Positions 1 through 64,000 of a DNA stretch of 64,000 nucleotides are shown here, piece after piece (position 1 is the first letter of the stretch; each line of letters starts with the position of its first letter). Below the pieces are notes generated by a model that was given only the letters and a program-made list of their open reading frames with translations, was not told where the DNA came from and ran no database searches. The stretch is from a virus, in the IMG/VR virus record IMGVR_UViG_3300045988_168162, positions 82,781 through 146,780 of that record. One strand, written 5' to 3'. Made by a program: the position numbers and the translations under genes.

Positions 1-465
1 CAAGAGATTGAAGCTATCTATCTTGAATTTTGTAAGCTATGCAAAGACTTGGCAGAGTTTGAGCGACAGTGCAAGAATTATGATAGATACCGCGAGATCC
101 TGGCAGAGCAGGGTGTGTCCCGTGAACAGGCGCGAGAATTTGAAACGAACTGGCAATATTATTACAGCGTATACCGCAATAGATGCCAGCTTCTCGTGCC
201 GGATCAGCATGAACTTGCCAATATCTGTGTTGAACTTTGCTACGGCAAATACCCAAGCCGGAACAAAAAGTTTATGTGGATGATGGCGGGGAAGGGCATT
301 GTAGAAAATATTAAACAGGTAAATATCTGCTTGCCATTGCAGTGCGATGATGGTGAGTATGAATACCTTGGCAAACGATACACACTGGCACCAATGGAGA
401 ATGATATCCAGGTAGAATATGTTGATGCTGAACTTATTCCCGGAGGTGATGCGGATGTATTATGA
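1..465 (+). CDS. Hypothetical protein, 5'-truncated by window edge
   Basis: Frame 1 is open from nt 1 and ends at TGA 463-465. No motif recognised. Confidence 0.5.
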   Translation, partial: QEIEAIYLEFCKLCKDLAEFERQCKNYDRYREILAEQGVSREQAREFETNWQYYYSVYRNRCQLLVPDQHELANICVELCYGKYPSRNKKFMWMMAGKGIVENIKQVNICLPLQCDDGEYEYLGKRYTLAPMENDIQVEYVDAELIPGGDADVL

Positions 466-1273
466 TTTTTTCTGCAATGAGAAGATGTTACTTGATCATT
501 ATGAGGATTATCATATGGGAAACCGGACTTTAAACCGGCTATTGGCCCAGAGTGGTATGCCACCGGATGTTTGTGCAGATACCTATCTGGCTAAAATGGA
601 CAACCATAAAGGGCTTACCTATGACAGATACGATCTGATACTTGATTATGAAAAAAGATGTACGAAAACCAGCAGACTTTTAGAAATTGATAAAATACAG
701 ATTTATAAGCAGGATATTGAGTTTATTAAGGATTGCGCCAGAAAATACCCGCTAAAGCAGCGTGAGCTGCTTGTGTTGTTTGGCGTGATAGTGATGTGCC
801 GGATCTGGCAGACCGACACGTTAGATCTGACAACAGAATTTAACTTAAAGCAATTTTGTAGTTGCTTTAATGGAAAAATCTGGAAAGTGCGGATCAAAAC
901 AGACAAATGGTATGATACATACCACGAGCCTGAAAATATGAAGAATCTATATAGTAAGTATAATATTTTACTACGGACACCGTGTGAACCAGGCCCCAAG
1001 AAAATTGGCTGTTATTATACTTACAGTAACTATGAATTGTACGATAGAGAAGTCGTTTATGAATATGTGATAACACCGCGGACCAATCGGCTGAACCTGT
1101 GTGAGGTATTTAAAGAGGTAGGACTTGAAAATATCCACTTTTGCCAGTGCTGTGGGGCGGAATATCACTTGAACAGTAAATCTACAAAATATTGCTCCAA
1201 ATGTGCCAAAGAAATGCGCCGCGAGAAAACACGGGTTCGGACACGAAAGTACCGTAGCCATGCGAAAATGTGA
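455..1273 (+). CDS. Hypothetical protein with C-terminal CxxC..CxxC zinc ribbon and basic tail
   Basis: ORF 419-1273. ATG 455 lies 7 nt after GGAGGTG. C-terminus reads CQCCG..(15)..CSKCAKEMRREKTRVRTRKYR. Confidence 0.6.
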   Translation: MYYDFFCNEKMLLDHYEDYHMGNRTLNRLLAQSGMPPDVCADTYLAKMDNHKGLTYDRYDLILDYEKRCTKTSRLLEIDKIQIYKQDIEFIKDCARKYPLKQRELLVLFGVIVMCRIWQTDTLDLTTEFNLKQFCSCFNGKIWKVRIKTDKWYDTYHEPENMKNLYSKYNILLRTPCEPGPKKIGCYYTYSNYELYDREVVYEYVITPRTNRLNLCEVFKEVGLENIHFCQCCGAEYHLNSKSTKYCSKCAKEMRREKTRVRTRKYRSHAKM

Positions 1274-1315
1274 CGCTTTCTGAGGAAAGAGTTTTATGTA
1301 GGATTGGGTATAGTT

Positions 1316-1347
1316 GCCCGCTTGGTTTTAAGCCTGGCGGGCTTTTT
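1316..1347 (+). terminator. Rho-independent terminator
   Basis: GCCCGCTTGG / CCTGGCGGGC stem followed by TTTTT. Confidence 0.6.
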
Positions 1348-1388
1348 GTATGCCCGGAATTATATTTTTAAAGGAGACTTGTTTTTTT

Positions 1389-1604
1389 ATGATTACTGTT
1401 ACTAAGGCTGAGGCCAAGATGATCCGCAAGATGTTCCCGAAAGCGCACATGAGCAAGACCGTACACCACATTATGGTGGACGAAGTAAAAGACATTTTGA
1501 ATGTCCTGCCCAATAATGTTGACGCGCAGGCTGCCCTTGCGGAGATGGAGCGCGATGAAAAGCGCCGTACTGCCCGCACTTTTGATGGCGAGGTGAGTGC
1601 ATGA
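1389..1604 (+). CDS. Hypothetical small protein
   Basis: ATG 1389 follows AAGGAG. The stop overlaps the next start (ATGA at 1601). Confidence 0.55.
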   Translation: MITVTKAEAKMIRKMFPKAHMSKTVHHIMVDEVKDILNVLPNNVDAQAALAEMERDEKRRTARTFDGEVSA

Positions 1605-2785
1605 ACAATTGGCCGATTTTTGAAGGAGAGACAGAGGACCATTACGTTTACCGCATTTGTTCCATGAAAGACCAGATTGGCACATGGCCTGATGTGGCGA
1701 ATGTTATCAATGAAACGCTGGGGCAGAATAAGGGCGAGTGCGCCTACCGCAAAACTTGGAAGGCTTTCCAGGACATGCAGGATGCTTGCGGCTATGACAC
1801 GACTGACTCGCAGGCGGTACTTGAAGAAATTAAGAATGAGCGGCGCGAGTTGGAAAAGGCCAAGGTCAAGTTCCGCGATGAGCGGAATGAGGTAAGCCGC
1901 CTGATGCGTGTACAAGCCCGCGGTGAATCCATGCGCGAGCTGATTGAACGCTGCATTGATGCCTATGACCCAGCTGAATATGAGCATGTGGATGTGATGC
2001 AGTGTGTGGGGCAGGGTGATTGCGACCTTGTGGTACACCTGACGGATCTGCATGCGGGTATCCATATTGACAATACCTTTAATAAGTTTAACCAGGAGAT
2101 CATGGCTTACCGGCTGCGGAAATACGCCGGAAAGATTACAGAGATCTGGCGGCGGCACAATGCCAAGAACTGCTACATAGTGCTTGGTGGCGACATGGTG
2201 AACGGTGCGATCCACGTAAACAGCCGCCTGGAAAACAACGAGCATGTTGTGGACCAGGTGATCACGGCCAGTGAAGCTGTGAGCTGGTTTGTGGCAGAGA
2301 TGGCCAAGCTGTTTGTAAATGTGGAAGTGTACAGCGTGCCGGGCAACCATAGCCGTGTATTCCCTAATAAGGAAGACAACCAGTATGGGGAATATCTGGA
2401 CAAGTTGGTGACGTATTTTGTTGGCGCGAAATGTGCCTGCATTAACAACATCCACATGCATGATAACAAAATTGACGATACCGTGGCGAATCTCACCGTG
2501 CGCGACCAGCTGATTTATGCTGTGCATGGAGATAAGGATGCGGCTGGCAGTGTTGTGCAGACCCTGACGATGATGACGGGTGCAAAACCGGCCATTGTAC
2601 TGATGGGGCACCGCCATACAAATGCCTTGACTACTGTTTACGATACCAAGGTTTACGAGAGCGGCTGCGTGAATGGCCCTGACGGGTATTGCATGGAAAA
2701 AAGACTTAGAAATAAACCGGAGCAGACCGTGCTTGTGGTAAATGACCAGGGCGTGGACTGCGCTTATGATATTAAGCTGGATTAA
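1601..2785 (+). CDS. Calcineurin-like metallophosphoesterase
   Basis: Ordered motifs: HLTDLHAG (DxH), LGGDMVNG (GD), PGNHS (GNH), VHGDKD, MGHRHT (GH). Confidence 0.8.
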   Translation: MNNWPIFEGETEDHYVYRICSMKDQIGTWPDVANVINETLGQNKGECAYRKTWKAFQDMQDACGYDTTDSQAVLEEIKNERRELEKAKVKFRDERNEVSRLMRVQARGESMRELIERCIDAYDPAEYEHVDVMQCVGQGDCDLVVHLTDLHAGIHIDNTFNKFNQEIMAYRLRKYAGKITEIWRRHNAKNCYIVLGGDMVNGAIHVNSRLENNEHVVDQVITASEAVSWFVAEMAKLFVNVEVYSVPGNHSRVFPNKEDNQYGEYLDKLVTYFVGAKCACINNIHMHDNKIDDTVANLTVRDQLIYAVHGDKDAAGSVVQTLTMMTGAKPAIVLMGHRHTNALTTVYDTKVYESGCVNGPDGYCMEKRLRNKPEQTVLVVNDQGVDCAYDIKLD

Positions 2786-2814
2786 GCCAGCGGGAATTTT
2801 GAGAGGGAAGGGGG

Positions 2815-3075
2815 ATGGTTTTTGTGGAAGACCATGAGAAGCAGCAGCCGGAATACTTTTGCAGCTATTCTGGACGGCTGACCAGTTTTTTGAAGGCTTT
2901 TGGACTGAGCTATAGCGAACGAGCAAAGAACCCGATTACCGGCGCAACGTTTTGTATTTTTGAGCGGAACCAGAAGCTGCTGGATATTGTGGAGTTTTGG
3001 TCTGAGTGCCGTAACAAATTTAAGGATTACGACGAGGCCGGAAACCGTATTGAGCATGAGGCGGGTGATGCATGA
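2815..3075 (+). CDS. Hypothetical small protein (possibly DUF5659-like)
   Basis: GGGAAGGGGG SD plus ATG. The family resemblance is weak. Confidence 0.45.
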   Translation: MVFVEDHEKQQPEYFCSYSGRLTSFLKAFGLSYSERAKNPITGATFCIFERNQKLLDIVEFWSECRNKFKDYDEAGNRIEHEAGDA

Positions 3076-4121
3076 TGCCAGGACGGCCGAAAGGATCAAA
3101 GAATAAAGCGACTATTTTGCGGGAACACGCCGAGGCCCAAGCGCGAGCACAGCGCCGGATGGAAGAAGACGAGGTCCCCGCTTATTTTGTTTGTGCGCAT
3201 TGCGGCAAGCGTTTTTTGAAACAGCAGGAAAATTTTTCGGTTTGCCAGAGTACGCTTTGGGCCGGGAATAATTATTACCTGCCGATTTGTAATAACTGCC
3301 TGAACAAGCTGTTTGACCATTACGTGGAGACATTGGGCAATGAGAACGATGCCTGCAAGCGTATTTGCATGAAGTTTGATATTTACTACAGCCAGTCGCT
3401 GCTTGACTCTACCGCGAAACATGCGCCAAATATCCCGCGCATGAAAGCCTGGCTGCGGCAAACCAATATGATCCAGCACAGAGGCAAGACATTTGATACA
3501 TACCTTGCCGAAGTGGAAGGACGTATCATCAATGAGCCGGAAGAAATCTTGGACGCTAAAGGCAAGGTTAGCCAGCGTATGCTGGAATTTTGGGGCCCAG
3601 GGTTTAAGGACCAGGATTATGTATTTTTAGATAAGGAATACAAGGACTGGATCAGCCGGTATGAGTGTAAGACCAAAGCGCAGGAGGTTTTGTTTAAAAA
3701 CATTGCTATTGCGCAGCTGAACGGCATGAAGGTTGCCAAGACGGGTGATCCAAAGGATATTAAGACTGCCAACGACAACCTGCAAAGCCTGTTGGGAAGT
3801 GCAAATATCAAACCCAACCAGACAAACGATAATGCGCTGACAGATGCCAATACATTTGGCACACTGATTGAAAAGTGGGAACGGACAAAACCGATCCCAG
3901 AGCCTGACCCTGCATGGAAAGATGTAGATGGTATTGGGCATTACTTTAGAGTCTGGGTGCTTGGTACTTTGTGCGAATTGTTTAATTTAAAAAATCCATA
4001 CAAGGCCGAATATGATGCCGAGATGGAGAAGTACACGGCGCATAAACCTGAGTACCATATGGACGAAGATGAGTCCAGCACCGCCGCAATCCGTAGCGCT
4101 GTTTTTGGCGAGGCAGAGTAA
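3072..4121 (+). CDS. Putative DNA-binding packaging protein (terminase small subunit by position) with N-terminal AT-hook and zinc-ribbon motif
   Basis: Lies immediately upstream of terL. N-terminus is MMPGRPKGSKNK (AT-hook core GRP). Also contains CAHCG..(30)..CNNC. Confidence 0.45.
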   Translation: MMPGRPKGSKNKATILREHAEAQARAQRRMEEDEVPAYFVCAHCGKRFLKQQENFSVCQSTLWAGNNYYLPICNNCLNKLFDHYVETLGNENDACKRICMKFDIYYSQSLLDSTAKHAPNIPRMKAWLRQTNMIQHRGKTFDTYLAEVEGRIINEPEEILDAKGKVSQRMLEFWGPGFKDQDYVFLDKEYKDWISRYECKTKAQEVLFKNIAIAQLNGMKVAKTGDPKDIKTANDNLQSLLGSANIKPNQTNDNALTDANTFGTLIEKWERTKPIPEPDPAWKDVDGIGHYFRVWVLGTLCELFNLKNPYKAEYDAEMEKYTAHKPEYHMDEDESSTAAIRSAVFGEAE

Positions 4122-4132
4122 GGCGGTGCATT

Positions 4133-5887
4133 ATGGCTCAGAAACGAATGAGTGCAAATGAAGTTGCGAATGACAAAGCCGACCGTGTGATGAATGCGGT
4201 GGCAATATGGTGCTCTTACTACAGGGCGAATCCGCACAGATTTTGCAAAGACTACCTTAATATAGACCTGCATCCGTTCCAGATGATCCTGATTTATATG
4301 ATGAATCTGGCAACGAATTTTTGCTTCACGGGCAGTCGAGGGTTAGGCAAGACTTACCTGACAGCGGTTTTTGTTGTTACGAGGGCAATCCTTTGGCCTA
4401 AGACGAAAATTTGTATAGCAGCAAAGACGCGCGGCCAAGGGATACAAGTTCTTGAAAAGATAACAAAAGAGTTGATGCCAAACTCTGGTCTGTTGCGAGG
4501 AGAAATTAAGGATGTAGTAATTAACCAAAGTAATGCGCAAATTACGTTCCGTAATGGAAGTTACATAGAAGTTGTTACCGCGAACGATAACTCCCGTGGC
4601 CACCGTGCCAATTTATTGGTATGCGACGAGTTCCGTATGATCAATAAAGATGTCATCGACCTTGTTTTGAAGAAGTTTTTGACAGTTGCAAGACAGCCTG
4701 GATATTTGAAGAAGCCGGAGTACAAACATCTGATTGAGAGACCAAAGGAAATGTATTTGAGCAGTTCGTGGTTTCAGAGCCATTGGTCATGGCAGCTATG
4801 CAAAGACTACTTTGTATCAATGCTTGACCCCAATAAAAAATATTTCTGTTTCCGGTTCCCATATCAGATGCCTGTTAAGGAAGGTATGTTGTCAATTGAG
4901 CAGGTAGAAGATGAGATGGCTGAATCCTCGTTCAGTGATATCAAGTTCCGTATGGAAATGGAAGCTATGTTTATTGGGGCTACAGATGGAGGATTGTTCA
5001 GTTTCGACGACATCAACAAAGTTCGCAATTTGAAGAAGCCGTTCTATGCACCCAATGTGATACTTGGCGGCAAAGATTTTGTACCGCCCGCAAAGAAGCC
5101 GGGGGAAAAGCGAATCTTGACGGCTGATATTGCTTTGATGAGCAGCAAGCACAACGACAATGATGCCACGAGTATTTTCCTGAACAGCCTAGTACCGGAT
5201 AGTTCTGGGCGTTGTACCAGCAATATGGTGTATACGGAAAACTGCGAGGGTATCATCACGCAGGATCTGGTGCTTAAACTGCGCCGGTATTTTAAGTGGT
5301 TTGACTGCGACTACATTGGCATTGATGCCAAGGGCCTTGGTGCCCCCATTATGGATTTGCTGATGCATGAGTGTTATGACCCGGAGACGGGGGAGACTTA
5401 TCCGCCGCTGAATTGTTGTAACAACCCGGACTTTCAGGAACGGTGCCCGGACAAAACTGCGCCAAAGGTGATTTGGGCTATCCTGGGCAGCGCACAGCTG
5501 AACAATGATGCTACGATTTCTTTGCGAAGTGGCATACAGCAGGGAAGAATCCGGTTTTTGGAATCGGAATACGACTGCGAGGACTTGCTGCGCAAGGAGA
5601 TAAAAGGTTACGACAAGATGACGCCGACAGAAAAGACGGCTTTGCAGCTACCTTTTATAAACACGGGGCTGATGGTAAACGAATTGGTGAACCTGGAATA
5701 TGAGGCCACTAATAACGTGATCAAAGTACATGAGAAGCCTGGTGCCCGCAAAGACCGCTACAGCTCGGTTAGTTATAACTACTACATCGCACAGCAAGTA
5801 GAACGAAGCATGGCGAAAAACTATGCTAAGAGCAAGAAAATTGAAATAAACTTTAGAGCGCCGAATCTGAGGAGGGGTAGCTTATGA
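4133..5887 (+). CDS. terL: Terminase large subunit
   Basis: Walker A-like GSRGLGKT, Walker B LLVCDEF, 584 aa, located upstream of the portal gene. Confidence 0.9.
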   Translation: MAQKRMSANEVANDKADRVMNAVAIWCSYYRANPHRFCKDYLNIDLHPFQMILIYMMNLATNFCFTGSRGLGKTYLTAVFVVTRAILWPKTKICIAAKTRGQGIQVLEKITKELMPNSGLLRGEIKDVVINQSNAQITFRNGSYIEVVTANDNSRGHRANLLVCDEFRMINKDVIDLVLKKFLTVARQPGYLKKPEYKHLIERPKEMYLSSSWFQSHWSWQLCKDYFVSMLDPNKKYFCFRFPYQMPVKEGMLSIEQVEDEMAESSFSDIKFRMEMEAMFIGATDGGLFSFDDINKVRNLKKPFYAPNVILGGKDFVPPAKKPGEKRILTADIALMSSKHNDNDATSIFLNSLVPDSSGRCTSNMVYTENCEGIITQDLVLKLRRYFKWFDCDYIGIDAKGLGAPIMDLLMHECYDPETGETYPPLNCCNNPDFQERCPDKTAPKVIWAILGSAQLNNDATISLRSGIQQGRIRFLESEYDCEDLLRKEIKGYDKMTPTEKTALQLPFINTGLMVNELVNLEYEATNNVIKVHEKPGARKDRYSSVSYNYYIAQQVERSMAKNYAKSKKIEINFRAPNLRRGSL

Positions 5888-7410
5888 CAGATAAGGAACA
5901 GCGTCAGGTTGCCGTGATTTCCCCAGACGGCAAGCGTAATTATGTGCCGGTCTCGGAATTTATGAGCAAGCTGCGCTATGCAAACTTGTCCAACATTAAA
6001 GTAAGAGACCTGGAAAACAACAAAGATTACAACCCCACATATCGCAAATACACGAAATCACAGATCGTGACCTACCTGAGCAACCCGGCCAGCTATGAAA
6101 CGCAGCTGCGCCAGATGAGCCAGTACCTTTTTAATATATCGAACTATTACCGGCGGCTGATCCAGTATTTTGCTAGTATGAGTATGTTCAGCTACATTGT
6201 GGTGCCGTATGGTGTTGACTACTCCAAGAGCGTGAACGTAAACAAGTTTAAAAAGGGATATTACGGTGTCATTAGCCAGTTGGAACGTATGAATATCCGG
6301 CACGAGTTCTCGAAGGTATTGATGGTTGCATTCCGGGATGATGTGTATTACGGATATGCCTGGGAGACCAATGACAGTTATGCTTTACAGCAGTTGGACC
6401 CGGATTATTGTAAGATTTCCAGCATTGAAGATGGTGTTTACAATTTTGCGTTCAACTTTAGCTATTTTGATGCTAACAGCGAGCGGCTGCCGAATTTCCC
6501 GCCGGAATTTACCACGATGTATAACGCTTACCAGAAAGACACCAACCTGAAATGGCAGGAGCTTTCCAGTGAGAATTCTGTTTGCATTAAGATCAATGAG
6601 CAAACCTATGTGCCGATCCCGCCCTTTGTGAGTCTGTTTAGTGCATTGGCGGACATTGAAGACTACCGCGCTATCAGCAAAAATGCCAGCGAAGTGAACA
6701 ACTACAAAGCATTGGCGCTGGAAATCCCGGTTGATGATGAAGGTACTTTTTTGATCGACTATGATTTGTGCAAGGACTTCTACGATATGCTGTGCAACGT
6801 GTTGCCGGAAAATATCGGAGCCTTTATGAGCCCGATGAAAGTATCCAGCTGGGATTTTGAAAAGAGCGGTGCCGTGAGCGGTAGTGATGATGTTGAGAAG
6901 GCTGAAGCGTCCATGTGGACGCAAGCTGGCGTAAACAGCATCCTGTTTGGCGGCGGAGATAAGGACTCGGCCACCTCGGTCAAATGGTCCACCATCAACG
7001 ACCAGATGATCGTGTTTACTGTGATGCGGCAAATTGAACGCTGGATCAACCGCAAATTGAAGAGTGTTTCTACGGCATATAAGTTTAAGGTAAATATCTT
7101 AGATGTTACATATTTTAACCGTGACGAGATGCATGACCGCTATATTAAGGACGGCCAGTATGGATTGCCTGTCCGCGCTGCTATTATGGCGACCGGCGGC
7201 TATACGCCCAGTGATGTAGAAAACCTGATGTATTTGGAAAACACGATTTTGGACTTGAGTTCCAAGGAAGTGCCGCTGAAAAGCTCCAATACGCAGACTG
7301 TAGATAACGGTGACGGCGGACGGCCTACCAATGAGAGCCAGGGGAAAGACCTGAGCGATGCGGGGGCTGTCACACAGAAGAATGACTCCAACGCGAACTC
7401 GGAGGGCTAA
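5884..7410 (+). CDS. Portal protein
   Basis: 508 aa, start overlaps the terL stop. N-terminal YTKSQIVTYLSNP..LRQMSQYLFNISNYYRRLIQY is portal-like. Confidence 0.75.
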   Translation: MTDKEQRQVAVISPDGKRNYVPVSEFMSKLRYANLSNIKVRDLENNKDYNPTYRKYTKSQIVTYLSNPASYETQLRQMSQYLFNISNYYRRLIQYFASMSMFSYIVVPYGVDYSKSVNVNKFKKGYYGVISQLERMNIRHEFSKVLMVAFRDDVYYGYAWETNDSYALQQLDPDYCKISSIEDGVYNFAFNFSYFDANSERLPNFPPEFTTMYNAYQKDTNLKWQELSSENSVCIKINEQTYVPIPPFVSLFSALADIEDYRAISKNASEVNNYKALALEIPVDDEGTFLIDYDLCKDFYDMLCNVLPENIGAFMSPMKVSSWDFEKSGAVSGSDDVEKAEASMWTQAGVNSILFGGGDKDSATSVKWSTINDQMIVFTVMRQIERWINRKLKSVSTAYKFKVNILDVTYFNRDEMHDRYIKDGQYGLPVRAAIMATGGYTPSDVENLMYLENTILDLSSKEVPLKSSNTQTVDNGDGGRPTNESQGKDLSDAGAVTQKNDSNANSEG

Positions 7411-7416
7411 TGCTTT

Positions 7417-7602
7417 ATGGTAAAAGAAGTAAAGGTCCGAGGACGAGCGATTGCGCTGCACCTGATTTTGGGCGGTGCGGCTTTAGTGCGTGAAGAAAAA
7501 GACGAGGCAGGGCATAAGATTTATGTGTTTGTTTTGGAAGATTGGCGCATTGAAGAGCTAAAAGAATATGTGAAAGAACAACAGGATAGAAACTACTTTT
7601 GA
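7417..7602 (+). CDS. Hypothetical small protein
   Basis: 61-aa ORF after the portal gene, followed by a GC hairpin plus T-run around 7600-7640. Confidence 0.4.
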   Translation: MVKEVKVRGRAIALHLILGGAALVREEKDEAGHKIYVFVLEDWRIEELKEYVKEQQDRNYF

Positions 7603-7658
7603 CCGGCGGCCGGGCTTATACCCGACTGGCGGCCTTTTTGATTTGTGGGGGTATAACG

Positions 7659-9320
7659 GTGGATAAGAGACTTAACCGCTTGCCCGTCACCTTTGAGAAA
7701 ACGGGAGAAGTTGCCGGTAAAGATGTGCGTTTTATCAACGTAACGATTGATGTGATGCACACCGGCGACAACTTGAACGGCTCCACTTTCTCGAAAGAGG
7801 TGGTGGAACAAGCTTTGGACAGTATCAAGAATACACCGATCCTTGGTTATATTGAGCAGAACAAAGATGGCGACCTTGATTTTAAGGGCCATGAACATGA
7901 GCTGCAGGTAGACGAGGACGGTATTAAATATGTGTACGCGGGCAGTGCTTACGGAGTGATCCCGGAAAGCTGCAATGCCCGTTGGGTGACACGCGACGAT
8001 GGAACGGGAACCGAGCGGGAGTACCTGCGCGTGGATGGTTTGCTGTGGACCAAATTTGATGATTCCTGTGATATTTTTACGCGGGATGGTGTGAAAGCGC
8101 AGAGCATGGAACTGACCGAAATGGATGGCCGGGTAGATAAACGCGGTTATTACATTGTGGACAAGTTTGCCTTTGATGGCTGCTGTGTGCTTTCGACCAC
8201 TGACCCGCGCATTAAGCCAGCTATGACGGGCAGCGAGGTTGTGGCGAATTTTAGCGCCGGGACGATTGCTGGCCAGATCAAGGATATGCTGGCTGAATAC
8301 ACAGCTTTACAAGGATCTCAATCCTCCAAGGAGGCTGAGATAGATAATTTTGCGAAAGGAGAAGATGTTTTGGAGAAGAAGAATGAAATTCTTGCATCCT
8401 ACGGCATCGATGCTTCTAAGCTGGATTTCTCTTTGGAGGATATTACCATTGAGGAACTGGAAGAGAAGTGCAAAGCCATGACGGCAGAGCCTGCTCAGGA
8501 ACCGGAAGCTGAACCTGCTGCTGAAATGACGGCGGAAGAGCCGGAGCAGGAACCTGTCCAGGAGCCTGCTGCGCAGATGAGTGCCGAGCCTGAATCTGTT
8601 GAGCCTGCGGCCGAGCCGAAAGAGTTTAGCCTGACGGTAAACCAGCAGATGAACGAGCTGCGTAGTGCTATTGCTCAGGTTACTTTTGTTGACCGTTGGG
8701 GCGATGAAGGCGTCCGCTACTGGATGCAGGATGTACAGGACAACCGTGCCATTGTTTGCGATATGCAGGACTGGAAAACTTACGCAATTCCGTTTGCCAT
8801 GGACGGCGACAATGTTGTTGTTGACTGGGACGGTAAGAAGCGCGTGAAGGTACAGTATGTGGACTGGGAGGACGGCGCTGCCGAGCCTGAGCTGCCTGTG
8901 CTGTATGAAGAGCTGGCTGGCCGCATTGATGCTGCTAAGAAAGCGATCTCTGATTATGCAGAGGTAAAGGCACAGCTGAATGAGATCCAGCCGAAGTACG
9001 ATGCCTATGTGGCTGCAGAAGCCGCCGCGAAACAGGCTGCTGATGAGGCGAAACGCGCACAGCTGTTTGAACTGATGGACAAAAAGCTGGAGGGTGTTGC
9101 AGAATATGCTGCCCTGCGCGAAAACAAGGATATGGAATTTAGTGCCCTTGAGGACGAGTGCTATAAGCTGCTTGGCAAGAAGGCCGCTGAATTCAGCTAC
9201 ATGCCGCCCAAAAATGCTAAGGGCGAAGTGAAGAATGCACGCTTTGGCGTGGACGGGGTCCAGATGCAGCCTGCTGAGGGCAAATACGGTGACCTGTTTG
9301 AACGCTATCACGTTCGATAA
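7659..9320 (+). CDS. Putative prohead protease/scaffolding fusion protein
   Basis: GTG 7659 lies 7 nt after GGGGG. The N-terminal domain (MHTGDNLNGSTFSKE..PILGYIEQ..AQSMEL) is followed by an acidic PE-rich linker and a coiled-coil C-terminus. Sits between portal and capsid genes. Confidence 0.55.
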   Translation: MDKRLNRLPVTFEKTGEVAGKDVRFINVTIDVMHTGDNLNGSTFSKEVVEQALDSIKNTPILGYIEQNKDGDLDFKGHEHELQVDEDGIKYVYAGSAYGVIPESCNARWVTRDDGTGTEREYLRVDGLLWTKFDDSCDIFTRDGVKAQSMELTEMDGRVDKRGYYIVDKFAFDGCCVLSTTDPRIKPAMTGSEVVANFSAGTIAGQIKDMLAEYTALQGSQSSKEAEIDNFAKGEDVLEKKNEILASYGIDASKLDFSLEDITIEELEEKCKAMTAEPAQEPEAEPAAEMTAEEPEQEPVQEPAAQMSAEPESVEPAAEPKEFSLTVNQQMNELRSAIAQVTFVDRWGDEGVRYWMQDVQDNRAIVCDMQDWKTYAIPFAMDGDNVVVDWDGKKRVKVQYVDWEDGAAEPELPVLYEELAGRIDAAKKAISDYAEVKAQLNEIQPKYDAYVAAEAAAKQAADEAKRAQLFELMDKKLEGVAEYAALRENKDMEFSALEDECYKLLGKKAAEFSYMPPKNAKGEVKNARFGVDGVQMQPAEGKYGDLFERYHVR

Positions 9321-9354
9321 ATTAAAAAAACATACCATATGGAGGTAATTTACT

Positions 9355-9864
9355 ATGGCTGAAAAGCATGCTGTTGTGCGTCTGGACAATATGTCCGGCA
9401 CCAAAGATGGCTCTCTGCTGAAGAGTGTCAAGGTTTATAAGAGCGATGCCGCTGTTGCGATTGATAACGCACAGCTGGTTGTCCTGGGTGACCGCGAGGG
9501 TCGTGAAGTTTATAAGGCTACCGCTCCTGTCGCCGCTTCTAAGGTTTCTGACCTGGTGCTGATTGCCAGCGAGGAGCTGTTCTATGATGAGACCCGCACC
9601 CACTACCTGACCGAGTGGGAGAACGAGGCCGGTTCTATCTGCCGTGGCTATAAGCTGCACAACGGCGACATTTTTAGTGCCACCGCCGAGGCATTTAACG
9701 AGGCCCCCGCTGTTGGCAAGTTTGTTGGCTTTGCTGCTGATGACACCAAGATCCAGGTCCAGGCCGCTGCCGACGATAAGACCTTTGGTAAGATTGCCAG
9801 CTCTGAGAAGGTTGGCTTTGGCGACGGCGCTTACGAGTATTTCGAGATCGACGTTGCTCTGTAA
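9355..9864 (+). CDS. Capsid-associated protein (decoration or auxiliary scaffold candidate)
   Basis: Strong GGAGGT SD, strongly biased codon use, own terminator, located directly upstream of the major capsid gene. Confidence 0.45.
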   Translation: MAEKHAVVRLDNMSGTKDGSLLKSVKVYKSDAAVAIDNAQLVVLGDREGREVYKATAPVAASKVSDLVLIASEELFYDETRTHYLTEWENEAGSICRGYKLHNGDIFSATAEAFNEAPAVGKFVGFAADDTKIQVQAAADDKTFGKIASSEKVGFGDGAYEYFEIDVAL

Positions 9865-9904
9865 TTGACGGTTAGCTAAAACTAATTAAATGTTGAAATT
9901 ATCT

Positions 9905-9935
9905 GCGCTGCCCTGAAATATGGGCGGCGCTTTTT
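9905..9935 (+). terminator. Rho-independent terminator
   Basis: GCGCTGCCC / GGGCGGCGC stem followed by TTTTT. Confidence 0.75.
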
Positions 9936-9955
9936 CTATTTAGGAGGAAAATACT

Positions 9956-10948
9956 ATGATCGATGAGAAGCTGATTAAGCTTGCCGTTGACGGCTACCAT
10001 GGTCGACTGGGCAATGAATATAGCGTTGCTGACAGCCAGGAAGTGCTGCGCCAGGCGCTGATTGAGGCTAATAATGGCAGCACCAAGCTGGATTACAAGG
10101 CCGTTCGTGATGGTAAATGCCAGAATCTGTTCGCTATTGCCGAAGTCCTGGTCGAGAAGGTCAGCGAGGAAGGTCTGAAGGGCGACGAGTTCTTTACCAA
10201 CTTTATTGAGGACCGCAACAAGGCGCTGGGCGACGAGGATGTTTTCCATATCACCAAGGATTGCCTGTTTGCCATTGCTGACATTGCCGAGGGCACCCAG
10301 GGCATTCGTCGTCAGCGCATTGAGGCTGGCCAGGACATTACCCTGCACACCAAGCTGCAGGCTGTCAAGGTTTACGAGGAGCTGAACCGCGTTCTGGCTG
10401 GTCGTGTTGACTTTAACCACATGGTTGAGTTGGTTGGCCGCAGCTTTACCCAGAATGATCTGGACGCTGCCTATGCCGCTTTCAATGGCCTGGTTGGCAG
10501 CCTGAGTGCCCCCTACATGCAGACCGGCACCTTTGACGAGGATAAGATGCTGGACCTGATTGCCCATGTTGAGGCTTCTACCGGCGAGACCGCTACCATT
10601 GTTGGCACCAAGAAGGCTCTGCGTAAGATCACTACTGCTGTTATGGCTGATGAGGCCAAGAGCGACATTTACGCAATGGGCTACATGGGCAAACTGGCAG
10701 GTACTAACCTGATCTCCATGAAGCAGCGCCACCAGATTGGCTCTACCAACTTTATCCTGCCTGACGACGTGCTGTATGTTATTGCTGGCGACACCAAGCC
10801 CGTGAAGCGCGTTACCGAGGGCAGTGTTACTATGCTGATGGGCGACCCCATGAACAATGCTGATTTGAGCCAGGATTACCTGATGATGAAGCGCACCGGC
10901 ATTGGCCTGATCATGGACCGTGATTTTGGTGTTTACAAGCTGTCCTGA
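9956..10948 (+). CDS. Major capsid protein
   Basis: 330 aa, AGGAGG SD, strongly biased codon use, position after the scaffold gene, flanked by terminators. Confidence 0.8.
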   Translation: MIDEKLIKLAVDGYHGRLGNEYSVADSQEVLRQALIEANNGSTKLDYKAVRDGKCQNLFAIAEVLVEKVSEEGLKGDEFFTNFIEDRNKALGDEDVFHITKDCLFAIADIAEGTQGIRRQRIEAGQDITLHTKLQAVKVYEELNRVLAGRVDFNHMVELVGRSFTQNDLDAAYAAFNGLVGSLSAPYMQTGTFDEDKMLDLIAHVEASTGETATIVGTKKALRKITTAVMADEAKSDIYAMGYMGKLAGTNLISMKQRHQIGSTNFILPDDVLYVIAGDTKPVKRVTEGSVTMLMGDPMNNADLSQDYLMMKRTGIGLIMDRDFGVYKLS

Positions 10949-10966
10949 TAGATAGCGTAACAATAT

Positions 10967-10996
10967 CCCTGGGCGGGTGACCGCCTGGGGCTTTTT
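10967..10996 (+). terminator. Rho-independent terminator
   Basis: 10-bp stem CCCTGGGCGG / CCGCCTGGGG with GTGA loop, then C TTTTT. Confidence 0.75.
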
Positions 10997-11023
10997 ATTT
11001 GAGTATTTTTGGAGGTACTTATT

Positions 11024-11542
11024 TTGGCAGCAACAAGAAAAATCACGAACGACACCATGGTGGAATGTAAAAACGGCACCCATGGCCCACTGATTTACAA
11101 GAGTAGCCGCAATGCCGGTTATGTTGTGGAGTGGGAGAACTTTGGCGAGGTGCAGGAGATCGACTATGGTGAGCTTTTGAATATGCGAGCCAGCCAGCAG
11201 CGCTTTTTCCGCGATAACTGGATCTTGATTGAAGATGCAGAGGTACTGAGAAAGCTTGGTATGGACCGTTATTACAAAAACGCTCTGACTACGGAGAATT
11301 TTGACGAGGTGTTCCACTGGGCACCCGCCGACATCCGCAGCAAAGTAGCAGCTATGAGCAACGGTATGAAGGACTCTATCCGTATCCGTGCCAAGGAGCT
11401 GGTGAAAACCGGAGAACTGGACAGCCGCGGCGTGATCAAAGCACTGAACGAGGTGCTGCACTGCGACCTGGAAGAAGATATTGAGCTGGAAACCAAGAAG
11501 CCCAAAGCCAAGAAAGCCATTGAGACTTTTACCATTGAATAA
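11024..11542 (+). CDS. Hypothetical head/neck module protein
   Basis: TTG 11024 lies 7 nt after GGAGGT. ORF runs to 11542. Confidence 0.5.
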   Translation: MAATRKITNDTMVECKNGTHGPLIYKSSRNAGYVVEWENFGEVQEIDYGELLNMRASQQRFFRDNWILIEDAEVLRKLGMDRYYKNALTTENFDEVFHWAPADIRSKVAAMSNGMKDSIRIRAKELVKTGELDSRGVIKALNEVLHCDLEEDIELETKKPKAKKAIETFTIE

Positions 11543-11556
11543 TGGAGGTGTGAGCC

Positions 11557-11991
11557 ATGGGCACTAAATACGAGGAAGTCTATGAGCGTTATCGTGCCCG
11601 AGTTCGCAACTACGAATTTCTGGACTACGATGCATTGACACGCGGGACATATCAGCTGGATCTTTTACATTTGGCTATTAGTGATTTTGAGGAGATCTGC
11701 AAGCAGGATTTAAACGATAGGGAAGACGATATCCTGCGCTTTAACATTACTTTGACCAACCGGGAGAAGGATATTTTGGCGCTGGGAATGGTACTTCATT
11801 TCGTGGAGCCATATGTGTACAACACGGATGCTTTGCAGAATGCCTTGAACACAAAGGACTTTACGCTATACAGCCCAGCCAATCTGCTGGAAAAGATGAC
11901 AGACTTGATGAACATTACCAGCAAGCGGCTGAAAGGGGAGATCAACCTGTATTCCTTTAGGAATGGAGAGATTTCCAGCCTGACCGAGTGA
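11557..11991 (+). CDS. Putative head-tail connector protein
   Basis: GGAGGTG SD. Called on position and size (144 aa) only. Confidence 0.4.
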   Translation: MGTKYEEVYERYRARVRNYEFLDYDALTRGTYQLDLLHLAISDFEEICKQDLNDREDDILRFNITLTNREKDILALGMVLHFVEPYVYNTDALQNALNTKDFTLYSPANLLEKMTDLMNITSKRLKGEINLYSFRNGEISSLTE

Positions 11992-12003
11992 GGTGATGTC
12001 CCC

Positions 12004-13008
12004 ATGAACTATGAGATGTATGCCGCTATGCTTGGCGGGGCAGGAAGCAGCCGCCGAAGCCGCATTATTGCGAAATCTGCCCATGATACAAACCACATGG
12101 GGCCTGATTCGCCCGCCTATAAACAGGTGGAGATCGAGGGTGTGCCGCACCACATGATGATTATTTCCAGCACGGTCACGAACCAGAAGATCATACGCAC
12201 TTTACCTGGCGATGATTTTGAGATCGGCAAGATCATGCTGTGGAGTAAGAGCCATTGGTTGATCACGGAGCGTGATGCTGACGATGAAATTACGGTGCGC
12301 GGCAAGATCGAGCTGTGTAACCGCAATATCCAATGGCAGGATGACGAGACCGGCGAGATCATTACCCGCTGGGCCGTTGTGGACAAGCCTTATTTCTCGA
12401 ACCTTTCGGAAAACAAGCTGATGACGCTTTCGAGCCGCGAATTCCAGATAAAAATACCGTATGACGAAGAATCCAGTTTACTGGACATTGGCAAACGATT
12501 GATGCTGGAAGAGATCAATGGCCAGGCCAAAACCTACCGCATTACCTGTGTGGATGGTATGACCGAGCGCTATGACCGCGACGATGAGCAGACCGGTTTT
12601 TTGGTGTTGAACCTTGAGCAGGATCAGCTTGACCCGAGCACGGATAGCAAGGCCGAGATGATTTGCGATTATAAGGAAGCGAAGAAGGTGCCGGAAGTTG
12701 GCAACGTAGCGATCAAGTACAGCGGCGAAGCCAAAGTACGTATTTGCGGCCGTGGCAAAGTATTGACTGCTACCCGTGACGGCAAAGAATACAATGACTG
12801 CATCTGGCATATTGAGCCGGATGATGAGCTGCTTCGTGAACAGGTGTATTTTGCGGAATCGGCAAATTGGGACCATTTTGTGGGAGGCAAGTGCCGGATT
12901 GCTGCGGCGGATAATCCAAAATTGAACGGGCATAGTGTTACGGTTACGGTACTATCCCCGGACGAAAAGAGCCGAGACAGTGTTGTGATAAAGGTGGTGG
13001 ATGCATGA
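12004..13008 (+). CDS. Putative neck/head-tail joining protein
   Basis: GAGGTGATG SD, 334 aa. Called on position only. Confidence 0.45.
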   Translation: MNYEMYAAMLGGAGSSRRSRIIAKSAHDTNHMGPDSPAYKQVEIEGVPHHMMIISSTVTNQKIIRTLPGDDFEIGKIMLWSKSHWLITERDADDEITVRGKIELCNRNIQWQDDETGEIITRWAVVDKPYFSNLSENKLMTLSSREFQIKIPYDEESSLLDIGKRLMLEEINGQAKTYRITCVDGMTERYDRDDEQTGFLVLNLEQDQLDPSTDSKAEMICDYKEAKKVPEVGNVAIKYSGEAKVRICGRGKVLTATRDGKEYNDCIWHIEPDDELLREQVYFAESANWDHFVGGKCRIAAADNPKLNGHSVTVTVLSPDEKSRDSVVIKVVDA

Positions 13009-13508
13009 ACCTGAGCGAACTTGGCGCGTACAAGCACAAGGTGGCCGGGTTGTTTGCAAGTGACCCCGATATTATTGACTTGATGCTTGGCCCTGTTGAT
13101 GACGATGCGGATACTGATGAAATGCTGCTGGGAGACGACAAAGACTCCTGCGGGCATATTTACGAGTTTGAGTATACGCCGGACATTAACGAAACAACAG
13201 ATACTTACCTTTGTATGGAGACTGTTGTGGCAAAAGCACCGACTGATACAGCGTACCGCGTGTATTTGTATGTGTTTGCATATTGCCACAAGAAGATCAT
13301 GCAGAATTATAAAAAAGAAGGGCGGCTTGGCACCAGGGCAGATATACTGGCCGAGGATGTTGACCGCCTTTTGAATGGCAACCCGGATTTTGGAATTGGA
13401 CTTGTGCGCCTTGTAAATAACGAGGTGTATAAACCTGTGAACAACTATTACGGGCGCTGCCTTTGCTATGAGATACAGTCGTTTAACAGAAAGCGTGGCA
13501 CGAAATGA
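13005..13508 (+). CDS. Hypothetical neck/tail protein
   Basis: Start is coupled to the upstream gene by an ATGA overlap. Confidence 0.45.
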   Translation: MNLSELGAYKHKVAGLFASDPDIIDLMLGPVDDDADTDEMLLGDDKDSCGHIYEFEYTPDINETTDTYLCMETVVAKAPTDTAYRVYLYVFAYCHKKIMQNYKKEGRLGTRADILAEDVDRLLNGNPDFGIGLVRLVNNEVYKPVNNYYGRCLCYEIQSFNRKRGTK

Positions 13509-14293
13509 AAGTGCCTTATTTTGAACTACTGAATCCGATTGGTTTTATGGTAGATGGGATTGGACGAGTACATTCGCCAAAATTGCGTACCATTTGCAAA
13601 CGCGGCTATAAAAATTACCAGTATGCGTTGACGCTTTTGCTTATGACCCCGCATGATTTTTTTGCGGGGATTGCTGCGGCACTACATGAGGAAAAGAACC
13701 CCTATGATGAATTACCGCAAGAGCAGAAGGACGCGCTGCATATCTTTGATTTACTTACTGCAGACGAACAGACCCAGGGCGAGATAGTAACCGCCTTGGG
13801 CTTTTTTATTGATGGTACGATCACATTTGAGCCGAGCCACCGCTGCTTTTTAGTAAATGCGGTGCAGGACGAAACAGGGGCACTAGCAGTGGACGGCATG
13901 ATCAATGCAGAGAATTGGACGTTGGTGTGCGATGTATGCCTGCAATGTGCCTATTTAGACCCGCCCAAAGATAAACAGGCGCACAAATACCGGGATGAAA
14001 AGACACGCAAAAAGTTTGAAGAGTTCTACCGCAAGAAAGCGGAGTACGAGAAAAACAAACGCGGCGGGAAAAAGGCCGACCCTGATTATGAATTGGCCAA
14101 CATCATCTCGGCACTGGCTACCTACCATGACAGCCTGAACATGGCAAATATCTGGAACCTGACGGTGTACCAAGTACATGACACCTTCAACCGCCAGAGA
14201 ATGAAACAACAGATAGATATTACTGACTTTAACTACTCGGTTTGGGGCGGAAAAGACCACCAGGCCGATTTGTGGTTTAAAAAACTGACTTAA
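13505..14293 (+). CDS. Hypothetical neck/tail protein
   Basis: Start is coupled to the upstream gene by an ATGA overlap. 262 aa. Confidence 0.45.
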   Translation: MKVPYFELLNPIGFMVDGIGRVHSPKLRTICKRGYKNYQYALTLLLMTPHDFFAGIAAALHEEKNPYDELPQEQKDALHIFDLLTADEQTQGEIVTALGFFIDGTITFEPSHRCFLVNAVQDETGALAVDGMINAENWTLVCDVCLQCAYLDPPKDKQAHKYRDEKTRKKFEEFYRKKAEYEKNKRGGKKADPDYELANIISALATYHDSLNMANIWNLTVYQVHDTFNRQRMKQQIDITDFNYSVWGGKDHQADLWFKKLT

Positions 14294-14314
14294 CAACATA
14301 AAGGAGATTGCACT

Positions 14315-15049
14315 ATGGCTATGAATCCTAATATGGCTAACCGTGAGGTTATGAACCTGGTTCTGCTGGACTACAAGACCAAGGTCCCTTACATGAACAT
14401 TGACTTTGCTAATGTTTCTACCACCAACTTTACCGCCAACCGTGTGTACGCCAAGGGCGGCTGGGGTGCCCCTAACCGCGTTGGCTTTGACGGCGAGCGT
14501 ACCGGCACCCTGCAGATCGACACCCAGATCATGCCTGCCAAGCTGTTTGCGCTGCTTTCCGGCAAGGATATTGCCAAGACCGCCAAGGTCCTGAAGCGTG
14601 AGGAGCTGGCTGCCGGTGCTGACGGTCTGGAGCTGACCGAGGAGCCCAAGACCGGTACTGTCCAGGTGTTTGCTGCGTCTGACGATTGCGGCACCCCCAT
14701 TTCTGGCGTTACCGCTACCGGCAAGAAGGTTACTGCTACCGGCATTACCGAGAACCAGAACTACATTGTTTACTACTACCTGGACAAGACCACCGGTGTG
14801 CAGAGCATTAAGTTTGACGCAGACACCTTCCCGAAGGCTTTTGAGATCCGCGGCGAGATGCCCTTTAAGACCGAGGACGAAGAGGATGTTATGTGCGACC
14901 TGACCTACTACAAGGCTCAGCCGCAGGCCACCTTTAACCTGGCTTTCCAGAACACCGGTGATCCGACCACTGTGTCCATCACCTTTGACTGCTACGCCAA
15001 CCAGGATGGCGATATTTACGAGATGACTTTTGAGGACGGCACTGTCTGA
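14315..15049 (+). CDS. Major tail (tube) protein
   Basis: AAAGGAG SD, strongly biased codon use like the capsid gene, 244 aa, own terminator. No sheath gene is present. Confidence 0.65.
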   Translation: MAMNPNMANREVMNLVLLDYKTKVPYMNIDFANVSTTNFTANRVYAKGGWGAPNRVGFDGERTGTLQIDTQIMPAKLFALLSGKDIAKTAKVLKREELAAGADGLELTEEPKTGTVQVFAASDDCGTPISGVTATGKKVTATGITENQNYIVYYYLDKTTGVQSIKFDADTFPKAFEIRGEMPFKTEDEEDVMCDLTYYKAQPQATFNLAFQNTGDPTTVSITFDCYANQDGDIYEMTFEDGTV

Positions 15050-15075
15050 TCCTTGATTGACTGAACCTAGAAACA

Positions 15076-15100
15076 GGGGAGCTACGGCTCCCTTGTTTTT
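15076..15100 (+). terminator. Rho-independent terminator
   Basis: GGGGAGC-TACG-GCTCCCT hairpin followed by TGTTTTT. Confidence 0.7.
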
Positions 15101-15121
15101 AGATTTTAAGGAGATGAAAAC

Positions 15122-15424
15122 ATGGAAGAGATTAAGTTTGTGGAGACTACAGCAGCGGAACTGCCTGCCGCGCAGGTAAAGAAGCCGCGCAAGAAGGCGA
15201 AGCCGCAGGCTGAAGAGGTTGTTATGGAGACTATGCCGGAGACGCAAGTGCCGCCGATGCAGCAGGGGATTGTTGTTTACCGCAATGAGGCTACCGATGT
15301 ACTGGGTTTTGAGTGCGATGGCCATGGCTACCAGGTGCCAGGCGCAAAAGAACTGGGGTATAAGCTTGGCGACAATGTCGATTTTATGGTAGTTGATGGA
15401 AAGATCGTGTTTGGCATTGCGTAA
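15122..15424 (+). CDS. Hypothetical protein
   Basis: AAGGAG SD, 100 aa. Confidence 0.5.
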   Translation: MEEIKFVETTAAELPAAQVKKPRKKAKPQAEEVVMETMPETQVPPMQQGIVVYRNEATDVLGFECDGHGYQVPGAKELGYKLGDNVDFMVVDGKIVFGIA

Positions 15425-15815
15425 TAAGTACAAAGTTTCGGCAAAAGAGGACCGCACCTATGATGGGATTGTGTTTGACTCTAAGGCCGAGATGAAATAC
15501 TACCGGGATGTTGTGCTGCCCGGCGTTGCCAACGGGACGATTGTGGATTATCAGTTACAAAAGCCGTATGAGCTGCAGCCGAAATTTAAACATGACGGCA
15601 AAACCGTGCGAGCTATAACTTATGTATGTGATTTTTACCTGGTGTATGCAGATGGGCATACTGAGGTAATTGATATAAAAGGTATGGCGACTACGGAAGC
15701 ATTGCTGAAGCGAAAGCTGTTTATGTACAGATACCCGGATGAAAACTGTATATGGCTGGTGGAACGCAAGGCCGGTTGGATACGATATGAAGATTGCAAA
15801 AAGCGTAAAAAATAG
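15396..15815 (+). CDS. DUF1064-family PD-(D/E)XK-like nuclease
   Basis: KYKVSAKE..YDGIVFDSKAEMKYYRDV..ELQPKF..RAITYVCDF..VIDIKGMATTEALLKRKLF matches the DUF1064 pattern known from staphylococcal phages. Confidence 0.85.
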   Translation: MERSCLALRNKYKVSAKEDRTYDGIVFDSKAEMKYYRDVVLPGVANGTIVDYQLQKPYELQPKFKHDGKTVRAITYVCDFYLVYADGHTEVIDIKGMATTEALLKRKLFMYRYPDENCIWLVERKAGWIRYEDCKKRKK

Positions 15816-15825
15816 GGAGGCTTTT

Positions 15826-15864
15826 ATGACCAATAAAATTTTGCGGGGGGGGGTACTCCCTTAA
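15826..15864 (+). promoter_or_regulatory. Leader ORF L1 with G9 tract (15845-15853)
   Basis: GGGAGG SD 5 nt upstream. As sequenced it encodes MTNKILRGGVLP and stops at TAA 15862. Confidence 0.6.
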
Positions 15865-15906
15865 TGTAGTACCCGAAATGCACCTTACGAAAGTGGGGTG
15901 TTGGGT

Positions 15907-16239
15907 ATGAGTGTTGCGCTGATGAGTGCAGGCGGCGGTAGCGGAAGTATTACAAGAGTAGAGCTTGTAGATTTGTCATTTTCACGATATAGTGGTAGTT
16001 TTACTAAAACGGCAGATGTTTCTTCGTATAAAGGATACAAAAAATTCACTAATGATAATTTTGTTGTTATGACGACATCTGTATATATGGGTGATAGCGA
16101 CGCTTATGCAGGCAGCAGTTACAGTGTGTCTTACAATCAAGATACTGGAATTGTTACTTTTACTGTGAAGATAAATACGAACGCAAATGGCGGGTATCAT
16201 CAACATTCTGCTTCTGCCAAAGGATATTTATTTTACTAA
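15907..16239 (+). CDS. MSVALMG-family paralog P1
   Basis: N-terminus MSVALMSAGGGSGS. 110 aa. AT-rich relative to its flanks. Confidence 0.65.
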   Translation: MSVALMSAGGGSGSITRVELVDLSFSRYSGSFTKTADVSSYKGYKKFTNDNFVVMTTSVYMGDSDAYAGSSYSVSYNQDTGIVTFTVKINTNANGGYHQHSASAKGYLFY

Positions 16240-16258
16240 TTAAAACAAGGAGTTATTT

Positions 16259-16300
16259 ATGAATTACATGAATTTTGTCCGGGGGGGGGGTACTGTGTAA
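16259..16300 (+). promoter_or_regulatory. Leader ORF L2 with G10 tract (16281-16290)
   Basis: AAGGAG SD 6 nt upstream. As sequenced it encodes MNYMNFVRGGGTV and stops at TAA 16298. Confidence 0.6.
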
Positions 16301-16348
16301 ACCATAGTATCTCCGAAGCATCTCGTTTAGAAAGCGAGGTGCTGTGAT

Positions 16349-16792
16349 ATGGCATTAGCTTTGATGGGGCCTGGCGGTGGCGGAAGTAATAAAGAAATAT
16401 CAAAAATGAAGTCTACAAGACTATGGACGAACGCAAACTCTTTTAAGAATTTTGACGGAAACGGTATCAAAGGAGGCCCTGGCTCCACACCAAATATTCC
16501 ACTTTCAAATTTAACTGATTATGATGTACTCGCTATTGCGTGTAAATTATACACTAACAGTTCTAATGACAATCCATTTATTAACTATATTGGAGTAAAA
16601 GAACAAATTTTGAATGGGAAAAATGGTGGATTATTTATATTGTGTGGAGGAACTGGCGGATCTGCTGGCGTTTTTAGAAACGCGCGTCTTCTCTCTACTG
16701 GCCTTTGTGTTACGTGGGACACAGGATCACTGGACGGGGAACATGTATCTAATGATGGAGCAATTCCATTGTATGTAGATGGATTAAAGTAA
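16349..16792 (+). CDS. MSVALMG-family paralog P2
   Basis: N-terminus MALALMGPGGGGSN. The LWTNAN motif is shared with P4. Confidence 0.65.
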   Translation: MALALMGPGGGGSNKEISKMKSTRLWTNANSFKNFDGNGIKGGPGSTPNIPLSNLTDYDVLAIACKLYTNSSNDNPFINYIGVKEQILNGKNGGLFILCGGTGGSAGVFRNARLLSTGLCVTWDTGSLDGEHVSNDGAIPLYVDGLK

Positions 16793-16801
16793 GAGGTAAA
16801 T

Positions 16802-17221
16802 ATGAAAATCTATGATGAGATCACTAAAGAGGAGCTGACGGCTCCTGATGAAAGTAAAGGTTATCTGTATGATAGCCAGATTAAAACTGGCATGACTAAG
16901 GACGCCTATGAAGTTATGGTAGGAACTGTTACTGAGGATTGTCCGAATGGCTTGCGCCGTTTGATCCCCGGCCATGCTGTTTTTGAGGCTTGCCAGTTCT
17001 ACCATACATATACCGACGAGGAAATCAAGCGCATGGAAGAGCAGGCTGCTGCGGAGCAGGCTGCAAAAGACCGTGAGGCCAAGATTGCGATGATTGACTC
17101 GATTGATGCGCAGGTGACTTATACTGCCATGATGACGGATACGCTGATGGAAGAGACTGATAGCGGTGAAGGCTCCGGCAGTGATGGCGCGGCTGATTCT
17201 ACTGATAGCAAGGAGGCTTAA
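16802..17221 (+). CDS. Hypothetical protein occupying the XkdW position upstream of an XkdX-like gene
   Basis: AAGAGGT SD, MKIYDEITKEELTAPDESKGYLYD N-terminus, coiled acidic C-terminus. Confidence 0.4.
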   Translation: MKIYDEITKEELTAPDESKGYLYDSQIKTGMTKDAYEVMVGTVTEDCPNGLRRLIPGHAVFEACQFYHTYTDEEIKRMEEQAAAEQAAKDREAKIAMIDSIDAQVTYTAMMTDTLMEETDSGEGSGSDGAADSTDSKEA

Positions 17222-17223
17222 TT

Positions 17224-17352
17224 ATGTTTGAGAAAATTAAGCGTTGGTATCCGAAACTGTGGAACAAAACCATGGTGAAGAATGCTGTAAAGAAGGGTGT
17301 TATTACTCCTGAACAGTACAAGGAAATTGTTGGAGAGGAGTATAAAGCATGA
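17224..17352 (+). CDS. xkdX: XkdX-family small protein
   Basis: 42 aa, MFEKIKRWYPKLWNKTMVKNAVKKGVITPEQYKEIVGEEYKA. Not in the ORF track. Its TGA overlaps the ATG of P3. Confidence 0.7.
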   Translation: MFEKIKRWYPKLWNKTMVKNAVKKGVITPEQYKEIVGEEYKA

Positions 17353-17864
17353 GTGTTGCAATGATGGGGGCTGGCGGTATCGTAAACAATCGCGCTTCTC
17401 TAGTGCCTGCTATGACATCTAACAGTCAAAATGGTTATACAGTTTCTGCAAGTAATTACTATAATAATGATAGTAGCCTTTACCCAATTTGGCACGCTTT
17501 TGATGGCAACACCATTCGTGGTGGGTGGGCTGAACAAGCAAATGGTTCTACGCTATACGTCGGTGCCAGTAATAGAAACGTAGATGTTGATATTACATTT
17601 CCAAAAGAAGTATCCGTGCATGCTGTAAAAGTTATTGCATCAACCTATGAAGCTGGTGGTGTTCGACAGCCTGCAAGTGCCTCACTTTCCTATTGCAATA
17701 AATCCGGTTCATATATTTCAGTTAATATTAACCAAATAGCTGCCGGTAAATCTGGCACGACAGACGACTGTAATGGAGTCGAATATCCTAAAAGTAAAAA
17801 ATGGCGTGTCACTTTAGTAAGATTGGGTGAATATATTGGGTTAAATCAGATTCTTTTATTTTAA
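17349..17864 (+). CDS. MSVALMG-family paralog P3 with discoidin/galactose-binding-like domain
   Basis: N-terminus MSVAMMGAGG. The body reads SASNYYNNDSSLYPIWHAFDGNTIRGGW..VDVDITFPKEVSVHAVKV..KKWRVTLVR..IGLNQILLF, an F5/8-type-C-like pattern. Confidence 0.6.
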   Translation: MSVAMMGAGGIVNNRASLVPAMTSNSQNGYTVSASNYYNNDSSLYPIWHAFDGNTIRGGWAEQANGSTLYVGASNRNVDVDITFPKEVSVHAVKVIASTYEAGGVRQPASASLSYCNKSGSYISVNINQIAAGKSGTTDDCNGVEYPKSKKWRVTLVRLGEYIGLNQILLF

Positions 17865-17899
17865 ATGTTTATTATCGAATTTAATTGGAGGTATATTTT

Positions 17900-17992
17900 A
17901 TGATTAAGAATATTCTGCGGGGGGGGGGGTATAGTAATCTAAACTATACCTCTGATATGGATACTTGTGCCGGAAAGGCGGTGCGAGTATGA
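17900..17992 (+). promoter_or_regulatory. Leader ORF L3 with G11 tract (17919-17929)
   Basis: GGAGG SD 8 nt upstream. Encodes 30 aa, MIKNILRGGGYSNLNYTSDMDTCAGKAVRV. Its TGA overlaps ATG 17989 of P4. Confidence 0.6.
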
Positions 17993-18393
17993 GTGTTGCG
18001 TTGATGGGACCTGGTGGCGGCGACTCGAATTTTAAAAAGATGTTTAAAGATTTGTCGTTTTCAAGTGCCGAAAGGGTTCTGCTCTGGACAAATAGCAATC
18101 ACACAAATAATAACACAGGCAGTGTTACTGCCGATACTGGCTCTCAGCTTTATGCTGCTTATTGTATAACTGTAAAAGGGCACTCTTCTCTTAGTCCACA
18201 ATATGTAGCTGAATTTATTGCTATTCGTGGTGCATCTCATAATGCCGTTGGTGGAATTGATAGAAGCATTTGGCGTGGTGTTAAAATTGATGGTTCAAAC
18301 ATTACAATAGGAACACCATATGCTGGTGAAACAACGCACTGGGAGAGTACCATTGTGTACCAGATTTATGGCATCAAAGGAACAGAACTTTAA
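17989..18393 (+). CDS. MSVALMG-family paralog P4
   Basis: N-terminus MSVALMGPGGGDSN. Contains the LLWTNSN motif. 134 aa. Confidence 0.65.
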   Translation: MSVALMGPGGGDSNFKKMFKDLSFSSAERVLLWTNSNHTNNNTGSVTADTGSQLYAAYCITVKGHSSLSPQYVAEFIAIRGASHNAVGGIDRSIWRGVKIDGSNITIGTPYAGETTHWESTIVYQIYGIKGTEL

Positions 18394-18409
18394 TTAAATT
18401 ATGTTATAG

Positions 18410-18446
18410 CCTCGCACCTTGGATAGGTGCGGGGCGATTTTTTATT
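18410..18446 (+). terminator. Rho-independent terminator
   Basis: CCTCGCACC / GGTGCGGGG stem followed by CGATTTTTTATTTT. Confidence 0.7.
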
Positions 18447-18463
18447 TTAAAGGAGAATTTTGT

Positions 18464-18961
18464 ATGGAAATTAAGAAAAATATTACCGTGCAGGAGCGCG
18501 TGGATTTTGTGAATTTTGTTGTGGATACTTGCACGGTGGATAGCCGCTATGTACCGGCACTGTTTGATTTTGCCTGGCGTGCGGGCGTGGTGAAGTTTTT
18601 TGCACCGGAGGTTTGGGAGCACCTGGGCGGCCAGGATGATATTTGCGATTTTGTGTACAGCCGTGACGGCATTGAAATTGTAGAACACCCGGATATTGCC
18701 GAGGTCACCGCTGGCCTGTATGAAGCCTGCCAGGAAGAGATTAAGAACCGGCGCGAGGAATATATGGTGGTTTACCAGAGCGTGGCACACCCTGACCCGA
18801 TGGACCGTATTGCGGATGCCTTTGAAGAGATTGCAGGAGCCATGAAGGGGCTGAATGACCCGGACATGCTGGTGGAGATTGCCAAGAAGGCCGGGCTGGT
18901 AGGGAAGAAGGCTGCACCGGCTGGTAAGGCTGTACCGCTGGAGCTTGCTAAGAAGGAGTAA
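18464..18961 (+). CDS. Putative tail assembly chaperone
   Basis: AAAGGAG SD, acidic 165-aa protein upstream of the tape measure gene. Confidence 0.5.
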   Translation: MEIKKNITVQERVDFVNFVVDTCTVDSRYVPALFDFAWRAGVVKFFAPEVWEHLGGQDDICDFVYSRDGIEIVEHPDIAEVTAGLYEACQEEIKNRREEYMVVYQSVAHPDPMDRIADAFEEIAGAMKGLNDPDMLVEIAKKAGLVGKKAAPAGKAVPLELAKKE

Positions 18962-18964
18962 GAC

Positions 18965-19438
18965 ATGGCTACGGTAACAACGCTGAAAGGTTTAGAGCTT
19001 GAAATGCAGCGGCGCATTAACCGTGCCCTACGTGGAGAAGTTGCGAACGAAGTAGAGAAATGCGTGCAGAAACATGTGCAGCAGGATGTTTTAAGCAAAT
19101 ATGAGCCTGTTGCATATGAACGGCGTGGCGGTGGCGGCCTGGAAGGTGAGGCCAATATCAAAAGCGCTGTACGAGACAAAACTTTGACGGTTAAGGATGT
19201 GGCACAAATAGAGGGGCCAAGACTCCCTGGTTACTCGGCCAGTCATGCTTCTGACACTGAATTTTCCAAACTGATTGAAGGATATGGAAAAGGCGTTGCG
19301 AACCCGTGGGGTGGCAGGAATGGTGCGTGGACAAAACCGCGCCCATTTATGACAAATGCAAAAAAAGAGATTGTCCGTGAAAATAGTCAGGTTCATGGGC
19401 GGATTGTAAAAGCTATAAAAAAGCAATTTCCTGAATAA
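18965..19438 (+). CDS. Hypothetical tail-module protein
   Basis: AAGGAG SD, 157 aa. Weak resemblance to HK97 gp10-type proteins. Confidence 0.4.
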   Translation: MATVTTLKGLELEMQRRINRALRGEVANEVEKCVQKHVQQDVLSKYEPVAYERRGGGGLEGEANIKSAVRDKTLTVKDVAQIEGPRLPGYSASHASDTEFSKLIEGYGKGVANPWGGRNGAWTKPRPFMTNAKKEIVRENSQVHGRIVKAIKKQFPE

Positions 19439-19526
19439 ACGGCAGAGGCTTCGGCCTTTGTCTTGAGTGGTTAGTGATAAATAACCGTTGAAGAGAAAGG
19501 CCGAAAGCCATAAGGAGGATAAAATT

Positions 19527-22500
19527 ATGGCAGAAGATTTAAATATTAAGGTAAAGGTAACACCTGATACCAGTGGGGTACAGGGAGAGCTAAATGGACA
19601 GGCTGGTAGGTTTAATTTGCCAGTAAAAGTGTCACTGCAGAATGTTGCGGATATACAAACTCAAATTCAAAATATCGGCAAAAACATTGATGTTAAAGTT
19701 AATCTTACTATGGCACAGAACGGTGTAAAAAATCAACTAAATAGTTTAAAGAATCAAAAGGTTGATATGCAACTGTTCGACACCACGAAACTTACGCAGG
19801 AATTAAATAAAGTAAGCAGTGCTATTGAAAAAGCTGTCTCAAAGATTCAGATCGCTTTGTCTACAAAGATAGATTCTACAATGAAGGCAACTGCGAGCAA
19901 TGTCGAAAACCTCGGAAAATCTTTTGGCACTATTCAGACAAGAATAGATTCTATTAAAAATACTGGCGACAAGGCTAAAATGCAGGCCGGCCTCGATACT
20001 GCCAAGAAGAACTATAACAATCTTATTCAGCTTGGCACATTGACAACAGAACAATTTAGTGGGATGGCTACTCAGCTTGCTATGGTGAATCGCCAAGTTC
20101 TTGACATTGTTGCGTCTGAAAAGAAATTAGAAAATCAAGCAGCAAGAGTCGCCAAGATCAATATGCGTGGCGATGAACTTATTGATTCTTACAATCGTGG
20201 TAATGCAGATTTGAAAGATGTGTATGATGCGTCTGCTAAGAAATATAGAACAAAAGACGACAGAAACGCAAAACGCAGATTGGATCGACAGCAAAATAGG
20301 ATTAGCGGTCTCATTCAAAATTTCCAGAACAATCCTACGACAGAAAACTTTGATCTTCTATCTCATGAAATTACGATGTATGAGCGAAACAGCAATGATT
20401 TGCAGAGTACATTAAGAGCCGAAAAGAAAGAATGGGAAGATAACGAAAAAGCAAAACAGAATGCTGCAAAAGCTACTGCTGCCGTGGCAAAGAAGACGCA
20501 GGAAGCGCAACAAAAAGCAGAAGATGCACGAAAAAAGACTGCATCGAATTTGAATCAGCAATTTGCAAATTCTGATTTTTCTGATTCGCAAATTAAATAT
20601 TTCGCAGCAAAAAACAACGGTTATAGCACTGCAGATATGAAGCGGTACTTCGCAAGTACAGACAAATGGAACATTAAGCTCAAATCCGCGATTTCCGCAT
20701 TTAATAATGATCCTACTGAACAGAATCTTAAAAAGCTGACTACTACCTATAATGGATATATTACCGCCAAGAAAAAGTTGGATACTTCCTTGACTGAAGA
20801 AAAATCCAAATGGGAAAAGACAGCAGCCGGTATTAAAAAATCCGGGGAAGACCTTGGCAAAACATATTCGGCGCTTGAACAGAAAAAGGCAAAACTTGAT
20901 TCTACTTACACCAAAAAAGTAGAAGGAACACAATTTACAAATCAGGCCATTGAAGATCTTGCAAAAGGGCAAAATGGCACGACCAGTATTGCTACATTGT
21001 TTACTGATGCAGAGACCGCGAAAAAAGATTTTGAAAAAAATATGGACAGCGGTTCTCTTGCACGATATAAAGCTGCAATAGAAGCTTTGACGCAGGCGCT
21101 TGCCAAAATGGACGCAGAGCTTACTGTAGCCGCAAAAAGCTCTGACCAGTTCAATAGTCAAATGCGGGCAAAACAGAACAAATACTCCAGTGAGATGACC
21201 CGGCTTAGTCAGTCCGGCACTGATTTACAGGATCTTGCAATAAGAACTGGCCATGGAAACATGGTTAATAGCAACACGGCGGAAGGCGTACTTTGGGGAG
21301 AAGTTTCTGACGCCAGCAAAGAAGCAAGAACCGCAATGGCGGAGTTCGATCAAAAGCTTGACACAAACAGCCTTTTGAAGTACGAGCAGGCATTGCAGCA
21401 CCTAAAAGAGTTGCTATCTCAGTTCCGTGATGAACTGACGAAAACTATTACTGCTACTAATAAGATGGGCGATATTAAAGATACAAACGCCGCCCAAATG
21501 AGTGAATATCAGAAGAGTTTGCAGGAGCTTACCGCAAGATATAATACCGCTGTTGCAAGTAAACAGGCCAACGGTAAGGATATGGGCGGTTTGCTTGTCG
21601 GAACGGATTTAACTGCTATCAATGACGCTTACACTAAAGCAGATCAAGCCAAAGCGAATTTTGAGCGCGATATGAATCAGACTTCGCTGGCTGCCTACAA
21701 AACGGCCATGGCTGCTTTGGCGCAGGAAATTCGCAATCTGACTTCTGCTTTGGACTCTGCTGATAATTCTGCGGAGAAGGCATTTAGTTCGTTGCCAACA
21801 CAGATGAATGCTGTCGAAGGCACCCTCAAGACGTTAAATGATACATATCGTGCGCAGCAAAACCGCGGTAAAAGTGATGCTGGCGTAGAAAGCACAATTC
21901 AGCTTTATACTGATGTGCTTAAAGAGATGCGGCAGATAGAAGCTTCTGGCAGTAATGACTATTCTCAATTCACGGAAATGTTCAAGAAGTTTGATTCGCA
22001 ATTGCAAGCATCTGGCATTAACATCAATAACTTTACAGACTTCATGCGAGCCATGAATTCCGTGGCTACTCAGGCAAAAGTTTCTATTGGTGATCTTGGC
22101 AACGAATTCAAACAGCAACAGAGCATTGAGTCTTTGAATAAGCGCTTGAACAATCTACTGTATACCATGGAGCGCTATGTTGAGATCAATAAAAAGATCC
22201 AGGGCAATTCTGACGTAATGAACCAGTACAATAGTGTGAAATCTGATATTCAGAGTGCCTTGCGGAGTACAGATGGCGCATTTAAAGAAAGTACATTGTC
22301 TAAGGCTGCTGAAGGATTTTCGGCACTGAAAAAACAGGCGCAGGATCTTGAGCTTGAGGGTAAGACACTGAGCCAAGTATTCCAGAATCTGTTTGGCCAG
22401 CATTTTAGTACGATGGTCGCCATGGGTGCGCTGCATTTGATGCAGAATAGCTTACAGCAGGTTTATCAGAATGTCGTGGATATTGATACGGCTATGACGG

Positions 22501-23579
22501 AACTGAAGAAGGTTACGGATGAGACGAGCTCGACTTATTCTAAGTTTTTGAGTGACGCCGGTAACCAGGCCAAGGAGTTGGGCGCCAGTGTTAGCGATGT
22601 GGTTAGCGCGACTGCCGACTTTGCCCGGCTTGGATATAACTTACAGGATGCCAATGAGATTGCCGAGTCTGCCATTATGTTTAACCGTGTTGGCGACGGC
22701 GTTTCTGATGTTAATGAGGCCAGCGAAGATATTATTTCGGCTATGAAGGCTTTTAATATCGAGGCCGAAAACAGTCAGCAAATCGTTGACAAATACAACG
22801 AGGTAGGTAATAATTATGCCATCAGTTCGGCAGGTGTCGCGGACGCCTTGACTAGATCGGCCGCTGCACTGCATGCCGCCGGAAACGATATTAACCAATC
22901 TATTGGTATGATCGTAGCAGCCAATGATGTCGCCCAATCGCCCGAGCAGGTAGGAAATGCCTTAAAGGTACTTTCTTTACGTATTCGTGGAGCGACTACT
23001 GAACTTGAGGCCATGGGCGAAGATGCCGACGGAGCCGCGACCAGCACAGCAAAACTACAGGCTGAAATTAAGGCTTTGTCTGGCGTTAATATCATGAAGG
23101 ATCGGGATACATTCAAATCTACATACGAAATCTTGGATGAATTGGCTGATAAGTGGGATAGTCTAACTGACGTCTCCAAGGCCAGCATCCTGGAGGACCT
23201 TGCTGGCAAAAACCGCGCCAGTGTTGTAGCCGGTATGTTGGAAAACTGGGATGATGCCAAGAAAGCCATGGAGACAGCACAGAAAAGTGCAGGCAGCGCA
23301 GAAGCGGAGTTGGAGACAGCATTGGATTCCGTGCAGGGCAAGCTCTCTCAGTTCCAAGCTACTTTTCAATCTTTTTCCGAGACCGTCCTCGATTCTGATT
23401 TAGTTAAAGGTATTATTGATTTTGGTACAAGCGCACTAGATGCTGCAGATGGATTTACCAAATGGGCCGGAGTAATCCCGACCTTGACCGCAGCATTAAG
23501 TGCCTTTTTGTCGTTGTCTGGTACGAAGACTCAGGGCAGTATTCAGATGCTCGCTTACGCAGTAGGAATAGCTGCGTAG
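19527..23579 (+). CDS. Tape measure protein, N-terminal part with TP901-family core region
   Basis: AAGGAGG SD plus ATG 19527. Coiled-coil repeats are followed by the core ..AMTELKKVTDE..GASVSDVVSATADFARLGY..NEVGNNYAISSAGVADALTRSAAAL... It ends at TAG just as a hydrophobic segment begins. Confidence 0.85.
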   Translation: MAEDLNIKVKVTPDTSGVQGELNGQAGRFNLPVKVSLQNVADIQTQIQNIGKNIDVKVNLTMAQNGVKNQLNSLKNQKVDMQLFDTTKLTQELNKVSSAIEKAVSKIQIALSTKIDSTMKATASNVENLGKSFGTIQTRIDSIKNTGDKAKMQAGLDTAKKNYNNLIQLGTLTTEQFSGMATQLAMVNRQVLDIVASEKKLENQAARVAKINMRGDELIDSYNRGNADLKDVYDASAKKYRTKDDRNAKRRLDRQQNRISGLIQNFQNNPTTENFDLLSHEITMYERNSNDLQSTLRAEKKEWEDNEKAKQNAAKATAAVAKKTQEAQQKAEDARKKTASNLNQQFANSDFSDSQIKYFAAKNNGYSTADMKRYFASTDKWNIKLKSAISAFNNDPTEQNLKKLTTTYNGYITAKKKLDTSLTEEKSKWEKTAAGIKKSGEDLGKTYSALEQKKAKLDSTYTKKVEGTQFTNQAIEDLAKGQNGTTSIATLFTDAETAKKDFEKNMDSGSLARYKAAIEALTQALAKMDAELTVAAKSSDQFNSQMRAKQNKYSSEMTRLSQSGTDLQDLAIRTGHGNMVNSNTAEGVLWGEVSDASKEARTAMAEFDQKLDTNSLLKYEQALQHLKELLSQFRDELTKTITATNKMGDIKDTNAAQMSEYQKSLQELTARYNTAVASKQANGKDMGGLLVGTDLTAINDAYTKADQAKANFERDMNQTSLAAYKTAMAALAQEIRNLTSALDSADNSAEKAFSSLPTQMNAVEGTLKTLNDTYRAQQNRGKSDAGVESTIQLYTDVLKEMRQIEASGSNDYSQFTEMFKKFDSQLQASGININNFTDFMRAMNSVATQAKVSIGDLGNEFKQQQSIESLNKRLNNLLYTMERYVEINKKIQGNSDVMNQYNSVKSDIQSALRSTDGAFKESTLSKAAEGFSALKKQAQDLELEGKTLSQVFQNLFGQHFSTMVAMGALHLMQNSLQQVYQNVVDIDTAMTELKKVTDETSSTYSKFLSDAGNQAKELGASVSDVVSATADFARLGYNLQDANEIAESAIMFNRVGDGVSDVNEASEDIISAMKAFNIEAENSQQIVDKYNEVGNNYAISSAGVADALTRSAAALHAAGNDINQSIGMIVAANDVAQSPEQVGNALKVLSLRIRGATTELEAMGEDADGAATSTAKLQAEIKALSGVNIMKDRDTFKSTYEILDELADKWDSLTDVSKASILEDLAGKNRASVVAGMLENWDDAKKAMETAQKSAGSAEAELETALDSVQGKLSQFQATFQSFSETVLDSDLVKGIIDFGTSALDAADGFTKWAGVIPTLTAALSAFLSLSGTKTQGSIQMLAYAVGIAA

Positions 23580-23815
23580 GATGCAACCTGAGTCCTATTA
23601 TAAATACCCAAACTGCTGGGAAAAGCTAAGAGCCGTGTGACCACAATAGGGGAATGATCCGCTATGACGGTGCCGAAAGGCAGAAACAACAACACGGATG
23701 CGATAAGCTGAGATAAAAGCTGCTATCGCGTAAGTTGACATAAGATATTAAAACTACGGGGCTTCGTGTAGTGCCAAGAACGAGGCGGTGATTGATTTGG
23801 AGGTGGAGGTGTGGT

Positions 23816-24076
23816 ATGATTAAAGAAATAGCTCATAAGATGTGGAATAAAATACTTGTAAAACGAAATATATGGTGGTTGAACAAATACGGTGATGAGC
23901 TAAACAAAAAGTACAATGGTAAAATGCTTTTGATTGTGGATTGCGAAGTAGTTGCAGTTGGCTCATTTTTAAGTGACATGCCGCATAACAATGAACCTGG
24001 GGCACTGTACTGCCAAACAAAGATTGTTGATCCGTATAGGTATTTTGATTTTAGTAAGAAAACTTCTAAACCATAA
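23816..24076 (+). CDS. Small protein, DUF5678-like
   Basis: GGAGGTG SD. KYNGKMLLIVDCEVVAVG resembles the GKWVAIvdGeVV signature. Confidence 0.45.
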   Translation: MIKEIAHKMWNKILVKRNIWWLNKYGDELNKKYNGKMLLIVDCEVVAVGSFLSDMPHNNEPGALYCQTKIVDPYRYFDFSKKTSKP

Positions 24077-24090
24077 AGGAGTAAATAAAA

Positions 24091-24519
24091 ATGGCTGCAT
24101 ATACATTTGACGGAATTCCAGCAGGGGCGCTTACAATTGGTATTCTTGTGGATGTGTATGCAAATTTTGCACGAAAATGTGTTACTGGAATTATAGATAC
24201 TGGGTGCTCAAATACATGTATTTCTGAGGAATTGGCAGGGATAATGGAGTTGCATCCTTGTGGCCATACAGAATATACTGTTGTTGGCGGAGATAGGGTT
24301 TCCGTCAATAAATACATGGTTAATATAATGATTGATGACACAATACCGTGCGGAGACATCGAAGCAGGTTCTTACCATAAAGGCTCGGAATTTTACGATG
24401 TGATTATTGGCATGGATATACTTAGTAAGTGCGATTTTGCAGTTACAAGCGCAAATGGCCACATGAAGCTAACTATGGAGTATCCTTCTAAACGAGACCT
24501 CGATTTTACAAAAGAATAA
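24091..24519 (+). CDS. Retropepsin-like (clan AA) aspartic protease
   Basis: IIDTGCSNTCIS (DTG motif) and VIIGMDILSKCDF (ILGMDFL-like flap/dimer motif). Confidence 0.7.
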   Translation: MAAYTFDGIPAGALTIGILVDVYANFARKCVTGIIDTGCSNTCISEELAGIMELHPCGHTEYTVVGGDRVSVNKYMVNIMIDDTIPCGDIEAGSYHKGSEFYDVIIGMDILSKCDFAVTSANGHMKLTMEYPSKRDLDFTKE

Positions 24520-24780
24520 CCGCAGGGTGGCACCTACGGCTATACATTTAATATTTTATGTCAGCTTACGCGGAGGCAGTGCTAAGTCGCGTAAACAATG
24601 TTTAATCAGCAGCCGGAGACCCGTGCAGTTTACTGCACAGATGGAGGGTGTGACCTCTGGGTTTCTGGTTCATCGACTGTATGGGTAGCCCTATTCTATG
24701 GCCTTTGCCGGATGGGAGGAAAGACAGTCAGAACATCATGGGAAAGCCATGAGAAGGTTATAATTTTACAACCATGGGTA

Positions 24781-24809
24781 TTGACATACAACTAAAGGTG
24801 TGGTATTAT
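24781..24809 (+). promoter_or_regulatory. Sigma-70-type promoter
   Basis: TTGACA, 17-nt spacer, TATTAT. Confidence 0.5.
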
Positions 24810-24815
24810 AATTGC

Positions 24816-24950
24816 GCCGAAAAGTTAGGAATGTTGCAGCCACAGAATTAAAGCCACCTTTTCTTTAAACTGTAGGTCATTTATCTCCAATTCCTTGTCA
24901 GTACCCTTTCCGGTATAGTCGCTGGGTTTGTCCGCCTGGCGGCTTTTTTG
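24816..24950 (+). ncRNA. Candidate small RNA (about 135 nt)
   Basis: Bounded by the promoter at 24781 and the terminator at 24917-24950 (AGTCGCTGGG / CCTGGCGGCT plus T6). No SD-led ORF. Pyrimidine-rich CCACCTTTTC and ATCTCC motifs are present. Confidence 0.3.
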
Positions 24951-24993
24951 TTTATAGGTATAATTTTGAGTTATCGGATTGTAAATATTTTTC

Positions 24994-25045
24994 TTGACAT
25001 GAGGTTCAATTGAACTTATAATATAGAAAAGAGTTCAGATGAACT
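24994..25045 (+). promoter_or_regulatory. Consensus promoter with two palindromic operators
   Basis: TTGACA (24994), 17-nt spacer, TATAAT (25017). GTTCAATTGAAC (25004-25015) sits in the spacer and AGTTCAGATGAACT (25032-25045) lies downstream. Confidence 0.7.
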
Positions 25046-25064
25046 TATAAGGAGATATTTTGCA

Positions 25065-25397
25065 ATGGAAGAATTGAGCCTTGACGGATTCACTTTGGTA
25101 AACCTTACGTCCGCTTCGACTTTACATCAAAAAAGGCTTGTGTTGGAGCTTACACAGCAACAAGTGGCTGACCGTGCGAACATAGACTTGCAGCAGTACC
25201 GTAAATTTGAATCCGGTGCAAGAGATGTACGCAGAGCCTCTTTTGATGTTGCTTGCCGTGTGATTAAAGCGCTGGAGATGGATGTTGGGAAATTTTTTGA
25301 TGGTGATTATAGTTTTGGAGAAGAAATTTACAGCGAAAACGGCGAACTGAAATACAAAAAGACTGGCAGATCAACAAGCGATAATATTGACCAGTAA
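25065..25397 (+). CDS. XRE-family helix-turn-helix transcriptional regulator
   Basis: LTQQQVADRANIDLQQYRKFESG HTH. AAGGAGA SD. Confidence 0.85.
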   Translation: MEELSLDGFTLVNLTSASTLHQKRLVLELTQQQVADRANIDLQQYRKFESGARDVRRASFDVACRVIKALEMDVGKFFDGDYSFGEEIYSENGELKYKKTGRSTSDNIDQ

Positions 25398-25421
25398 TAA
25401 ATACTTGATATAAAAGTAAGA

Positions 25422-25448
25422 CCGCCCCTGCGAAGGGACGGCCTTTTA
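25422..25448. terminator. Bidirectional terminator hairpin
   Basis: CCGCCCCT-GCGA-AGGGACGG hairpin with T-runs on both strands. Confidence 0.55.
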
Positions 25449-25468
25449 TTGTTTATGAGGAGGTTTTT

Positions 25469-25627
25469 ATGACTTTACAGATTACAGGAGACGCAAAAGA
25501 AATAGCCGAATTGATTGAGATGTTACAAAAGCAGTGCACTAAAGATGCCAAATTGAGAAATTATGTTTGCGGTTGCATCGAGAATAATAGTGGATCAATC
25601 AAATTGTCAAGACAAAATCTCGGGTGA
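25469..25627 (+). CDS. Hypothetical 52-aa protein
   Basis: GAGGAGG SD plus ATG. MTLQITGDAKEIAELIEMLQKQ... Its 3' end overlaps the convergent gene by 21 nt. Not in the ORF track. Confidence 0.35.
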   Translation: MTLQITGDAKEIAELIEMLQKQCTKDAKLRNYVCGCIENNSGSIKLSRQNLG

Positions 25628-26266
25628 TTCAATCCATTGGGCATGTGTTTCATCAATTACTAGAACATCACAGCTCTCGCTAATTGATTGCAACCAGCCG
25701 TTATAATATTGCAATTTGGATGCTGTAGCGTTTATAAAACGCAGGTAATTTACACCTTCTTGAAGTGAAAATAAAAGACAATTAGAATTTATTTGCTGTT
25801 GTGACATAAGCTCAAGTGCTATTTTATTATCTCCTATTGCACTTATGCATATCCCATTTTCGTTTGTAATTTCTTCTATTTTATCGTCTACCAGCGTTGT
25901 TTGAAACACTTCACATATACCATTTTTTACTGCTGCACCGATCATAATTATATTTTGGCTTGTTGCATGTATTTTCAATTCAGTTTTCAAAGCACTTAGT
26001 TCTTCTTGAATAGAAATAGACGAGGCTGAAAGGCTAAGAAGAAATTTCTTTATTATAGCAGATATTGGTGAACCGTCATCAGCTATAAGATTCCCTGTGT
26101 ATGCTATTCCGTGTCCACTTTTAGTTGTAAACACTTTTTGTTGGTAATTCAAAGATGAATAAAGAAGTGCTTGTCCATCTGGCGTTGGTTTTGGATTTAG
26201 CGTAAGCCGCTTGTCTGCTGTCATTACAATTCCATATTGGTTTGCTAATACAAGTACAAGAGACAT
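25607..26266 (-). CDS. Proteasome beta/HslV-like Ntn-hydrolase candidate
   Basis: N-terminus M-SLVLVLANQYGIVMTADKRLT fits the T-T-x-(x)8-G-V-V-x-A-x-D-x-R pattern, with Ser in place of the Thr1 nucleophile and Asp at mature position 17. Later GIAYTGNLIADDG and SAIGDN motifs follow. Confidence 0.45.
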   Translation of the reverse strand: MSLVLVLANQYGIVMTADKRLTLNPKPTPDGQALLYSSLNYQQKVFTTKSGHGIAYTGNLIADDGSPISAIIKKFLLSLSASSISIQEELSALKTELKIHATSQNIIMIGAAVKNGICEVFQTTLVDDKIEEITNENGICISAIGDNKIALELMSQQQINSNCLLFSLQEGVNYLRFINATASKLQYYNGWLQSISESCDVLVIDETHAQWIESPEILS

Positions 26267-26287
26267 ATAGTATTCATCCCTTTTTAA

Positions 26288-26830
26288 TTACCATTCATAC
26301 CCACAATGGTTGCAGTGGAACTGATGCTTGATCTTCTGGCTAAAGATACCCAGCATCAGGAAATTGCCAGCCTTTTGAGTGACCGTAATTGGTTTGATGT
26401 CTGTGCTATGACATGTAGGGCAACGTGGACGAGTAGCTTCGCGTTCTGTACGTTCACGCTCGCGGCGGGCTTGGGATTCTTGCTGTGTATTCTGTTGTTG
26501 CTTTTCTTTTAATTGTCTTGTTCTAACATCAAACAATCCTTTGTTGAAGTCGGAACTATTATACACATAAATATTTCTTAGATACTCATCAATAATTGGA
26601 CTCTCTGTTTCGTTGTCTATGTTCGCAATTGTATACTCTCTTTTGGAGATTTCTTTAAGTATCTGGTTTTCGCTTTTTGATAGAATTTCACAGAACTGTT
26701 GTTGTGTTAATAATTTTATTTTTGGATTATGACAAAACCAACATTCATGTTTTTCATCCTGATCCATTGCAGTAACATCCCCACAGATTGTACATATAGA
26801 CATTTGGAGAGAGTTAAGATAATCGTCCAT
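26288..26830 (-). CDS. Double zinc-ribbon protein
   Basis: CTICG..(15)..CWFCH at the N-terminus, a Q/E/R-rich linker, and CPTCHS..(33)..CNHCGYEW at the C-terminus. AAGGAG SD. Confidence 0.7.
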   Translation of the reverse strand: MDDYLNSLQMSICTICGDVTAMDQDEKHECWFCHNPKIKLLTQQQFCEILSKSENQILKEISKREYTIANIDNETESPIIDEYLRNIYVYNSSDFNKGLFDVRTRQLKEKQQQNTQQESQARRERERTEREATRPRCPTCHSTDIKPITVTQKAGNFLMLGIFSQKIKHQFHCNHCGYEW

Positions 26831-26848
26831 TTTATTCTCCTTTTATAC

Positions 26849-27280
26849 TTAATGCGTTATTATGAATAAACCGCCAACAAGCAGAATCAGAATGCCGACG
26901 CCACTATCGGCAGCAGACATCGAACCCGTAAGCAACGCTAAAATTAAATAAGGAATCCCGATGATTGCCAAAATCATTATCAACCAAGTAAGGCAGCCAA
27001 TAAAGTCCTTGCCGATATCAGATCTAATGTCGTCTTGTTCTCCCTTGTTTGGCGGATTGTATTGGGAATGCTGCGGCCTGTTTGTGGCTTTTGGACACTG
27101 AACCGGATTTTGTGATGTCTGAGTTTTAGGCTGTGGCATAGGAGTGTTTGTCGATGATGCATGAGTTGCATTGCTGTTTGGTTCGTTCTCCGAAAAGTTC
27201 CGATCAAATGCCTGCTTATAATGAACATACCCATCAATGCCCTTGCCAAAGTAGCCGTAATCATCCTGTTTGCCTGCCAT
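26849..27280 (-). CDS. Membrane protein with 2 C-terminal TM segments
   Basis: GGAGGG SD. Soluble N-terminus DDYGYFGKGIDGYVHYKQAF, a P/Q/N-rich linker, then WLIMILAIIGIPYLILALL and VGILILLVGGLFII. Confidence 0.7.
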   Translation of the reverse strand: MAGKQDDYGYFGKGIDGYVHYKQAFDRNFSENEPNSNATHASSTNTPMPQPKTQTSQNPVQCPKATNRPQHSQYNPPNKGEQDDIRSDIGKDFIGCLTWLIMILAIIGIPYLILALLTGSMSAADSGVGILILLVGGLFIITH

Positions 27281-27322
27281 GATAATCCCTCCGTCCCAAA
27301 CACAAATTATAACCTTACAACG

Positions 27323-27351
27323 ATTATATCACACTACTATCGTTGGAACAA
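27323..27351 (-). promoter_or_regulatory. Putative extended -10 promoter of the minus-strand operon
   Basis: On the minus strand: TTGTTC, 17-nt spacer, TGATATAAT. It overlaps the first codons of the 27343 ORF. Confidence 0.35.
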
Positions 27352-30300
27352 GTGATCTTGAATCTTTTGAATATGTTTGGTACTGGTAAGAATGTCAACA
27401 CTGGCAATACATATATGACATTCTTGGGTAAGGAAGCATTGACTGCTCGTGATGATGTTAAAGCCGTCATTAACGAAGTCGAAAAGCTAAAGAATGCTGC
27501 CGGCCAAAGTATCTCTATTAACGATACTGCTGGAATTTGGGGCGCGTTTTTGCTTGGAAAGAACAATCAGAATTATGACTTTTCAAAAAGCTTAGGCAAC
27601 GACATAATTGCTCTACGGGCATACCTGGATGACGTAACGAATAAGGGGATGTCTGCGGCGGATGCCTTAAATGATGTACAGGTATCTGTATCTGGTACAA
27701 CGGTTGAATTTGAAGATTTTGCTAAGAGTATAGACACTACAGGCATGCATTTTGACCAAGCGGCCTCTATTTATATTCCTGCATTTATAAAGCAACTGAC
27801 CAGTGCCGTCACAATTACAACGGTAATGAAGGGCGTCCTCAAAGGGCTTGTTGGCATTATTGGAAATCTTGCCGTTGCTGCCGTTGCATCTTTGGCTATG
27901 GGTGCATTGATAAAAGCTGCAGAAAAGGCTGGCGAAGTTCTTCATAATTTCAAAGATAATACTTTCGGAAAATCTCTTGAAGAACAAAAAGAGCAGATTG
28001 ACGAAATGGGGCAGGCACTGGACAATACGGCCAGCTCTATTGATTCCTACAAATCAAAAATTACAGACCTGAAAGATTCTATCGACAGTGGCACACTCAG
28101 TGAGCAGGAAGCTTATCAGGCACGCAAGGATCTGCTAGAAATACAGGATGAGCTGATTCAAAAATATCCTGAAGAAGCGTCTGGTATTGATCTGCTAAAT
28201 GGCAGTCTGGAAACACAACTCGACTTGTTAAATGGTATTACTGAGGCAAAAGCTCGTGCTTATCTCTCTGAAAATAATGATATAATTCAGAAATCTTATG
28301 AGGAGATGACAAAGCAGCGCACCTATAAATCTACCGGCTTTGATAATTATCTTGAAGCTGATAGCAATGACATGTCTGAAATCGAAAAGATTGCTCAGAA
28401 ATATGCGGACAAAGGACTGGCATTTGCTCAATATGGTTCTGAAAAGAATGGTAAGGCGCGTTACGATATTGAAGTGACTGCGGATGTTTCGCAGGCCAAA
28501 GATGCTATTGATGATTTTTATAACGACGTACAAAAAAGTAATCTTATAAGTGACGATGCAAAAGAAGCCTTATCTTCTCGTTTGTCGCAGTGGAGCAATG
28601 AAGCAAAAGGCATAGTTGACGAGTATGGTGATTACGCAAAACAAGCGGCCAAGTATGAAATTCAACTGAATGACACTTGGTCCAAGACTTACTCCGACCT
28701 TGAAGAAGCCCAGGAAACCTACAATGATGCCGTTGCCAAGAATGACGATAAGGCCATTGCGGCGGCACTGAAAAAGGTCAAGGCCGCTCAGGACGAATTT
28801 GCCAATACTGATATTGACAATAGCTTTGTGCAGCAGTATATGCAGGCGCAGGCGGATCAGTTGGACAGTGCTACGAAACTACAGGCTGTTCAGGCCGGAC
28901 TTTCTGAAACCTTTAAGGGTACCACCTCCAACTACAAGTCTCTGAATGATTATCTTGATGTTACAGATCACAAAGCTGAACAGCTTACCGACAGTATCAC
29001 TTATAATCTGAATGAACTTAAAGGTCTGGATGATATTGATATCCTTAACATTGGCAGCCTCGAAAAAGCAGGATCTGCATCTAAAAATTATACAGACGAA
29101 CAAATTGCCTCGTATAATCGTTTAAAAGGCGTAGCAGATCAGCTTGGCGTTTCCATGGATGACCTAATTGATATTTTTGTCAAGATTGGTCTCGTAACTA
29201 GCGACAATATCAAGTATACCAACGAGTTTACCAGCTCCGCGTTGACCATGGCAACTGCAGCTAGCAAGGCTATATCCAGTGTTACTTCTATCCTGAATTC
29301 GCAGGGAACTGGCGTTAATGTTGATGCCGATTCTTACAGCGAACTGATCAAGGATAATGCTGAATACGCGGCCGCACTGCAATACAGCAACGGCACCATG
29401 CAGCTGAACCGCGAGATGGCACAGCAGCTTACCGAAGCAAAAGTAAAAGAGTCTGAGGCTTATATCAAGGTGGCTTACAGCCAGAACCAGGTCAAGTATG
29501 AGAAGGTTAAGAATGACCTATCCTATTACACAGATGAAGTTCGTAAATCCATAGAAGCTGACGCAGACAAGTTGAAGCAGTTTGACGAAGAAAAGGCTGC
29601 ACTGGAAAGCCAGAGCCAAGCACTTCGTGACAATTGCCGTAGTTTGCAGATGCAGTACTCGGCTTTGATGCAGGCGAGTAGTGCCTACCAGGATTGGTTG
29701 AACGCACAGAATGCTACTGAATCCGGCGACATGTACGACAGCGCCATTGAAGCAAAGAAAGCTTTGGCCGAAGGACTGAAGAACGGCAAAATTGGCACGG
29801 TCAAGTGGCAGGCTGCTTCCGAGTTTTTGATCCCGGATGACTACGAGGGGACAGCTGCTGAATACATCAAGAAATTGAATCGCTACTTTAAGCAGGCCAG
29901 CGATGGTTCTGATGATGGTTCCGGCATCAACAACTTTATCACGGATAGCCTGAAGGCCGGGCTGATGAAGCAAGAGAGTGATGGCTCTATTAAGATCCTG
30001 GCAGACAAGACCACGGAAGATTTTGCAAAAGAGCTGAAACTTTCGCCAGATGCTGTGCAATCTATCTTTGGTGAGATGCAGGAGTATGGCTGGACCTTTG
30101 ACTGGGGCAGCATGCTTGGCGACCCAATCACTAACTATAAAATGCAGCTGGACGACATTAAAGACCAGATGGCAGACCTTGAGCCGGATAGTGAAGCGTG
30201 GCAGGTTCTGGATGCCAGGGCAGAAGAGTTAGAGAGTGCTCTGGATGGGCTGTACCAGCGCAGCGGACTTGACCAGCTTGCCGATACGGTACAGCAAGCG

Positions 30301-33138
30301 AAAGACAATGGCGTTGAGCTAAGCGAAAGCGCCCAGCAGGCAGCCGATGCACTTGATTCTGCGGGTCGTGTGCAGAATGAGCTGGATATCTATGACAAAC
30401 AGCAAGAGATCAATGAACAGCAGCAGAATCTGACCAATACTTCTGATTTTGAAAATCTGGCAAAGCTTAACCAGGAAATGACTGAACTTTTACAAAAGCG
30501 TCAGCAAATGGGTGAGCCTACAGATACTGAAATTGAACTGTATTTGAACCAGCACGCGGATGCCAACGGCGATATACCCAGTGATGTCGTTGAAAAGATG
30601 AAAAATGCTGGTGTTATCAAAGTTGATACAGAAGCTGATAAGTCGCAACTTGAACAGGCTTCTGATGAACTAGATGCTTTAAATGGTAAGGCAAAAACTC
30701 CTGTTAAGGTAACTGTCAATTCTTCTGATGCTATGACGAAGATTAGCAATCTTGGTACAGCTATAGCCAATCTTATCAAAGACTACACTATCAATATCAA
30801 GGTAAATCAGAGCAGTTCTAATTCTGGCTCTAGCGGAAAGAACCAAAAATCGACTCCGTATGTAGCGCAATATCACGGCATCAATGGTGCTTATGGTGGT
30901 GCCTTTGCCGGTGGCCGTACACTGGTTGGTGAACTTGGTAACGAGTTAGTTGTGAACCCGCATAGCGGCAAATGGTATACTGTTGGTGATAATGGCGCTG
31001 AGTTTGTAGACCTGCCTAAAGATGCTATTGTATTTGACCATAGCAAAACGAAGAAGTTGCTCGATCAGGGCTTTATTGGCGGACGCGGTGTTGCGCTGGC
31101 TTCTGGTACGGCCATGGATTCCGGCAGTCCGGGTAGGGGCAGTTATGTCGGCGGCAATGGTTACAAGGTTGGCCAAGACCCGCGGGTCAAGAGTACATAC
31201 AAAGCAACTACTGCATCTACCAAGGCGACCAAGGACAATACCACCGCACTGGAAGAAAACAAAAAGGCACTTGAAAAGCAAAAAACGGCGCTTGAAAAGC
31301 AGAAGGATGCCCTTGAAAAGGAATCCAACAAGCTGAAAATCTATGGCCAAGCAGCCATTAACGAAATCGAAAAGCGTATTACTGCCCTTAATAAAGAAAA
31401 GGATGCGCAGGACAAGGTCTACGAAAGCCAGATCAAAGAACTTGAAAAGCGCAAAGAGGCGTTGCAGAAAGCCAATGACGAGGAAGACCGCGCTATTAAG
31501 CTGGCCGAGTTGCAGGATGCTTTGGAAAAAGCCAAGGCCAACCGCACTGTACGTATCTACAATAAAAACGAAGGTTTTGTATGGCGTGCAGACCAACAGG
31601 CTGTAAGTGATGCACAGAATGACCTGGATGATCAGAAGCGACAGTGGAAAAATGATGATATTCTGCAGGCTGTTGATGATGAAATTGAGCGCATTAACAA
31701 TCTGAAAGATGCTTATGACGAGTCTATCGAAGCCCAAATCGACGACCTTGATAACATGAAGGAGAAGTGGGACGAGGTTATCAGCCTGATTGGCACAAGT
31801 TGGGAGTATTATCAGGCACAGCTTGCCGCGGCGGCTGAGTTTAATGGTATGAGCCTTGATGGAATGGCCGGTGCGTTGGACGGCTACAAGGACGATGTTA
31901 TTGCCAACATGAAAGCAATTGGTGATACGTCTGCGGAGATTGACCGTGTGACCGAGGCCATTGACGCCTTTGAGGAAGCATCCAGTAAGAGCGGCGGCTC
32001 TGGTAGCGGCGGTAGCGATGCGCCGGAAAGTTTTGGCATTGACGATGGCAGCACCATTGGCGATGGTCTGTTTGATGGGCTTAGTGACAGTGCAAAAGCA
32101 GCCAAAGAGGAACTGGACAAACTGCTGGAGAGATACGAAGATCTTGGCGACCGCAATGAAGGGCTATCTGAAAGCCAGCTTGCTCTTGTAGACTCTATCT
32201 CCCAAATGACCGTCGGTACGAAAGAGTACAGCATGGCCAACATGGAGTTGAGTGATATACAGAGCATTGTTGGCGATAGATATACCGAGATGGGCGATCT
32301 GGCTGAGCAGTACCGTGAGTCTGTACTTACTAACAACGAGTTGACGTGGGAGCAGAAGGATGCGCTGCTGAGCAGTTTCGATGAGATTGTGGCGTCTTAC
32401 AGCACGGGCTATGACACCATCGGCGGCCTGATGCAGAACTACATGGACACACTTGTCAGCAACACGGAGTTGTCCACTGCTGACTATCAGGCGCAGATGG
32501 ATGCCCTTGTGGCTTTTGCCGACCAGCATGGTGTCAGCTACGATTCCATAATTCAATACCTGTATAACACAGAGGCAGAATTGCGGAATACTGGTGCTAC
32601 CACGGAAGAAATTAGTAGCGCTATGTCGTCTGCGGTTTCTGCTGCGTGTTCGGCTATGAATGCAAGCTACGATAGCGTGATTGCGAAACTTGTTGAACTG
32701 AAAAAGCAACAGGCAGCCATGAACGCTGTTAAGGGTGCTGCTGGTGGAATCAATGCGAATACTGTTGCTCGTTATGCCACTGGCGTTATCGGCGCAGCCA
32801 CTACCCATATTGCCATTACTGACGAGCAAGGCCCTGAAATTAAGTTGCGCAAACCGGCTGCTGGCAACTACAGTCTTGTCGAGCGTGGCACTAGCATTAT
32901 TCCGGCAGAACCGAGTGCGAATATCTGGAAAATGGGACTTGACCCGGAGCAGTTTATCAGCCAGCACATGCCGCAGCGCAGCATTAAGAGCGTAGAGATT
33001 ACGCAGCCGGATGCAAGCGGTGTGAGTGTAAGCGTTGGCGATATCCAGATGTATGGTGTGAACGATGTTGAGAGCTTTGGCCGCGTGATTCATGAGCGTG
33101 TTGGTACGATTTTTGCCCAGGAGTTTAGCCGACGCTAA
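27343..33138 (+). CDS. Tape measure protein, C-terminal part
   Basis: Hydrophobic segments (VLKGLVGIIGNLAVAAVASLAMGALI), long coiled coils, and two TMP C-terminal hallmarks (LVGELGNELVV.. and ITDEQGPEIKL..GTSIIP). I could find no SD before TTG 27343 or ATG 27373. Confidence 0.75.
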   Translation: MEQVILNLLNMFGTGKNVNTGNTYMTFLGKEALTARDDVKAVINEVEKLKNAAGQSISINDTAGIWGAFLLGKNNQNYDFSKSLGNDIIALRAYLDDVTNKGMSAADALNDVQVSVSGTTVEFEDFAKSIDTTGMHFDQAASIYIPAFIKQLTSAVTITTVMKGVLKGLVGIIGNLAVAAVASLAMGALIKAAEKAGEVLHNFKDNTFGKSLEEQKEQIDEMGQALDNTASSIDSYKSKITDLKDSIDSGTLSEQEAYQARKDLLEIQDELIQKYPEEASGIDLLNGSLETQLDLLNGITEAKARAYLSENNDIIQKSYEEMTKQRTYKSTGFDNYLEADSNDMSEIEKIAQKYADKGLAFAQYGSEKNGKARYDIEVTADVSQAKDAIDDFYNDVQKSNLISDDAKEALSSRLSQWSNEAKGIVDEYGDYAKQAAKYEIQLNDTWSKTYSDLEEAQETYNDAVAKNDDKAIAAALKKVKAAQDEFANTDIDNSFVQQYMQAQADQLDSATKLQAVQAGLSETFKGTTSNYKSLNDYLDVTDHKAEQLTDSITYNLNELKGLDDIDILNIGSLEKAGSASKNYTDEQIASYNRLKGVADQLGVSMDDLIDIFVKIGLVTSDNIKYTNEFTSSALTMATAASKAISSVTSILNSQGTGVNVDADSYSELIKDNAEYAAALQYSNGTMQLNREMAQQLTEAKVKESEAYIKVAYSQNQVKYEKVKNDLSYYTDEVRKSIEADADKLKQFDEEKAALESQSQALRDNCRSLQMQYSALMQASSAYQDWLNAQNATESGDMYDSAIEAKKALAEGLKNGKIGTVKWQAASEFLIPDDYEGTAAEYIKKLNRYFKQASDGSDDGSGINNFITDSLKAGLMKQESDGSIKILADKTTEDFAKELKLSPDAVQSIFGEMQEYGWTFDWGSMLGDPITNYKMQLDDIKDQMADLEPDSEAWQVLDARAEELESALDGLYQRSGLDQLADTVQQAKDNGVELSESAQQAADALDSAGRVQNELDIYDKQQEINEQQQNLTNTSDFENLAKLNQEMTELLQKRQQMGEPTDTEIELYLNQHADANGDIPSDVVEKMKNAGVIKVDTEADKSQLEQASDELDALNGKAKTPVKVTVNSSDAMTKISNLGTAIANLIKDYTINIKVNQSSSNSGSSGKNQKSTPYVAQYHGINGAYGGAFAGGRTLVGELGNELVVNPHSGKWYTVGDNGAEFVDLPKDAIVFDHSKTKKLLDQGFIGGRGVALASGTAMDSGSPGRGSYVGGNGYKVGQDPRVKSTYKATTASTKATKDNTTALEENKKALEKQKTALEKQKDALEKESNKLKIYGQAAINEIEKRITALNKEKDAQDKVYESQIKELEKRKEALQKANDEEDRAIKLAELQDALEKAKANRTVRIYNKNEGFVWRADQQAVSDAQNDLDDQKRQWKNDDILQAVDDEIERINNLKDAYDESIEAQIDDLDNMKEKWDEVISLIGTSWEYYQAQLAAAAEFNGMSLDGMAGALDGYKDDVIANMKAIGDTSAEIDRVTEAIDAFEEASSKSGGSGSGGSDAPESFGIDDGSTIGDGLFDGLSDSAKAAKEELDKLLERYEDLGDRNEGLSESQLALVDSISQMTVGTKEYSMANMELSDIQSIVGDRYTEMGDLAEQYRESVLTNNELTWEQKDALLSSFDEIVASYSTGYDTIGGLMQNYMDTLVSNTELSTADYQAQMDALVAFADQHGVSYDSIIQYLYNTEAELRNTGATTEEISSAMSSAVSAACSAMNASYDSVIAKLVELKKQQAAMNAVKGAAGGINANTVARYATGVIGAATTHIAITDEQGPEIKLRKPAAGNYSLVERGTSIIPAEPSANIWKMGLDPEQFISQHMPQRSIKSVEITQPDASGVSVSVGDIQMYGVNDVESFGRVIHERVGTIFAQEFSRR

Positions 33139-33223
33139 GTTATAAGGTGTTTTGAAAGGTAAGGAACGGTGATTTCGCCGTTGGGTGTGATGAACACCGG
33201 GTTAGAGGTGGGTATAAAATAGT

Positions 33224-33260
33224 GCCCTAGGGATCGTGTTTCTGGGGCTTTTTGTTTTTT
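33224..33260 (+). terminator. Rho-independent terminator
   Basis: GCCCTAG / CTGGGGC stem followed by TTTTTGTTTTTTT. Confidence 0.6.
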
Positions 33261-33275
33261 TATGGAGAAGAACCC

Positions 33276-33539
33276 ATGAATAGTGTTGATGTAGAAGCGC
33301 TGCGGGAATTGGCAGCGCAGATCAAGCGGCACTGTGAGCGGCTGATGATGCGGGCAAGTTTTGACCGAACATCGGTTGGGCAGGTGACTGCAGTAGGGGA
33401 GGATGGTACTTATACGGTAGCAGCCTTTGGCGGCAGTTATGTTTTGCCATACAAGGAAAAACTGACTGTTGGTGCCGTTGTGCGTGTGAAGGTGCCCCAA
33501 AATAACTGGAAAGAAATTTACATTGAGTCGGTTGCATAA
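33276..33539 (+). CDS. Hypothetical small tail-module protein
   Basis: ATG 33276 follows GGAGAAG. 87 aa. Confidence 0.5.
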   Translation: MNSVDVEALRELAAQIKRHCERLMMRASFDRTSVGQVTAVGEDGTYTVAAFGGSYVLPYKEKLTVGAVVRVKVPQNNWKEIYIESVA

Positions 33540-33578
33540 AAAAATACGCAGCTGTGATAAACACTGGCCGCGTTACTA

Positions 33579-33607
33579 TTGACAATACTTGAATTTGATT
33601 TTATAAT
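33579..33607 (+). promoter_or_regulatory. Consensus promoter of the antitoxin-like sRNA
   Basis: TTGACA, 17-nt spacer, TATAAT. Confidence 0.75.
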
Positions 33608-33613
33608 AATAAT

Positions 33614-33723
33614 AGAGCTAAGGAGCCGAGACATAGACGGCCACCTCAGTTCGATATGTACATAATGGCTATACCATCATAGCACAAGACCGTTCTGGTT
33701 GCGACAGGGCGGTCTTACTTTTT
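33614..33723 (+). ncRNA. Candidate type I antitoxin sRNA
   Basis: Runs from the promoter to a 12-bp terminator (AAGACCGTTCTG / CAGGGCGGTCTT plus T-run). No coding potential. Antisense to the 3' end of the toxin gene. Confidence 0.55.
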
Positions 33724-33819
33724 ATCACGAAAAAACGCGATAACGGCTATGATAGTTCCAATGCCGGAGAAAAGACAACCAAGGATAGAAGTCCAATCAG
33801 AGACAGAAAGATCTTTCAT
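33715..33819 (-). CDS. Type I toxin-like 34-aa hydrophobic peptide
   Basis: MKDLSVSDWTSILGCLFSGIGTIIAVIAFFRDKK. AGGAGGTGA SD. About 158-nt 5' UTR. Not in the ORF track. Confidence 0.65.
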   Translation of the reverse strand: MKDLSVSDWTSILGCLFSGIGTIIAVIAFFRDKK

Positions 33820-33983
33820 TGCACATCACCTCCTGATAAATAAATTTACCGGAAGGCAAAAGTAGTGCTGGCTCCACATTTACCTTACTGGTATATGGGA
33901 GATGACCGCCTATACGTCTATGGAGGACGGGAATGATCGATGAAGTTCCCAGGTTCGACGCTCGGCTCCTTAACTCTGTTATT

Positions 33984-34012
33984 ATTATAGTATCTATGTA
34001 AAATATTGTCAA
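33984..34012 (-). promoter_or_regulatory. Consensus promoter of the toxin mRNA
   Basis: On the minus strand: TTGACA, 17-nt spacer, TATAAT. Confidence 0.75.
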
Positions 34013-34029
34013 TTGAATACTGACTTTAT

Positions 34030-34070
34030 GCCGCTTAGTCCTGCTGTGGGACTGGGCGGCTTTTTGTTTT
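34030..34070 (+). terminator. Rho-independent terminator
   Basis: 12-bp stem GCCGCTTAGTCC / GGACTGGGCGGC followed by TTTTTGTTTTTTTT. Confidence 0.7.
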
Positions 34071-34095
34071 TTTTATAAGAAAGAGGTGATGGAAA

Positions 34096-35244
34096 GTGGC
34101 ACAACCGGTGCTTTATACAATCCCATCGTTTGACGCCGCTGTTGGCGCAGACATTCCATTTGCCTATGATGGCGAGCAGGTATTTGGCAATGAGCTTGTA
34201 ATCATGGACAACTCAACAGGTGCGCAGGTTTACAGTAAAAAGACAGACTGGATGAAACTGGTGCATACGGTAGCCGGTGGCAGCGGCCTGCAAAATGGCA
34301 AATATTATGCCTGCAAGGTGCGTGTTTACAACAAGGCCGGAGAGGCCAGTAGCTGGTCGAGCTTGCGGAGCTTTTATTGTTTTACGACCCCGGTTTTTAG
34401 TTTTACCAATATGGTAAATGACCAGATCCTGGAGAACAGTGAATACACCCTGCAGATGAGCTACACCCAGAAAGAGAACGAACCGCTAAATACTTATAAT
34501 GTCATTCTTTACAATTCCAGCCGTGTGCAGCTGAGTAAGAGTGCGACTATGTACGGTACTTCGACGCTGGAATACGGACTGCATGACCTGGCAGATGCGA
34601 CCCAGTATTATGTGCGCTGCCTTGGCGAGACCTTAAATGGCATGGTGGCTGATACAGGGTATATCCCGTTCAGCGTAAAATATATCGTGCCTACGTATTG
34701 GACCTATGTTGATTTAACAAATAACAAAGATGACGGCACTGTGCGCATATCCTCGAACATACGAACGATCGAGGGCAAATTTACCGGCAGCGGCGACCCT
34801 ACTTATATCGACAATGCCAAGGTTGACCTGCGCAAGAATGGAGACCGCGTGATTTTCCATGAGGGCTTTGCTTTGCAGGGAAACTTTACCGTGAAGATGC
34901 TTGGCAGCGATTTTGGGCAGAGCGAAACGATCCTTGAAATGGTGGACGGTAATGATACGACATTGACTGTGAAATATATAAAAGGCTGGTTTGCCGAGGG
35001 CAGCTATATGGCGAAGGGGCAAAGTGCAACTAATTCACTGTTGGGAATACAAGTACCGTATCTTGATTTGCGTTGTGCTGTAAAGGGGGATGTAATTGCT
35101 TATGCGATGCAATCTGAGCCAATGGGAGAACCAGGAAGTGGGCAGGAATACCTGATTAAGGTACAAAAGAACGGTGATGTGTTTAATATTACTACGCAGG
35201 TGGTAAATACTGCGGACTATGTAACAACAGCAGAGGAGGTGTGA
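34096..35244 (+). CDS. Putative distal tail protein with FN3-like domains
   Basis: GTG start after AGAGGTGATGG. First gene after the tape measure. 382 aa. Confidence 0.5.
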   Translation: MAQPVLYTIPSFDAAVGADIPFAYDGEQVFGNELVIMDNSTGAQVYSKKTDWMKLVHTVAGGSGLQNGKYYACKVRVYNKAGEASSWSSLRSFYCFTTPVFSFTNMVNDQILENSEYTLQMSYTQKENEPLNTYNVILYNSSRVQLSKSATMYGTSTLEYGLHDLADATQYYVRCLGETLNGMVADTGYIPFSVKYIVPTYWTYVDLTNNKDDGTVRISSNIRTIEGKFTGSGDPTYIDNAKVDLRKNGDRVIFHEGFALQGNFTVKMLGSDFGQSETILEMVDGNDTTLTVKYIKGWFAEGSYMAKGQSATNSLLGIQVPYLDLRCAVKGDVIAYAMQSEPMGEPGSGQEYLIKVQKNGDVFNITTQVVNTADYVTTAEEV

Positions 35245-35248
35245 TGAC

Positions 35249-36142
35249 ATGTTTTTTATGGGCAAATGTATTGCAGGTTATAAGCACAGCCTGGATAACA
35301 CCAGCGTGACGACCGATATTGTTGAGAACGTATCGATTGGCGGCGGCATTTTTGACCGGCTGTTTATCACACGCGCTGTTGCAGACCAGCCGACAGAGTT
35401 CCCCGGTTGGGACTACGATACGGTTATGGACGCACAGTTTAACGGTGACTTGATGGGCGGCAACATTGTTTACCAGATCGAGCAGATCTCGGCCGTGAGA
35501 ATCAAGCGCCGCAGAGCCGGCAAGCATGAATGGCTGACCTTGTTTGAGATCCCGGTGAAAAAAGAGGACGACCTGAAATTTGAAAAATACGATAAATACG
35601 CTGCCAGCGGTGTGAAATATGATTATGCCCTTGTGCCTGTGATTGATAATGTGGAAGGCTATATTAACCAGAACAGTATTACACCGAGTTTTAGCGGATG
35701 TTTCATTTTTGAGAAAGAAGACGGTTGTTCCTCTGACCTGGATATTACGAAGGGGACGATTACAAGAACAAGGCCGTCCAATGTGGTGACAACGCTGAGC
35801 GGCAAATACCCGTATGTGGTGAGCAACGCCAACACTGACTATGAGAGCGGACAGTTCAGCATGATGTTTATGCCGAAAGACTCTGACGGAGAATATACAA
35901 CTGAGAATGATTATATTTACCGTGAAGATATAAAAGCATTTTTGAATGATGGCAAGCCAAAGATCATGAAACTGAGTGATGGCCGTATCTGGATGATTGC
36001 TACCACGGATGGGCTGACTGAGGACAACGGTGAAGTTGAGCATTACGTACACCACAGCTTTAACTGGGTTGAGATCGGCGACCCGGAAAGTTCCAGCGAT
36101 TTGTACAACAATAACTTTATTGATGTGAATCTGGAGGGGTGA
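35249..36142 (+). CDS. Tail/baseplate structural protein
   Basis: GAGGAGGTG SD. Called on position. Confidence 0.5.
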   Translation: MFFMGKCIAGYKHSLDNTSVTTDIVENVSIGGGIFDRLFITRAVADQPTEFPGWDYDTVMDAQFNGDLMGGNIVYQIEQISAVRIKRRRAGKHEWLTLFEIPVKKEDDLKFEKYDKYAASGVKYDYALVPVIDNVEGYINQNSITPSFSGCFIFEKEDGCSSDLDITKGTITRTRPSNVVTTLSGKYPYVVSNANTDYESGQFSMMFMPKDSDGEYTTENDYIYREDIKAFLNDGKPKIMKLSDGRIWMIATTDGLTEDNGEVEHYVHHSFNWVEIGDPESSSDLYNNNFIDVNLEG

Positions 36143-36148
36143 TGTGCC

Positions 36149-37720
36149 ATGTATGATATACAGCAAACGGACATTGACCTTTTGCAGCAGCGTGTAAAAA
36201 CGATTTACACCAAGATCCAACTGCTGAACAACCAGATGACTGTTATTGACGAGATAGACGGTGCTTTTATTGACGGCAGTGTATCGATTGATTCCGGAAG
36301 TGATATACGGCGGACTTTTGATGGGACAATCCTTGTAAAGGATGAAAGTTATATGACGGCCGAGACTTCCCGCGTATGGCTGGACAAAAAGATCCGGGTA
36401 TATATTGGCTTTTTACATCAGCGCAGCGGCGAAGTATGCTGGTACACGCTGGGCGTTTATAACTTTTGTGACAACTCTTTTACCTATAATGCAACTACAC
36501 AAACACTGAAAATCAGTTGCCTGGATTTAATGAGCGGCCTGAATGGTGAGTTGGGAGGGACATTGATTGGTTCTGAGACACAGATACCGAAGGGCAGTGA
36601 TATACGCGATGCAATGGTAAAAACTGTGACGCAACTTGGTGGAGTGGGTAAATATAGGATTGGGTATCAGACAAGTGAAGTACCCTATGATATGAGTTGG
36701 GATACAGGCACAACGGTATGGGAGATACTGGAAGAATTGCGAGACCTGTATTACAGCTACGAAATGTTTTTTGATGAAGATACTTTTGTGTGCCAGCGTG
36801 TGCCCATGAACAACGAAGAGCCGCTTGTACTGACGGATGATGTTTTTGGAAAATTTGTTATCTCGGAAAGTTTGACGAACTCCTTTAGTGAAGTGAAGAA
36901 TGTGATTGAGGTTTGGGGGGAAACTACCAAAAGTAATTATTATTCTGACAGCTGCACATTTGAAAACGGCATTTACACTTTTAAGGTGACGGGCGCACAA
37001 ATCAAAGACAACAAGAAGTTCAGTTTTTTGGCGCCGGAGACAAATCCGGGTGAGTGCCAGATAAAGATCATAAATGTAGAGACTGATGCCAAGACTGGCA
37101 AAAAAAATGAAAAAGAATATGGCCCTTATAAGCTGTACCGTAGCGCCGTAGATGATACCGGTGAAGATGTTTTGCTGGAAGCCAAGACTATGGAGGCCAA
37201 GAAATACTATGTGGTAAAGCTGAAAAAAGAAAAGATGTATTTTGTTGGACAGACACAGGTGCATGCTATGGTGCGGTTGGTAAATGCCTTGCCTAGCGCG
37301 GAACAGGCCAAGAAGGATAAGGAAAATTTTGCCTGTGACAACCTTGGCTATGTGGTGAACCCGGAAAGCCCATTTACTATTGACAAAATAGGGGAGAGAA
37401 TCAAGGTTTGCAGCAGCGGTGACTATGAAAAGATTTACACGGATGAACTGGCTTTGCAGCGTGCGGAATATGAACTATATGTTGGCAGCCGCCTGACGGA
37501 TAGCATTAGCGTGGAGTGTATTTTGATACCATGGTTGGATGTAAACCAGAAGATTAGTTATAAGCCGCATATGACTACCTACAAAGAGCCGAACCAGTAC
37601 ATGATAAGCAGTTTGAGCTTTGACCTTACCAGTGGGACTATGACTGTAAAAATGGCCCACTTTTACCCGTATTACCCGAACACGGTACAGTTGGTGCCGA
37701 CGGTGACAGTGACAAGTTGA
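36149..37720 (+). CDS. Tail/baseplate structural protein (Tal-position)
   Basis: 523 aa. Called on position. Confidence 0.5.
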   Translation: MYDIQQTDIDLLQQRVKTIYTKIQLLNNQMTVIDEIDGAFIDGSVSIDSGSDIRRTFDGTILVKDESYMTAETSRVWLDKKIRVYIGFLHQRSGEVCWYTLGVYNFCDNSFTYNATTQTLKISCLDLMSGLNGELGGTLIGSETQIPKGSDIRDAMVKTVTQLGGVGKYRIGYQTSEVPYDMSWDTGTTVWEILEELRDLYYSYEMFFDEDTFVCQRVPMNNEEPLVLTDDVFGKFVISESLTNSFSEVKNVIEVWGETTKSNYYSDSCTFENGIYTFKVTGAQIKDNKKFSFLAPETNPGECQIKIINVETDAKTGKKNEKEYGPYKLYRSAVDDTGEDVLLEAKTMEAKKYYVVKLKKEKMYFVGQTQVHAMVRLVNALPSAEQAKKDKENFACDNLGYVVNPESPFTIDKIGERIKVCSSGDYEKIYTDELALQRAEYELYVGSRLTDSISVECILIPWLDVNQKISYKPHMTTYKEPNQYMISSLSFDLTSGTMTVKMAHFYPYYPNTVQLVPTVTVTS

Positions 37721-37733
37721 GAGGTGAGTACCT

Positions 37734-38051
37734 TTGAGCAAAACATATACAGACCTGCAAAACAATTTCCCGGACAGTGTGGATACGCTTGACAAGATGC
37801 AGGATTTGAATACAAGTACAAAAACAATGGCTGACCGCTATTATTCCATGGTGGAGGCCAACAATATTACAGGCGCTAACGAGTATCTGGTGCAGAACCC
37901 CTCGTTGGCACTTTCTGTTTTTAATGCCGACAAATACAATAAACTGCGAGATGCGATCGTATCTGTGGAGCGCTTTTTCTATGATGAGGTGAAGCTATAT
38001 ATTGGCGATAAGCATGAGCAGTACGAGTCCATTGACGGCGGGGCTTATTGA
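37734..38051 (+). CDS. Hypothetical tail protein
   Basis: TTG start after GAGAGGTGAG. Confidence 0.45.
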   Translation: MSKTYTDLQNNFPDSVDTLDKMQDLNTSTKTMADRYYSMVEANNITGANEYLVQNPSLALSVFNADKYNKLRDAIVSVERFFYDEVKLYIGDKHEQYESIDGGAY

Positions 38052-38066
38052 TAGGGGAGAAGCGTT

Positions 38067-38597
38067 ATGGGAATTAAATTTAAAAGACAAGGTGGCGGCT
38101 CGACCAACTATAACTCAGCCAAAGCGCCTACAAGTTTGAATTATGGCGAGCCTGCCGTTGACAGTGAAGGCCGCATTTATGTTGGCAATGGACAGCGCCA
38201 GGTAGTGAGCCGCGTAAAAATTGCCGACAGCTGTACCAATGCGACCAGTGCTACGACTGCGGTGCGAGCCACGAATGCCAGTAATGCCGACCGGGCAAAA
38301 TTCGATTTGCCGCTGTACCATGCTTATCTTTCGGCGTCCAGCTGGAGCAATTATGGGAGTTATTATACACAGTCTCCCAGTTGTTACGCAGAGAGCGGCG
38401 GTCCTAGTATGACATCCGACATGCAGTTGAGCCCGCCTATGACGCAGGGCACAGGGGTGCAATCCACAGACGAATCGCTAATGGAAACGCTAAACATTAT
38501 CAATGCGGGAACGACTACGCCCGGTTACGGAAGAATTACCGTAAAGGTTTGGGAAAAACCGGAGACAGACATTACTGTGTATTATTACGCACGATAA
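38067..38597 (+). CDS. Short fibre-like protein
   Basis: The C-terminal roughly 90 aa are paralogous to the C-terminus of the 51869 gene (..LNIINAG..VYYYAR). Confidence 0.5.
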   Translation: MGIKFKRQGGGSTNYNSAKAPTSLNYGEPAVDSEGRIYVGNGQRQVVSRVKIADSCTNATSATTAVRATNASNADRAKFDLPLYHAYLSASSWSNYGSYYTQSPSCYAESGGPSMTSDMQLSPPMTQGTGVQSTDESLMETLNIINAGTTTPGYGRITVKVWEKPETDITVYYYAR

Positions 38598-38624
38598 ACT
38601 GACAAAATAGGAGGTGAAGCTAAA

Positions 38625-41600
38625 TTGGCAATATCCTTTGAAGAATCCAGAAAGAAATTTGAGAGCGCAATAGCGAACGAAGCTGCCGAACCGGCAATGC
38701 TTGCCTCCTTTGAGGAAGTAGAAGCAGTGGCAGCGGAACCTGTTATGCAGGCCGTTGTTGGAGACGATTTCACCCGCAGCGACAAATATAAATGGTATGA
38801 CCAGTATGAGGACAGTGCATACTCGACCATTGATAAGCTGAAAAACATCAAGATGGACGACAACCAGATCAACCTGACACAGGAAGATAACAGCCAGTTT
38901 ATCCCGTTTGAGATGCCGCGCTACTATGATGGCGTTGACCTGATGCAGATGCTGATCCAGGTACATTATGTTAACAAGGAAAACCAGGACGGCATTGCCA
39001 CGCCGGTAAATGTTACATACAGTGTGGACAAGATCCACTTTAACTGGTTGGTCGACAAGAACGTGACCAATGTTGAGGGTGAAGTCGATTTTGAAATCAC
39101 GGCTACCGGTTCTAACGAAAAGAACGAATCTTATCTGTGGAAGAGCCGCCCGAATGGCAAGCTGAATATTTTGAAGTCCTTGGCCGGCAATGGTGTGATT
39201 AAGCCGAGCGACGACTGGTACACCGGTTTTGTGCAGCTAATGGACGAGAAGGTTTCGGAAGCTACCAAACAGGCACAGGCTGCTGCCCAGAGTGCCACCG
39301 AGGCCAAGACGGCTGTTGCAAATGTGGACAGCAAGATTTCCAGCGCTGCTGCCGGTATCAAGCATGAGCTGCAGGCCGACCTGGATGCGAACTATGCCAA
39401 GAAAACAGAGCTTGACACGCTGAAAAACAAGGTGGATAACCTGAATGGCCTGGCCGATTTTGATGTGACCTTTAACAATGACACGAAGGAAATGACTTTC
39501 CTGAATGGCAGTGAGGAAATTAAAAAGGTCGCGATCGACACCAGCCCTTCCGCTGAATGGGTGACTGCTTACGGCAAGACAGTAGACAGCAAAGTTTCTG
39601 CCGCCGTTACGCCTGTGCAGACGGAGTTGACCGAGTACAAGACCGCCAATGACAAGGCTGTAAAGGATTTGCAGGACAGTGTTGGCAATCTGCCGGAGAC
39701 GCTGAAAACTTCTTATTATAATAAGGAAGCCACTGATAAGCTGCTGAAGGAAAAGGCGGATGCCTCTGTTATTGACGGTATTCGCAACGATGTTACGCAG
39801 GCAAAGAATAATGTAGCTGATATGCAGGGCACGGTGGACAGCCTGAATACTGCTGTTGGCGAAATTCAGGGCAAGCTGGATGACATTGGCAAGAATGCCG
39901 GGCATGAGTATGACATTACCTACGAGGACAGTAAACTGACACTTATGGAGGATGGCACGCCGAAGACGCAGGTGACGATTGTTGGCGGTGGTGGCGGTGG
40001 CCCTGCTGCGGGCAGCACGATTACGATCGAGCGTATCGGCGAGTCTGCAATTACGGCTGTTGCCGGTGACCCTGTTGTGGTCAAGTTCCGGTTCACGAGT
40101 GTGGACAGTGCGGGCGATGATACAGGCAATGCGACAGGCACATGGTATGTTGGCAATACAAAGGTTGCTACCCAGACCATTATGCAGGGCGAAAACAGCT
40201 TTGACATCACGAAGTATCTGCACAGCGGTGAGAACCAGATCCGTTTGACAGTTGTAGACAGCATGGATACGACAGGTTCCAAGAAGTGGAGTGCCAATGT
40301 CGTTGATTTCTATCTGGAATCCACCTTTGATGACAGCCTTTTCTATAGTGGCGAGGTCACGGTGCGCTATACACCGTATGGCAGCGTTGAGAAGAAGATT
40401 GATTTTGCGCTGGACGGTAAGTCGATTGGTGGCACGACTACCAGTGTGACTGGCCGACAGATGACCTATTCTATTCCTGTGCAGAAGCACGGCAGTCACC
40501 TGTTGGAAATCAGCATGACGGCGGAGATCAACAGCAAGACCGTTAAGTCCAATGTCATCAAGAAGGACATTATGTGGGTGGCTGAGGGCGAGACTGCACC
40601 CATTATCAGCTGTGCTGTGAGAGATTACGAGACGAAACAGTACAACAAGGTGTCCATTGAGTACACCGTATACGACCCTGCGTCCAGCACGAGCACTGTA
40701 AAGCTGGCTGTGGACGGCGTGACCGAGTCTACCCTGACTGTTGGGCGCACAAAGCAGATCTGGAGCTTTAAGAGCGCGAACAAGGGCAAGCATACGCTGA
40801 CGATCACTTGCGGCGAGACCGTAAAGACGATCAGTGTGAATGTGGTTGACCTTGGCGTTGTAATCGAGCCTGTTACTACGAACCTAGCCTTTGATTTTAA
40901 CCCAAGCGGTAAGACCAACGCCAGTGCAGACCGGCTTTGGACCGATGGCCAGACTAGCCTGAGTGTAAGCGATAACTTTGACTGGAGCAATGGCGGCTAC
41001 CAGATCGACAGTGACGGCGATACCTATTTCTGCGTAAAAGCGGGCACCAAAGCCACGATCGATTATAAGCTTTTTGCCGATGACGCGAAGAAACTTGGCA
41101 AGAACTTTAAGATGATTTTTAAGACCACCAACGTGCGGGACTATAATGCTACGGCGCTGACTTGCCTGAACGGTGGTATTGGCCTGAATGTGCAGGCCCA
41201 GAAAGTTGCACTGACCAGTGAGCAGAACAGTATTGAACTGCCCACATGCGAAGACGACTTTATGGAATTTGAGCTGAATATTCTGCCGGATAGCCAGTAC
41301 CGCGAGATGGTGCTGTGGCTGGATGGCATCCCATGCCGTGTACAGCTGTATGAATCCAGTGACAGCTTTACGCAGGCAAACCCGGTTGGCATCACGATTG
41401 GTTCTGACGATTGCGATGTGTTGATATATCGCATGAAGAGCTATATGATGAACCTGACTGACGATGAGATCCTGGACAACTTTATTGCAGACGCCAAGAA
41501 CGCTGACGAGATGATCGAGCGGTACAACCGCAACAACATCACGGATGCAAGCGGTGAGCTGAACCCGGACATTCTGGCGGAGCGCTGCCCCGACCTGCGT

Positions 41601-44600
41601 GTTATCAAGATCAGTGCTCCTACCTTTACTACCGGTAAGAAAAACGAAGTTGCAAACACTGTTATCCAGCAGATCTACAAGAACGGACGCGCCGTTGAGG
41701 ACAACTGGACGGCCAACGGTTCCCACAAGGGACAGGGCACAAGCTCTGACCACTATGGCGAATCTGCGCGTAACATCGACATTAACTGTAAGGGCGGCTT
41801 TACCTTTGGCGATGAAAGCACCGGCTCTGTGTATGCGCTGACGGAAAACAGTGTGGCGGAGAATTACTTTAACATTAAGGTCAATGTTGCATCGTCTGAA
41901 AATGCAAACAACGCACTGCTGGCAGATGATTTCAACGAGTTTAACCCGTACATTCGACAGGCACGCAAGGATAACCCGAAGGTGCGCGACACGATGGCTT
42001 TCTACCCGTGTGTTGTTTTTGTGCAGGAGACGGATATTGAGAACAGCACCGTGTTCCATGACGGTAAGTGGCATTTCTATGCCTGCGGTGACATCGGCAA
42101 TTCTAAGAAAAACAGCAATACAATGGGTATGGACCCGGATAATCATAAGGAAGTTATCATCGAGATTGACAACAATACCGATGAGCAGACTCGATTCCTG
42201 AGCGGCGATTTCTCGCAGGAGACTTGGGACGGTGACCACAGCTTTGAGTTCCGCTACATCAATAAGGCTTGCACCGAAGAGGAAGTACAGGCTGCGAAGG
42301 ATGCGTGGATTCGCGTGCAGAACTGGGTCGTGAATGCGAGTGACGAGGAGTTTAAGGCGCACTTTGAGGACTATTTTGTCATGGACTCTGCGCTGTATCA
42401 CTACTTGTTTACAGAGCGCCACACCATGGTCGATAACCGTGCAAAGAATGTGTTCCCGCATACGAGTGACCTTATCCATTGGGATTTCTGCTTTGACTAC
42501 GACAACGATACCGCGCAGGGCAACGACAACGAGGGCGGACTGACCTTGAGTTACGGCTACGAGGATACGGACACCATCGGCACTAAGAGCGTGTTCAATG
42601 CCAGCGATTCCAAGCTGTGGTGTAAGATCCGCGACTTGTTCCCTGACAAGCTGGCGGCTATGTTCCGTGACCGTGAAAACGCATTGGCATGGAGTGCATC
42701 CCGTATCCTGAAGAAATTTGAGGATTATCAGAATGTAAAGCCGGAGCGCCTGTGGGTCATGGATATGCGGCGCAAATATTTCCGCACTTACGAGGAAAAT
42801 GGTACGACCAGCTATCTGCCCATGATGCACGGCAACAAGCGCCATCAGCGCCGTCAGTTCCAGAAGTATCAGGAAAAGTATATGGCCTCCAAGTACAGCG
42901 GCAGTGCTGCAACCAGCGATGATATGACGATTCGCGGTTATACGCCTGTGAACTGGACCGGTGTGAAGCCTGACGGTACATTCCATATCGTGCCGTATGC
43001 CGATACTTATGTGAGTGTGTTGTATGGCTCTAACCCTGTGAAGGTGCGCGGCAAACGTGGCCAGACCTATGAGATCAAGTGCCCGATTGCAGCCATGAAC
43101 GATACCGAGGTCTATGTTTATAATGCAAGCCTGATCCGCAGCATTGGTGATATTTCCGGTTTCTACCCCGGCTATGTTGACTTTAGCCATGGAGTGAAGC
43201 TAACTGACCTGCAGATTGGCTCCGGCGTGGAAGGCTACAGCAATACGAACTTGACCGACTTTGCAGTTGGTAACAATACGCTGCTGGAGCACCTGAACCT
43301 GCAGAATGTGCCGAAGCTGCAAAAATCTATCAGCCTGGCGGGTTGTACGAATCTGACCGAGTTCCTGGCAGATGGCAGCGGTATCACCGGCGTTGTGTTT
43401 GCTATGGGCGGCAAGATTAAGAAAGCTACGCTGCCCGGCATTGCAAGCCTGACGGCCAAGAACCTGAATTACCTTACGGATTTGACGATCAGTGACTACA
43501 GCAAGATCACAACTTTGGTGGCCGAGAACTGCCCGACCATTGACCTGGTAGAGATGCTGGGTAAATGCACCGGCCTGAACCGTGTGCGCATTACCGGCGT
43601 GGATTGGCACCTGGAGAATACCAGCCTGCTGAATAAGTTGCTGGCTATGACCGGCCTGGATGAGAACGGCTACAATGCTGAACATTCTGTACTGGCCGGT
43701 AAGATCAATGTGCCTGTGCTGCGTGAAAAGGAACTGGAGATCTTTAACGAGCAGTGGCCTGACCTAAAGCTGACCTATAACACGCTGATCAATACTTTTG
43801 CATGGACTTTTGTGAACAAGGACGGTAAGGTTCTGGATGTCCAGTACGTGGACAAGGGCGGCAAAGCTGTTGACCCTGTGACCCGTGCGGACAATCCTAT
43901 CCCGACACCTACCTTGGAAAGCACCATCAGCACTGATTTTACTTTTAGCGGCTGGGATACTGAGTTTACGCCTGCCTTTAGCAATATGACCGTTACGGCT
44001 GTGTATACCGAGAGCGTGCGCAAGTACACTGTGCGTTACATGAACCGTGGCATTGTGATGCAGAGCACTGTGGCCCCGTATGGCACGACCGTGCTGTATA
44101 CCGGCGAGACACCGACCTATACCGGTGAGGAAAGCGCTTATAAATTCTACTTTTTCAGCGGCTGGGATAAAGGCGGCTATGTGACCGGCGACAAGGACAT
44201 CAATGCCGTATATGACAGTTTTGAATACACGAGCGGATGCTTTGACGGCAAGGAAATTGGCGACATGAAGCCTGTGGAGATCTATGCTATGACGAAAGTT
44301 GGTGTAGAATCCAGCGTTGTTACGGATAAAGACCAGGTACAGATCACCTTTGGCTCTGACTTTAGCTACGACGACATCAAGGAAAATGTGCTTGTGAAGA
44401 GTCCGATTGAGTTTACGGGCAAGAATTACCTGGATACTGGTGTGAAGCTGCTGGATGAAGACCGGGATTTTGTGCTGGCAATAGATTATATGATGGCGGC
44501 TACTACTACAGCGAACTCTGTACTGGCACAGTGCTACCAGCAGAATGGCATGAATGGTTTCCGGCTGTGGTACAACAATGGTGTTAAAGCAGCCTGGGGC

Positions 44601-45458
44601 ACCAGTTCCAGCAAAGAAAGCGCTGCCAGCACAGGAGCGCGTGAAATGCTTGTTATCCGCCATGTGAAGGGCGACAACAATTTGTACATATACACCTCTA
44701 ATATTAGCGGTGTTGATATAGGTTACGAAAACCTGCAGAGAGACCGCACTACAAAGACGGATGCCACACTGGTATTTGGATGCAGTAAGGCTGATGACGG
44801 AGCGTTCGAGAACCATGCTGTAGGCAGTGTGTACTGGTCAAAGATCTGGTTTGCAGACCTTGGCGATGCTGCATGCCGTGAACTGGCCAGCTGGACGCAT
44901 GAAACACGTACTTATGAGGTGGCTGGCTTTAAACGGTATTACCTGAGCGACAATACATCGAAGCGCTGCTCTATCACATTGCTTGATACTGTTTTGTTGG
45001 GCGGAAAAATGCAGATGGACAAAGACTACAACAACAATGGAGGCTGGGCGAAACCCACCACATTGAACACCTATTTGAATAGCCGCTTATACAAGGCACT
45101 GCCGATTGGCTGGAGACAGCTGATCAAGAAGGTGCAGATCCCCGGCAGCATTGGTGGTGGAAAAACTGACATTGCAACATCGGACTGCTATTTTGCTGTG
45201 CCGAGTATTATTGAGGTTTATCCGACACAGAACTATGAGCCTTACATTTACGAAGGCACCGGTATCAGCTTTATGACGACTAATGAAAGCCGTAAATGCA
45301 AAGACCAGAATGGTGTATATCAGATGTATTGGACAAGATCTCCGTTTGTGTATAACAACTATTCGAGCTATTATATTGCAATCAATGCTGACGGTGATAT
45401 GTCTAATTACGAGACACCGAATACGTCTTACAGTGTCCGCGATATGTTCAGCATTTAA
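38625..45458 (+). CDS. Giant mosaic tail fibre/receptor-binding protein (2277 aa)
   Basis: TTG start after AGGAGGTGA. BppU_N-like N-terminus (FEMPRYYDGVDL..), coiled coil, Ig-like region, CotH-like region, LRR, Listeria-Bacteroides repeat, LamG-like and DUF6273-like end. Confidence 0.75.
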   Translation: MAISFEESRKKFESAIANEAAEPAMLASFEEVEAVAAEPVMQAVVGDDFTRSDKYKWYDQYEDSAYSTIDKLKNIKMDDNQINLTQEDNSQFIPFEMPRYYDGVDLMQMLIQVHYVNKENQDGIATPVNVTYSVDKIHFNWLVDKNVTNVEGEVDFEITATGSNEKNESYLWKSRPNGKLNILKSLAGNGVIKPSDDWYTGFVQLMDEKVSEATKQAQAAAQSATEAKTAVANVDSKISSAAAGIKHELQADLDANYAKKTELDTLKNKVDNLNGLADFDVTFNNDTKEMTFLNGSEEIKKVAIDTSPSAEWVTAYGKTVDSKVSAAVTPVQTELTEYKTANDKAVKDLQDSVGNLPETLKTSYYNKEATDKLLKEKADASVIDGIRNDVTQAKNNVADMQGTVDSLNTAVGEIQGKLDDIGKNAGHEYDITYEDSKLTLMEDGTPKTQVTIVGGGGGGPAAGSTITIERIGESAITAVAGDPVVVKFRFTSVDSAGDDTGNATGTWYVGNTKVATQTIMQGENSFDITKYLHSGENQIRLTVVDSMDTTGSKKWSANVVDFYLESTFDDSLFYSGEVTVRYTPYGSVEKKIDFALDGKSIGGTTTSVTGRQMTYSIPVQKHGSHLLEISMTAEINSKTVKSNVIKKDIMWVAEGETAPIISCAVRDYETKQYNKVSIEYTVYDPASSTSTVKLAVDGVTESTLTVGRTKQIWSFKSANKGKHTLTITCGETVKTISVNVVDLGVVIEPVTTNLAFDFNPSGKTNASADRLWTDGQTSLSVSDNFDWSNGGYQIDSDGDTYFCVKAGTKATIDYKLFADDAKKLGKNFKMIFKTTNVRDYNATALTCLNGGIGLNVQAQKVALTSEQNSIELPTCEDDFMEFELNILPDSQYREMVLWLDGIPCRVQLYESSDSFTQANPVGITIGSDDCDVLIYRMKSYMMNLTDDEILDNFIADAKNADEMIERYNRNNITDASGELNPDILAERCPDLRVIKISAPTFTTGKKNEVANTVIQQIYKNGRAVEDNWTANGSHKGQGTSSDHYGESARNIDINCKGGFTFGDESTGSVYALTENSVAENYFNIKVNVASSENANNALLADDFNEFNPYIRQARKDNPKVRDTMAFYPCVVFVQETDIENSTVFHDGKWHFYACGDIGNSKKNSNTMGMDPDNHKEVIIEIDNNTDEQTRFLSGDFSQETWDGDHSFEFRYINKACTEEEVQAAKDAWIRVQNWVVNASDEEFKAHFEDYFVMDSALYHYLFTERHTMVDNRAKNVFPHTSDLIHWDFCFDYDNDTAQGNDNEGGLTLSYGYEDTDTIGTKSVFNASDSKLWCKIRDLFPDKLAAMFRDRENALAWSASRILKKFEDYQNVKPERLWVMDMRRKYFRTYEENGTTSYLPMMHGNKRHQRRQFQKYQEKYMASKYSGSAATSDDMTIRGYTPVNWTGVKPDGTFHIVPYADTYVSVLYGSNPVKVRGKRGQTYEIKCPIAAMNDTEVYVYNASLIRSIGDISGFYPGYVDFSHGVKLTDLQIGSGVEGYSNTNLTDFAVGNNTLLEHLNLQNVPKLQKSISLAGCTNLTEFLADGSGITGVVFAMGGKIKKATLPGIASLTAKNLNYLTDLTISDYSKITTLVAENCPTIDLVEMLGKCTGLNRVRITGVDWHLENTSLLNKLLAMTGLDENGYNAEHSVLAGKINVPVLREKELEIFNEQWPDLKLTYNTLINTFAWTFVNKDGKVLDVQYVDKGGKAVDPVTRADNPIPTPTLESTISTDFTFSGWDTEFTPAFSNMTVTAVYTESVRKYTVRYMNRGIVMQSTVAPYGTTVLYTGETPTYTGEESAYKFYFFSGWDKGGYVTGDKDINAVYDSFEYTSGCFDGKEIGDMKPVEIYAMTKVGVESSVVTDKDQVQITFGSDFSYDDIKENVLVKSPIEFTGKNYLDTGVKLLDEDRDFVLAIDYMMAATTTANSVLAQCYQQNGMNGFRLWYNNGVKAAWGTSSSKESAASTGAREMLVIRHVKGDNNLYIYTSNISGVDIGYENLQRDRTTKTDATLVFGCSKADDGAFENHAVGSVYWSKIWFADLGDAACRELASWTHETRTYEVAGFKRYYLSDNTSKRCSITLLDTVLLGGKMQMDKDYNNNGGWAKPTTLNTYLNSRLYKALPIGWRQLIKKVQIPGSIGGGKTDIATSDCYFAVPSIIEVYPTQNYEPYIYEGTGISFMTTNESRKCKDQNGVYQMYWTRSPFVYNNYSSYYIAINADGDMSNYETPNTSYSVRDMFSI

Positions 45459-45471
45459 GGGTGGTGATTGA

Positions 45472-45786
45472 GTGTTTTACAAAGTTATGTATAATGGCCG
45501 CGTGATTGATGTGCTCGATCACTTGACCTATGTAAAGTATCAGCCAAAACATAAAGTAATGGTCCTGTGCGCCGTAGATGATGCACAGGGCTTTATTTCT
45601 TCTGACGGAAATACCATCTGGCACACACAGGATTTGTACAAGATTCCTGTGGACGGTTTTGACACCGTGGAACTGATACCAATTGATACCTATGAGTATC
45701 AGCAGTTGAAGGCACTGGGCGGCAAGACGCCGGAAGAAATTATAGATGCTTACACTTTGACCTTGCTGGAAGGGGGCGTGCTGTGA
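45472..45786 (+). CDS. Hypothetical protein in the XkdW position
   Basis: GTG start after GGTGGTGA. Lies directly upstream of an XkdX-like gene. Confidence 0.4.
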   Translation: MFYKVMYNGRVIDVLDHLTYVKYQPKHKVMVLCAVDDAQGFISSDGNTIWHTQDLYKIPVDGFDTVELIPIDTYEYQQLKALGGKTPEEIIDAYTLTLLEGGVL

Positions 45787-45929
45787 TGGAAGTGACCCCG
45801 TTTGTGGCGAGTTTAAGCCGCCTGTATAAGGGTGGCCGCATTGGCACTGCCACCATTCTGGCACTGAAAGAGGCTGGGAAAATTAGTGAGGATGAGTACC
45901 GGCTGATTATTAAAACGAAAGGAGTGTGA
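45786..45929 (+). CDS. xkdX: XkdX-family small protein, second copy
   Basis: 47 aa, MEVTPFVASLSRLYKGGRIGTATILALKEAGKISEDEYRLIIKTKGV. Not in the ORF track. Confidence 0.6.
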   Translation: MEVTPFVASLSRLYKGGRIGTATILALKEAGKISEDEYRLIIKTKGV

Positions 45930-46576
45930 GCATTTTGTATACCTTTTTGATTGGTGAAGATAATACGTTGACTGCTACTGTGGTGGAACGCATCATGGAG
46001 CGGAGCAAGCTGGTGGACAGTTTGCACTTTTTGGCAGAGCCTACATATAAAGACGTAGATATGTCTGATTTTGTGGTGATGCTTGAGTATGTACTGCCGA
46101 TTAGTAAGAAATATAAAACCGAGATTTTAGAGTTGTCCGATGAGCGCTACAAAGACATGCTGGAGTACAAGCTGCCTTTTGATACGGCGCTGACCAGCGA
46201 ACCCGGTGACATTGAGATCCAGCTGACCTTTGCAAAGGTGGAGCTGAGTGCTGACGGCGAGGGAACGCAGTATGTACGTAAGGTTGGCCCCGGCAGCATT
46301 AAGATCGTGCCGATCTCTGCCTGGAGCGATATTGTGCCGGATGAGGCATTGAGTGCTATTGACCAGAGACTGCTGGCAGCACAGGCCATGATCAAGTCCC
46401 TGAATGAGCAGAATAACACGATTATGAAGTCTAAGGCAGACAGCCTACGCTATAAAGACAGCATTTTGCAGCTGACCGCACAGGGAAACCCGATTGGCGC
46501 AGCTGTAAAGATTGAGTCCGGCAGTGGCGGCGGTACTGATCCCAATGACGGAAGTATCCGTGTGGTTGAGTTTTAA
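45926..46576 (+). CDS. BppU_N-like tail fibre/baseplate protein
   Basis: GTG 45926 overlaps the xkdX stop. Contains DMSDFVVMLEYVLP.. then a coiled coil. Confidence 0.45.
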   Translation: MSILYTFLIGEDNTLTATVVERIMERSKLVDSLHFLAEPTYKDVDMSDFVVMLEYVLPISKKYKTEILELSDERYKDMLEYKLPFDTALTSEPGDIEIQLTFAKVELSADGEGTQYVRKVGPGSIKIVPISAWSDIVPDEALSAIDQRLLAAQAMIKSLNEQNNTIMKSKADSLRYKDSILQLTAQGNPIGAAVKIESGSGGGTDPNDGSIRVVEF

Positions 46577-46624
46577 CGACTTGGCCGCACGGCTTTTTAT
46601 TTTGTGAGAGAGGAGGAACCAATT

Positions 46625-46981
46625 ATGGCTACTTATTCCAAGCTTGGTTACGGTAATGCAGCGAACCTGGATACCGCAATCACGAACGGCAAGATCGACG
46701 GCAAGGACATTGTTATCACCAAGGACACTAGCGAGTTCTACTACATCCGTGATGACAAGACCAAGCAGGCGATTCGTCCGCGCCCGGCAATGTACAACTC
46801 TGTGAGCGCAGCCGAGAGCGACCTTGCAAAGAACAGCGATACATTTGCCGGTCAGACTGTTATGATCCGCGCCGAAGATGGTAAATATGCGCCCTACATT
46901 GTGCAGGACAAAGCAGAAGGCGGCTACCAGGTGGAAGCCCTGGGCGGGACCGGCGGCGGTTTTGTCTGGCAGGAATTTTAA
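46625..46981 (+). CDS. Hypothetical structural protein
   Basis: GAGAGGAGGA SD, biased codon use. Confidence 0.45.
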   Translation: MATYSKLGYGNAANLDTAITNGKIDGKDIVITKDTSEFYYIRDDKTKQAIRPRPAMYNSVSAAESDLAKNSDTFAGQTVMIRAEDGKYAPYIVQDKAEGGYQVEALGGTGGGFVWQEF

Positions 46982-47013
46982 CTTTTTGAGAAATAACGAT
47001 AAGGAGAAATATT

Positions 47014-48099
47014 ATGGCCAATATTAGTTTTGCTTGTGGTCCTAAGTCTAATTACGATAAATTGCAGGTCAAGAATAACGATACCCTGTATTTTCTGACT
47101 GATACCATGCAGATCTTTAAGGGTGCCAGTGAGTACACCAAGAGCTGCAAGCTGGTTTCTACGCTGCCTGAGAGCGGCCAGGTTCAGGGCATTATCTATG
47201 TCCGTACCAGCGACTTTACCCTGCATGTTTACAATGGCACCAGCTATGTGCAGCTGAACAAGGCTGTTGCTACCACTATCCCGGCTTCTAACGCCAGCGA
47301 TGACAACATTCCTACCACCAAGGCTGTTGCTGATTACGTCAATGCCAAGATCGAGGGTGTTGTCGGCGGCAAGGGTGTGTTTGTTACCGATGTCTCTTAC
47401 AAGTCTGGTGTGCTGAGTGTTGCCAAGGGCGATGCCCCCGTTACCACCACCCTGACCGGTGTTGTGCATGACGCCACCTATGATGCCGAGACCCGCACTA
47501 TCTCCCTGCCTGTGTTTGGCGGCGACGCACTGACCATCAATCTGGGCAAAGATCTGGTTGTGACCAGCGGTAAGTATGATGCCAAGACCAAGGAGATCCA
47601 GCTGACTATCACCAGCGGCGATGTTATCAAGATCCCTGTCGGCAGCCTGATTGATATCTACACCGGCCTGGCTACTTCTACTGCTGAGGTCACTGTCTCT
47701 GACGAGAACAAGATTTCTGTGAGAGTCAAGGTTTCTGCCAAGGCTAACAACTCCATCACTATTGAGGAAGATGGCCTGTATGTTGCTGTGCCCGATGCCT
47801 ACACTAAGGCTGAGACCGACCAGAAGGTTAAGACCGTACAGGATGCGCTGACTGGTCATATCGGTGATGCTGTTGCCCATGTTACCGCCGAGGAGCGCAA
47901 GACCTGGGACGGCAAGGTTTCCACCGACCAGCTGGCTACTGCTAAGAGCGAGGCCATTGCTGCCGCTGCTACCGATGCTACCACCAAGGCGGACAAGGCA
48001 CTGAAAGATGCCAAGACCTATGCGGATGGCCTGAACACCGCTATGGATGGCCGTGTGAAAGAGACCGAGAAGGCTCTGGCCTGGCAGACTATTGCCTAA
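47014..48099 (+). CDS. Tail fibre protein
   Basis: AAGGAGA SD, strongly biased codon use, IPTTKAVADYVNAKI fibre motif, coiled C-terminus. Confidence 0.6.
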   Translation: MANISFACGPKSNYDKLQVKNNDTLYFLTDTMQIFKGASEYTKSCKLVSTLPESGQVQGIIYVRTSDFTLHVYNGTSYVQLNKAVATTIPASNASDDNIPTTKAVADYVNAKIEGVVGGKGVFVTDVSYKSGVLSVAKGDAPVTTTLTGVVHDATYDAETRTISLPVFGGDALTINLGKDLVVTSGKYDAKTKEIQLTITSGDVIKIPVGSLIDIYTGLATSTAEVTVSDENKISVRVKVSAKANNSITIEEDGLYVAVPDAYTKAETDQKVKTVQDALTGHIGDAVAHVTAEERKTWDGKVSTDQLATAKSEAIAAAATDATTKADKALKDAKTYADGLNTAMDGRVKETEKALAWQTIA

Positions 48100-48132
48100 T
48101 GGTTTGACCGATTTTTAAGATGTGATAGGGTC

Positions 48133-48171
48133 GCCCTACTGCTGGACTGCGGTGGGGCGGCTTTATTTTTT
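48133..48171 (+). terminator. Rho-independent terminator
   Basis: GCCCTACTGC / GCGGTGGGGC stem followed by a T-run. Confidence 0.7.
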
Positions 48172-48194
48172 GATTTTTTCGATAGGAGATAGTA

Positions 48195-48497
48195 ATGGCG
48201 AAATTATCTTTGTGCGAGATCAATCAATCTCAGCTGAATGATACTCCTGTCGTAGATGGGCAGCTTGTCTGCTGCCTGGACACGGGAAACACCTACCGCG
48301 ACACGGCGAGTGGGCGAATCCAGATCGGGCATGACATCGAGTTTGTAAGCGAGCTGCCTTTGGCCCCGATCAACGGGAAGATTTATTGTGTCGGTTACGG
48401 TGAGCTATGGCTTTATAACGGCGATTGGATGCGGCTGAATAAGGCCCCAGAGCGAATTACGAATACCGAAATCGATAACTTATTCAAAGACGAATAG
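48195..48497 (+). CDS. Short fibre-related protein
   Basis: 100 aa. The C-terminal ITNTEIDNLF motif recurs at the end of the next gene. Confidence 0.45.
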   Translation: MAKLSLCEINQSQLNDTPVVDGQLVCCLDTGNTYRDTASGRIQIGHDIEFVSELPLAPINGKIYCVGYGELWLYNGDWMRLNKAPERITNTEIDNLFKDE

Positions 48498-48508
48498 GAG
48501 GAAACACT

Positions 48509-49801
48509 ATGGCATGGCTTGATTATGATGGCCTTTTGTATTTTTGGCAGAAAATCAAGAGCAAGCTGGACGGCAAGGTCGATAAGGTGACAGGCAAGGG
48601 ACTGTCTACCAACGACTATACCACTGGCGAAAAGAATAAGCTGGCCGGGCTGAGTAATTATACCCACCCGACCTCAAGCGGCAACAAACATATCCCGGCA
48701 GGCGGCAGCGCAGGCCAGTTTTTGAAATGGAGCGCGGACGGTACTGCTGTTTGGGCGAATGATAACAACACGACCTATACCACTATGACCGGTGCTACGG
48801 CAAATGCAGATGGTAAGGAGGGTCTGGCTCCGAAGCCTGCAAAGGGTCAGCAGGGTCTGTACCTGCGCGGTGACGGCACCTGGGCTACACCCACGAACAC
48901 TACCTATGGCGATGCTACACAGAGCGCACATGGTTTGATGACCGCTGCCGATAAAACCAAACTGGACGGCATTGCTGCAGGCGCAAACAACTATGTACAC
49001 CCGACTACTGCTGGCAATAAACATGTGCCTGCTGGCGGTGCTGCCGGGCAGATCCTGGGTTGGAGTGCAGATGGCACGGCCAAGTGGGTCAACGAAAAGG
49101 ATACCACTTACGGCACCTTTAAGGGCGCAACTTCCAGCGCTGATGGTGGCAATGGTCTGGTTCCTGGCCCGAAGATGGCGAATAAGGATCAGTATCTGAA
49201 GGGCGACGGCACCTGGGGCACGCCTACTAATACAACTTATAACGATGCTACACAGTCTACACACGGCCTGATGACAGCTGCGGATAAGAAAAAGCTAGAT
49301 GGTGTTGCTGCCGGTGCTAACAACTATGTGCATCCGAGTTACACTGCCAAGGATTCCGGCCTGTACAAGGTGACTGTAGATGCAAGCGGTCATGTGAGTG
49401 CTGCGACTGCGGTTGTCAAGGCTGACATTACTGCCCTGGGTATCCCGGCCACGAACACGACTTACTCTAAGTCTACCACCAGCGCGGACGGCCTGATGAG
49501 CAAAGAGGACAAGACAAAGCTGGATGGTTTTGCGCAAGCAAGTACCTACGCAAGCAAGACTTATGTTGGCCAGCAGATTTCTGCAGCCGGACATATTAAA
49601 AAGAGCATTGTGGAAACACTGCCTGAAGCTAAGGATGCCAAGGATAACATTATTTACATGGTGAAGAAGGTTACGCCGGACGGCACAAACCTGTACGACG
49701 AATACATGCTGATCAGCGGCGCGATGGAGAAGATTGGTGACACGAAGACTGTCATTGAGGCTATCACGAATACCGAGATTGATACCATCCTTGCAAGCTG
49801 A
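48509..49801 (+). CDS. Tail fibre protein with GNKH(I/V)PAGG repeats
   Basis: Two copies of HPTxxGNKHxPAGGxxGQxLxWSADGTAxW and two or three of ATQSxHGLMTAADKxKLDG. Confidence 0.65.
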   Translation: MAWLDYDGLLYFWQKIKSKLDGKVDKVTGKGLSTNDYTTGEKNKLAGLSNYTHPTSSGNKHIPAGGSAGQFLKWSADGTAVWANDNNTTYTTMTGATANADGKEGLAPKPAKGQQGLYLRGDGTWATPTNTTYGDATQSAHGLMTAADKTKLDGIAAGANNYVHPTTAGNKHVPAGGAAGQILGWSADGTAKWVNEKDTTYGTFKGATSSADGGNGLVPGPKMANKDQYLKGDGTWGTPTNTTYNDATQSTHGLMTAADKKKLDGVAAGANNYVHPSYTAKDSGLYKVTVDASGHVSAATAVVKADITALGIPATNTTYSKSTTSADGLMSKEDKTKLDGFAQASTYASKTYVGQQISAAGHIKKSIVETLPEAKDAKDNIIYMVKKVTPDGTNLYDEYMLISGAMEKIGDTKTVIEAITNTEIDTILAS

Positions 49802-49828
49802 TCTTTGACCTTAAAGGAGGTTTGAGAT

Positions 49829-50602
49829 ATGGCTTTATTGGATGAAAGCGGGCTGAAATATCTTTGGAGCCAGCTGAAAACAAAGTTTGCAATGGCTAGT
49901 CATACGCATGATGCTGCTACCAAAAGCACAGCAGGCATGATGAGTGCTGCAGATAAAACTAAACTAGACGGTATTGCGGAAAAAGCTAACAATTACAGCC
50001 ATCCGACAAGCGCTGGCAACAAGCACATTCCGGCTGGCGGTAGTGCCGGCAAGATTTTGGGCTGGGCCAGCGATGGTACTGCGCAGTGGATAGACGATAA
50101 AAATACAACTTATAGCAACTTCAAGGGAGCCACCAGTTCTGCAGCCGGTGGCTCTGGTCTTGTACCGGCTCCTGCGGCTGGTGGACAGGGCACACAGTAC
50201 CTGAGAGCTGATGGCGTTTGGGCTGTGCCGCCGAATACGACTTATGCCAATGCTACACAGGGTGCCGCTGGCCTGATGAGTGGTGGAGACAAAACCAAAC
50301 TTGATGGTGTTGCAGTGAACGCCAATAATTATGTGCATCCCACCACCAGCGGAAACAAGCACATCCCAGCCGGTGGTGCGAGTGGGCAGGTTTTGCGTTG
50401 GAGTGCAGACGGTACGGCTACCTGGGGTGCGGACAAGGATACAACTTATACGAATTTTGTTGGCGCTACAGCAAATGCCAGCGGTAAGGCAGGACTTGTG
50501 CCTGCGCCTAGTACGGGTGCAATAAACCTGTTTTTGAGAAGCGACGGTACGTGGGGAAGCGTTGCCGGAGCACAAACCAGTATTACGATTGTTAGGTGGT
50601 GA
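49829..50602 (+). CDS. Tail fibre protein with GNKH(I/V)PAGG repeats
   Basis: Same repeat family as the 48509 gene. Confidence 0.65.
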   Translation: MALLDESGLKYLWSQLKTKFAMASHTHDAATKSTAGMMSAADKTKLDGIAEKANNYSHPTSAGNKHIPAGGSAGKILGWASDGTAQWIDDKNTTYSNFKGATSSAAGGSGLVPAPAAGGQGTQYLRADGVWAVPPNTTYANATQGAAGLMSGGDKTKLDGVAVNANNYVHPTTSGNKHIPAGGASGQVLRWSADGTATWGADKDTTYTNFVGATANASGKAGLVPAPSTGAINLFLRSDGTWGSVAGAQTSITIVRW

Positions 50603-50608
50603 TTTTTA

Positions 50609-51223
50609 ATGCCTGTTTATTTAGGAGGCCAGAAAGTTAGTATTTTTGGCGCGGCTGGTGGTGAAGCCATCAAGACGCAAGCAAAGACCGTGACACCGAG
50701 CGAAAGCCAGCAGACAGTATCACCTGATAGTGGTTACATTGGCTTGAGCAGCGTTACGGTGAACGCAATTTCTAAGACCCATGTTGGCAGCGGTGTAACA
50801 AAAAAATCTGCTGCTACTTATACGCCTGGCACGAGTAACCAGACGATTGGAGCGAATCAGTACCTGAGCGGTGCTCAGACGATCAAGGGAGATAGTAACC
50901 TGGTCGCTGGGAATATCCGCTCAGGTGTTTCTATTTTTGGGGTAACCGGCACTGTGGTGGCGGCATCCTCGCCAAGACTGCAGACTAAGACTGTTACACC
51001 AAGGACTTCAAGCCAGACCGTAAAGCCTGACAGCGGCTACGACGGCCTGAGCCAGGTGACTGTGAGTGGCGATTATAATCTGGTGAGCGGAAACATTATC
51101 AGCGGCAAGACTATTTTCGGTGTGCCTGGTTCCGTGGTGATCCAGAAGTATTACACCGGCAGCTCCGCACCAAGTTCTTCAACCGGCAGTAATGGCGATT
51201 TGTATTTGCAGACTGGGGGCTAA
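50609..51223 (+). CDS. Fibre-associated repeat protein
   Basis: Two copies of KTVTPxxSxQTVxPDSGYxGLSxVTV..SGxxIFGVxG. Confidence 0.5.
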   Translation: MPVYLGGQKVSIFGAAGGEAIKTQAKTVTPSESQQTVSPDSGYIGLSSVTVNAISKTHVGSGVTKKSAATYTPGTSNQTIGANQYLSGAQTIKGDSNLVAGNIRSGVSIFGVTGTVVAASSPRLQTKTVTPRTSSQTVKPDSGYDGLSQVTVSGDYNLVSGNIISGKTIFGVPGSVVIQKYYTGSSAPSSSTGSNGDLYLQTGG

Positions 51224-51226
51224 TGT

Positions 51227-51862
51227 ATGGCAAGTGTAACATTGGTTCCTGCAGGATATGATGGTCAGCGCTCATCGTATAGTTCTGTAGATACGTCTTA
51301 TCCGCTTTCAAATGGCCTTACCAGTTCAAGCAGTGACACCTTTACGGTGCTAAACCTGAACAAAGGTGGCGGCGCGGTTTCTAAACTGGCAATCAAATTC
51401 GATATGTCAAAGATTCCAACCGACGCCAAGATCAATTCTATCTCTTGTAAGATAAAGGCCAAAATCTCGAACGCATATTCGTACATATTGCAAGGTGTTG
51501 CGCAGCTGTATTGCGGCACATCCGGGTTGAGCGGCGAAATTGAGTTGGGAACATCCGAAGTAGCTCAGACTTTTAGTGATACAGGCTATTGGGATCGTGA
51601 GAGCCTGGACGAGCTTGTCTTGCTGATTACCTGTACACGCGGTTCGCTATCCGCGAACAACAGCCAGACTTTGCGTTTTTATGGCGCTGATCTGACTGTA
51701 GACTACACTAGCGGCGGTTCGACTGGCCCTGTGCTGAGCACTAAGGTAAATGGCAGCTGGGTGAACGTATCCAAGGTTTACAAAAAGATAAACGGCAATT
51801 GGGTAGAGCAGAGCGACCTTGCGAGCCTGTTTAATACGAACACTAACTATGTAAAGGGGTGA
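51227..51862 (+). CDS. Hypothetical fibre-module protein
   Basis: 211-aa ORF with a weak GGGGG SD. Confidence 0.45.
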   Translation: MASVTLVPAGYDGQRSSYSSVDTSYPLSNGLTSSSSDTFTVLNLNKGGGAVSKLAIKFDMSKIPTDAKINSISCKIKAKISNAYSYILQGVAQLYCGTSGLSGEIELGTSEVAQTFSDTGYWDRESLDELVLLITCTRGSLSANNSQTLRFYGADLTVDYTSGGSTGPVLSTKVNGSWVNVSKVYKKINGNWVEQSDLASLFNTNTNYVKG

Positions 51863-51868
51863 TGAGAT

Positions 51869-52891
51869 ATGGCAAAAACCGCTACGAATGTTAGCAATTT
51901 TCAGATCAACGTACTGACCGAAGCGCAGTATATTGAGGCAATGGGTAACGGCGAGATCGATGAAAATGCGCTGTATCTTACGCCTGAAAAGAAACTGATT
52001 AAGTCTGTTACGCAGGCTGAGTATGATGCTTTGAAAAAAGCCGGTACACTGGATAATGACATCTTGTACGTGACACCCGCTGTGGAAATTGGCGATGCTA
52101 CACAACGTGAGCATGGCTATATGAGTGCCGCCGACAAAATCAAGTTGGATGGCATTGCCGCTGGGGCAAATAAGTACAGCCACCCTGGGTATACATCCAA
52201 GAGCAACGGCTTTTATAAGGTGACTGTGGATGGGACAGGCCATGTGAGCGCGACTACTGCTGTGACCAAGTCGGACATTACCGGGCTTGGTATCCCTGCA
52301 CAGGATACTACATACTCTGCGGCAACTTCTTCGACGCTGGGCCTTGTGAGGGTCGGCAGCAATATATCGAACAGTTATGGCACGATCAGCTTGACAAAGG
52401 CCAATGTGACGAACGCACTTGGGTATACGCCGCCGACACATGATACCACCTATGGGTTAGCCACGACTAGCTCTAATGGCCTGATGAGTTACAGCGACAA
52501 GAGCAAACTGAATGGTCTGTCAAACATTACGGTTGACACGGAACTTTCTGCGTCCAGCACGAACCCGGTGCAGAACAAGGTTGTGTATGCCAATAATTTG
52601 TGGCTGTATCGCGCTTATTTCTCTGTGGACAGCTGGACTGCCAGTGGTAGCCAGTATTATCAGGGTGCATATGTGTATGCACAGGATGGTGGGCCTACGC
52701 TTTCCGCAGGTGCTACGCTGAGCACGCCTATGACTGCACAGAACAGTAATCTGTCCACGAATGAAACGCTGCAGGCGACGCTGAATATCATCAATGCCGG
52801 GTACGCAACGGTTAGCAGATCCGGCTATGTGACAGTGTATGTTTCGGAGAAGCCGACATCTGATATTTATGTGTATTGGTATGCGCGGTAA
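51869..52891 (+). CDS. Tail fibre protein
   Basis: One ATQxxHGYMSAADKIKLDG repeat. The C-terminal domain is paralogous to the 38067 gene. Confidence 0.6.
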   Translation: MAKTATNVSNFQINVLTEAQYIEAMGNGEIDENALYLTPEKKLIKSVTQAEYDALKKAGTLDNDILYVTPAVEIGDATQREHGYMSAADKIKLDGIAAGANKYSHPGYTSKSNGFYKVTVDGTGHVSATTAVTKSDITGLGIPAQDTTYSAATSSTLGLVRVGSNISNSYGTISLTKANVTNALGYTPPTHDTTYGLATTSSNGLMSYSDKSKLNGLSNITVDTELSASSTNPVQNKVVYANNLWLYRAYFSVDSWTASGSQYYQGAYVYAQDGGPTLSAGATLSTPMTAQNSNLSTNETLQATLNIINAGYATVSRSGYVTVYVSEKPTSDIYVYWYAR

Positions 52892-52962
52892 ATAAAAACG
52901 GCCATGACATGCTGACGAATCAGACAAGCCATGACTGCATGAATGTTGGCATTGAATAATAA

Positions 52963-53003
52963 GGGGTGTTGTTGCCTACGGGTGATGGCACCCTCTTTTT
53001 TTT
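52963..53003 (+). terminator. Rho-independent terminator
   Basis: Long wobble-rich stem around a TACG loop, followed by T8. Confidence 0.55.
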
Positions 53004-53022
53004 ATTTTGGAGGGAAAGTTTT

Positions 53023-54408
53023 ATGAGATTAAAAAACGGGGAGGTATGCCTAGATTGGCCTTTGGCTAATCATATCCTGACGCAAGGCTGGTTTTATAAC
53101 GATGGCAGCATGCACCAGGCAATTGATATGCGGGCGATGGTTGGAACACCTGTGCTGGCTGCAGAAGATGGCACCGTTGAGATTGTGTACCACTGGAACG
53201 GCAAACGCACCCAGGGCGATACAAATAGCTATGGCAATATGGTGAAGATCCGACATGCGAATTGGAATAGCGGTACAGTACATACGCTGTACGCACACTT
53301 GAACTCTATTACGGTAAAACAAGGACAAACTGTAAAAACCGGCGAGATCATTGGCTACTCTGGCAATACCGGAAACAGTTTTGGTGCCCATCTGCATTTT
53401 GAAGTCCGTTGGAAGAATAAGCGCACAAATCCGCTGGTTTGGCTGGATGACAACTTTACCAAGGCAACCGATAAGGTTTTTACCTTTAGAACAGGAGAGC
53501 ACAGTGTTGACCGCAGTGTTGGAGAAGCGGACAAGCCCGCCGGGAGTAATACACAGCCCGCTGACAAGGCTGAGACTGAACTGTGGGGCATTGATGTATC
53601 AAGGTACCAGTGCAATATCAACTGGCGCAAGGTTGCGGCCGCCGGGGTGAAGTTTGCTATGCTGCGTGTAGTTTCTACTGATAAGAATGGCATTTATGTG
53701 GACCCGACATTTGAGCAGAACTACAAGGGCGCCAAAGAAAATGGTATCCCTGTGGGAGTATACTTTTTTACTTATGCCCAGGATGAGGAGACACAGAACA
53801 AGGAAATGACCATGATGTTTAATGCCTTGAAAGGGAAGACATTGGAGTATCCTGTGGCACTGGACATTGAGGATAAAAATACCGCGTCTATTGGTAAGGC
53901 TAAACTAACCGCACTGGTAAAGCGTGGCCTGGACATCATTGACCAGAAGGGCTACAAGCCTATGCTGTACACCTATACCAATTACAAGGCCAGTTATCTG
54001 GATATGGGACAGCTTGCCGCCTATGACCTGTGGCTGGCTGATTACCGCAGCAGCTACAATGGCAAGGGCAAGAGCGCCATGTGGCAGTACAGTAGCAAGG
54101 GGAATGTGGCTGGCATTAACGGCAACTGCGATGTGAACTACTGCTACAAGAAGTACAGTGGCGAGAGCAGCGGCAAGCCGAATACCCCTGCACAGCCTGC
54201 CGCACCACAGAAAGCAATCATCTTTAAGCCTGGCCGCTGGAATGTGCGCAAAGGCCCCGGCATGGACTATGCCAGTGTAGGTGTGATCCAAAGCCCCGAT
54301 TCCAAGACCGGCAAGGTTGTAACGATTGGTTATGACGCTATCGTGAATGGTTGGTTTAAGACGGTGTACGGTTATATTGGCCCTGGCGCTGTAGCAAGCC
54401 ATACATGA
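53023..54408 (+). CDS. Endolysin: M23 peptidase + GH25 muramidase + SH3b
   Basis: HQAIDM..GNTGNSFGAHLHFEV (M23), WGIDVSRYQCNINW..GVYFFTYA..DIED (GH25), C-terminal SH3b-like domain. Confidence 0.85.
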   Translation: MRLKNGEVCLDWPLANHILTQGWFYNDGSMHQAIDMRAMVGTPVLAAEDGTVEIVYHWNGKRTQGDTNSYGNMVKIRHANWNSGTVHTLYAHLNSITVKQGQTVKTGEIIGYSGNTGNSFGAHLHFEVRWKNKRTNPLVWLDDNFTKATDKVFTFRTGEHSVDRSVGEADKPAGSNTQPADKAETELWGIDVSRYQCNINWRKVAAAGVKFAMLRVVSTDKNGIYVDPTFEQNYKGAKENGIPVGVYFFTYAQDEETQNKEMTMMFNALKGKTLEYPVALDIEDKNTASIGKAKLTALVKRGLDIIDQKGYKPMLYTYTNYKASYLDMGQLAAYDLWLADYRSSYNGKGKSAMWQYSSKGNVAGINGNCDVNYCYKKYSGESSGKPNTPAQPAAPQKAIIFKPGRWNVRKGPGMDYASVGVIQSPDSKTGKVVTIGYDAIVNGWFKTVYGYIGPGAVASHT

Positions 54409-54424
54409 GAAAGTCGGTGATTTT

Positions 54425-54748
54425 ATGAAGGAATCTTTTAATCTGATGAGGTTTTCCAAGAAAGTCATTATTTTTACGTTGGGTGCGACACTGCTGTATG
54501 CCGTTGTGTACATGGTGCTGTGTTTCTCGATTGGGCAGCTGCCGGATTACAGCTTTAATGTTGGCTTGTTTGCCGCGCTGAGTGCTGAGAATTTGTGCAA
54601 TGCCTGGATCAAGATTTGCGAGCATAAGTACAAGAGCAATGGTGACTCTGATTCGTCCGGGCTGCTGCTTGGCGATGAGGAAGATGGTGTGCCGAATCAT
54701 CCCAACGATATGACCGGTGAGAACGTTGAAGACAACGTAGGAGAGTAA
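54425..54748 (+). CDS. Holin-like membrane protein
   Basis: Two predicted TM segments and an acidic tail, adjacent to the lysin. Confidence 0.5.
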   Translation: MKESFNLMRFSKKVIIFTLGATLLYAVVYMVLCFSIGQLPDYSFNVGLFAALSAENLCNAWIKICEHKYKSNGDSDSSGLLLGDEEDGVPNHPNDMTGENVEDNVGE

Positions 54749-54750
54749 TT

Positions 54751-55110
54751 ATGGAACAGGGGATTTTTTATATTGCTGTTGGCGTGGCAATTATTCTTGG
54801 CACACTGGTTGGCCGCTATGTATTCCCGAATATCAGCGAGACTGTAAGCTCGGCACTAAACCTGTTGAGTGCTTACCCGATGCTGATGAAATGGGGCACT
54901 GCCGCCTGCCAATACATAAAGCAATATTTAGATAGTATGTCTGGTGAGGACAAAAACAAGAAAGCCGCTGAAATGATCATGGAGCTGGCAAAGCAGGTTG
55001 GCCTGGAAATTACCGAAGAACAGGCACGCAGCATTGCCCAGGCTGCTTATGAGGCTATGAAAAAAGAGGCGGAGAATTCTAAACCTGCGAAAGAGCAGGT
55101 GAGCGAGTAA
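54751..55110 (+). CDS. LL-H-type holin-like protein
   Basis: N-terminal TM segment followed by the KKAAEMIMELAKQVGLEITEEQARSIAQAAYEAM pattern. Confidence 0.55.
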   Translation: MEQGIFYIAVGVAIILGTLVGRYVFPNISETVSSALNLLSAYPMLMKWGTAACQYIKQYLDSMSGEDKNKKAAEMIMELAKQVGLEITEEQARSIAQAAYEAMKKEAENSKPAKEQVSE

Positions 55111-55517
55111 TGCCGAATCCGGAATTTCATTTTACATTAAGCCAGATGTTTGTATGGATTGTATCTGTGTGCGGCGGCATTACCGGTATTGCTGCTGCGA
55201 TTGCTGTGATGGTAAAGTTCAATACCTTTTTGAAGAAACCGAACCACGACCAGGATGTTAAGATTGAAGAACTGACCACACGGGTGGCAAAGCTGGAAGG
55301 TAAGGTTGAAGGGCTTGAAGATGATTTTAAAAAGCAGAATCTCCATCATAAGGAACTGTTTGAAAGAGACAAGGAGCGTTTAGATGCCCAGGAGAATAGC
55401 ATGAACATGTTGCTGCGGGCAAACTTTGCGTTGCTTGGACATGCTTTGAACGGGAACAATGTAGAGCAGATGCAGAGTGCATTTAACGATATTCAGGAGT
55501 ATCTGTTTAATCGGTAA
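55110..55517 (+). CDS. Membrane-anchored coiled-coil protein (lysis module)
   Basis: N-terminal TM segment followed by a coiled coil. Confidence 0.45.
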   Translation: MPNPEFHFTLSQMFVWIVSVCGGITGIAAAIAVMVKFNTFLKKPNHDQDVKIEELTTRVAKLEGKVEGLEDDFKKQNLHHKELFERDKERLDAQENSMNMLLRANFALLGHALNGNNVEQMQSAFNDIQEYLFNR

Positions 55518-55640
55518 TGCACATGGCGTCGAAACAGCGGACTGGTTCGGGATCAGCCGATTGTGGAGCCAGACCAAAGGTTAAGCGGAAACCATGAACC
55601 GAATAGGGCAGGAGACTGTCTGAAAGAAAACGCAAAAGTA

Positions 55641-55677
55641 ATAGGGGTGACCTTTTGATGGGTCATCCCTATTTTTT
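55641..55677 (+). terminator. Rho-independent terminator closing the late operon
   Basis: 12-bp stem ATAGGGGTGACC / GGTCATCCCTAT followed by TTTTTT. Confidence 0.75.
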
Positions 55678-55778
55678 AGCTGATTATTTAGTTTTCGTAG
55701 TCCATGTCTTTTCACCAATTACTCATGCATCTCGTCTTCTCATTCATCTTGTCTTTAGTTTAACTACATTTTTAAAAG

Positions 55779-55819
55779 CTAAAAAAGACGGAGCACCTGG
55801 TGTAGCAGATGTCCGTCTT
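55779..55819 (-). terminator. Terminator downstream of int
   Basis: AAGACGGA / TCCGTCTT stem with a T-run on the minus strand. Confidence 0.5.
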
Positions 55820-55857
55820 AGTTTGTTTTTGTCATATCTTAGGCTCTTTTTTGAAAA

Positions 55858-56151
55858 TGGTGTAAATGTGGTGTAAATTAGAGATTAGAGAACTTTTAAG
55901 TACAAATAGTACATCGTCATATCGTTTATTATTTGTTGCAGATATATTTTTCGTCAAGAAGCTGCGCGGTTTGTGACGAAAGTTGTATTTTGGCCAGAAA
56001 AATCGAGTGCCGTGCGAACTATATGATGTTGTATCGTTTATTTTCTATTCACACAGATTTGATCAGTGGTTTTAATTTCAACAACTTCTTTTTGTAAGTT
56101 CTCAAAATTTCTTATAGTTTACCGGATAAATGGTGTAAAAAATGGTGTAAA
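55858..56151. repeat. attP-like region with four direct TGGTGTAAA arm-type repeats
   Basis: Copies at 55858, 55869, 56131 and 56143. ATCGTTTATT is repeated at 55921 and 56033. The region is non-coding, AT-rich and adjacent to int. Confidence 0.45.
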
Positions 56152-56164
56152 ACAGGCTTGTTTA

Positions 56165-57319
56165 TTATGTCGCAATAGCCCGCATATTAGCCGCGACATT
56201 TTCGTAAGAAGCATGTGCGTATACGTTTAGCGTCATTTTCACTGAAGCATGTCCCATCAAATACTGTAGACTCTTTATATCCATACCTGCATTTACCATG
56301 TTGGTACAGAATGTGTGCCGTAACACATGTGGAGTCAACATCTTTATTGGCACAGCTGGGTTTGTGTCGTTATACGCTTTTTTCAGCCGTGTAAATATGT
56401 GGTCAATTTCACAGCGCTCCATAATTCTGCCGTTTGACTTTAAAGCAATAAAGCCGTGACAGCCATCAACAATATTAACAATATTGCTTTTCTGACTTTT
56501 TTCAATAAGCTTTTTCAGGCTATTCGACACTTGTGTTGTCATTGGAATATATCGTACACCATATGCTGTTTTTGTAGTCTTAATATGCGGCTTCTTATCC
56601 GAGCCACGTACCAGTTGCTTATTTATAAAAATACGATTATTATTGAAGTCTATGTCGTTGATTGTAAGACCCAAAAATTCACTTATTCGCATGCCTGTTC
56701 CAAGTAAAACATTGATAAGATCATAATGTTTATACCATGGTGCGGTGTTTCTTATAAAAGCCAGAAGTCCATTTTGTTGCACAAGCGTTAATGGTTCTCG
56801 TACTGTGGAATCATTTTGCAAAAAGTCTGATATTCTAAAAGAAAATGGATACCTACGGATAATGTCTTCATTATAGGCCATCATAAATGCGGGCTTTACA
56901 ATTGTTAAAACAGATTGTATGCTACCATACTTTAAACCACTGTTACAAAGTTCACTAATCCATTTTTGAGCATCTGATGCTTTTACATCGACTATTTTCA
57001 TATACGCAAAATCAAATTTAGACAACCTATTTGTGCTCACCTTATATGTTTCAGCTGTGCTTTCCTGTATATTTTTCTTTAAACTAAGGTATCTATAAAC
57101 AAGCTCCAACACGGTGATTTTGCCCGCCGCATAGTCGATTCCGTCATCCAAATTTTTATGAATAACCTTTTCTTTTTCTCTCAGTTCTTTTAAATCGCTT
57201 GCATATACACTTTGACGTTTTCCACGAGTATCGGTGTACCGATACATGTAGGTTCCGTCTTTGCGTTGGCTCTCTCCCACTTTAAGGACGCGGCCTTTCG
57301 AGTCCTTACGGTTTGCCAT
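56165..57319 (-). CDS. int: Tyrosine integrase (Tn916-Int-like, with N-terminal arm-binding domain)
   Basis: HVLRHTFCT..LMGHASVKMTLNVYAH catalytic region. N-terminus KDSKGRVLKVGESQRKDGTYMYRY. Confidence 0.9.
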   Translation of the reverse strand: MANRKDSKGRVLKVGESQRKDGTYMYRYTDTRGKRQSVYASDLKELREKEKVIHKNLDDGIDYAAGKITVLELVYRYLSLKKNIQESTAETYKVSTNRLSKFDFAYMKIVDVKASDAQKWISELCNSGLKYGSIQSVLTIVKPAFMMAYNEDIIRRYPFSFRISDFLQNDSTVREPLTLVQQNGLLAFIRNTAPWYKHYDLINVLLGTGMRISEFLGLTINDIDFNNNRIFINKQLVRGSDKKPHIKTTKTAYGVRYIPMTTQVSNSLKKLIEKSQKSNIVNIVDGCHGFIALKSNGRIMERCEIDHIFTRLKKAYNDTNPAVPIKMLTPHVLRHTFCTNMVNAGMDIKSLQYLMGHASVKMTLNVYAHASYENVAANMRAIAT

Positions 57320-57425
57320 GATAACTCTCCTTTCTGTCAGTTAAAAAGAAGAGAGCCTAAAATATGACACTTATATTATATCATATCTAAGCCCTCTTCT
57401 TCACGAACTCCCTATTAACAAATGT

Positions 57426-57620
57426 TTAAATTGAATAACATTCGTCTATGTATTTATCAAATTTTTGCCTTTTAATAAGACGTCTGCTGCCAACCCATAG
57501 TACAAATTTACAGTCTCTAGCATCTGTCAACTGTCTAAGTTTGTTTTTGCCTATGTTCGAGTAGGCGGCGGCCTCTTCGATGGTTAGGTTTTGCTTTTCC
57601 CAAATTGGGACTTCTTTCAA
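57426..57620 (-). CDS. xis: Excisionase (HTH_17/MerR-like)
   Basis: 64 aa, LTIEEAAAYSNIGKNKLRQL, located directly upstream of int. Confidence 0.75.
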   Translation of the reverse strand: MKEVPIWEKQNLTIEEAAAYSNIGKNKLRQLTDARDCKFVLWVGSRRLIKRQKFDKYIDECYSI

Positions 57621-57626
57621 ACAGAA

Positions 57627-57884
57627 TCACTCCTTGTAGGCATAGTCCAGCTCGTGGTAGCCCTGGCAGACATTGATCACTTTGCATTCATCGGTGCGGT
57701 AGCCGAACACAATAGTGTTGCCAGAGGCAAGAATAAACGCCGTGTAGTCGTCAGGGGTTTCGCGCTCTTGCTTTTTAAGCCACTTCTTGACGCGCTGGAC
57801 ATCGCTGTTAATATCGGCCTCATCACGGACCTTAGAATCTGGTCCGCCATAATAGTCAAAATCATCGGGGAATTTCTTACTCAT
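57627..57884 (-). CDS. Hypothetical protein
   Basis: ATG 57884 follows GGAGG. Confidence 0.5.
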   Translation of the reverse strand: MSKKFPDDFDYYGGPDSKVRDEADINSDVQRVKKWLKKQERETPDDYTAFILASGNTIVFGYRTDECKVINVCQGYHELDYAYKE

Positions 57885-58401
57885 TCGGGGCCTCCATATA
57901 AATCTCAAAGAAATCGGCCAGTGTCATATTGTTCAGCCGGGCAAGGCCATGGCACACAGCGTCTACATTCTTAGGAGTTGATGTGCCGATTTCTCGCACG
58001 CAGTATTCCAGCGGGTTCAGGTAGTTATAGTCGCGCTCTTCCATGAATTGCTGACCGTCATCGTCTTCCTCGATATAGAAAGGCTCGATATTGGAATTAG
58101 CCCAGGCGCGTAGTGGTTTGCCATGAAACTTGAACTCATGCTCGAAATAATCCGGGTCGTCCTTGATGTTGGTGTCCTCAGAATAGCGCCACCACTGGCC
58201 TGGAAATTTCTCCTGCCACTCATCCTCGGTAAAAGCGTCGTTCAGTTTGTTGAATTCAGATTCAGTGAATTCCCATACAGCAAACGGGTCTGGCCAATAG
58301 CTATCCTTAGATGGTGTATAGATATAAGTACAGCGGGCATAGTTAAGGCCAAGTGCATTGACAACGGCTGTAAATCCCCAGCTTGTTATAATTTCAATCA
58401 T
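57877..58401 (-). CDS. Hypothetical protein
   Basis: ATG 58401 follows GGAGG. Confidence 0.5.
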   Translation of the reverse strand: MIEIITSWGFTAVVNALGLNYARCTYIYTPSKDSYWPDPFAVWEFTESEFNKLNDAFTEDEWQEKFPGQWWRYSEDTNIKDDPDYFEHEFKFHGKPLRAWANSNIEPFYIEEDDDGQQFMEERDYNYLNPLEYCVREIGTSTPKNVDAVCHGLARLNNMTLADFFEIYMEAPNE

Positions 58402-58624
58402 TCGTAGATGCCTCCGCCACTTTATTTCCAAAAGGATCGGGGTTCAGAAATGTCTTTAGCGACTGACTTGCATCGGCTGTATTAACGCTAATTTTTTTCC
58501 ACCAGTCAGAATCGGAGCCGGGTCCTGTCCAGGAGATCTTACCGGCATCGTTCGTTTCTGTAATCGTGGTCTTTTCGACCAGCTTGCCTTCGGCGTTGTA
58601 TTTTTCAATTACGGTAGTCTTCAT
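58394..58624 (-). CDS. Hypothetical protein
   Basis: ATG 58624 overlaps the upstream stop (ATGA). Confidence 0.5.
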   Translation of the reverse strand: MKTTVIEKYNAEGKLVEKTTITETNDAGKISWTGPGSDSDWWKKISVNTADASQSLKTFLNPDPFGNKVAEASTND

Positions 58625-59199
58625 ACTTCGGTCACTCTCCAAACTTCACTTTTATCCCATTCAATCAGCTGGTTGATGGTTTTTGGCGTGTAATCATGCA
58701 GCATACAGCCTGCATTGATAATGTTGCCGCGGTTATTCGCCAGGCTGAGTGCGTTATCGCGCAGTTCGCCCTTCCACTCATTCAGCCATGTGTTTTCGCG
58801 TGTGTTATGTACGTGGCCGCAGAGCATCCAGCAATTGGGGCTGTAGCTGTGGTTGTAGAACATGATAGGGTAGTGGCACAGGATCAGATGGTTGCCGTCA
58901 TCATTGATCTCGGCATAGCCGCTGATGGATGCGAAGTAGTGCATCATGTCTGAGGTGATTTTGTCGTGATTGCCCTTGATAAGATGGATCTTGCCATGGA
59001 GCTGTTCGAGGATCATGGGAGCCTCGTCCGTATTCCAAAACATATCGCCGAGGACATAAACATCATCACGGTCGGTAACGACATCGTTCCAACGCTTGAT
59101 GAGGTCATTATTCATCTGTTCAATGGTCTGATATGGACGCTTATCGAACTGGATAATGTTCCGATGAGAGAAATGCAGGTCTGCGATGTAGTAGTTCAC
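58621..59199 (-). CDS. Metallophosphoesterase
   Basis: IADLHFSH, VLGDMF, KGNHD, LCHYP, CGHVHN motifs. Confidence 0.8.
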   Translation of the reverse strand: MNYYIADLHFSHRNIIQFDKRPYQTIEQMNNDLIKRWNDVVTDRDDVYVLGDMFWNTDEAPMILEQLHGKIHLIKGNHDKITSDMMHYFASISGYAEINDDGNHLILCHYPIMFYNHSYSPNCWMLCGHVHNTRENTWLNEWKGELRDNALSLANNRGNIINAGCMLHDYTPKTINQLIEWDKSEVWRVTEV

Positions 59200-59600
59200 T
59201 TGGATTCCTCCTTTTTATCTGCAAAGAAAGTTTTATAATCAAACCAGCGGTCGCTGACAATATTGCCGATGATTTTAATCGTGCTGCCCCAGCCCTTACT
59301 GGCGACGCGAATATATTTGCCCTGCATGTCCTCCAGACGCGACACGCCAACTACATCCATGATGCGCATGATGGCCTCCATACCGGCGGCAGAGCCTTCG
59401 TAGGTGTCTTTCTCATAGCTGTTGGGATAAATTTTACCAAGGCTATATCCACCGTATACGCAGCCCCAGGCGTCACCCTTGAGTCCAATATTAAGACAAA
59501 GGGAGCAATAATCTGCTGACGACAGAGAAACACTTGTGATAAGCGCATTCTCAAGCGTATAACCTTCGTTGACGAGTTCTTTTGCGGTGTATTTTTTCAT
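59196..59600 (-). CDS. Hypothetical protein
   Basis: 134-aa ORF in the early operon. Confidence 0.55.
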   Translation of the reverse strand: MKKYTAKELVNEGYTLENALITSVSLSSADYCSLCLNIGLKGDAWGCVYGGYSLGKIYPNSYEKDTYEGSAAGMEAIMRIMDVVGVSRLEDMQGKYIRVASKGWGSTIKIIGNIVSDRWFDYKTFFADKKEESK

Positions 59601-59615
59601 GAATATTCTCCTTGT

Positions 59616-60896
59616 TTACATCTCTTGTGCAAGTGCGGCGATACGGGAACGGTAGATATTTTGCAGCTTGACCTCGCCGTAAAAGTCGTTGCCGCGGAAT
59701 ACTTCGCTGAGGCGGCGCATACCATTGTTCTCCCCGGCATAAGCATCCATATCGACCTGGGCTTCATAGTCGCCGTCAATGATAGCGATACAGTCCTCGC
59801 CAATACGCTGCAGGGCCAGGCGCATCATCTCGATATCAAGGTTCTGAGCCTCGGTAATATAGACAGCGCAGTTCATGCCGGTGGTATCAAAGCCGCGTAG
59901 GTCAGAGAATGGGAGAAGCTGAATCTTATTTTCGTTGAGCAGGCGTTCCAACATCAGCTTATCACCGAGTTTGGCGCCGAGCATATTGCCGATTTGGCTG
60001 TCCAGCAGCTTTTCATCACGGGTGCCTGGGTAGAAGCCAAGCTTGGCAGCGCCTGTGGTGGCGCATGGGTTAGTGAATACAATGATTTTGTCGATCTTAT
60101 GAGATTCCAGCAGCTTGAACATATAGGCCAGTGCCAGATAACTTTTGCCTGTCCCGGCGGGGCCATGGAGCATGGTGATCTTATTGCGGGAGAGACTATC
60201 AAGGGCCAGTTTCTGATAGGCATCGCCATTCTTGGCCTTGACGGTATCGAACATGAGCGTTTTGAAAGACTTATACTCGACCGGGACATGCTTATCGCCA
60301 TCCCAACAGAATATATCGGTCACATTGCCATCCTTATCACGCAGGATCAGATACTGGTTTGTCAGCAGGCAGAAGATATCCGAGGTTGGGTCATTATACA
60401 GTTCTGCATGTTCTTGCTCAGTAGGCACGACCTCTTTGTAGCCGGTATATGTATCTGTTGGCAGGATGTCGGAAGTGCTGCACACATCCAGGTGAAAAAT
60501 ATCGTGGGCGATGAGTTTGCAGCAGATATCATCCGTGCAGAATGTGATGGTTGTTGTGCCATTAAACGTATCGGCCACATGCTTTGCTGCGGCGCAAATC
60601 TTGGAGTCGGTAGTATCCGGTGCAATGGGTCCGCTGACTGTAATGGCAGGATCAACAGGCCATGCTGGTCCTACATGGACTTCATCGCGCTCATACTCGA
60701 CCGAGTAGATGCCAGACTCACGGTATTCGTCCAGCAGTTTGGTCATACGACGGGCACGATAGCGAATACTTTCATCTTTGGTGCGACTGGTTTTGATTGA
60801 TTCCAGCTCGCTGAGGGTGTATGCTGAGATAAAGAAATCTTCATCAAAGGCCGATTCGCCCATATTGAGCAGGGCGCAAGTATCATAAAAGTACAA
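59616..60896 (-). CDS. PIN-domain PhoH-like ATPase
   Basis: TTG start after GAGGTGAT. N-terminal PIN-like FYDTCALL. LHGPAGTGKSYLA Walker A. Confidence 0.85.
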   Translation of the reverse strand: MYFYDTCALLNMGESAFDEDFFISAYTLSELESIKTSRTKDESIRYRARRMTKLLDEYRESGIYSVEYERDEVHVGPAWPVDPAITVSGPIAPDTTDSKICAAAKHVADTFNGTTTITFCTDDICCKLIAHDIFHLDVCSTSDILPTDTYTGYKEVVPTEQEHAELYNDPTSDIFCLLTNQYLILRDKDGNVTDIFCWDGDKHVPVEYKSFKTLMFDTVKAKNGDAYQKLALDSLSRNKITMLHGPAGTGKSYLALAYMFKLLESHKIDKIIVFTNPCATTGAAKLGFYPGTRDEKLLDSQIGNMLGAKLGDKLMLERLLNENKIQLLPFSDLRGFDTTGMNCAVYITEAQNLDIEMMRLALQRIGEDCIAIIDGDYEAQVDMDAYAGENNGMRRLSEVFRGNDFYGEVKLQNIYRSRIAALAQEM

Positions 60897-60926
60897 GAGA
60901 ATAGATCACCTCATTTGAATTTCATA

Positions 60927-60955
60927 TTGCAGTTTATTTAACGGTGTGATATAGT
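60927..60955 (+). promoter_or_regulatory. Putative extended -10 promoter
   Basis: TTGCAG, 17-nt spacer including TGA, then TATAGT. Confidence 0.4.
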
Positions 60956-60985
60956 TAAATCAAAATTATTGAAGGAGGAACACCC

Positions 60986-61336
60986 ATGCCGAGAACTAAA
61001 GGTAGCAAGAACAAACCTAAGACCGCCGCTGTTGATTACGCAGCACAGATTGCCGAAGAACAGGCCGCTAAAGACGCAGCGATTGCTGAATTAGCCGATG
61101 CCGAAACTGCCGTAGAAGATTTGATGGCACAATTGGCTGATTTGAAAGAGGCAGTAAAAGCCAAAAAGGCAGATATCAAAATCATTGATAAGGCTATTGC
61201 AAAGCTGGAAGCCAAAAAAGCTAAAGCAGATGCTGCCGCCGAGGCAGAAGCTAAGAAAACCGAAGCCCAGGAAATGGTGAGTAAGCTGCTGGCTGAAGGC
61301 ATGAGCGTTGACGAGATCCTTGAAAAATTGAAGTAA
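60986..61336 (+). CDS. Ala/Lys/Glu-rich coiled-coil protein with basic N-terminus
   Basis: AAGGAGG SD. N-terminus MPRTKGSKNKPKT. The only + strand gene in the early region. Confidence 0.6.
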   Translation: MPRTKGSKNKPKTAAVDYAAQIAEEQAAKDAAIAELADAETAVEDLMAQLADLKEAVKAKKADIKIIDKAIAKLEAKKAKADAAAEAEAKKTEAQEMVSKLLAEGMSVDEILEKLK

Positions 61337-61342
61337 CTTATG

Positions 61343-61373
61343 GGCCGTGCAGGGTGACTTGCGCGGCCTTTTT
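61343..61373. terminator. Terminator hairpin
   Basis: GGCCGTGCA / TGCGCGGCC stem followed by TTTTT. Confidence 0.6.
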
Positions 61374-61524
61374 ATTCGTCGATGCAAAGGTAAACGGTGT
61401 TGTCGCCGACATATTGAGAATCCACAGCGGCAATATTGTAATCGCCGCTGTTTGTCTCGATAACGACATGCGTATCCAGTTCGCCCTTATCGAGCAGTTC
61501 ATGGATTAATTCGCGTATTGTCAT
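61372..61524 (-). CDS. Hypothetical 50-aa protein
   Basis: ATG overlaps the upstream stop (ATGA). MTIRELIHELLDKGELDTHVV... Not in the ORF track. Confidence 0.4.
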   Translation of the reverse strand: MTIRELIHELLDKGELDTHVVIETNSGDYNIAAVDSQYVGDNTVYLCIDE

Positions 61525-62042
61525 AACTGATTATGGCCCCTCATTTCATAGTGCTGGATAAATGAACAAGACTTTAGTGTGTTAGTGTTTACAGCAAATC
61601 CAATCGGAATATAGCCGTATTCACATAAGATAGCGGCATCTTCTAATCTAAGAGGCTCATCAACAAGGACGACTTTTGATGGTGTAAATTCCTTACGTCC
61701 ACGCAGAAATTGAATAGCTCTCATTGTAACGACATCGACTTCGCTAAAGCCGTATCTTTTACTGTCCTGTCTTAGTTGTTCGGCACGGCTTTCGATATTT
61801 ACAACAACAGGCAAATTGTACTCACTGGCCAGTTTCAGGACCAGATAACTTTTGCCAAAACCTCGGCCGCCAAATAGCGTATTTGGCATACAATAAATAC
61901 AAGACTTTTTGTCTTTGATGTTTTTATGCAGGATTTTCTCGAAGATTTTTTGCTCAACACGTTGGCTGTAAGTAAGCAGCTCCATTAAGTGTTTATTAGC
62001 CAGAACGTAATCTTCTGCATTACGGATTTTATCTATATTCAT
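61521..62042 (-). CDS. Hypothetical P-loop-like protein
   Basis: GGRGFGKS motif and VVLVDEP. Confidence 0.5.
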   Translation of the reverse strand: MNIDKIRNAEDYVLANKHLMELLTYSQRVEQKIFEKILHKNIKDKKSCIYCMPNTLFGGRGFGKSYLVLKLASEYNLPVVVNIESRAEQLRQDSKRYGFSEVDVVTMRAIQFLRGRKEFTPSKVVLVDEPLRLEDAAILCEYGYIPIGFAVNTNTLKSCSFIQHYEMRGHNQL

Positions 62043-62093
62043 ATGTTTAACAACCCCATACCCACCCGCGCTGCTGCGCTGACCTTATGTAGT

Positions 62094-62435
62094 TTAGTCT
62101 ACTGCCACCATCGTATAGATCGTGTTCAGGGTTTTAAAACGGAACTGGGTTTTGCCATCTTCTACGACCTCGGGAAGCTCGATCTCGACCAGCGGACTGG
62201 TGGTGACATAACCAGTTTTATTGCGGCCCATGAAGTCTTTAAGATAAGGCATGATGACGCTGCGGCCAATGCCTACGAAGGACAAGCACGTGTATGTACT
62301 GCCGATACGGATAGGATAGCGGCCATCGGTGCGGGTCTCGCCAGCCTTATAGTCAGGACCATCATTGGCGTACTGGGCGTTGGTCAGTTTCCAGTTGCGG
62401 GAAATATCATTGATAATCTTTGTACAATCAGTCAT
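62094..62435 (-). CDS. Hypothetical protein
   Basis: 113-aa ORF. Confidence 0.55.
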   Translation of the reverse strand: MTDCTKIINDISRNWKLTNAQYANDGPDYKAGETRTDGRYPIRIGSTYTCLSFVGIGRSVIMPYLKDFMGRNKTGYVTTSPLVEIELPEVVEDGKTQFRFKTLNTIYTMVAVD

Positions 62436-62450
62436 GAAGTAAATAAAGCC

Positions 62451-62906
62451 TCACTTTTTTAAAAATAGTCGTAAAACATCTTCGTCCATAGCGACGCCAA
62501 TAGTCTCTCGCAAGAAGATGACGAGATTGTCGTAGGATAGATTCTCCTTGTAAAAATCGAATCCATATTTACTGGGAGAACATTCAGTGTAAGAGACTTT
62601 TATTTGAACAGGCGTTTTGAAGTTTTTTTCGTCAAAATCCCAGCTGGCATGTAGCCCATAGATTAAGACGTGTGGACCTTTAACTTTGCCAAAAAATGTG
62701 TGTGTTGTTCTTGTGTAGCTGAAAAAGCAAGACGTATAACTGTACAGGTCTTTGAGTTCTCTTATAACGCCAAAAAGGTCCCAAAATGTTTCGCAGTTAT
62801 AAGTGCCTGGATGTACGTCATTTTCTGTAAACAAGTACCTATCTGCGATATCTTCTTGTTCTTTGCCGTAAATAAGCGTGTACTTGACATAGTAAAGTTT
62901 GTGCAT
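62451..62906 (-). CDS. Hypothetical protein, tandem paralog A
   Basis: Shares MHK(L/I)Y..Y(T/E)ECSPK.YGFDFYK..LS.D with the adjacent gene. Confidence 0.6.
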   Translation of the reverse strand: MHKLYYVKYTLIYGKEQEDIADRYLFTENDVHPGTYNCETFWDLFGVIRELKDLYSYTSCFFSYTRTTHTFFGKVKGPHVLIYGLHASWDFDEKNFKTPVQIKVSYTECSPSKYGFDFYKENLSYDNLVIFLRETIGVAMDEDVLRLFLKK

Positions 62907-63334
62907 TATGATCTCCCTGTATTATCCATCGCCATGGCAAGCGCCTCGCTCCCGTAACGCTCCTGCATAAAACACATAAAATCATCCGAAGAAAGCTTTT
63001 GCTTATAGAAGTCAAAGCCATAATATTTTGGCGAACATTCATAACACTCGACGCGAATTGATGTCGGATCTGTAAAATTGCGCTTAGTGATTATGTGGGA
63101 AAGGCGGTAACCGTCAATGCGGATATATGGCTCATGCCTAATTACAGTTTTGCCGTAGTCAATCATAACTGGCAGTTTATTTGACACCGCAGCATCATAA
63201 AAATCATCAAAAGAATGATAAGTATAATCTTTAACAGGTGGAAGTTCTTCTTCTGTAAATAAGAAATTCTGCCAAAAACCATCGACCCGATCTCCGTCGT
63301 TTAGCGTATAAGATATACTGTAAATCTTGTGCAT
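62906..63334 (-). CDS. Hypothetical protein, tandem paralog B
   Basis: See paralog A. Confidence 0.6.
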   Translation of the reverse strand: MHKIYSISYTLNDGDRVDGFWQNFLFTEEELPPVKDYTYHSFDDFYDAAVSNKLPVMIDYGKTVIRHEPYIRIDGYRLSHIITKRNFTDPTSIRVECYECSPKYYGFDFYKQKLSSDDFMCFMQERYGSEALAMAMDNTGRS

Positions 63335-63336
63335 TG

Positions 63337-63960
63337 TTATTTCCCCGTAGATCCAAAGCCAGCCGATCCACGCTCGGTTTCATCAAGTTCTTCTACCTCC
63401 ACAGGCGTACACAGAGAAATGGGCTGGATGACGAGCTGGGCGATGCGCTCACCGACATCGATGACCTGATTCTTGTCGCTATAGTTATGAAGAGCCACCT
63501 TGACCTCTCCGCGATAGTCAGAGTCCACAATGCCTACGCAGTTGGCGGGAGCAAGGCTCTTCTTGGAGGCCAAGCCGCTGCGTGCATAAATGCAACCCAT
63601 ATAACCAGTAGGGACTGCAATTGCAATACCGGTGGAAATCATTTTTGTTTCATGAGGCATGATTACAATTTTAGATTTGAAATAATCATCCCATTCGGAG
63701 TCAGTTAATTTGCCAGCAATGTCGATTGCGGCTTTTTGCTCTTCACTAAGAAACGTGTCGCCAAAAATGCCAGTGCCGCCGAAAAGGTCAAAGAATTTCG
63801 CATATGTAACATTCTGATCAACAACAGATTTGTACGCTTTCTTTTCCTCGTCCGTATACTCGACAGGCAGCGCGTACAGATCCATACCGGCGTCAGTGTC
63901 GTGAGCGCGGGTAGGAACATGAGCATCGGGGTGGAGCTTTTTGATTTTCAAAACTTCCAT
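63337..63960 (-). CDS. dut: Trimeric dUTPase with a large insertion after motif I
   Basis: AGMDL, ARSGLA, GIVDSDYRGE, RIAQLVI and RGSAGFGSTG motifs. 207 aa, against roughly 150 typical. Confidence 0.85.
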   Translation of the reverse strand: MEVLKIKKLHPDAHVPTRAHDTDAGMDLYALPVEYTDEEKKAYKSVVDQNVTYAKFFDLFGGTGIFGDTFLSEEQKAAIDIAGKLTDSEWDDYFKSKIVIMPHETKMISTGIAIAVPTGYMGCIYARSGLASKKSLAPANCVGIVDSDYRGEVKVALHNYSDKNQVIDVGERIAQLVIQPISLCTPVEVEELDETERGSAGFGSTGK

Positions 63961-63961
63961 T

Positions 63962-64000
63962 TTATTCTCCTTTAAGAGTGGCTTTGGTGGTGTCGGATGC
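63962..64000 (-). CDS. 3' end of an upstream early gene, truncated by the window edge
   Basis: Open frame ending at TAA one nt before the dut ATG. Confidence 0.3.
   Translation of the reverse strand, partial: ASDTTKATLKGE

Follow-up and report, generated by a model that had tools for sequence, protein, structure and literature searches.

The window, by which we mean the whole 64,000-nucleotide (nt) stretch of phage DNA analysed here, derives from a temperate SPbeta-like siphovirus of the human gut and carries a 2.6-kb array of small genes that is an insertion, missing from slightly more distant relatives. In three cassettes of the array (cassettes 1, 2 and 4), a mini-ORF with a poly-G tract lies upstream of a paralog (P1, P2 and P4, respectively); P3, XkdX and a 139-aa ORF make up the remainder, and a terminator-like hairpin closes the insertion (Table 1). 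Because no promoter-like site was found before the cassettes, the array is probably read within the late tail transcript. The 139-aa ORF had no family match, and its homologues adjoin paralog cassettes in other contexts. The paralogs are predicted to be small beta-sandwich proteins with a common N-terminal motif, possibly one used for docking. For P4, an 8-strand beta-sandwich with a disordered N-terminus is predicted; its AF2 model has a pLDDT of 69, and fold comparison gave only weak matches, with gp144 (the receptor-binding protein of phage K) and with models of tail fibres. Paralog genes are located in tail or fibre gene contexts, so they are tail-associated by gene context, and their function is inferred rather than shown.

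Table 1 Features of the inserted array, in window coordinates
Feature	Position	Strand	Details
Leader 1	15815-15864	+	SD GGGAGG 15815-15820, ATG 15826, TAA 15862-15864, 12 aa; G9, OFF under the coupling model
Poly-G tract 1	15845-15853	+	G9; 7-10 in relatives
Hairpin A1	15845-15862	+	G tract predicted to pair with CUCCCUU; both OFF-frame stops within or abutting
Hairpin B1	15869-15908	+	predicted arms GUACCCG..GCACCUUAC / GUGGGGUGU UGGGUAU
Paralog P1	15907-16239	+	110 aa; N-terminus MSVALMSAGGGSG
Leader 2	16247-16300	+	SD AAGGAG 16247-16252, ATG 16259, TAA 16298-16300, 13 aa; G10, OFF under the coupling model
Poly-G tract 2	16281-16290	+	G10; 6-13 in relatives
Hairpin A2	16286-16314	+	12 bp predicted; last Gs of tract and UACUGUG pair with CAUAGUAUCUCC
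Hairpin B2	16317-16343	+	12 bp predicted; 3' arm AAGCGAGGUGCU with P2 SD GAGGUG
Paralog P2	16349-16792	+	147 aa; N-terminus MALALMGPGGGGS
139-aa ORF	16802-17221	+	'XkdW-like', a label from position before XkdX only
XkdX	17224-17352	+	Pfam PF09693
Paralog P3	17349-17864	+	171 aa; without tract; ATG overlaps XkdX stop (ATGA)
Leader 4	17887-17992	+	SD GGAGG 17887-17891, ATG 17900, TGA 17990-17992, 30 aa; G11, ON under the coupling model
Poly-G tract 3 (cassette 4)	17919-17929	+	G11; 8-12 in relatives
Hairpin A4	17925-17953	+	11 bp predicted; GGGGGUAUAGU pairs with ACUAUACCUCU
Hairpin B4	17961-17990	+	12 bp predicted; AUACUUGUGCCG pairs with CGGUGCGAGUAU
Paralog P4	17989-18393	+	134 aa
Terminator-like hairpin	18409-18445	+	11 bp, 8 GC, plus T run; closes the inserted array

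Apart from the three tracts, the 64-kb window has no G run of 7 or more, the next longest being a single G6, and no C run of 6 or more occurs there. Each tract forms codons 7-10 of a mini-ORF preceded by a Shine–Dalgarno (SD) site. GGG accounts for 9.6% of the glycine codons in 36 window genes and for none of the 31 codons in the nine glycine runs of ordinary genes, the paralogs' own GGG(G) motif included; in the glycine runs of the leaders it is used at every codon. G9, G10 and G11 thus fulfil the criterion for a slipped-strand contingency locus, that is, a tract of about 7 nt or more that stands above the genome background. A first-pass annotation made without database searches had located the tracts, the SD sites and the leader starts, and all of these coordinates held exactly; its observation that no other run reaches nine Gs also held, in the stronger form given above.

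Varying the tract length in silico from 6 to 14 in each cassette revealed a common frame layout. When the number of Gs (n) equals 2 mod 3, leader 1 ends at a TGA (15908-15910) that overlaps the P1 ATG, leader 2 ends at a TGA (16345-16347) lying 1 nt 5' of the P2 ATG, and leader 4, which is in this frame at its present length, has a TGA that overlaps the P4 ATG. The stop–start criterion of translational coupling is therefore fulfilled in this ON frame, by an ATGA overlap in cassettes 1 and 4 and by the 1-nt gap in cassette 2. In the two OFF frames, the stop codon ends 37-54 nt 5' of the paralog ATG (40-57 nt counted from its first base), and no frame fuses a leader to its paralog at any of the lengths tried. 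Among shuffled sequences, one frame reaching the ATG together with two stopping at least 30 nt upstream arose in 5-13% per cassette, which multiplies to about 5e-4 over the three cassettes. Taken together, the codon usage and the shuffles demonstrate that the tract pattern and frame layout are not due to chance. Every statement that the first-pass annotation had made about these frames was reproduced; its assignment of OFF, OFF and ON states to this genome follows from the coupling model, with expression inferred. P3, which the same annotation had left out of its switch, shows its scope to have been too narrow: this paralog shares the ATGA junction, with XkdX as its partner and no tract involved. 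We infer from sequence alone that P3 is constitutively coupled to XkdX; its homologue in contig L047 carries a G9 tract directly in the N-terminal codons. Programmed ribosomal frameshifting, such as the G/GT type of tail chaperones, was considered and rejected: the tract length is not fixed, and the shifted frames end before or at the paralog start, none of them in frame with the paralog.

Folding of the leader–paralog junctions predicted two consecutive hairpins in each cassette (z -3.0 to -5.4 for the three cassette folds). Hairpin A begins in the tract, and both OFF-frame stops lie inside it in cassettes 2 and 4. Hairpin B follows over the paralog start. In cassette 1 it is predicted to hide the A and U of the P1 AUG together with an SD-like GGGGUG (dG -20.9, z -5.4, 11/11 nt of positions -14 to -4 paired); in cassette 2, 10/11 nt are paired (z -3.4), and the counterpart in L048 has a different sequence and the same pairing. 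Hairpin B4 spans positions -10 to +2 of the P4 start, with 100% of cells paired in 6 variants and one compensatory pair. The 16 hairpin-B variants, which comprise no fewer than 7 unrelated sequences, all have 7-11 of their 11 nt between -14 and -4 paired (z -3.4 to -9.5), and substitutions among relatives preserve pairing. Covariation within one hairpin class is weak, consisting of one double change that was matched or exceeded in 80/500 shuffles, and the start accessibility of P2 and P4 has an unremarkable rank among window genes. A search of positions 15000-19000 with the covariance models of Rfam 15 (E up to 1) returned no relevant match. The OFF-frame stops precede hairpin B, and the ON frame alone would be translated through it. 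The folding model thus predicts that the paralog SD and AUG are sequestered in a hairpin that leader translation must open; the prediction is weaker for cassette 4, in which the hairpin loop contains the purine stretch GGAAAGG and pairing covers no more than 60% of the SD window. Hairpin B, as predicted, supplies a physical basis for the coupling proposed in the first-pass annotation, whose author had missed it.

Comparison with about 30 independent, near-identical gut-metagenome contigs showed tract lengths of 6-13 on invariant flanks; this polymorphism, like the tracts and their frames, is shown. In a second context, the same contig family from different samples has 8 versus 9. The modal length, 9, is OFF almost everywhere, and ON lengths were found in 2/21 for cassette 1 and 1/21 for cassette 2, below the expected one third. 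Such scarcity fits a default-OFF locus, but is also in keeping with RNA-level slippage or decay. Interrupted tracts, which the first-pass annotation had named as a potential refutation if found in close relatives, are uncommon, and the two examples, L006 and L023, both have the ON frame; its proposal that tract length would vary on a conserved context held, and all of its checks that are feasible in silico came out in its favour. These lengths are assembly consensus values, and since Illumina reads are poor at G homopolymers, some ±1 calls and contig breaks may be technical. Many contigs begin or end exactly at a tract (L001, L005, L006, L007, L049 and L053). Two from ERR589771 adjoin each other at tract 3, where one closes with G9 and its neighbour opens with G11. 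These breaks and adjoining ends are the only evidence for frequent, reversible switching within a clonal population, and they are indirect.

The three tracts proved to belong to a larger family of switched cassettes, a second respect in which the original scope was too narrow. Related contigs hold arrays of 9-11 tracts, located either in a leader or in the paralog's own N-terminal glycine run. In the latter, direct-type homologues, the tract lies in the glycine run of their own N-terminal motif, and the bodies read in the ON frame (116-182 aa) remain intact even where the assembled state is OFF. In leader-type cassettes across loci, counting only those examined with a correctly assigned paralog start, the ON stop is placed within -1 to +6 nt of the ATG, and OFF stops are located 40-69 nt upstream. 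A second phage lineage has an independent poly-C leader (C8-C11) 5' of P4 homologues, with a UGAUG overlap; two of its members, L064 and L065, have lost the tract by deletion and have the leader locked in the ON frame. The same gating logic therefore recurs with sequence-unrelated leaders, with poly-C in place of poly-G and with direct in-ORF tracts in homologous genes.

We consider it likely that each of the three tracts is a hypermutable contingency site and controls, through translational coupling, the single gene that follows it. In this model, ribosomes would load at the strong SD of the mini-ORF and traverse the G tract, the number of Gs setting the reading frame. In two frames they would stop inside or next to hairpin A, 40-57 nt 5' of the paralog ATG, so that hairpin B would stay shut over the paralog SD and AUG and the paralog would not be translated. 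In the third frame (n = 2 mod 3 in the window) they would continue for about 20 more codons, melt hairpin B and terminate at the paralog start, either overlapping it (AUGA) or 1 nt ahead of it, where the paralog would be initiated. That expression depends on frame, and on leader translation, is inferred; the predicted hairpins do recur in unrelated sequences. Slipped-strand mispairing during DNA replication would alter n, and different ON/OFF combinations would therefore coexist in a phage or lysogen population, with 2^3 possible in this array and as many as 2^11 in related ones; the switching rate is again inferred. The purpose that we favour, also by inference, is bet-hedging over which small virion-displayed binding modules, fibre-tip-like or decoration-like, are made. 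Thus the phase-variable translational switch proposed in the first-pass annotation is supported by comparative and in silico evidence, and its dependence of expression on the tract remains an inference. Without expression or read-level data, we regard a real contingency locus with a new translational-coupling layout as the likely interpretation.

Four other explanations deserve consideration. The first is an RNA-level rheostat, in which transcriptional and/or ribosomal slippage on the GGG codons would give every genotype a fixed minority of leader translation in the ON frame, DNA length tuning the ON fraction without any switching. In its support, the modal G9 differs by a single step from the length that is ON in either leader class (8 in c-type, 10 in d-type), the consensus is mostly OFF (ON in 1/11 in L043 and 0/9 in L052) yet bodies are intact, and a hairpin starts within the tract. 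We nevertheless consider the rheostat unlikely: DNA-level length variation is plainly present, hairpin A starts 0-3 nt past the slippery codons, although -1 frameshift stimulators typically have a spacing of 5-9 nt, hairpin A is missing from direct-type cassettes, and a fusion product arises in none of the frames. It also counts against the rheostat that slippage by RNA polymerase has been documented best for runs of A/T and that realignment is harder for G:C hybrids.

Also unlikely is the possibility that the mini-ORFs are relics, decayed N-termini left as new cassettes recombined behind the start of an older phase-variable gene; the paralogs would then start from their own SD whatever the tract, which would be a neutral mutational hotspot. 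Consistent with this idea, leaders resemble paralog N-termini (in L052, for example, a cassette-4-type tail comes after MSNQFMTPLSFRGGGG), every paralog has an SD-like purine stretch of its own, and the accessibility of P2 and P4 is not extreme. However, the tract, the strong leader SD and the stop–start overlap are kept in every relative and in several divergent classes, although relics would lose them. Hairpin B persists through sequence turnover, glycine runs elsewhere avoid GGG completely, and the locked-ON deletion in L064 and L065 keeps the exact coupling frame.

A third explanation, that the tracts and their conserved flanks are only crossover points for the gain, loss and shuffling of cassettes and exert no control over expression, is very unlikely. 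Several observations are in its favour: in L020, a G7 tract connects the left flank of cassette 1 with the right flank of cassette 2, and P1 is deleted; the tract is also where 5' and 3' leader halves occur in new combinations (A-b in L020, B-a in L052, D-c in L048 and E-c in L052); and paralog bodies are exchanged behind a conserved 5' end. But this leaves unexplained why an SD and ATG precede each tract, why only a particular frame reaches the paralog ATG, why hairpin B is present and why tract length is polymorphic; recombination is more convincing as an additional property of the element. Finally, a sequencing or assembly artefact is all but excluded: poly-G is error-prone on Illumina and several contigs break there, but tracts turn up at these three positions across dozens of samples, assemblers and archives, with lengths spanning 6-13, perfectly conserved flanks and a coherent coding layout.

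The closest known parallel to the contingency-locus model is found in Campylobacter phages, whose receptor-binding genes contain hypermutable polyG tracts (Sorensen et al. 2021, Cell Rep 35:109214; cited in PMC12823448, PMC10877375). As in the present array, the G homopolymers are phage-encoded, vary in length and number several per genome; their variation by slippage, and mixed progeny differing in host-recognition-type proteins, have counterparts that are only inferred for the array. The Campylobacter phages, however, are lytic myoviruses of a Gram-negative host without mismatch repair, and their tracts lie inside the controlled gene and act by direct frameshift, an arrangement that is absent from the window and present in the related arrays. 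The window instead has separate leader mini-ORFs, with stop–start coupling and, as proposed, a hairpin that masks the ribosome-binding site; no sequence homology to the Campylobacter phage polyG genes was found. Bacterial contingency loci with homopolymers in 5' coding regions are known in Neisseria, Haemophilus, Campylobacter and Helicobacter (review PMC11868660) and share with the array tracts of 7-13 and bodies that are intact when OFF, as well as slipped-strand mispairing, ON states in 1/3 frames and genes for surface-exposed variable proteins, these last three being inferred in our case. In the classical loci, unlike in the window's leaders, the repeat lies in the regulated ORF or a promoter spacer, and the same review does not mention translational coupling, a leader peptide or an upstream ORF.

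Reversible frameshifts in phage genes, proposed to serve bet-hedging, have also been reported for T2/T4 (Gomez, Barrick and Waters 2025, bioRxiv 10.1101/2025.10.21.683753), but at short repeats of 6 bases or more within ORFs, agt and rIIA being examples; the survey found such repeats under-represented in tail-fibre-type genes and described neither a leader-coupling device nor cassette arrays. Hairpins that mask a ribosome-binding site underlie coupling from MS2 coat to lysis/replicase and attenuation by the ermC leader peptide. There, as predicted here, translation of an upstream ORF melts a hairpin hiding the downstream SD and AUG, with overlaps of the AUGA/UGAUG type; the trigger is constitutive translation or an antibiotic-stalled ribosome, whereas here it would be a heritable, stochastic change of leader frame. 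The mRNA leader of Helicobacter pylori tlpB contains a variable G-repeat targeted by the sRNA RepG (PMC8295292). Both systems have a length-variable leader G homopolymer that pairs with C/U-rich RNA and length-dependent expression (pairing and expression being predicted in our case), but the tlpB repeat is untranslated, has a trans-acting partner and exerts a graded effect, whereas the tract here is translated, its partner (hairpin A) is in cis and the predicted effect has a period of three. The invertible tail-fibre segments of Mu (Gin) and P1 (Cin) and the Bordetella phage DGR are functional analogues that diversify host-recognition proteins in a population by a different mechanism. An invertible-segment or shufflon switch was rejected for the array itself: all cassettes are co-directional, and no inverted repeats flank them, the only two inverted pairs being weak (75-79% complementary) and unrelated to cassette borders.

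The leader-coupling layout of the array is not known from earlier work on phages, and we infer that each small tail-associated gene probably flips on and off at random. A bolder reading, which as a joint claim we judge slightly more apt to fail than to hold, is that at least two lineages of gut Firmicutes-type phages carry 3-11 independently switching cassettes and release combinatorial virion mixtures in each burst. The cassettes would encode small beta-sandwich proteins whose single shared N-terminal motif possibly docks on the virion, and virions in each burst would differ in their tip or decoration sets. On this reading, the leader-ORF version would be an undescribed phase-variable gate that combines a frame-dependent leader with a hairpin masking the ribosome-binding site, and the tract would double as a recombination joint shuffling switch halves and cassette bodies.

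Poly-G loci of this kind break short-read assemblies and are annotated as scattered hypothetical ORFs or pseudogenes. If tract length does gate these genes, the host-range phenotypes of such phages would be unstable, and temperate gut phages would gain a cheap, heritable and reversible means of diversifying what they display, a strategy so far documented for phages mainly in Campylobacter phages and recently in T-even phages. With leader coupling, phase variation would acquire a new mechanism, one in which the switch is retained while the gene behind it is exchanged.

In a homopolymer census of the 64-kb window, the only runs of seven or more Gs were the G9, G10 and G11 tracts of cassettes 1, 2 and 4 (table); the next-longest G run was a single G6, and no C run of six or more was present. 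Each tract lies 19–22 nt into a mini-ORF (the leader) that opens with a strong Shine–Dalgarno (SD) sequence and precedes a paralog (P1, P2 or P4, respectively). Rebuilding each cassette in silico with 6–14 Gs revealed that tracts of n = 2 mod 3 produce a leader of 27–31 aa. In this ON frame the leader TGA overlaps the paralog ATG (ATGA) in cassettes 1 and 4 and lies 1 nt before it in cassette 2. In the two remaining, OFF frames, the stop codons end 37–54 nt before the paralog ATG (40–57 nt counted from the first base of the stop), and no frame was continuous with any paralog at any of these tract lengths. The first-pass annotation had located the tracts and leaders by eye, translated the leaders by hand and read the three switches as OFF, OFF, ON. 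Its coordinates, SD sequences and leader starts held in full, its translations and frame statements held throughout the in silico series, and its OFF, OFF, ON reading held for the genome as assembled.

Positions of the poly-G cassettes and associated features (window coordinates unless a relative contig is named)
Feature	Position	Strand	Description	Tract lengths among relatives	ON among relatives
Leader 1 start	ATG 15826		strong SD, GGGAGG		
Poly-G tract 1, cassette 1	15845-15853		G9	7-10	2/21 contigs
Leader 2 start	ATG 16259		strong SD, AAGGAG		
Poly-G tract 2, cassette 2	16281-16290		G10	6-13	1/21 contigs
Leader 4 start	ATG 17900		strong SD, GGAGG		
Poly-G tract 3, cassette 4	17919-17929		G11	8-12	10/26 contigs
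Strong terminator-like hairpin	18409-18445		11 bp, 8 GC, T run; end of insert		
Tn916-type tyrosine integrase	56165-57319	minus			
Tract array, L043	3489-9100		9-11 tracts		
Tract array, L052	4038-8600		9-11 tracts		

Codon usage and a shuffle test of the frame layout show that this pattern did not arise by chance. GGG makes up only 9.6% of the Gly codons in 36 window genes and is absent from all nine Gly runs found in ordinary genes (31 codons), a set that includes the GGG(G) protein motif of the paralogs themselves, which is encoded by GGC, GGT and GGA; the leader Gly runs are GGG throughout. A layout in which one frame reaches the ATG and two stop at least 30 nt upstream occurred in 5–13% of shuffles per cassette, and at about 5e-4 for the three cassettes jointly. 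The fourth paralog, P3, has no tract, and its ATG overlaps the stop codon of XkdX (ATGA); this is the same junction, judged from sequence to be used constitutively. The leader-1 frame also stays open further 5′, as far as ATG 15787 and ATG 15739, and there overlaps the DUF1064 3′ end in a different frame. Because the DUF1064 stop codon (TAG 15813–15815) abuts the leader-1 SD, this leader may also be fed by reinitiation.

Exact-protein look-ups and pattern scans yielded around 30 independent contigs belonging to the same phage group, drawn from Logan, ENA, JGI and IMG/VR. Whether tract length varies on a conserved context in relatives had been raised as a question in the first-pass annotation; across these contigs, and at the level of assemblies, it does (table), with almost invariant flanks for 40 nt before and 110 nt after the tract. 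Interrupted tracts were rare (GGA then G8 in L006; G7 then T in L023), and both kept the ON frame. At least six contigs (L001, L005, L006, L007, L049 and L053) begin or end exactly at a tract, and in sample ERR589771 one contig ends in G9 at tract 3 and another starts there with G11. Such breaks are the expected effect of a mixed population on de Bruijn assembly, although loss of coverage at poly-G could contribute.

Folding each cassette predicted two hairpins (z −3.0 to −5.4 against dinucleotide shuffles). In hairpin A, the last 4–7 Gs of the tract are predicted to pair with a CUCC-like stretch, with both OFF-frame stops inside or abutting the hairpin. Hairpin B is predicted directly 5′ of the paralog, with the paralog's SD-like purines in its 3′ arm, which in cassettes 1 and 4 includes part of the AUG; in cassette 4, part of the purine stretch is located in the loop. 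A ribosome terminating at an OFF stop would thus fall short of the inner stem of hairpin B, and one in the ON frame would have to unwind all of it, terminating on the paralog start codon. We extracted every distinct cassette from all fetched loci and judged stop positions only where the paralog start was correctly assigned; relative to the ATG, all such leader-type cassettes have their ON stop at −1 to +6 nt and their OFF stops 40–69 nt upstream. Since hairpin-B sequences cannot be aligned from one class to another, MAFFT with RNAalifold across leader classes recovered hairpin A only, and each class was therefore folded individually. Across 16 hairpin-B variants, comprising at least seven unrelated sequences, 7–11 of the 11 nt at −14 to −4 were paired (z −3.4 to −9.5). 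In the 'd' class the stem is ACCUC:GGAGGU, and its extensions are wholly different between cassettes but still complementary. In the cassette-4 class, 100% of hairpin-B cells were paired in six variants, falling to 30–60% when the partners were slid, with six one-sided changes and one compensatory change. Covariation in this class was not significant, its one double change being reached or exceeded in 80 of 500 shuffles. A uniform accessibility score placed P1 lowest among 37 genes, with P2 and P4 unremarkable, and Rfam had no match for the cassette region.

The cassettes are flanked on the left by the tube gene and a DUF1064 nuclease-like gene (15393–15815), and on the right by a chaperone-like gene at 18464. 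In IMG/VR relatives with an 81–91% identical tube protein (L025–L042), the DUF1064 gene is joined directly to the chaperone-like gene, and no tracts of the cassette kind were found. By comparison with these relatives, we therefore infer that the 2.6-kb block at about 15816–18445, the whole cassette array, is an insertion. Its GC content is 0.39–0.42, compared with 0.47–0.52 in the flanks, and no promoter-like site of its own was found. The hairpin, which resembles an intrinsic terminator, lies within the tail operon, with P4 on one side and the chaperone-like and tape-measure genes on the other, leaving transcription past it unexplained. The DUF1064 gene (a Holliday-junction-resolvase-like nuclease in PHROG) occupies a mid-tail-module position directly 5′ of the recombining array and is also present in cassette-free relatives.

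Neighbouring genes encode the SPbeta-type Pfam families YonD, YonB, YomW, YomV, YomU (tube protein) and YomN, followed by the tape measure protein, and the window also encodes a GH25+M23 endolysin. From these families, the endolysin and the Tn916-type integrase we infer a temperate SPbeta-like siphovirus; the label 'Gram-positive' for its host is an inference resting on the same three features. A protein identical to P4, DAD70202.1, is encoded by 'Siphoviridae sp. ct3o911', which was assembled from a human metagenome. Among 50,697 deposited phage genomes there was no match to 15300–18500 by blastn, nor in deposited phage genomes by tblastn to P4 or to the 139-aa ORF (16802–17221) that precedes XkdX, and these searches yielded no cultured relative. 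The host remains unidentified: a search of 185,579 GTDB species genomes with the tube protein and a P4 profile found no match. Further downstream, the tape measure region (19488–23579) is highly polymorphic among near-identical phages (compared with L002, L012 and L017); the protein has 1363 aa in the window and 1046 or 1879 aa in other relatives, and some encode an 880-aa tape measure with separate 312-aa (zf-FCS/TRASH, faint) and 202-aa ORFs. Two giant ORFs follow (27343–33138, 1931 aa; 38625–45458, 2277 aa, with a DUF6273 domain at its end), which are presumably the main tail-tip or fibre proteins.

Metagenomic homologues of P4 share 54–99% identity. Two SPbeta-like relatives (L047 and L048) carry four tracts, and in L047 the P3 homologue has a tract directly in its own N-terminal codons (MALALMGPSAGGG...), open only at n = 2 mod 3. 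In L043 (a 255-kb contig), L052 and L053, a head-fibre-like gene, a homologue of the 139-aa ORF and XkdX are followed by 9–11 small paralog genes, each with a G8–G11 tract. Two layouts alternate within these arrays: a direct one, in which the tract encodes the Gly run of the shared motif M-S-x-Q-F-M-x-P-..-G-G-G and the 116–182-aa body is open in one frame, and a leader one, in which a mini-ORF resembling a paralog N terminus is followed by tract, hairpin A, hairpin B and a complete paralog. The array consensus is almost entirely OFF (ON at 1 of 11 tracts in L043 and 0 of 9 in L052), with all bodies intact in the ON frame. This combination, seen in sequence alone, is the classical mark of phase-variable genes as opposed to pseudogenes. 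Between L043 and L044–L046, which belong to the same contig family from different samples, individual tracts differ by one G. In a second, smaller phage lineage (L064–L070, contigs of 23–45 kb), a P4 homologue belongs to the tail-tip module: a Sipho_Gp37 protein is encoded two genes before it and a homologue of the 139-aa ORF immediately after it. This P4 homologue is preceded by a poly-C leader (around 6860–7010). Here the ON length is C9, with a leader that terminates in UGAUG on the paralog start, and the OFF lengths are C8, C10 and C11; L064 and L065 lack the C tract through deletion, and their leader is fixed in the ON (coupling) frame. Different sequences and another homopolymer have therefore been used to build one and the same logic. 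Pairing is possible between the C tract and the paralog's SD-like GGGG stretch. A pattern scan of IMG/VR for d-type leaders found nothing.

Leader halves reassort, with at least seven combinations of 5′ and 3′ halves, and paralog bodies differ behind a conserved first 30–40 nt between otherwise near-identical phages, so switch and gated gene behave as exchangeable modules. Proteins in the cassette-2 slot, for example, have 123, 147, 163, 166 or 175 aa. It may be this exchange of modules that favours a leader over a tract inside the ORF. In L020 (5661–5760), a G7 tract connects the left half of leader 1 with the right half of leader 2, and P1 is absent; this is either a tract-to-tract recombination deletion or an assembly collapse. 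Separately, L004 and L018 (10552–12663) retain an intact leader 4 (G10), a P4 cut after 24 codons and then a shortened 653-aa tape measure gene, either a large deletion or a misassembly.

What the switches gate is less certain. Neither Pfam nor PHROG has a family matching P1, P2 or P4, and P3 has a weak match to a PHROG tail protein; all four share only an N-terminal motif, M(S/A)(V/L)A(L/M)M(G/S)(A/P)GG, and scattered positions. An AF2 model of P4 (pLDDT 69) is an eight-strand beta-sandwich with a disordered N terminus, whose best, weak PDB match is to gp144, the receptor-binding protein of phage K, in its C-terminal domains (E 0.04, TM 0.43–0.45); among the weak BFVD matches, proteins labelled tail fibre or BppU are over-represented. 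The P3 model (pLDDT 51) was too poor for a structure search, and a PDB profile search returned nothing. A profile search of 1.84 billion representatives recovered only 18 clusters, including a 363-aa protein with a PHROG virion-structural N terminus and a P4-like C terminus (marginal E 8e-4). From fold matches, profile search and gene contexts, we consider it as plausible as not that the paralogs are small virion-displayed binding modules, with the shared motif perhaps a common docking peptide; a non-structural role, such as exclusion or anti-defence, cannot be excluded. Some P4 homologues (P0007, P0009 and P0010) have a 35-aa N-terminal insertion (..ATATAADVASGKTFYAGDKTIKTGT..) with no PHROG match; it resembles motifs in clostridial phage fibre proteins.

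We propose that DNA slippage sets the leader frame and that in just one frame ribosomes pass through hairpin B and reach the paralog start, making each cassette an independent, heritable and reversible ON/OFF switch. This reading is likely, but expression and switching are inferred, in the absence of read-level or expression data. The main rival is slippage at the level of RNA or the ribosome, under which all genotypes would have a low ON fraction; in its favour, the modal tract length, 9, is a single step away from ON in both leader classes, but we consider it unlikely. It is also unlikely that the leaders are relics, which would leave the maintained SD, tract, overlap and hairpins unexplained. 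That the tracts are merely recombination joints is very unlikely: this accounts for the shuffling but not for the coding layout. A fixed frameshift signal was rejected, as no frame fuses leader to paralog and tract length is variable, as was a phase-variable promoter spacer, as the + strand has no sigma-70-like site at the cassettes and −10-like hexamers are spaced too far off (20–24 nt, measured by hand). An invertible segment was also rejected for the cassettes.

In their working, the proposed switches resemble bacterial contingency loci and the polyG receptor-binding genes of Campylobacter phages, but differ from both in that the repeat lies in a separate leader ORF and would act by translational coupling through a masked ribosome-binding site, combining phase variation with MS2-type coupling or ermC-type leader-control logic. 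The G repeat of H. pylori tlpB likewise varies in length and lies in an mRNA leader, but it is not translated and its reader is an sRNA. The literature searched described no case in which a homopolymer within a leader ORF controls a gene through coupling, and, although such absence is not proof, the layout is probably undescribed within known homopolymer phase variation. In silico support for the switch is strong, the finding takes in arrays with as many as 11 switches as well as a poly-C version, and the model is directly testable.

Follow-up and report, generated by a model that had tools for sequence, protein, structure and literature searches.

Poly-G tracts in upstream reading frames as candidate phase-variable switches of small receptor-binding or adhesin modules in a gut Bacillota siphophage

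We analyzed a 64,000-nucleotide stretch of viral DNA (the window) and identified a block of four small genes, P1 to P4, three of which follow a leader whose upstream open reading frame (uORF) carries a long run of G. On balance, we consider it probable that the block consists of phase-variable (contingency) loci, which would choose among small receptor-binding or adhesin modules of a gut Bacillota siphophage. At the tract lengths present in the window, the sequence predicts that P4 is ON and that P1 and P2 are OFF, with the ungated P3 also translated. The whole analysis was computational. The phage is taken to be a gut Bacillota siphophage; a host search that scanned genome contigs returned chance matches only, and a blastn comparison of the block with INPHARED phages gave no match.

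All features described here are on the + strand. The P genes start at 15907, 16349, 17349 and 17989, the ORF positions given in the initial annotation, and their sizes span the 110-171 aa recorded there. P1 (slot 1, 15907-16239) encodes 110 aa with a body of family A, P2 (slot 2, 16349-16792) 147 aa with body H, P3 (slot 3, 17349-17864) 171 aa with body B, and P4 (slot 4, 17989-18393) 134 aa with body F. The block had been described as four P genes, and these are present together with two genes outside the family. The first of these (16802-17221, 139 aa, beginning MKIYDE) occupies the XkdW position and neighbors P genes in all lineages examined, with homologous N-termini adjoining P genes in L091, L095, L097, and L113; Pfam and PHROG searches with it were empty. 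The second (17224-17352, 42 aa) is an XkdX-family protein (PF09693, E 3.7e-16, 59.3 bits against a cut-off of 23.5). Its TGA stop overlaps the ATG of the tract-less P3 (ATGA), and because of this overlap P3 would always be translated.

On the upstream side, the gene at 14315-15049 matches a virion structural protein family (phrog_2729, E 9.7e-55), gave no match in Pfam, NCBIfam, or PDB sequence searches, and by position probably encodes the tail tube. A 100-aa ORF (15122-15424) overlaps a DUF1064 nuclease-like gene (15393-15815; PF06356, E 3.1e-34), which lies directly 5' of slot 1 and whose 3' end is likewise found before slot 1 in relatives. On the downstream side, two genes of 165 and 157 aa (18464-19438) that are chaperone-like by position precede the tape measure gene (19488-23579, PF10145), and the homolog of the second in L107 carries PF27376 (YomN). 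Of the proposed flanks, a major tail protein and chaperones, the structural protein is thus supported by its PHROG match, while tube and chaperone are positional assignments. The GC content is 0.375-0.41 across the P genes vs. 0.50-0.58 in the flanks, in line with the AT-richness first noticed, and an intrinsic terminator (18409-18445, an 11-pair stem with 8 GC pairs followed by a T run) closes the block where one had been placed, near 18410. Internal terminators had been reported as missing; none that we found is strong, and a single weak terminator-like match lies inside the block. A promoter search in the block gave nothing above chance. Given this result and a terminator located only after P4, control of the P genes appears to be translational.

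The four P proteins share an 11-residue start, M[SA][VL]A[LM]M[GS][PA]GGG (the “plug”), after which they diverge. This agrees with the family first proposed, in which the bodies were called unrelated, except that P2 and P4 are weakly related: the LWTN motif attributed to both is real, and hhalign aligns P2 with the P4 family (87% probability, residues 1-73). Conservation of the start at the DNA level was also recovered, as ATGAGTGTTGCNNTGATGGG (up to 3 mismatches) occurs three times in the window, compared to 0.06 expected and with three reached in 0 of 100 shuffles; P2 is a more diverged fourth copy. Among 40 distinct plug sequences in relatives the residues are kept through synonymous codons (GCA, GCG, or GCT for Ala4; TTG, CTG, CTT, or TTA for Leu5; GGC, GGT, GGA, or GGG for the glycines), which argues that conservation acts on the peptide and not on the DNA alone. 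The suggestion of interchangeable bodies on a common N-terminus is well supported: relatives carry 16 body types across the four slots, shuffled so that the same body occurs in different slots, and body A of P1 is also found coupled to XkdX in L028 and L114. Cassette number varies from 3 to 11 per array. Body shuffling at the conserved 5' end bears out the recombination-driven cassette exchange that had been suspected, and the plug-coding DNA may double as the crossover point. Comparison of L113 with L114 reveals several plug types within one array, so a phage lineage is not simply tied to a single plug type. The plug may be a docking peptide through which the P proteins would attach to one site on the virion.

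Each of P1, P2, and P4 is preceded by a leader of ~85 nt that consists of a strong Shine-Dalgarno (SD) sequence, a uORF with a poly-G tract, and two hairpins. These tracts start at 15845 (9 G), 16281 (10 G), and 17919 (11 G), all exceed the 7-8 nt taken as long enough for slippage, and are the only G runs of at least 8 in the 64 kb. These three leaders do not figure in the initial annotation. Leader 1 (15815-15906) has the SD GGGAGG (15815-15820) and uORF1 (15826-15864, encoding MTNKILRGGVLP before its stop), with a tract of 9 G (15845-15853; 7-12 G in relatives) at which P1 is predicted to be untranslated. Leader 2 (16247-16348) has the SD AAGGAG (16247-16252) and uORF2 (16259-16300, encoding MNYMNFVRGGGTV before its stop), and its 10 G (16281-16290) predict P2 to be OFF. 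With 11 G, as found in L039, the TGA of this uORF would fall 1 nt before the P2 ATG. Leader 4 (17887-17988) has the SD GGAGG (17887-17891) and the 30-codon uORF4 (17900-17992), the TGA of which overlaps the P4 ATG in the window; its 11 G (17919-17929; 7-12 G in relatives) predict that P4 is translated. Each uORF thus has its own start codon (ATG at 15826, 16259, or 17900) and its own SD, at a distance of 5-8 nt from that ATG.

The reading frames follow one rule. When translated in silico, one of the three tract-length classes brings the uORF stop to the P start, and in the other two the stop comes early. At 8, 11, or 14 G the uORF of each of the three window leaders stops at +1 or -4, counted from the P ATG, and at every other length it stops at -40 to -57. 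The ON-frame junctions are ATGA for P1 and P4 and TGAtATG for P2; elsewhere TAATG, ATGA, and TGATG occur. The pattern holds in every leader variant (41 units, five L091 units, and L113/L114). Spacers shuffled at random give both the stop at the P start and the early stops in 6-16% of trials per leader, and over about four independent leader types the joint chance is roughly 1e-4. The window P genes encode the GGG of the plug by mixed codons, and the tracts sit in the uORFs rather than in P coding sequences. The uORF peptides are themselves plug-like (MKNNFISSLIGFNGGG compared with MSSQFMNSSIGSNGGG), and in unit 3 of L113 a genuine plug of the local array acts as the uORF. We read the uORF as the remnant of a plug-coding 5' end in which the tract was retained.

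The same logic occurs in unrelated sequence in two further lineages, one with an 11-cassette poly-G array and one with a poly-C uORF. L091 combines six tracts inside coding sequences, where they encode the GGG of the plug, with five uORF units; its genes with internal tracts are out of frame by exactly one nucleotide in either direction and otherwise intact. In the poly-C lineage four loci are ON at C9, and one locus each is OFF at C8, C10, and C11. L100 and L101 have no tract and retain the TGATG overlap, as would be expected of “locked-ON” variants.

RNA folding places the P start within the second hairpin. In leader 1, the first hairpin is built with the G's of the tract and the second (15869-15908) covers the SD-like GGGGUG of P1 together with the A and U of its AUG (z -4.9). 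Leader 2 forms hairpins at 16286-16314 and 16317-16343, the latter sequestering the SD GAGGUG (z -4.6 to -5.3), and leader 4 forms them at 17925-17953 and 17961-17990, the latter covering the SD region as well as the first two bases of the AUG (z -5.9 to -6.6 for the fold). Of the last 16 nt ahead of the AUG, hairpin 2 is predicted to pair 10-16 in 12 of 12 poly-G leader types (z -4.9 to -9.3), and in L091 it is predicted to bury a textbook UGGAGGU. Hairpin 1 shows double compensatory changes at two pairs. Folding of the poly-C leader gave no significant structure (z 0.4).

These features suggest how the switch could operate. With 8 or 11 G, a ribosome on the uORF would cross both hairpins and terminate on the P start (ATGA or TGAnATG), opening hairpin 2 and allowing re-initiation (ON). 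With 9, 10, or 12 G, it would halt 40-57 nt upstream, within hairpin 1, and hairpin 2 would remain closed (OFF). If uORF and P gene are coupled in this way, slipped-strand mispairing during replication could flip each gene independently and reversibly, presumably at a high rate at the DNA level. A phage population would then hold mixed adhesin repertoires, a form of bet-hedging against variation of the host surface.

Tract lengths do vary in relatives, where near-identical leaders carry 6-12 G. Among unit pairs with 100 nt of identical flank the tract length differs in 25 of 34, as read from short-read metagenome assemblies, in which long G runs are error-prone. L113 and L114 share the same array and differ in tract states. 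Contigs of L107, L108, and L114 begin or end at tracts, which is only suggestive of switching within populations. The commonest tract, 9 G (OFF), accounts for 28 of ~50 units and is the mode in all slots. Although most tracts are OFF (~42 of the 50 units of the window type, and 10 of the 11 L091 units), the bodies are intact, which requires intermittent expression. The prevalence of 9 G would also fit slippage at the RNA level with constant low expression. In that case the tracts would be sites of programmed recoding, by RNA polymerase slippage or ribosomal frameshifting, and all P proteins would be made in low, sub-stoichiometric amounts in every infection. Homopolymers of at least 9 nt are slippage sites for bacterial RNA polymerase, although mainly as A or T runs, and a hairpin lies directly 3' of the tract, as is the case for frameshift stimulators. 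However, the shift required varies within one genome (-1 or +2 for P1, +1 for P2, and 0 for P4) and therefore cannot be matched to a single programmed direction. The DNA of otherwise identical relatives differs in tract length, the poly-C mode of C9 is the in-frame ON state, tract-less locked-ON variants exist, and neither an X XXY YYZ heptamer nor the spacer geometry was found. We consider recoding as the sole explanation unlikely, but it could coexist with heritable switching. Programmed -1/+1 frameshifting of the tail chaperone G/GT type does not fit either: the shift differs per locus, and the read-through frame stops without a fusion product.

The initial annotation treated the P genes as co-expressed alternatives, and this has to be revised because, by sequence, three of the four would each be gated by a hypermutable poly-G tract in a uORF. 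If the four were constitutively co-expressed adaptors, the poly-G tracts would have arisen by chance or in assembly, and recombination would be the only process in which the repeats play a part. The common plug and the shuffled bodies are real, and Illumina assemblies are indeed unreliable at long G runs, where contigs break. This explanation leaves unaccounted for the stop pattern of SD-led uORFs, which recurs across three lineages and over 12 leader types, the predicted burial of the SD of each P gene in a conserved hairpin, and the L091 genes that are off by exactly one nucleotide yet intact. It thus seems very improbable to us, and phase variation remains our preferred reading.

Under that reading each P protein would consist of the N-terminal plug (M-S-V-A-L-M-G-P-G-G-G) and an exchangeable beta-sandwich body, discoidin-like (CBM32) in P3 and carrying a fibre-tip LWTN...IYGIK domain in P2 and P4. 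The AlphaFold2 model of P3 has low confidence (pLDDT 57, pTM 0.61). In Foldseek searches it matched 2v72 (E 3e-4), 3nng (TM 0.52-0.57), and ~40 further CBM32/discoidin structures, with alignments to 2v72, 3nng, 2w1u, 4a42, and others at E 3e-4 to 1e-2 and TM 0.4-0.57. With a consistent set of matches but low model confidence, P3 is a candidate for a galactose-binding-like CBM32 / F5/8 type C (discoidin-like) fold, as its sequence had first suggested. Pfam and PDB sequence searches with P3 were without match, whereas a PHROG family labeled “tail protein” was matched (phrog_17517, E 9.5e-6). P4, the body of which contains the LLWTNxN...IYGIKGTEL domain, is modeled as a beta-sandwich (pLDDT 59). 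Its best PDB match in Foldseek is weak (the C-terminal domains of the phage K receptor-binding protein (RBP) gp144, E 0.011), and its equally weak viral matches are enriched in tail fibre and BppU proteins.

Several observations make the virion or adhesin role originally put forward plausible. The body of P4 also terminates long fibre-like proteins, and in other phage lineages its homologs take the RBP position, directly behind the TMP-Dit-Tal genes and a protein of 316-322 aa in L095-L097 and behind Dit-Tal-BppU-like genes in L095-L098. In this role the P proteins would be carried in the virion. Against it, the window array is placed between the tail-tube-like gene and the chaperones, outside the baseplate module. 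Searches of Pfam, NCBIfam, and PDB sequences gave no match that identifies the P proteins as RBPs. The P proteins might instead be moron-type accessories (anti-defence, superinfection exclusion, or cell-surface/glycan-binding effectors) that are phase-varied for another reason. None of the bodies has a family annotation, the structure matches are weak, and the block is AT-rich and insertion-like, beside a DUF1064 nuclease-like gene. Against this, other phages have P4 homologs in the RBP slot behind Dit-Tal, long fibre-like proteins terminate in the LWTN...IYGIK domain, the neighbors in all lineages are fibre, MKIYDE, and XkdX genes, P3 matches a PHROG tail protein family, and the block appears co-transcribed with a structural gene, with a terminator only after P4. 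We regard accessory functions of this kind as quite unlikely.

Returning to phase-variable receptor binding, the leaders may represent an undescribed type of switch, a proposal to which we give about even chances. A homopolymer in a relic-gene uORF would set, heritably and reversibly, the access of ribosomes to an SD-sequestering hairpin and leave the downstream sequence unchanged. Arrays of 3-11 such units in at least three gut Bacillota phage lineages would allow as many as 2^n different sets of receptor-binding modules to be plugged into one virion scaffold. The uORF design would separate the switch from the protein: the tract would never alter the product, the OFF state would yield no truncated plug peptide, and the ON/OFF element, at ~85 nt, would be compact and portable. 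The junction between the conserved 11-residue plug and its swappable bodies would also offer a natural module boundary for studies of RBP attachment. If this is true, abundant human-gut phages hedge their host range via a built-in adhesin “phasome.” Such loci break short-read assemblies, and gene calling turns their genes into fragments or pseudogenes. RBP catalogues of the gut virome, and the host predictions made for it, are thus probably biased at exactly the determinants of host range.

Parts of the proposed system have counterparts elsewhere. For P3 the resemblance to CBM32 / F5/8 type C proteins is a fold match in a low-confidence model, with no Pfam match. In lactococcal baseplates of the TP901-1 type (Dit-Tal-BppU-BppL), the small RBP BppL inserts its N-terminus into BppU. 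The P proteins are likewise small (110-175 aa), with a putative attachment segment at the N-terminus and a predicted beta-sandwich head. The P4 homolog of L095-L097 is encoded after TMP, Dit, Tal, and the 316-322-aa protein, and Foldseek gives weak matches to BppU-domain proteins. The P proteins show no detectable sequence or Pfam relationship to BppL, and the window genes lie outside the baseplate module. The invertible tail-fibre segments of Mu (Gin) and P1 (Cin) and the diversity-generating retroelement of Bordetella phage BPP-1 are tropism switches that, similarly, join a constant part to alternative C-terminal receptor-binding parts and switch stochastically in the population. Here, tract slippage would be the switch, and we saw neither an invertase with inverted repeats nor a reverse transcriptase with a template repeat, nor any one of these alone.

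To our knowledge, known contingency loci carry the repeat in a coding region or promoter, and in the literature searched we found no description of a uORF repeat that turns the next gene ON or OFF through translational coupling. Coupling itself has uORF examples (PMC8092293, PMC13285730). As in MS2 coat-replicase coupling and erm leaders, an SD-led upstream ORF stops at the downstream start, and the downstream SD and AUG are predicted to be buried in a hairpin that the upstream ribosome would have to open; here, however, the input would be a heritable change of uORF frame and not a metabolite, an antibiotic, or ribosome stalling. A 2025 preprint proposes putative contingency loci for coliphages, T2/T4 among them (Gomez, Barrick and Waters, bioRxiv 10.1101/2025.10.21.683753). 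The block resembles these candidates and the simple-sequence-repeat loci of the bacteria Neisseria, Haemophilus, and Campylobacter in having a homopolymer with three length classes of which one is productive, and in having several independent loci per genome.

The closest parallel is Campylobacter Fletchervirus, which has hypermutable poly-G tracts in RBP genes (Sorensen et al., 2021, Cell Rep 35:109214; as summarized in PMC11959909 and PMC10877375). Hedging of this kind is so far documented only there, “an exceptional case” according to a 2025 review. Poly-G length in those phages is reported to set host-recognition proteins ON or OFF and to give mixed progeny, and the six L091 genes with tracts in their coding sequences would work in this classical way. 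Compared with these phages, the window differs in that its tracts lie in an upstream ORF and would gate through coupling and an SD-sequestering hairpin, that 3-11 cassettes share one common N-terminal peptide and shuffle between slots, and that the hosts are taken to be gut Bacillota rather than Campylobacter.

The four small genes P1 to P4 are present as proposed in the initial annotation, at 15907-16239 (P1, 110 aa), 16349-16792 (P2, 147 aa), 17349-17864 (P3, 171 aa), and 17989-18393 (P4, 134 aa). We confirmed their common start, M[SA][VL]A[LM]M[GS][PA]GGG, and the roughly 36 nt of conserved DNA that encode it; the 20-nt core occurs three times in the window, against 0.06 occurrences expected by chance. 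Below, the 11 conserved residues are called the plug and the divergent remainder the body. The block is indeed AT-rich (GC 0.375-0.41 in the P genes versus 0.50-0.58 in the flanks) and closed by a strong terminator (18409-18435), and a search for promoters within it gave no signal above chance. The family extends to P1-P4 but not to two other genes inside the block, one for XkdX (17224-17352; PF09693, E 3.7e-16) and one for a protein beginning MKIYDE (16802-17221), which adjoins P genes in every lineage examined.

Upstream of the block lies a gene for a PHROG "virion structural protein" (14315-15049), a probable tail tube by position, followed by a DUF1064 nuclease-like gene and an overlapping 100-aa ORF (15122-15815; PF06356, E 3e-34). 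The latter pair sits within the tail module, immediately 5' of slot 1 (the first position of the array), and this arrangement is kept in relatives; the two may form part of the cassette block, perhaps with a role in mobility or recombination. On the 3' side, two small genes precede the tape measure gene (PF10145), after which a 142-aa ORF (24091-24519) has a sub-threshold match to the retropepsin-like aspartyl protease family PF13975 (E 7e-5, 23.8 bits versus a cut-off of 28.2). The wider window, with terminase and portal genes, is that of a siphovirus-like Bacillota phage, the portal being 65% identical to that of a human-faecal phage and 37-42% identical to those of Brevibacillus and Bacillus siphophages. 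The block had no blastn match among INPHARED phages. Scanning genome contigs with the leader pattern for a host returned 33 loci, but all of those with a plug-like start, as well as the sole gut-Bacillota candidate (L085), were chance matches.

The initial annotation described the block without leaders, an account that has to be revised: a conserved leader of about 85 nt stands before each of P1, P2, and P4, though not before P3. It comprises a strong SD, a short uORF, a poly-G tract, and two hairpins, and ends at the P start codon. The uORFs start at 15826, 16259, and 17900 and encode peptides of the form M..N[IF][LV]RGGG, and their tracts, at 15845 (9 G), 16281 (10 G), and 17919 (11 G), are the only runs of at least eight G in the 64 kb. 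When tract length was varied in silico, 8, 11, or 14 G allowed the uORF of all three leaders to cross both hairpins and stop on the P start, with the junction ATGA for P1 and P4 and TGA, one nucleotide, ATG for P2. At all other lengths the uORF stops 40-57 nt upstream of the P start, in or near hairpin 1. By this frame rule P4 is predicted to be translated (ON) in the window, and P1 and P2 to be silent (OFF). The ATG of P3 overlaps the XkdX stop codon as a fixed ATGA, a switch-free version of the ON junction. Among shuffled spacers, a pattern in which one frame ends at the start and two end early arose in 6-16% of trials per leader, so that its chance across about four independent leader types is about 1e-4. 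Stop-codon read-through or translational bypass fusing the uORF to P was rejected, as the frame relation varies among units and translation in the ON frame terminates at a stop codon.

The evidence, all of it computational, makes it probable that the block consists of contingency loci in which the frame of the uORF, set by slippage, decides which P proteins are made. Slippage of the tract during replication would set the uORF frame heritably and at a high rate. In the productive frame, the ribosome would open hairpin 2 and terminate on the P start, and the P gene would then be translated; in the other frames it would stop early and leave P silent. P3 would be constitutive. The sequences themselves show the layout of the leaders, the frame rule, the variability of the tracts, the intactness of genes that are OFF, and the convergence of such designs.

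Pattern scans of IMG/VR and metagenome contigs recovered about 24 related loci from the same phage group, mostly from the human gut, and exact-protein look-ups added more. The frame rule is true of every leader variant. Tract lengths in 41 complete units were 6 G (one unit), 7 (four), 8 (five), 9 (22), 10 (four), 11 (two), and 12 (three), and nine further units had 8 (two), 9 (five), or 10 G (two). Tract length was unequal in 25 of 34 unit pairs having 100 nt of identical flank, so no other position comes close to the tract in variability. The modal length of 9 G favours the main rival explanation, in which slippage takes place at the RNA level and yields constant low expression of P; we regard this as unlikely, given that the shift needed varies by locus and that relatives differ in the DNA itself. 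By the frame rule, about eight of 50 units are ON: none on some contigs, one on several, and two on L110, where slots 1 and 2 both carry 8 G. This contig, together with several that are entirely OFF, refutes the rule of exactly one ON cassette (leader plus P gene) per genome to which the first contigs had pointed, and there is no mutual exclusion among cassettes. In the slot-1 leader of L020 (570-581), the dinucleotide just before the tract is GG rather than GC, giving a run of 12 G and a productive class of 7, 10, or 13; a single point change can thus re-phase the switch. Short-read contigs also end exactly at poly-G tracts (the start of L107, both ends of L108, and the end of L114), as would be expected if a sample contained several tract lengths, or if G runs were poorly covered. 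Whichever the cause, these loci fragment assemblies.

Two hairpins folded in every poly-G leader type, with z-scores of -4.9 to -9.3 (-1.8 to -5.9 in an independent run). Hairpin 1 includes the 3' G's of the tract, and hairpin 2 is predicted to pair 10-16 of the 16 nt preceding the AUG, usually with part of the AUG. The 5' arm of hairpin 2 resembles an anti-SD (CACCU) and pairs with the SD of the P gene (GGGGUG or GAGGUG; UGGAGGU in relatives). A covariation analysis of 12 leaders (MAFFT and RNAalifold) recovered hairpin 1 alone, since hairpin 2 falls in a different register from one leader type to the next, and per-sequence folds were used in its place. Pairing-preserving changes on both sides affect two base pairs of hairpin 1 (in five of the 12 sequences), and hairpin 2 stays paired in both P4-type and L036-type leaders although several substitutions separate them. 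Rfam holds no family for the leaders; its one hit, RsaJ (E 0.039), falls on the terminator and is a chance match. In the minimum-free-energy folds of the P4 leader (17886-17953) and the L036 leader, the SD of the uORF itself (GGAGGUAUA) pairs with the 3' arm of hairpin 1 (UAUACCUC), a modelled alternative to pairing with the tract arm that might tune uORF initiation.

The same logic recurs in other lineages. A P4 homolog (57% identical) led to the 255-kb contig L091, where a fibre-like gene, the MKIYDE gene, and XkdX are followed by about 11 cassettes, each with a tract of 8-11 G. In six of these the tract is part of the coding sequence and specifies the plug's GGG (e.g., MSSQLMNPNFGGGK); one of the six is in frame and the rest are off by one nucleotide in either direction, yet the downstream ORFs (116-181 aa) are intact. 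The other five have uORF leaders of wholly different sequence with equivalent parts, and each has a single frame that terminates at TAATG, at ATGA, or 3-11 nt short of the P start. The peptides that these uORFs encode (MKNNFISSLIGFNGGG) are recognizable as degenerate plugs (MSSQFMNSSIGSNGGG). L113 and L114 represent one array from two samples, with unequal tract states. In one of its units (L113 5851-5960; L114 2673-2780) a genuine local plug (MSNQFMTPLSFRGGGG) forms the uORF and is joined on its 3' side to window-type hairpins and an MSVALM gene, which looks like a snapshot of uORF leaders forming by recombination. This array mixes MSSQFM- and MSVALM-type plugs, weakening the idea that plug type is lineage-specific. 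A third lineage, of temperate phages, has the plug MGVAPRIPGG and a poly-C uORF that ends at TGATG with C9 (ON; four loci), stops early with C10, and overruns the start with C8 and C11. In L100 and L101 (around 3950-4000) a segment of about 29 nt with the tract is absent, and the shortened uORF (MKHCKKSAACAARGYC*) still ends at TGATG on the P start, as in a natural "locked-ON" allele. That this lineage is ON at its modal length and has such locked variants speaks further against RNA-level slippage.

The 61 P genes in the relatives' loci fall into 16 body clusters and four slots, three gated and one coupled to XkdX. Body B occurs in slot 2 or 3, E in slot 3 or 4, G in slot 3 or the hybrid leader slot, and A in slot 1 or 3. 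These repeated body types agree with the earlier suggestion of repeat-driven cassette exchange, recombination at the common 5' end relocating the bodies. The plug is also retained in P3-type genes and tract-less lineages, and its residues are kept through synonymous codon changes, which indicates that the peptide itself is under selection.

P1-P4 had no match in Pfam, PHROGs, or NCBIfam, except for weak hits of P3 to a PHROG "tail protein" family, and PDB sequence searches with the P proteins gave nothing meaningful. The AF2 model of P3 (pLDDT 57, pTM 0.61) retrieved mostly CBM32 and F5/8 type C domains with Foldseek (2v72, E 3e-4; 3nng, TM 0.52-0.57). That of P4 (pLDDT 59) is an eight-stranded beta-sandwich with a disordered N-terminus; its best PDB match is to the C-terminal domains of the phage K receptor-binding protein (RBP) gp144 (E 0.011), and in a viral library it matched tail-fibre and BppU-domain proteins. 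Both models are of low confidence, and we therefore treat the fold matches as leads. The LLWTNxN...IYGIKGTEL domain of P4 is rare (18 hits in a profile search of 1.8 billion proteins), and its distant relatives occur as single copies, in tandem, or repeated at the C-terminal end of a 559-aa fibre-like protein. The P4 homolog of L095-L098 is encoded after TMP, Dit, Tal (Sipho_Gp37), and a protein of 316-322 aa, the position of an RBP, which suggests that the P proteins may be carried on the virion. The C-terminal ~100 aa of that 316-322-aa protein are shared with the L091 fibre and with window ORFs 38067-38597 and 51869-52891; the former ORF has this domain in common with the latter and with the gene directly 5' of the P genes in L091, L095, and L097 (tblastn E 3e-7 to 3e-31). 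From these similarities the domain may be where plugs dock, or part of a plug-to-domain chain, and the two ORFs are candidate docking partners as a lead only. ORF 38067-38597 (176 aa) starts with a plug-like sequence, MGIKFKRQGGGS, and ORF 51869-52891 (340 aa) is fibre-like. Repeated AADKTKLDGIAAGANNYVHP fibre motifs run through ORFs 48509-52891, and the distal tail region also contains very large ORFs of 1931 aa (27343-33138) and 2277 aa (38625-45458), the second matching phrog_14959 and phrog_24896, two families without an assigned function.

Coupling through uORFs to genes with occluded SDs is long established. Phage RBPs that vary in phase through poly-G tracts are described for the Campylobacter Fletchervirus phages (Sorensen 2021, cited in PMC11959909 and PMC10877375), and contingency loci have been proposed in T2/T4 and other phages (bioRxiv 10.1101/2025.10.21.683753). 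Our literature search found no description of a repeat tract in a uORF acting as a switch or of multi-cassette arrays with a common plug, nor of either in gut Bacillota phages. Fletchervirus phages and the window phage both carry poly-G tracts, but in the window phage the tract lies in a uORF, which would serve as the switch.

Follow-up and report, generated by a model that had tools for sequence, protein, structure and literature searches.

In the window, the 64,000-nt stretch of viral DNA analysed here, the tape-measure gene is most likely interrupted by a single group I intron. We give a probability of roughly three in four to this reading, in which the intron spans positions 23556-27354 (3,799 nt) and carries seven passenger genes in its loops. 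The two halves of the gene are probably rejoined in RNA, giving one protein of ~3,270 residues. This reading builds directly on the RNA anatomy, on conservation and covariation, on exact in-frame boundaries, on a second exon without its own start, and on colinearity with unsplit homologues. From these we infer the splicing itself, its cis mode and the timing of passenger expression. The original prediction, a tape-measure gene split by an accessory island, was confirmed overall, and most of the features it described were recovered at their positions. Of the explanations it offered, removal of the island at the RNA level gained support, and an inactivating insertion and recombination across a short repeat did not.

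The upstream open reading frame (19488/19527-23579, plus strand; mechanical start TTG 19488, stop TAG 23577-23579) is indeed a tape measure, as profile searches matched it to PF10145 (PhageMin_Tail, E 2e-25) and to tape-measure PHROGs. An SD, AAGGAGG, lies upstream of ATG 19527, from which exon 1 (19527-23555, plus strand) runs for 1,343 codons and ends in ...GSIQMLA. The downstream frame (27343-33138, plus strand, 1,931 codons) had been proposed as its continuation, and it matches the same tape-measure profile colinearly, the N half covering positions 561-939 of phrog_4211 and the C half positions 924-1706. Within it, exon 2 (27355-33138, plus strand) has 1,927 codons and begins with the residues ILNLLNMFGTGK. 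Joining 23555 to 27355 is in frame (...TQGSIQMLA/ILNLLNMFGTGK...), as is the equivalent joining in all five exon contexts, the L058 type included. The predicted product has 3,270 aa from ATG 19527, close to the ~3250 aa first estimated, and its predicted junction peptide is TQGSIQMLAILNLLNMFGTGK.

Judging from its sequence, exon 2 cannot easily be started independently. There is no real SD at TTG 27343 or at ATG 27373, as had been noticed before, and none on exon 2 in any lineage; most of the other starts tested in the window, and all four plus-strand genes of the island, have one, a 5-9 nt match to AAGGAGGTGAT. An ATG occurs 7 codons into exon 2 in the window and in the L003 type; the L001 and L062 types have no in-frame ATG, GTG or TTG for 87-88 codons. 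The exon 2 protein is conserved, with synonymous codon changes, from the very first codon past the terminal G of the intron.

The catalytic core of the intron comprises ~400 nt in two blocks, 23556-23741 and 24558-24763. The P1 helix (23548-23585, plus strand) contains the 5' splice site 23555/23556 and is supported by covariation. In it, exon UGC 23548-23550 pairs with GCA 23583-23585, and 23554-23562 pairs with 23572-23580, the stop codon of the exon 1 frame lying within the 3' strand. The U of the U23555·G23579 pair is the end of exon 1, at a codon boundary. Between exon subtypes, three of the pairs have undergone compensatory double changes, and the U·G never varies. The tail YAVGIAA and its stop are conserved at the RNA level, not as protein, and the frame differs in the L046/L058 subtype. 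The L058 type has an exon phase offset by one with respect to P1, and there the splice site comes from a second U·G.

The 5' part of the core (23556-23741, plus strand) holds the P3 5' strand (23605-23610), J3/4, the P4 5' strand (23613-23618), P5, P5a-c with a GAAA hairpin (23672-23681), and the 5' strand of the P5d extension, with covariation in P5a, P5b and P5d. The 3' part (24558-24763, plus strand) continues with the P5d/P5/P4 3' strands, P6 with P6a and P6b (24613-24672), J6/7, the P7 5' strand (24673-24679), the P3 3' strand (24682-24687), P8 (24691-24719), J8/7, the P7 3' strand (24725-24731) and P9 (24736-24752), followed by the 5' strand of the loop B closing stem. Here P6, P6b, P8 and P9 covary. 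The junction sequences (J6/7 UUCA, P7 U(C)GACUG/CAGUCA, J8/7 AAGAC, J3/4 AAC, P4 UGCUGGG), with a bulged nucleotide ahead of the G-C pair in P7, are close to the classic consensus of group I introns, taken here from the Tetrahymena intron.

The core RNA is 83.6% (5' part) and 94% (3' part) identical to that of the L001 type, compared with 68.9% for the adjacent exon, and a 25-nt stretch of the 3' part recurs exactly in at least 57 IMG/VR contigs. Across the helices, 92.6% of cells were paired, versus 34-41% with slid partners; pairs changed on both sides numbered 16 versus 2-6, and the covariation score was 0.182 versus at most 0.076. Because P3, P4 and P7 are invariant, they contribute no covariation evidence. 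With its loops collapsed, the intron folds at -180 kcal/mol (z = -8.6). The Rfam group I model matched neither the window nor the contiguous L001 copy. No convincing P2 or P10 was found in the intron, and no homing endonuclease was recognised in it.

The 3' end of the intron (27318-27354, plus strand) consists of a hairpin (27318-27345, loop TATCACAC), followed by GGAACAAGUG up to the terminal G27354. The sequence of the hairpin stem is wholly different between subtypes, yet its complementarity is kept. At the 3' splice boundary G/AT is conserved, with indels that are not multiples of three right upstream, and L080 has a TAG whose last base is the terminal G.

The seven genes counted between the halves, four on the plus and three on the minus strand, had been seen as an island inserted between two coding regions. 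Instead, they are passengers in two ribozyme loops, and TTG 27343-27345, the putative start codon, is part of the stem of the 3' hairpin. Both cargo loops have closing stems at the exact points where the similarity between relatives ends and restarts. Loop A (23728-24571, plus strand) is closed by a 14-bp stem, gcgtaagttgacat (23728-23741) with atgtcagcttacgc (24558-24571), which is fully paired, with wobble-type variation, in 7/7 sequences having it. Its first passenger (23816-24076, plus strand, SD GGAGGTG) is an 86-aa ORF. A near-identical copy has a weak DUF5678 match on record, and a homologue (28% identity) adjoins an Asp-protease-like ORF in relatives. The second (24091-24519, plus strand) encodes a 142-aa retropepsin-like (DTG) protein that matches Pfam gag-asp_proteas/Asp_protease_2 under the curated cut-off and the PADLOC candidate-defence model PDC-M08B (E 1e-7). 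This ORF is kept in relatives, but is located there in loop B. Loop A holds the cassette in the window, L010, L031 and L062; in the L001 type it has just a ~70-nt remnant, and in the L003 type the loop is missing.

Loop B (24754-27316, plus strand) is closed by a 10-bp stem, AAGGTTATAA (24754-24763) with TTATAACCTT (27307-27316), paired as AAGGUUAUAA/UUAUAACCUU. The loop itself is variable cargo: similarity between relatives ends exactly after GGTTATAA and restarts exactly at TTATAACC, the cargo length ranges from 1,338 to 4,753 nt across relatives, and the gene content varies even among contigs with 100% identical TMP-N. In the minimal relatives L028, L030 and L032, the cargo is only about 400 nt.

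In the window, loop B contains a small RNA-like unit, an HTH gene, a 52-aa ORF and three antisense genes, and the separate promoters and terminators claimed for the island are present. The small RNA-like unit (24781-24944, plus strand, ~130 nt) has a TG-extended promoter (24781-24809, 11/12) and a terminator-like hairpin (24917-24944), with no plus-strand ORF of at least 45 aa past the predicted transcription start, and also occurs in L017, L020 and L062. The HTH gene (25065-25397, plus strand) encodes a 110-aa XRE-type protein (PF01381, phrog_3, and a sub-threshold RstR-like match), lies behind its own perfect TTGACA-17-TATAAT promoter (24994-25022) and is followed by a bidirectional terminator (25418-25445). 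The 52-aa ORF (25469-25627, plus strand, SD AGGAGGT) had no family match in Pfam, PHROG and defence-model profile searches.

On the minus strand, sister contigs have other genes in place of the 219-aa ORF (25607-26266). The double zinc-ribbon protein (26288-26830, 180 aa) is the sole passenger common to a second, different intron family at a neighbouring site. It is 33% identical to that of L001 over the full length, 37-44% to those of L028/L030/L032 in the C-terminal domain, and has an invariant C-terminal motif; its AF2 model (pLDDT 87.5) had no fold match beyond generic zinc ribbons. The third antisense gene (26849-27280), whose 143-aa product has a hydrophobic segment at the C terminus, gave no family match. 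Its promoter likely lies inside the 3' hairpin of the intron, as suggested by an extended -10, TGATATAAT, on the minus strand (plus-strand 27323-27331). A promoter-like site on the minus strand had been reported over the putative start of the C half; it is present (27398-27370), and the extended -10 is the better candidate of the two.

Every close relative found, namely all of the best 120 matches to the N half, has this split, flanked by the same RNA. The architecture occurs in at least 57 IMG/VR viral contigs, 40-230 kb in length and drawn from many samples, which represent abundant human-gut phages, and all inspected copies have the same intron at the same site, in five exon contexts. Both tape-measure halves remain intact and show constraint at the protein level. 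The joined product is colinear with unsplit tape measures of 2.4-3.1 kaa, and exon 2 aligns with their interior. It had been asked whether single tape measures of relatives align across the junction: P0285 aligns through the junction itself. P0232 gave a single HSP over residues 767-1735 of the full-length joined product, but this was not reproduced in a 400-residue junction window, where two HSPs (query 1-118 and 287-400) left the junction uncovered; P0285 is thus the only alignment seen to cross it residue by residue.

It is unlikely that the ribozyme is a non-splicing conserved relic, or serves another role, and that TMP-N (1,350 aa, ending ...YAVGIAA) and TMP-C, begun at an SD-less start such as ATG 27373, are separate proteins associating non-covalently in the tail. 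Gene callers do give two ORFs everywhere, the window and the L003 type offer that ATG, and the ligated junction was not found in the sequence collections searched: there was no ligated-exon transcript, and IMG/VR does not contain the 20-mer predicted for the junction. Two metagenome matches to this 20-mer were chance matches. However, the RNA core is far more constrained than the exons and covaries, unlike a relic, and the L001 and L062 types lack an in-frame start over a stretch in which the peptide is conserved from codon 1. Furthermore, in L080 a stop lies directly at the boundary, an SD is missing in every lineage, and relatives have the same regions in one protein. Trans-splicing is improbable. 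A transcript of exon 1 and core would assemble, through the 10-bp stem, with a second transcript from loop B that carries the 3' strand of this stem, the 3' hairpin and exon 2. The break would then fall in a terminal loop whose closing stem is stable and invariant, plus-strand terminators lie within the intron, and split trans-splicing group I introns occur in organelles. Against this, the final 1.7 kb of loop B, where all genes are antisense, offers no good plus-strand promoter, and the cargo of about 400 nt in L028, L030 and L032 is easy for cis-splicing. IStrons with 1.5-2 kb of cargo also splice in cis (PMC4227781).

We consider it very improbable that the island is excised from DNA by recombination in the lytic cycle, for example across the repeat CTGGTA(C/A)GAA (23518 and 27383), restoring the gene. 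The 9/10 match exists, in the same codon phase in both frames, but the caution that it could be chance was justified: when the same 100-nt windows were shuffled, 17% of the shuffles gave at least one such match, and relatives do not have the repeat. The in-frame fusion would delete residues conserved on both sides, profile searches found no recombinase encoded in the island, and a search of IMG/VR, whose viral contigs might include packaged DNA, gave no island-less junction. Equally improbable is a recent insertion that inactivated the tape-measure gene of a decaying prophage. A stop codon and foreign-looking, lower-GC genes do interrupt the gene, but the conservation of the architecture in every close relative and in those many viral contigs, with constraint on both intact halves, in practice refutes this for such diverged, abundant phages.

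Under the group I intron reading, late transcription would yield one RNA of the whole region. The ribosome would leave exon 1 at UAG 23577, 22 nt inside the intron, and the ribozyme would attack after U23555 and then ligate to A27355, just past the terminal G27354; the spliced mRNA would then encode the single 3,270-aa tape measure. Since the intron contains plus-strand terminator-like hairpins (24917-24944 and 25418-25445) as well as three antisense genes that have promoters, reading through 3.8 kb needs a processive or terminator-insensitive late polymerase. One paper links the flap domain to hairpin-dependent termination in multi-subunit polymerases, and YonO has no flap domain.

The passengers sit in two terminal ribozyme loops, the kind of place that homing-endonuclease genes or IS elements occupy in other group I introns. 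Group I introns are already known in tape-measure genes, at three sites in Bacillus cereus-group prophages (PMC2504315), and in vivo splicing is documented for IStrons, in which kilobases of cargo separate a group I core at the 5' end from the 3' splice site (PMC4227781). What is new is the multi-gene, bidirectional and hypervariable cargo. With their own sigma-70-type promoters and terminators, the passenger genes would presumably be expressed independently, for example in the lysogen, so that a variable accessory-gene cassette can sit in an essential late gene without destroying it.

The tape-measure gene of the window is laid out in two parts, as the original prediction had described. A 1,363-codon ORF (19488/19527-23579, stop TAG 23577-23579) carries the TP901-type PhageMin_Tail domain, a second big ORF of 1,931 codons runs from 27343, and seven ORFs on both strands lie in between. 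The phrog_4211 profile is colinear with both big ORFs, with the N half matching 561-939 and the C half 924-1706, and the genes for the YomU tube and a YomN-like protein are found in the neighbourhood. The island genes have strong Shine-Dalgarno (SD) sequences of their own; two plus-strand promoters of consensus grade and several hairpins that look like terminators are also present. No SD precedes either TTG 27343 or ATG 27373, again as had been proposed. The observation is confirmed, and its interpretation was partly right. We consider it probable, at roughly 77%, that the island (23556-27354, 3,799 nt) forms the inside of a group I intron, and that exon 1 (19527-23555) and exon 2 (27355-33138) would be spliced into one tape measure. 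The intron is assigned to group I by its anatomy, from which splicing is predicted.

Throughout this phage group the gene is split, and the split is ancient. A query in which the last part of the N half was fused to the first part of the C half had 2,256 matches among 5.8 billion proteins, and the best 120 of these, from 100% to 56% identity, covered the N half only and were 570-1,354 aa long. The contigs of the relatives at 64% and 56% identity belong to SPbeta-like phages, as indicated by YonD, YonB, YomW, YomV, YomU, and YomN domains. They keep the same order: N half, non-coding gap, small and retropepsin-like ORFs, variable genes, an antisense gene, and a C half of 1,721-2,205 aa. A set of 35 IMG/VR loci (designated by L-numbers) carries this picture further, down to about 36% identity. 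Among the loci compared, the gene was unsplit only in distant relatives (L016, L023, L036, L041, and the Enterocloster phage PMBT24).

Two non-coding blocks of the region (23547-23741 and 24547-24763) share 83.6% and 94% identity with the locus L001, compared with 68.9% for the adjacent coding sequence. The blocks adjoin each other in L001 and many other loci, but a two-ORF cassette separates them in the window. A 25-nt piece of the second block is found, as an exact match, in at least 57 IMG/VR contigs. The conserved RNA begins within the N-half ORF, whose final eight codons (YAVGIAA*) form a hairpin. Because one subtype reads the same hairpin in another frame, this tail is RNA and not conserved protein.

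In an alignment of 20 distinct sequences, representing four of the five exon-context subtypes, every canonical group I element (P1, P3-P9) could be placed, in the canonical P3/P7 pseudoknot order. The U23555·G23579 pair of P1 at the exon end is invariant (20/20 sequences). The exon also forms the UGC/GCA and CU/GG pairs, and compensatory changes are seen at three pairs nearby. P3 (UACCCA/UGGGUA), P4 (CUGCUG/CAGCAG), and P7 (U(C)GACUG/CAGUCA) are 100% paired and invariant. J3/4 reads AAC and J6/7 UUCA, the P5 domain is elaborate with a GAAA hairpin, P6 has two arms, and P8, J8/7, and P9 have their places in the alignment. Standard pairs fill 92.6% of the cells in the proposed structure, compared with 34-41% when the partners are slid by one to three columns. 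Similarly, 16 pairs changed on both sides (2-6 when slid), and the covariation score was 0.182 (0.047-0.076 when slid). Covariation is found in P1, P5, P5a, P5b, P5d, P6, P6b, P8, and P9. When the window's intron was folded as a 478-nt construct, with both of its large loops cut to tetraloops, it reached -180 kcal/mol (z = -8.6), and the centroid fold shows P1, P5a-d, P6, P7/P8, P9, and both 3' helices. The invariant columns UUCA-U(C)GACUG...AAGAC-AGUCA would fit the Tetrahymena consensus for a putative guanosine site in P7, J6/7, and J8/7, and the junction sequences presumably resemble the classic R and S elements of that intron.

The failure of Rfam to recognise the core counts against the group I claim. 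RF00028 had no match in the window at E ≤1, and none on the contiguous copy in L001 at E ≤10. A single match to Rfam Intron_gpI, at 11 bits (E 7.5), fell on a second intron family in the locus L032. By inspection, the guide region showed no convincing complementarity to the start of exon 2 (AUCUUG / AUAUUA) that could form a P10, a pairing that many group I introns have only in weak form or lack. Searches of 50,697 phage records with the 21.5-29.5 kb region (megablast) and with the intron core (blastn) gave no match to cultured phages, and nhmmer with the core alignment found no second core copy in the window. Two core copies (L073 and L077) were present on one 233-kb contig, IMGVR_UViG_3300045988_152590, which may be a concatemer or chimeric assembly, or may have two insertion sites.

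At the 3' boundary, the stem that closes the second large loop is followed by a hairpin (27318-27345), whose own stem is wholly different between subtypes yet complementary, and whose loop, TATCACAC, is conserved. Then come ACAA-N(1-6)-G and the exon. The terminal G (27354 in the window) is found in all 26 distinct composite sequences. Immediately before it, the lineages show indels whose lengths are not divisible by three; after it, the peptide I-L-(N/T)-L-(L/F)... is kept while its codons change synonymously. The L080 copy has a TAG whose end coincides with the terminal G. In L003, L008, L013, L031, and the L058 type, the frame is open for just three to six codons upstream of exon 2, and this stretch holds no start codon in four of the five, the exception being L013 with a single TTG. 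The L001 and L062 types have their first in-frame ATG/GTG/TTG only 87-88 codons downstream. The TTG at 27343, originally taken as a putative start, belongs to the 3' hairpin stem. Joining U23555 to A27355 keeps the reading frame in each of the five exon contexts. One of these, the L058 type, has its exon phase displaced by one against P1, and there an adjacent U·G gives an in-frame site. For the window, the predicted junction is CAGATGCTCGCT|ATCTTGAATCTT, with the tryptic junction peptide TQGSIQMLAILNLLNMFGTGK; for the commoner subtypes, the predictions are AATATGCCCACT|ATATTAAC and TATGCCCGT|ATACAAGA. The junction 20-mer ATGCTCGCTATYTTGAATCT, searched as a mark of an intron-less allele or a spliced cDNA, had no match in IMG/VR. 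Its two matches in JGI metagenomes, both in unrelated genes without flanking homology, are due to chance.

When the first 350 residues of exon 2 were used in an exhaustive HMMER search, close homologues matched from their residue 1-5, and in distant homologues the same region was found at residues of about 750-1,100 in proteins of 2.4-3.1 kaa. The 3,270-aa joined product, with PF10145 in exon 1, is colinear with these unsplit tape measures, as befits the TP901 type. One homologue, P0232, aligned in a single HSP with residues 767-1735 of the full-length joined product (E 4e-99); in the junction-window alignment it gave two HSPs that left the junction uncovered. The original prediction had asked whether single tape measures of relatives align across the break. 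The alignment with P0285 crosses the junction (SIQMLA|ILNLLNMFGTGKNV vs SIEKF-LLRISSLFNTAINV). The unsplit tape measure of PMBT24 aligns with the two halves in turn, the N half first.

Several other explanations for the split were weighed. An insertion that inactivated the phage had been among those offered at the outset, and it is excluded by the presence of the same split in all close relatives compared. Two independently made half-proteins would be favoured if the second ORF of relatives had an SD and no island, and no SD for exon 2 was found in any lineage compared. Removal of the island at the RNA or DNA level had also been suggested. Removal at the RNA level is supported, whereas recombination of DNA at the repeat CTGGTA(C/A)GAA is not: the 9/10 match does exist, yet 17% of shuffles also contain one or more matches of this kind, which leaves it at chance level, and the repeat is absent in relatives.

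Among other routes to a single protein, a group II intron was rejected, as there is no GUGYG 5' end, domain V, or reverse transcriptase. A split intein was rejected as well, since neither half has a Hint domain and the residues at the break are set by RNA helices, not by conserved protein. Ribosomal bypass is implausible over 3.8 kb. The most economical reading is that a group I intron of 3.8 kb would be removed from the late transcript by cis-splicing.

The passengers of this putative intron are carried in two loops. Loop A, closed by the stem gcgtaagttgacat (23728-23741) / atgtcagcttacgc (24558-24571), encloses ORFs of 86 and 142 aa. The L001 type keeps this stem with only a remnant inside and has the cassette further downstream, and the L003 type is without the loop A extension. 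Loop B is closed by the perfectly complementary AAGGTTATAA (24754-24763) and TTATAACCTT (27307-27316). At every locus, similarity ends exactly after the former strand and restarts exactly at the latter, and the cargo in between is 1,338 to 4,753 nt of differing genes. In five human-gut contigs (L101-L105, positions 10500-12900 of each), the N-half protein is 100% identical to that of the window and the genes of loop B differ; for example, the 219-aa and 180-aa genes of the window are replaced in sister contigs by sets of 74+98+212 aa or 64+161+213 aa. Gene turnover in this loop must therefore be very fast. The small and the retropepsin-like (DTG) ORF (23816-24519, plus strand) form a conserved two-gene cassette, placed in loop A or loop B depending on the lineage, and in the L001 type the 3' end of the cassette has left its footprint in loop A (AAAAGAATAACCG and hairpins).

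The passenger genes are diverse. The retropepsin-like 142-aa ORF has a match to PDC-M08B, a candidate-defence model of PADLOC (E 1e-7), and, below their cut-offs, to two aspartyl-protease Pfam families. Another passenger encodes an XRE-like HTH protein, and relatives carry a SocA/Panacea and a PemK-like gene in the same loop. No homing endonuclease (LAGLIDADG, GIY-YIG, HNH, His-Cys box, or PD-(D/E)xK) was detected by Pfam, PHROGs, NCBIfam, or PADLOC. The seven ORFs have no transposase or TnpB domain either, the only related signal being a sub-threshold Zn_ribbon_IS1595 match (E 0.005). Loop B also contains, at 24781-24944 (plus strand), a TG-extended near-consensus promoter and a strong terminator, with a predicted RNA of about 130 nt. 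This unit has no Rfam match and no plus-strand ORF of at least 45 aa after the predicted transcription start. Its promoter stretch is kept in L017, L020, and L062, and an ORF of 10 codons, preceded by an SD-like GGAGA, lies on the other strand.

The sole passenger common to both intron families is an antisense gene for a double zinc-ribbon protein (180 aa, 26288-26830 in the window; 14573-15097 in L001, 16614-17150 in L003, and about 11575-11895 in L032, all on the minus strand). Its C-terminal motif, RPRCPTC.ST.I...GIFSQK.K.QFHCN.CGYEW, is invariant, and it has just 26 database homologues, none of them annotated. A possible role as endonuclease or maturase found no support: the AF2 model is good, but it had no nuclease-like fold match, and its PDB matches were only generic zinc ribbons (E above 0.7). 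The minus-strand extended -10 element TGATATAAT (plus-strand 27323-27331), some 40 nt upstream of a 143-aa antisense gene, coincides with the conserved loop and upper stem of the 3' hairpin, and the same nucleotides thus seem to serve both the intron RNA and the antisense promoter.

The second group I-like intron is located about ten codons upstream of the window's site, after ...FIKNFD| and resuming at G|CAAYTTAA. It was found in L028 (11150-12285), L030 (11090-12075), and L032 (11090-11980), as well as in L015, L025, L027, L033, and L034. In its minimal form of 850-1,000 nt, it consists of a structured RNA of about 450 nt and one antisense zinc-ribbon gene, whose terminator doubles as a P9-like hairpin. 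A TTGAAA-17-TATAAA antisense promoter is present where the window has its 3'-hairpin promoter. No U·G could be placed in the P1 of this family. The two families are unalignable at the sequence level, as nhmmer with the core alignment missed the second.

Further insertions of 1.3-1.8 kb interrupt the N half in relatives (L020 10576-11891; L031 and L035 8220-10001). Their sites, which correspond to window residues 1156/1159 and 1107/1108, fall in the PhageMin_Tail (TP901) domain or beside it. The insertions encode proteins of 310-492 aa with zf-FCS/TRASH zinc fingers, in L020 with a Vsr/DUF559-like C-terminus, and are flanked by sequence with a classic CAGACUAAGG element. They probably represent additional group I introns that carry endonuclease genes; an Rfam scan of the L020 insertion gave nothing useful. 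Downstream of the window's tape measure, a 2,277-codon ORF with a strong SD (38625-45458, plus strand; AGGAGGTGA) presumably encodes a giant tail or host-recognition protein.

Group I introns are known from three tape-measure sites (TMP-IVS1, IVS2, and IVS3) in prophages of the Bacillus cereus group (Tourasse & Kolstø 2008, PMC2504315). The case described here is similar, with a putative intron of the self-splicing type inside a siphovirus tape-measure gene, several sites per gene, and different introns sharing or neighbouring a site. The B. cereus-group introns are compact, and some are without a complete homing-endonuclease gene (PMC2504315), whereas the one in the window is 3.8 kb long and holds, in two loops, seven passengers on two strands with their own promoters and terminators. 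It also differs from mobile group I introns in that no endonuclease was recognised among its passengers. The phage introns of T4 td/nrdB/nrdD, Twort, and SPbeta bnrdE/F contain homing-endonuclease ORFs (PMC3984707). They too lie in phage genes, with ORFs in the terminal loops of peripheral helices and an in-frame stop soon after the 5' splice site. They carry, however, one sense-strand endonuclease gene that mobilises the intron, in contrast to the multiple unrelated passengers found here, which include regulator-like and candidate-defence-like genes and have no recognisable nuclease domain.

IStrons (CdISt1, BcISt1, and others), in which a group I intron is combined with IS200/IS605 or IS607, are found in Firmicutes and their phages, and splicing across kilobases of their cargo was shown in vivo (PMC4227781). 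The window's intron has the same plan, a 5' group I core, kilobases in a stem-closed loop, a short 3' segment, and the 3' splice site. Unlike IStrons, it has neither tnpA nor tnpB, is present as a single copy in the window at one conserved site, and carries shifting accessory genes, many of them antisense. Since IS genes are absent, it is not an IStron, though it would work like one. With moron or accessory-gene hot spots, the island shares self-contained transcription units, lower GC, and hypervariable content. Such hot spots are normally intergenic; this one interrupts an essential structural gene within its coding sequence, where we infer that it is tolerated because it is within an intron. 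In the literature searched, we found no bacterial or phage group I intron with a multi-gene, bidirectional, hypervariable accessory island as cargo.

Ribosomes on the unspliced transcript would stop 22 nt past the start of the intron. Transcription of the passengers would begin at their own promoters, that of the last antisense gene sitting inside the 3' hairpin. The plus-strand terminators inside the intron would imply a late polymerase that ignores them. In multi-subunit polymerases, hairpin-dependent termination has been linked to the flap domain, which the YonO-type polymerase does not have.

More tentatively, the intron could be more than a tolerated parasite. We see it as possible, though rather unlikely, that it is a dedicated landing pad for fast-turning, independently transcribed accessory genes in an essential late gene of SPbeta-like gut phages. 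Its cargo would then include the regulator, the candidate-defence pair, the toxin-antitoxin genes of relatives, and the antisense zinc-ribbon gene with its promoter in the 3' hairpin. If this were true, completion of the tape measure would depend on a ribozyme folding across kilobases of convergently transcribed cargo, and the intron would be the first of group I in a bacterium or phage to carry a multi-gene accessory island instead of a mobility gene. Splicing, and with it tail assembly, might then be gated between lysogeny and lysis by passenger proteins or by transcription of the antisense strand.

Thousands of half tape measures in metagenomes (N halves of 916-1,350 aa, C halves of 1,700-2,200 aa) are probably exons of one 3-kaa protein, in which case inferences of tail length and host range from such annotations would be wrong. 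Rfam models miss this putative ribozyme family, though it is common in human-gut viromes. The finding would also extend the cargo of bacterial group I introns from one homing endonuclease or IS element to a bidirectional accessory island of 1.3-4.8 kb, which differs between phages with an identical flanking exon protein. It suggests a way in which temperate phages may hide moron or defence cargo in an essential gene.
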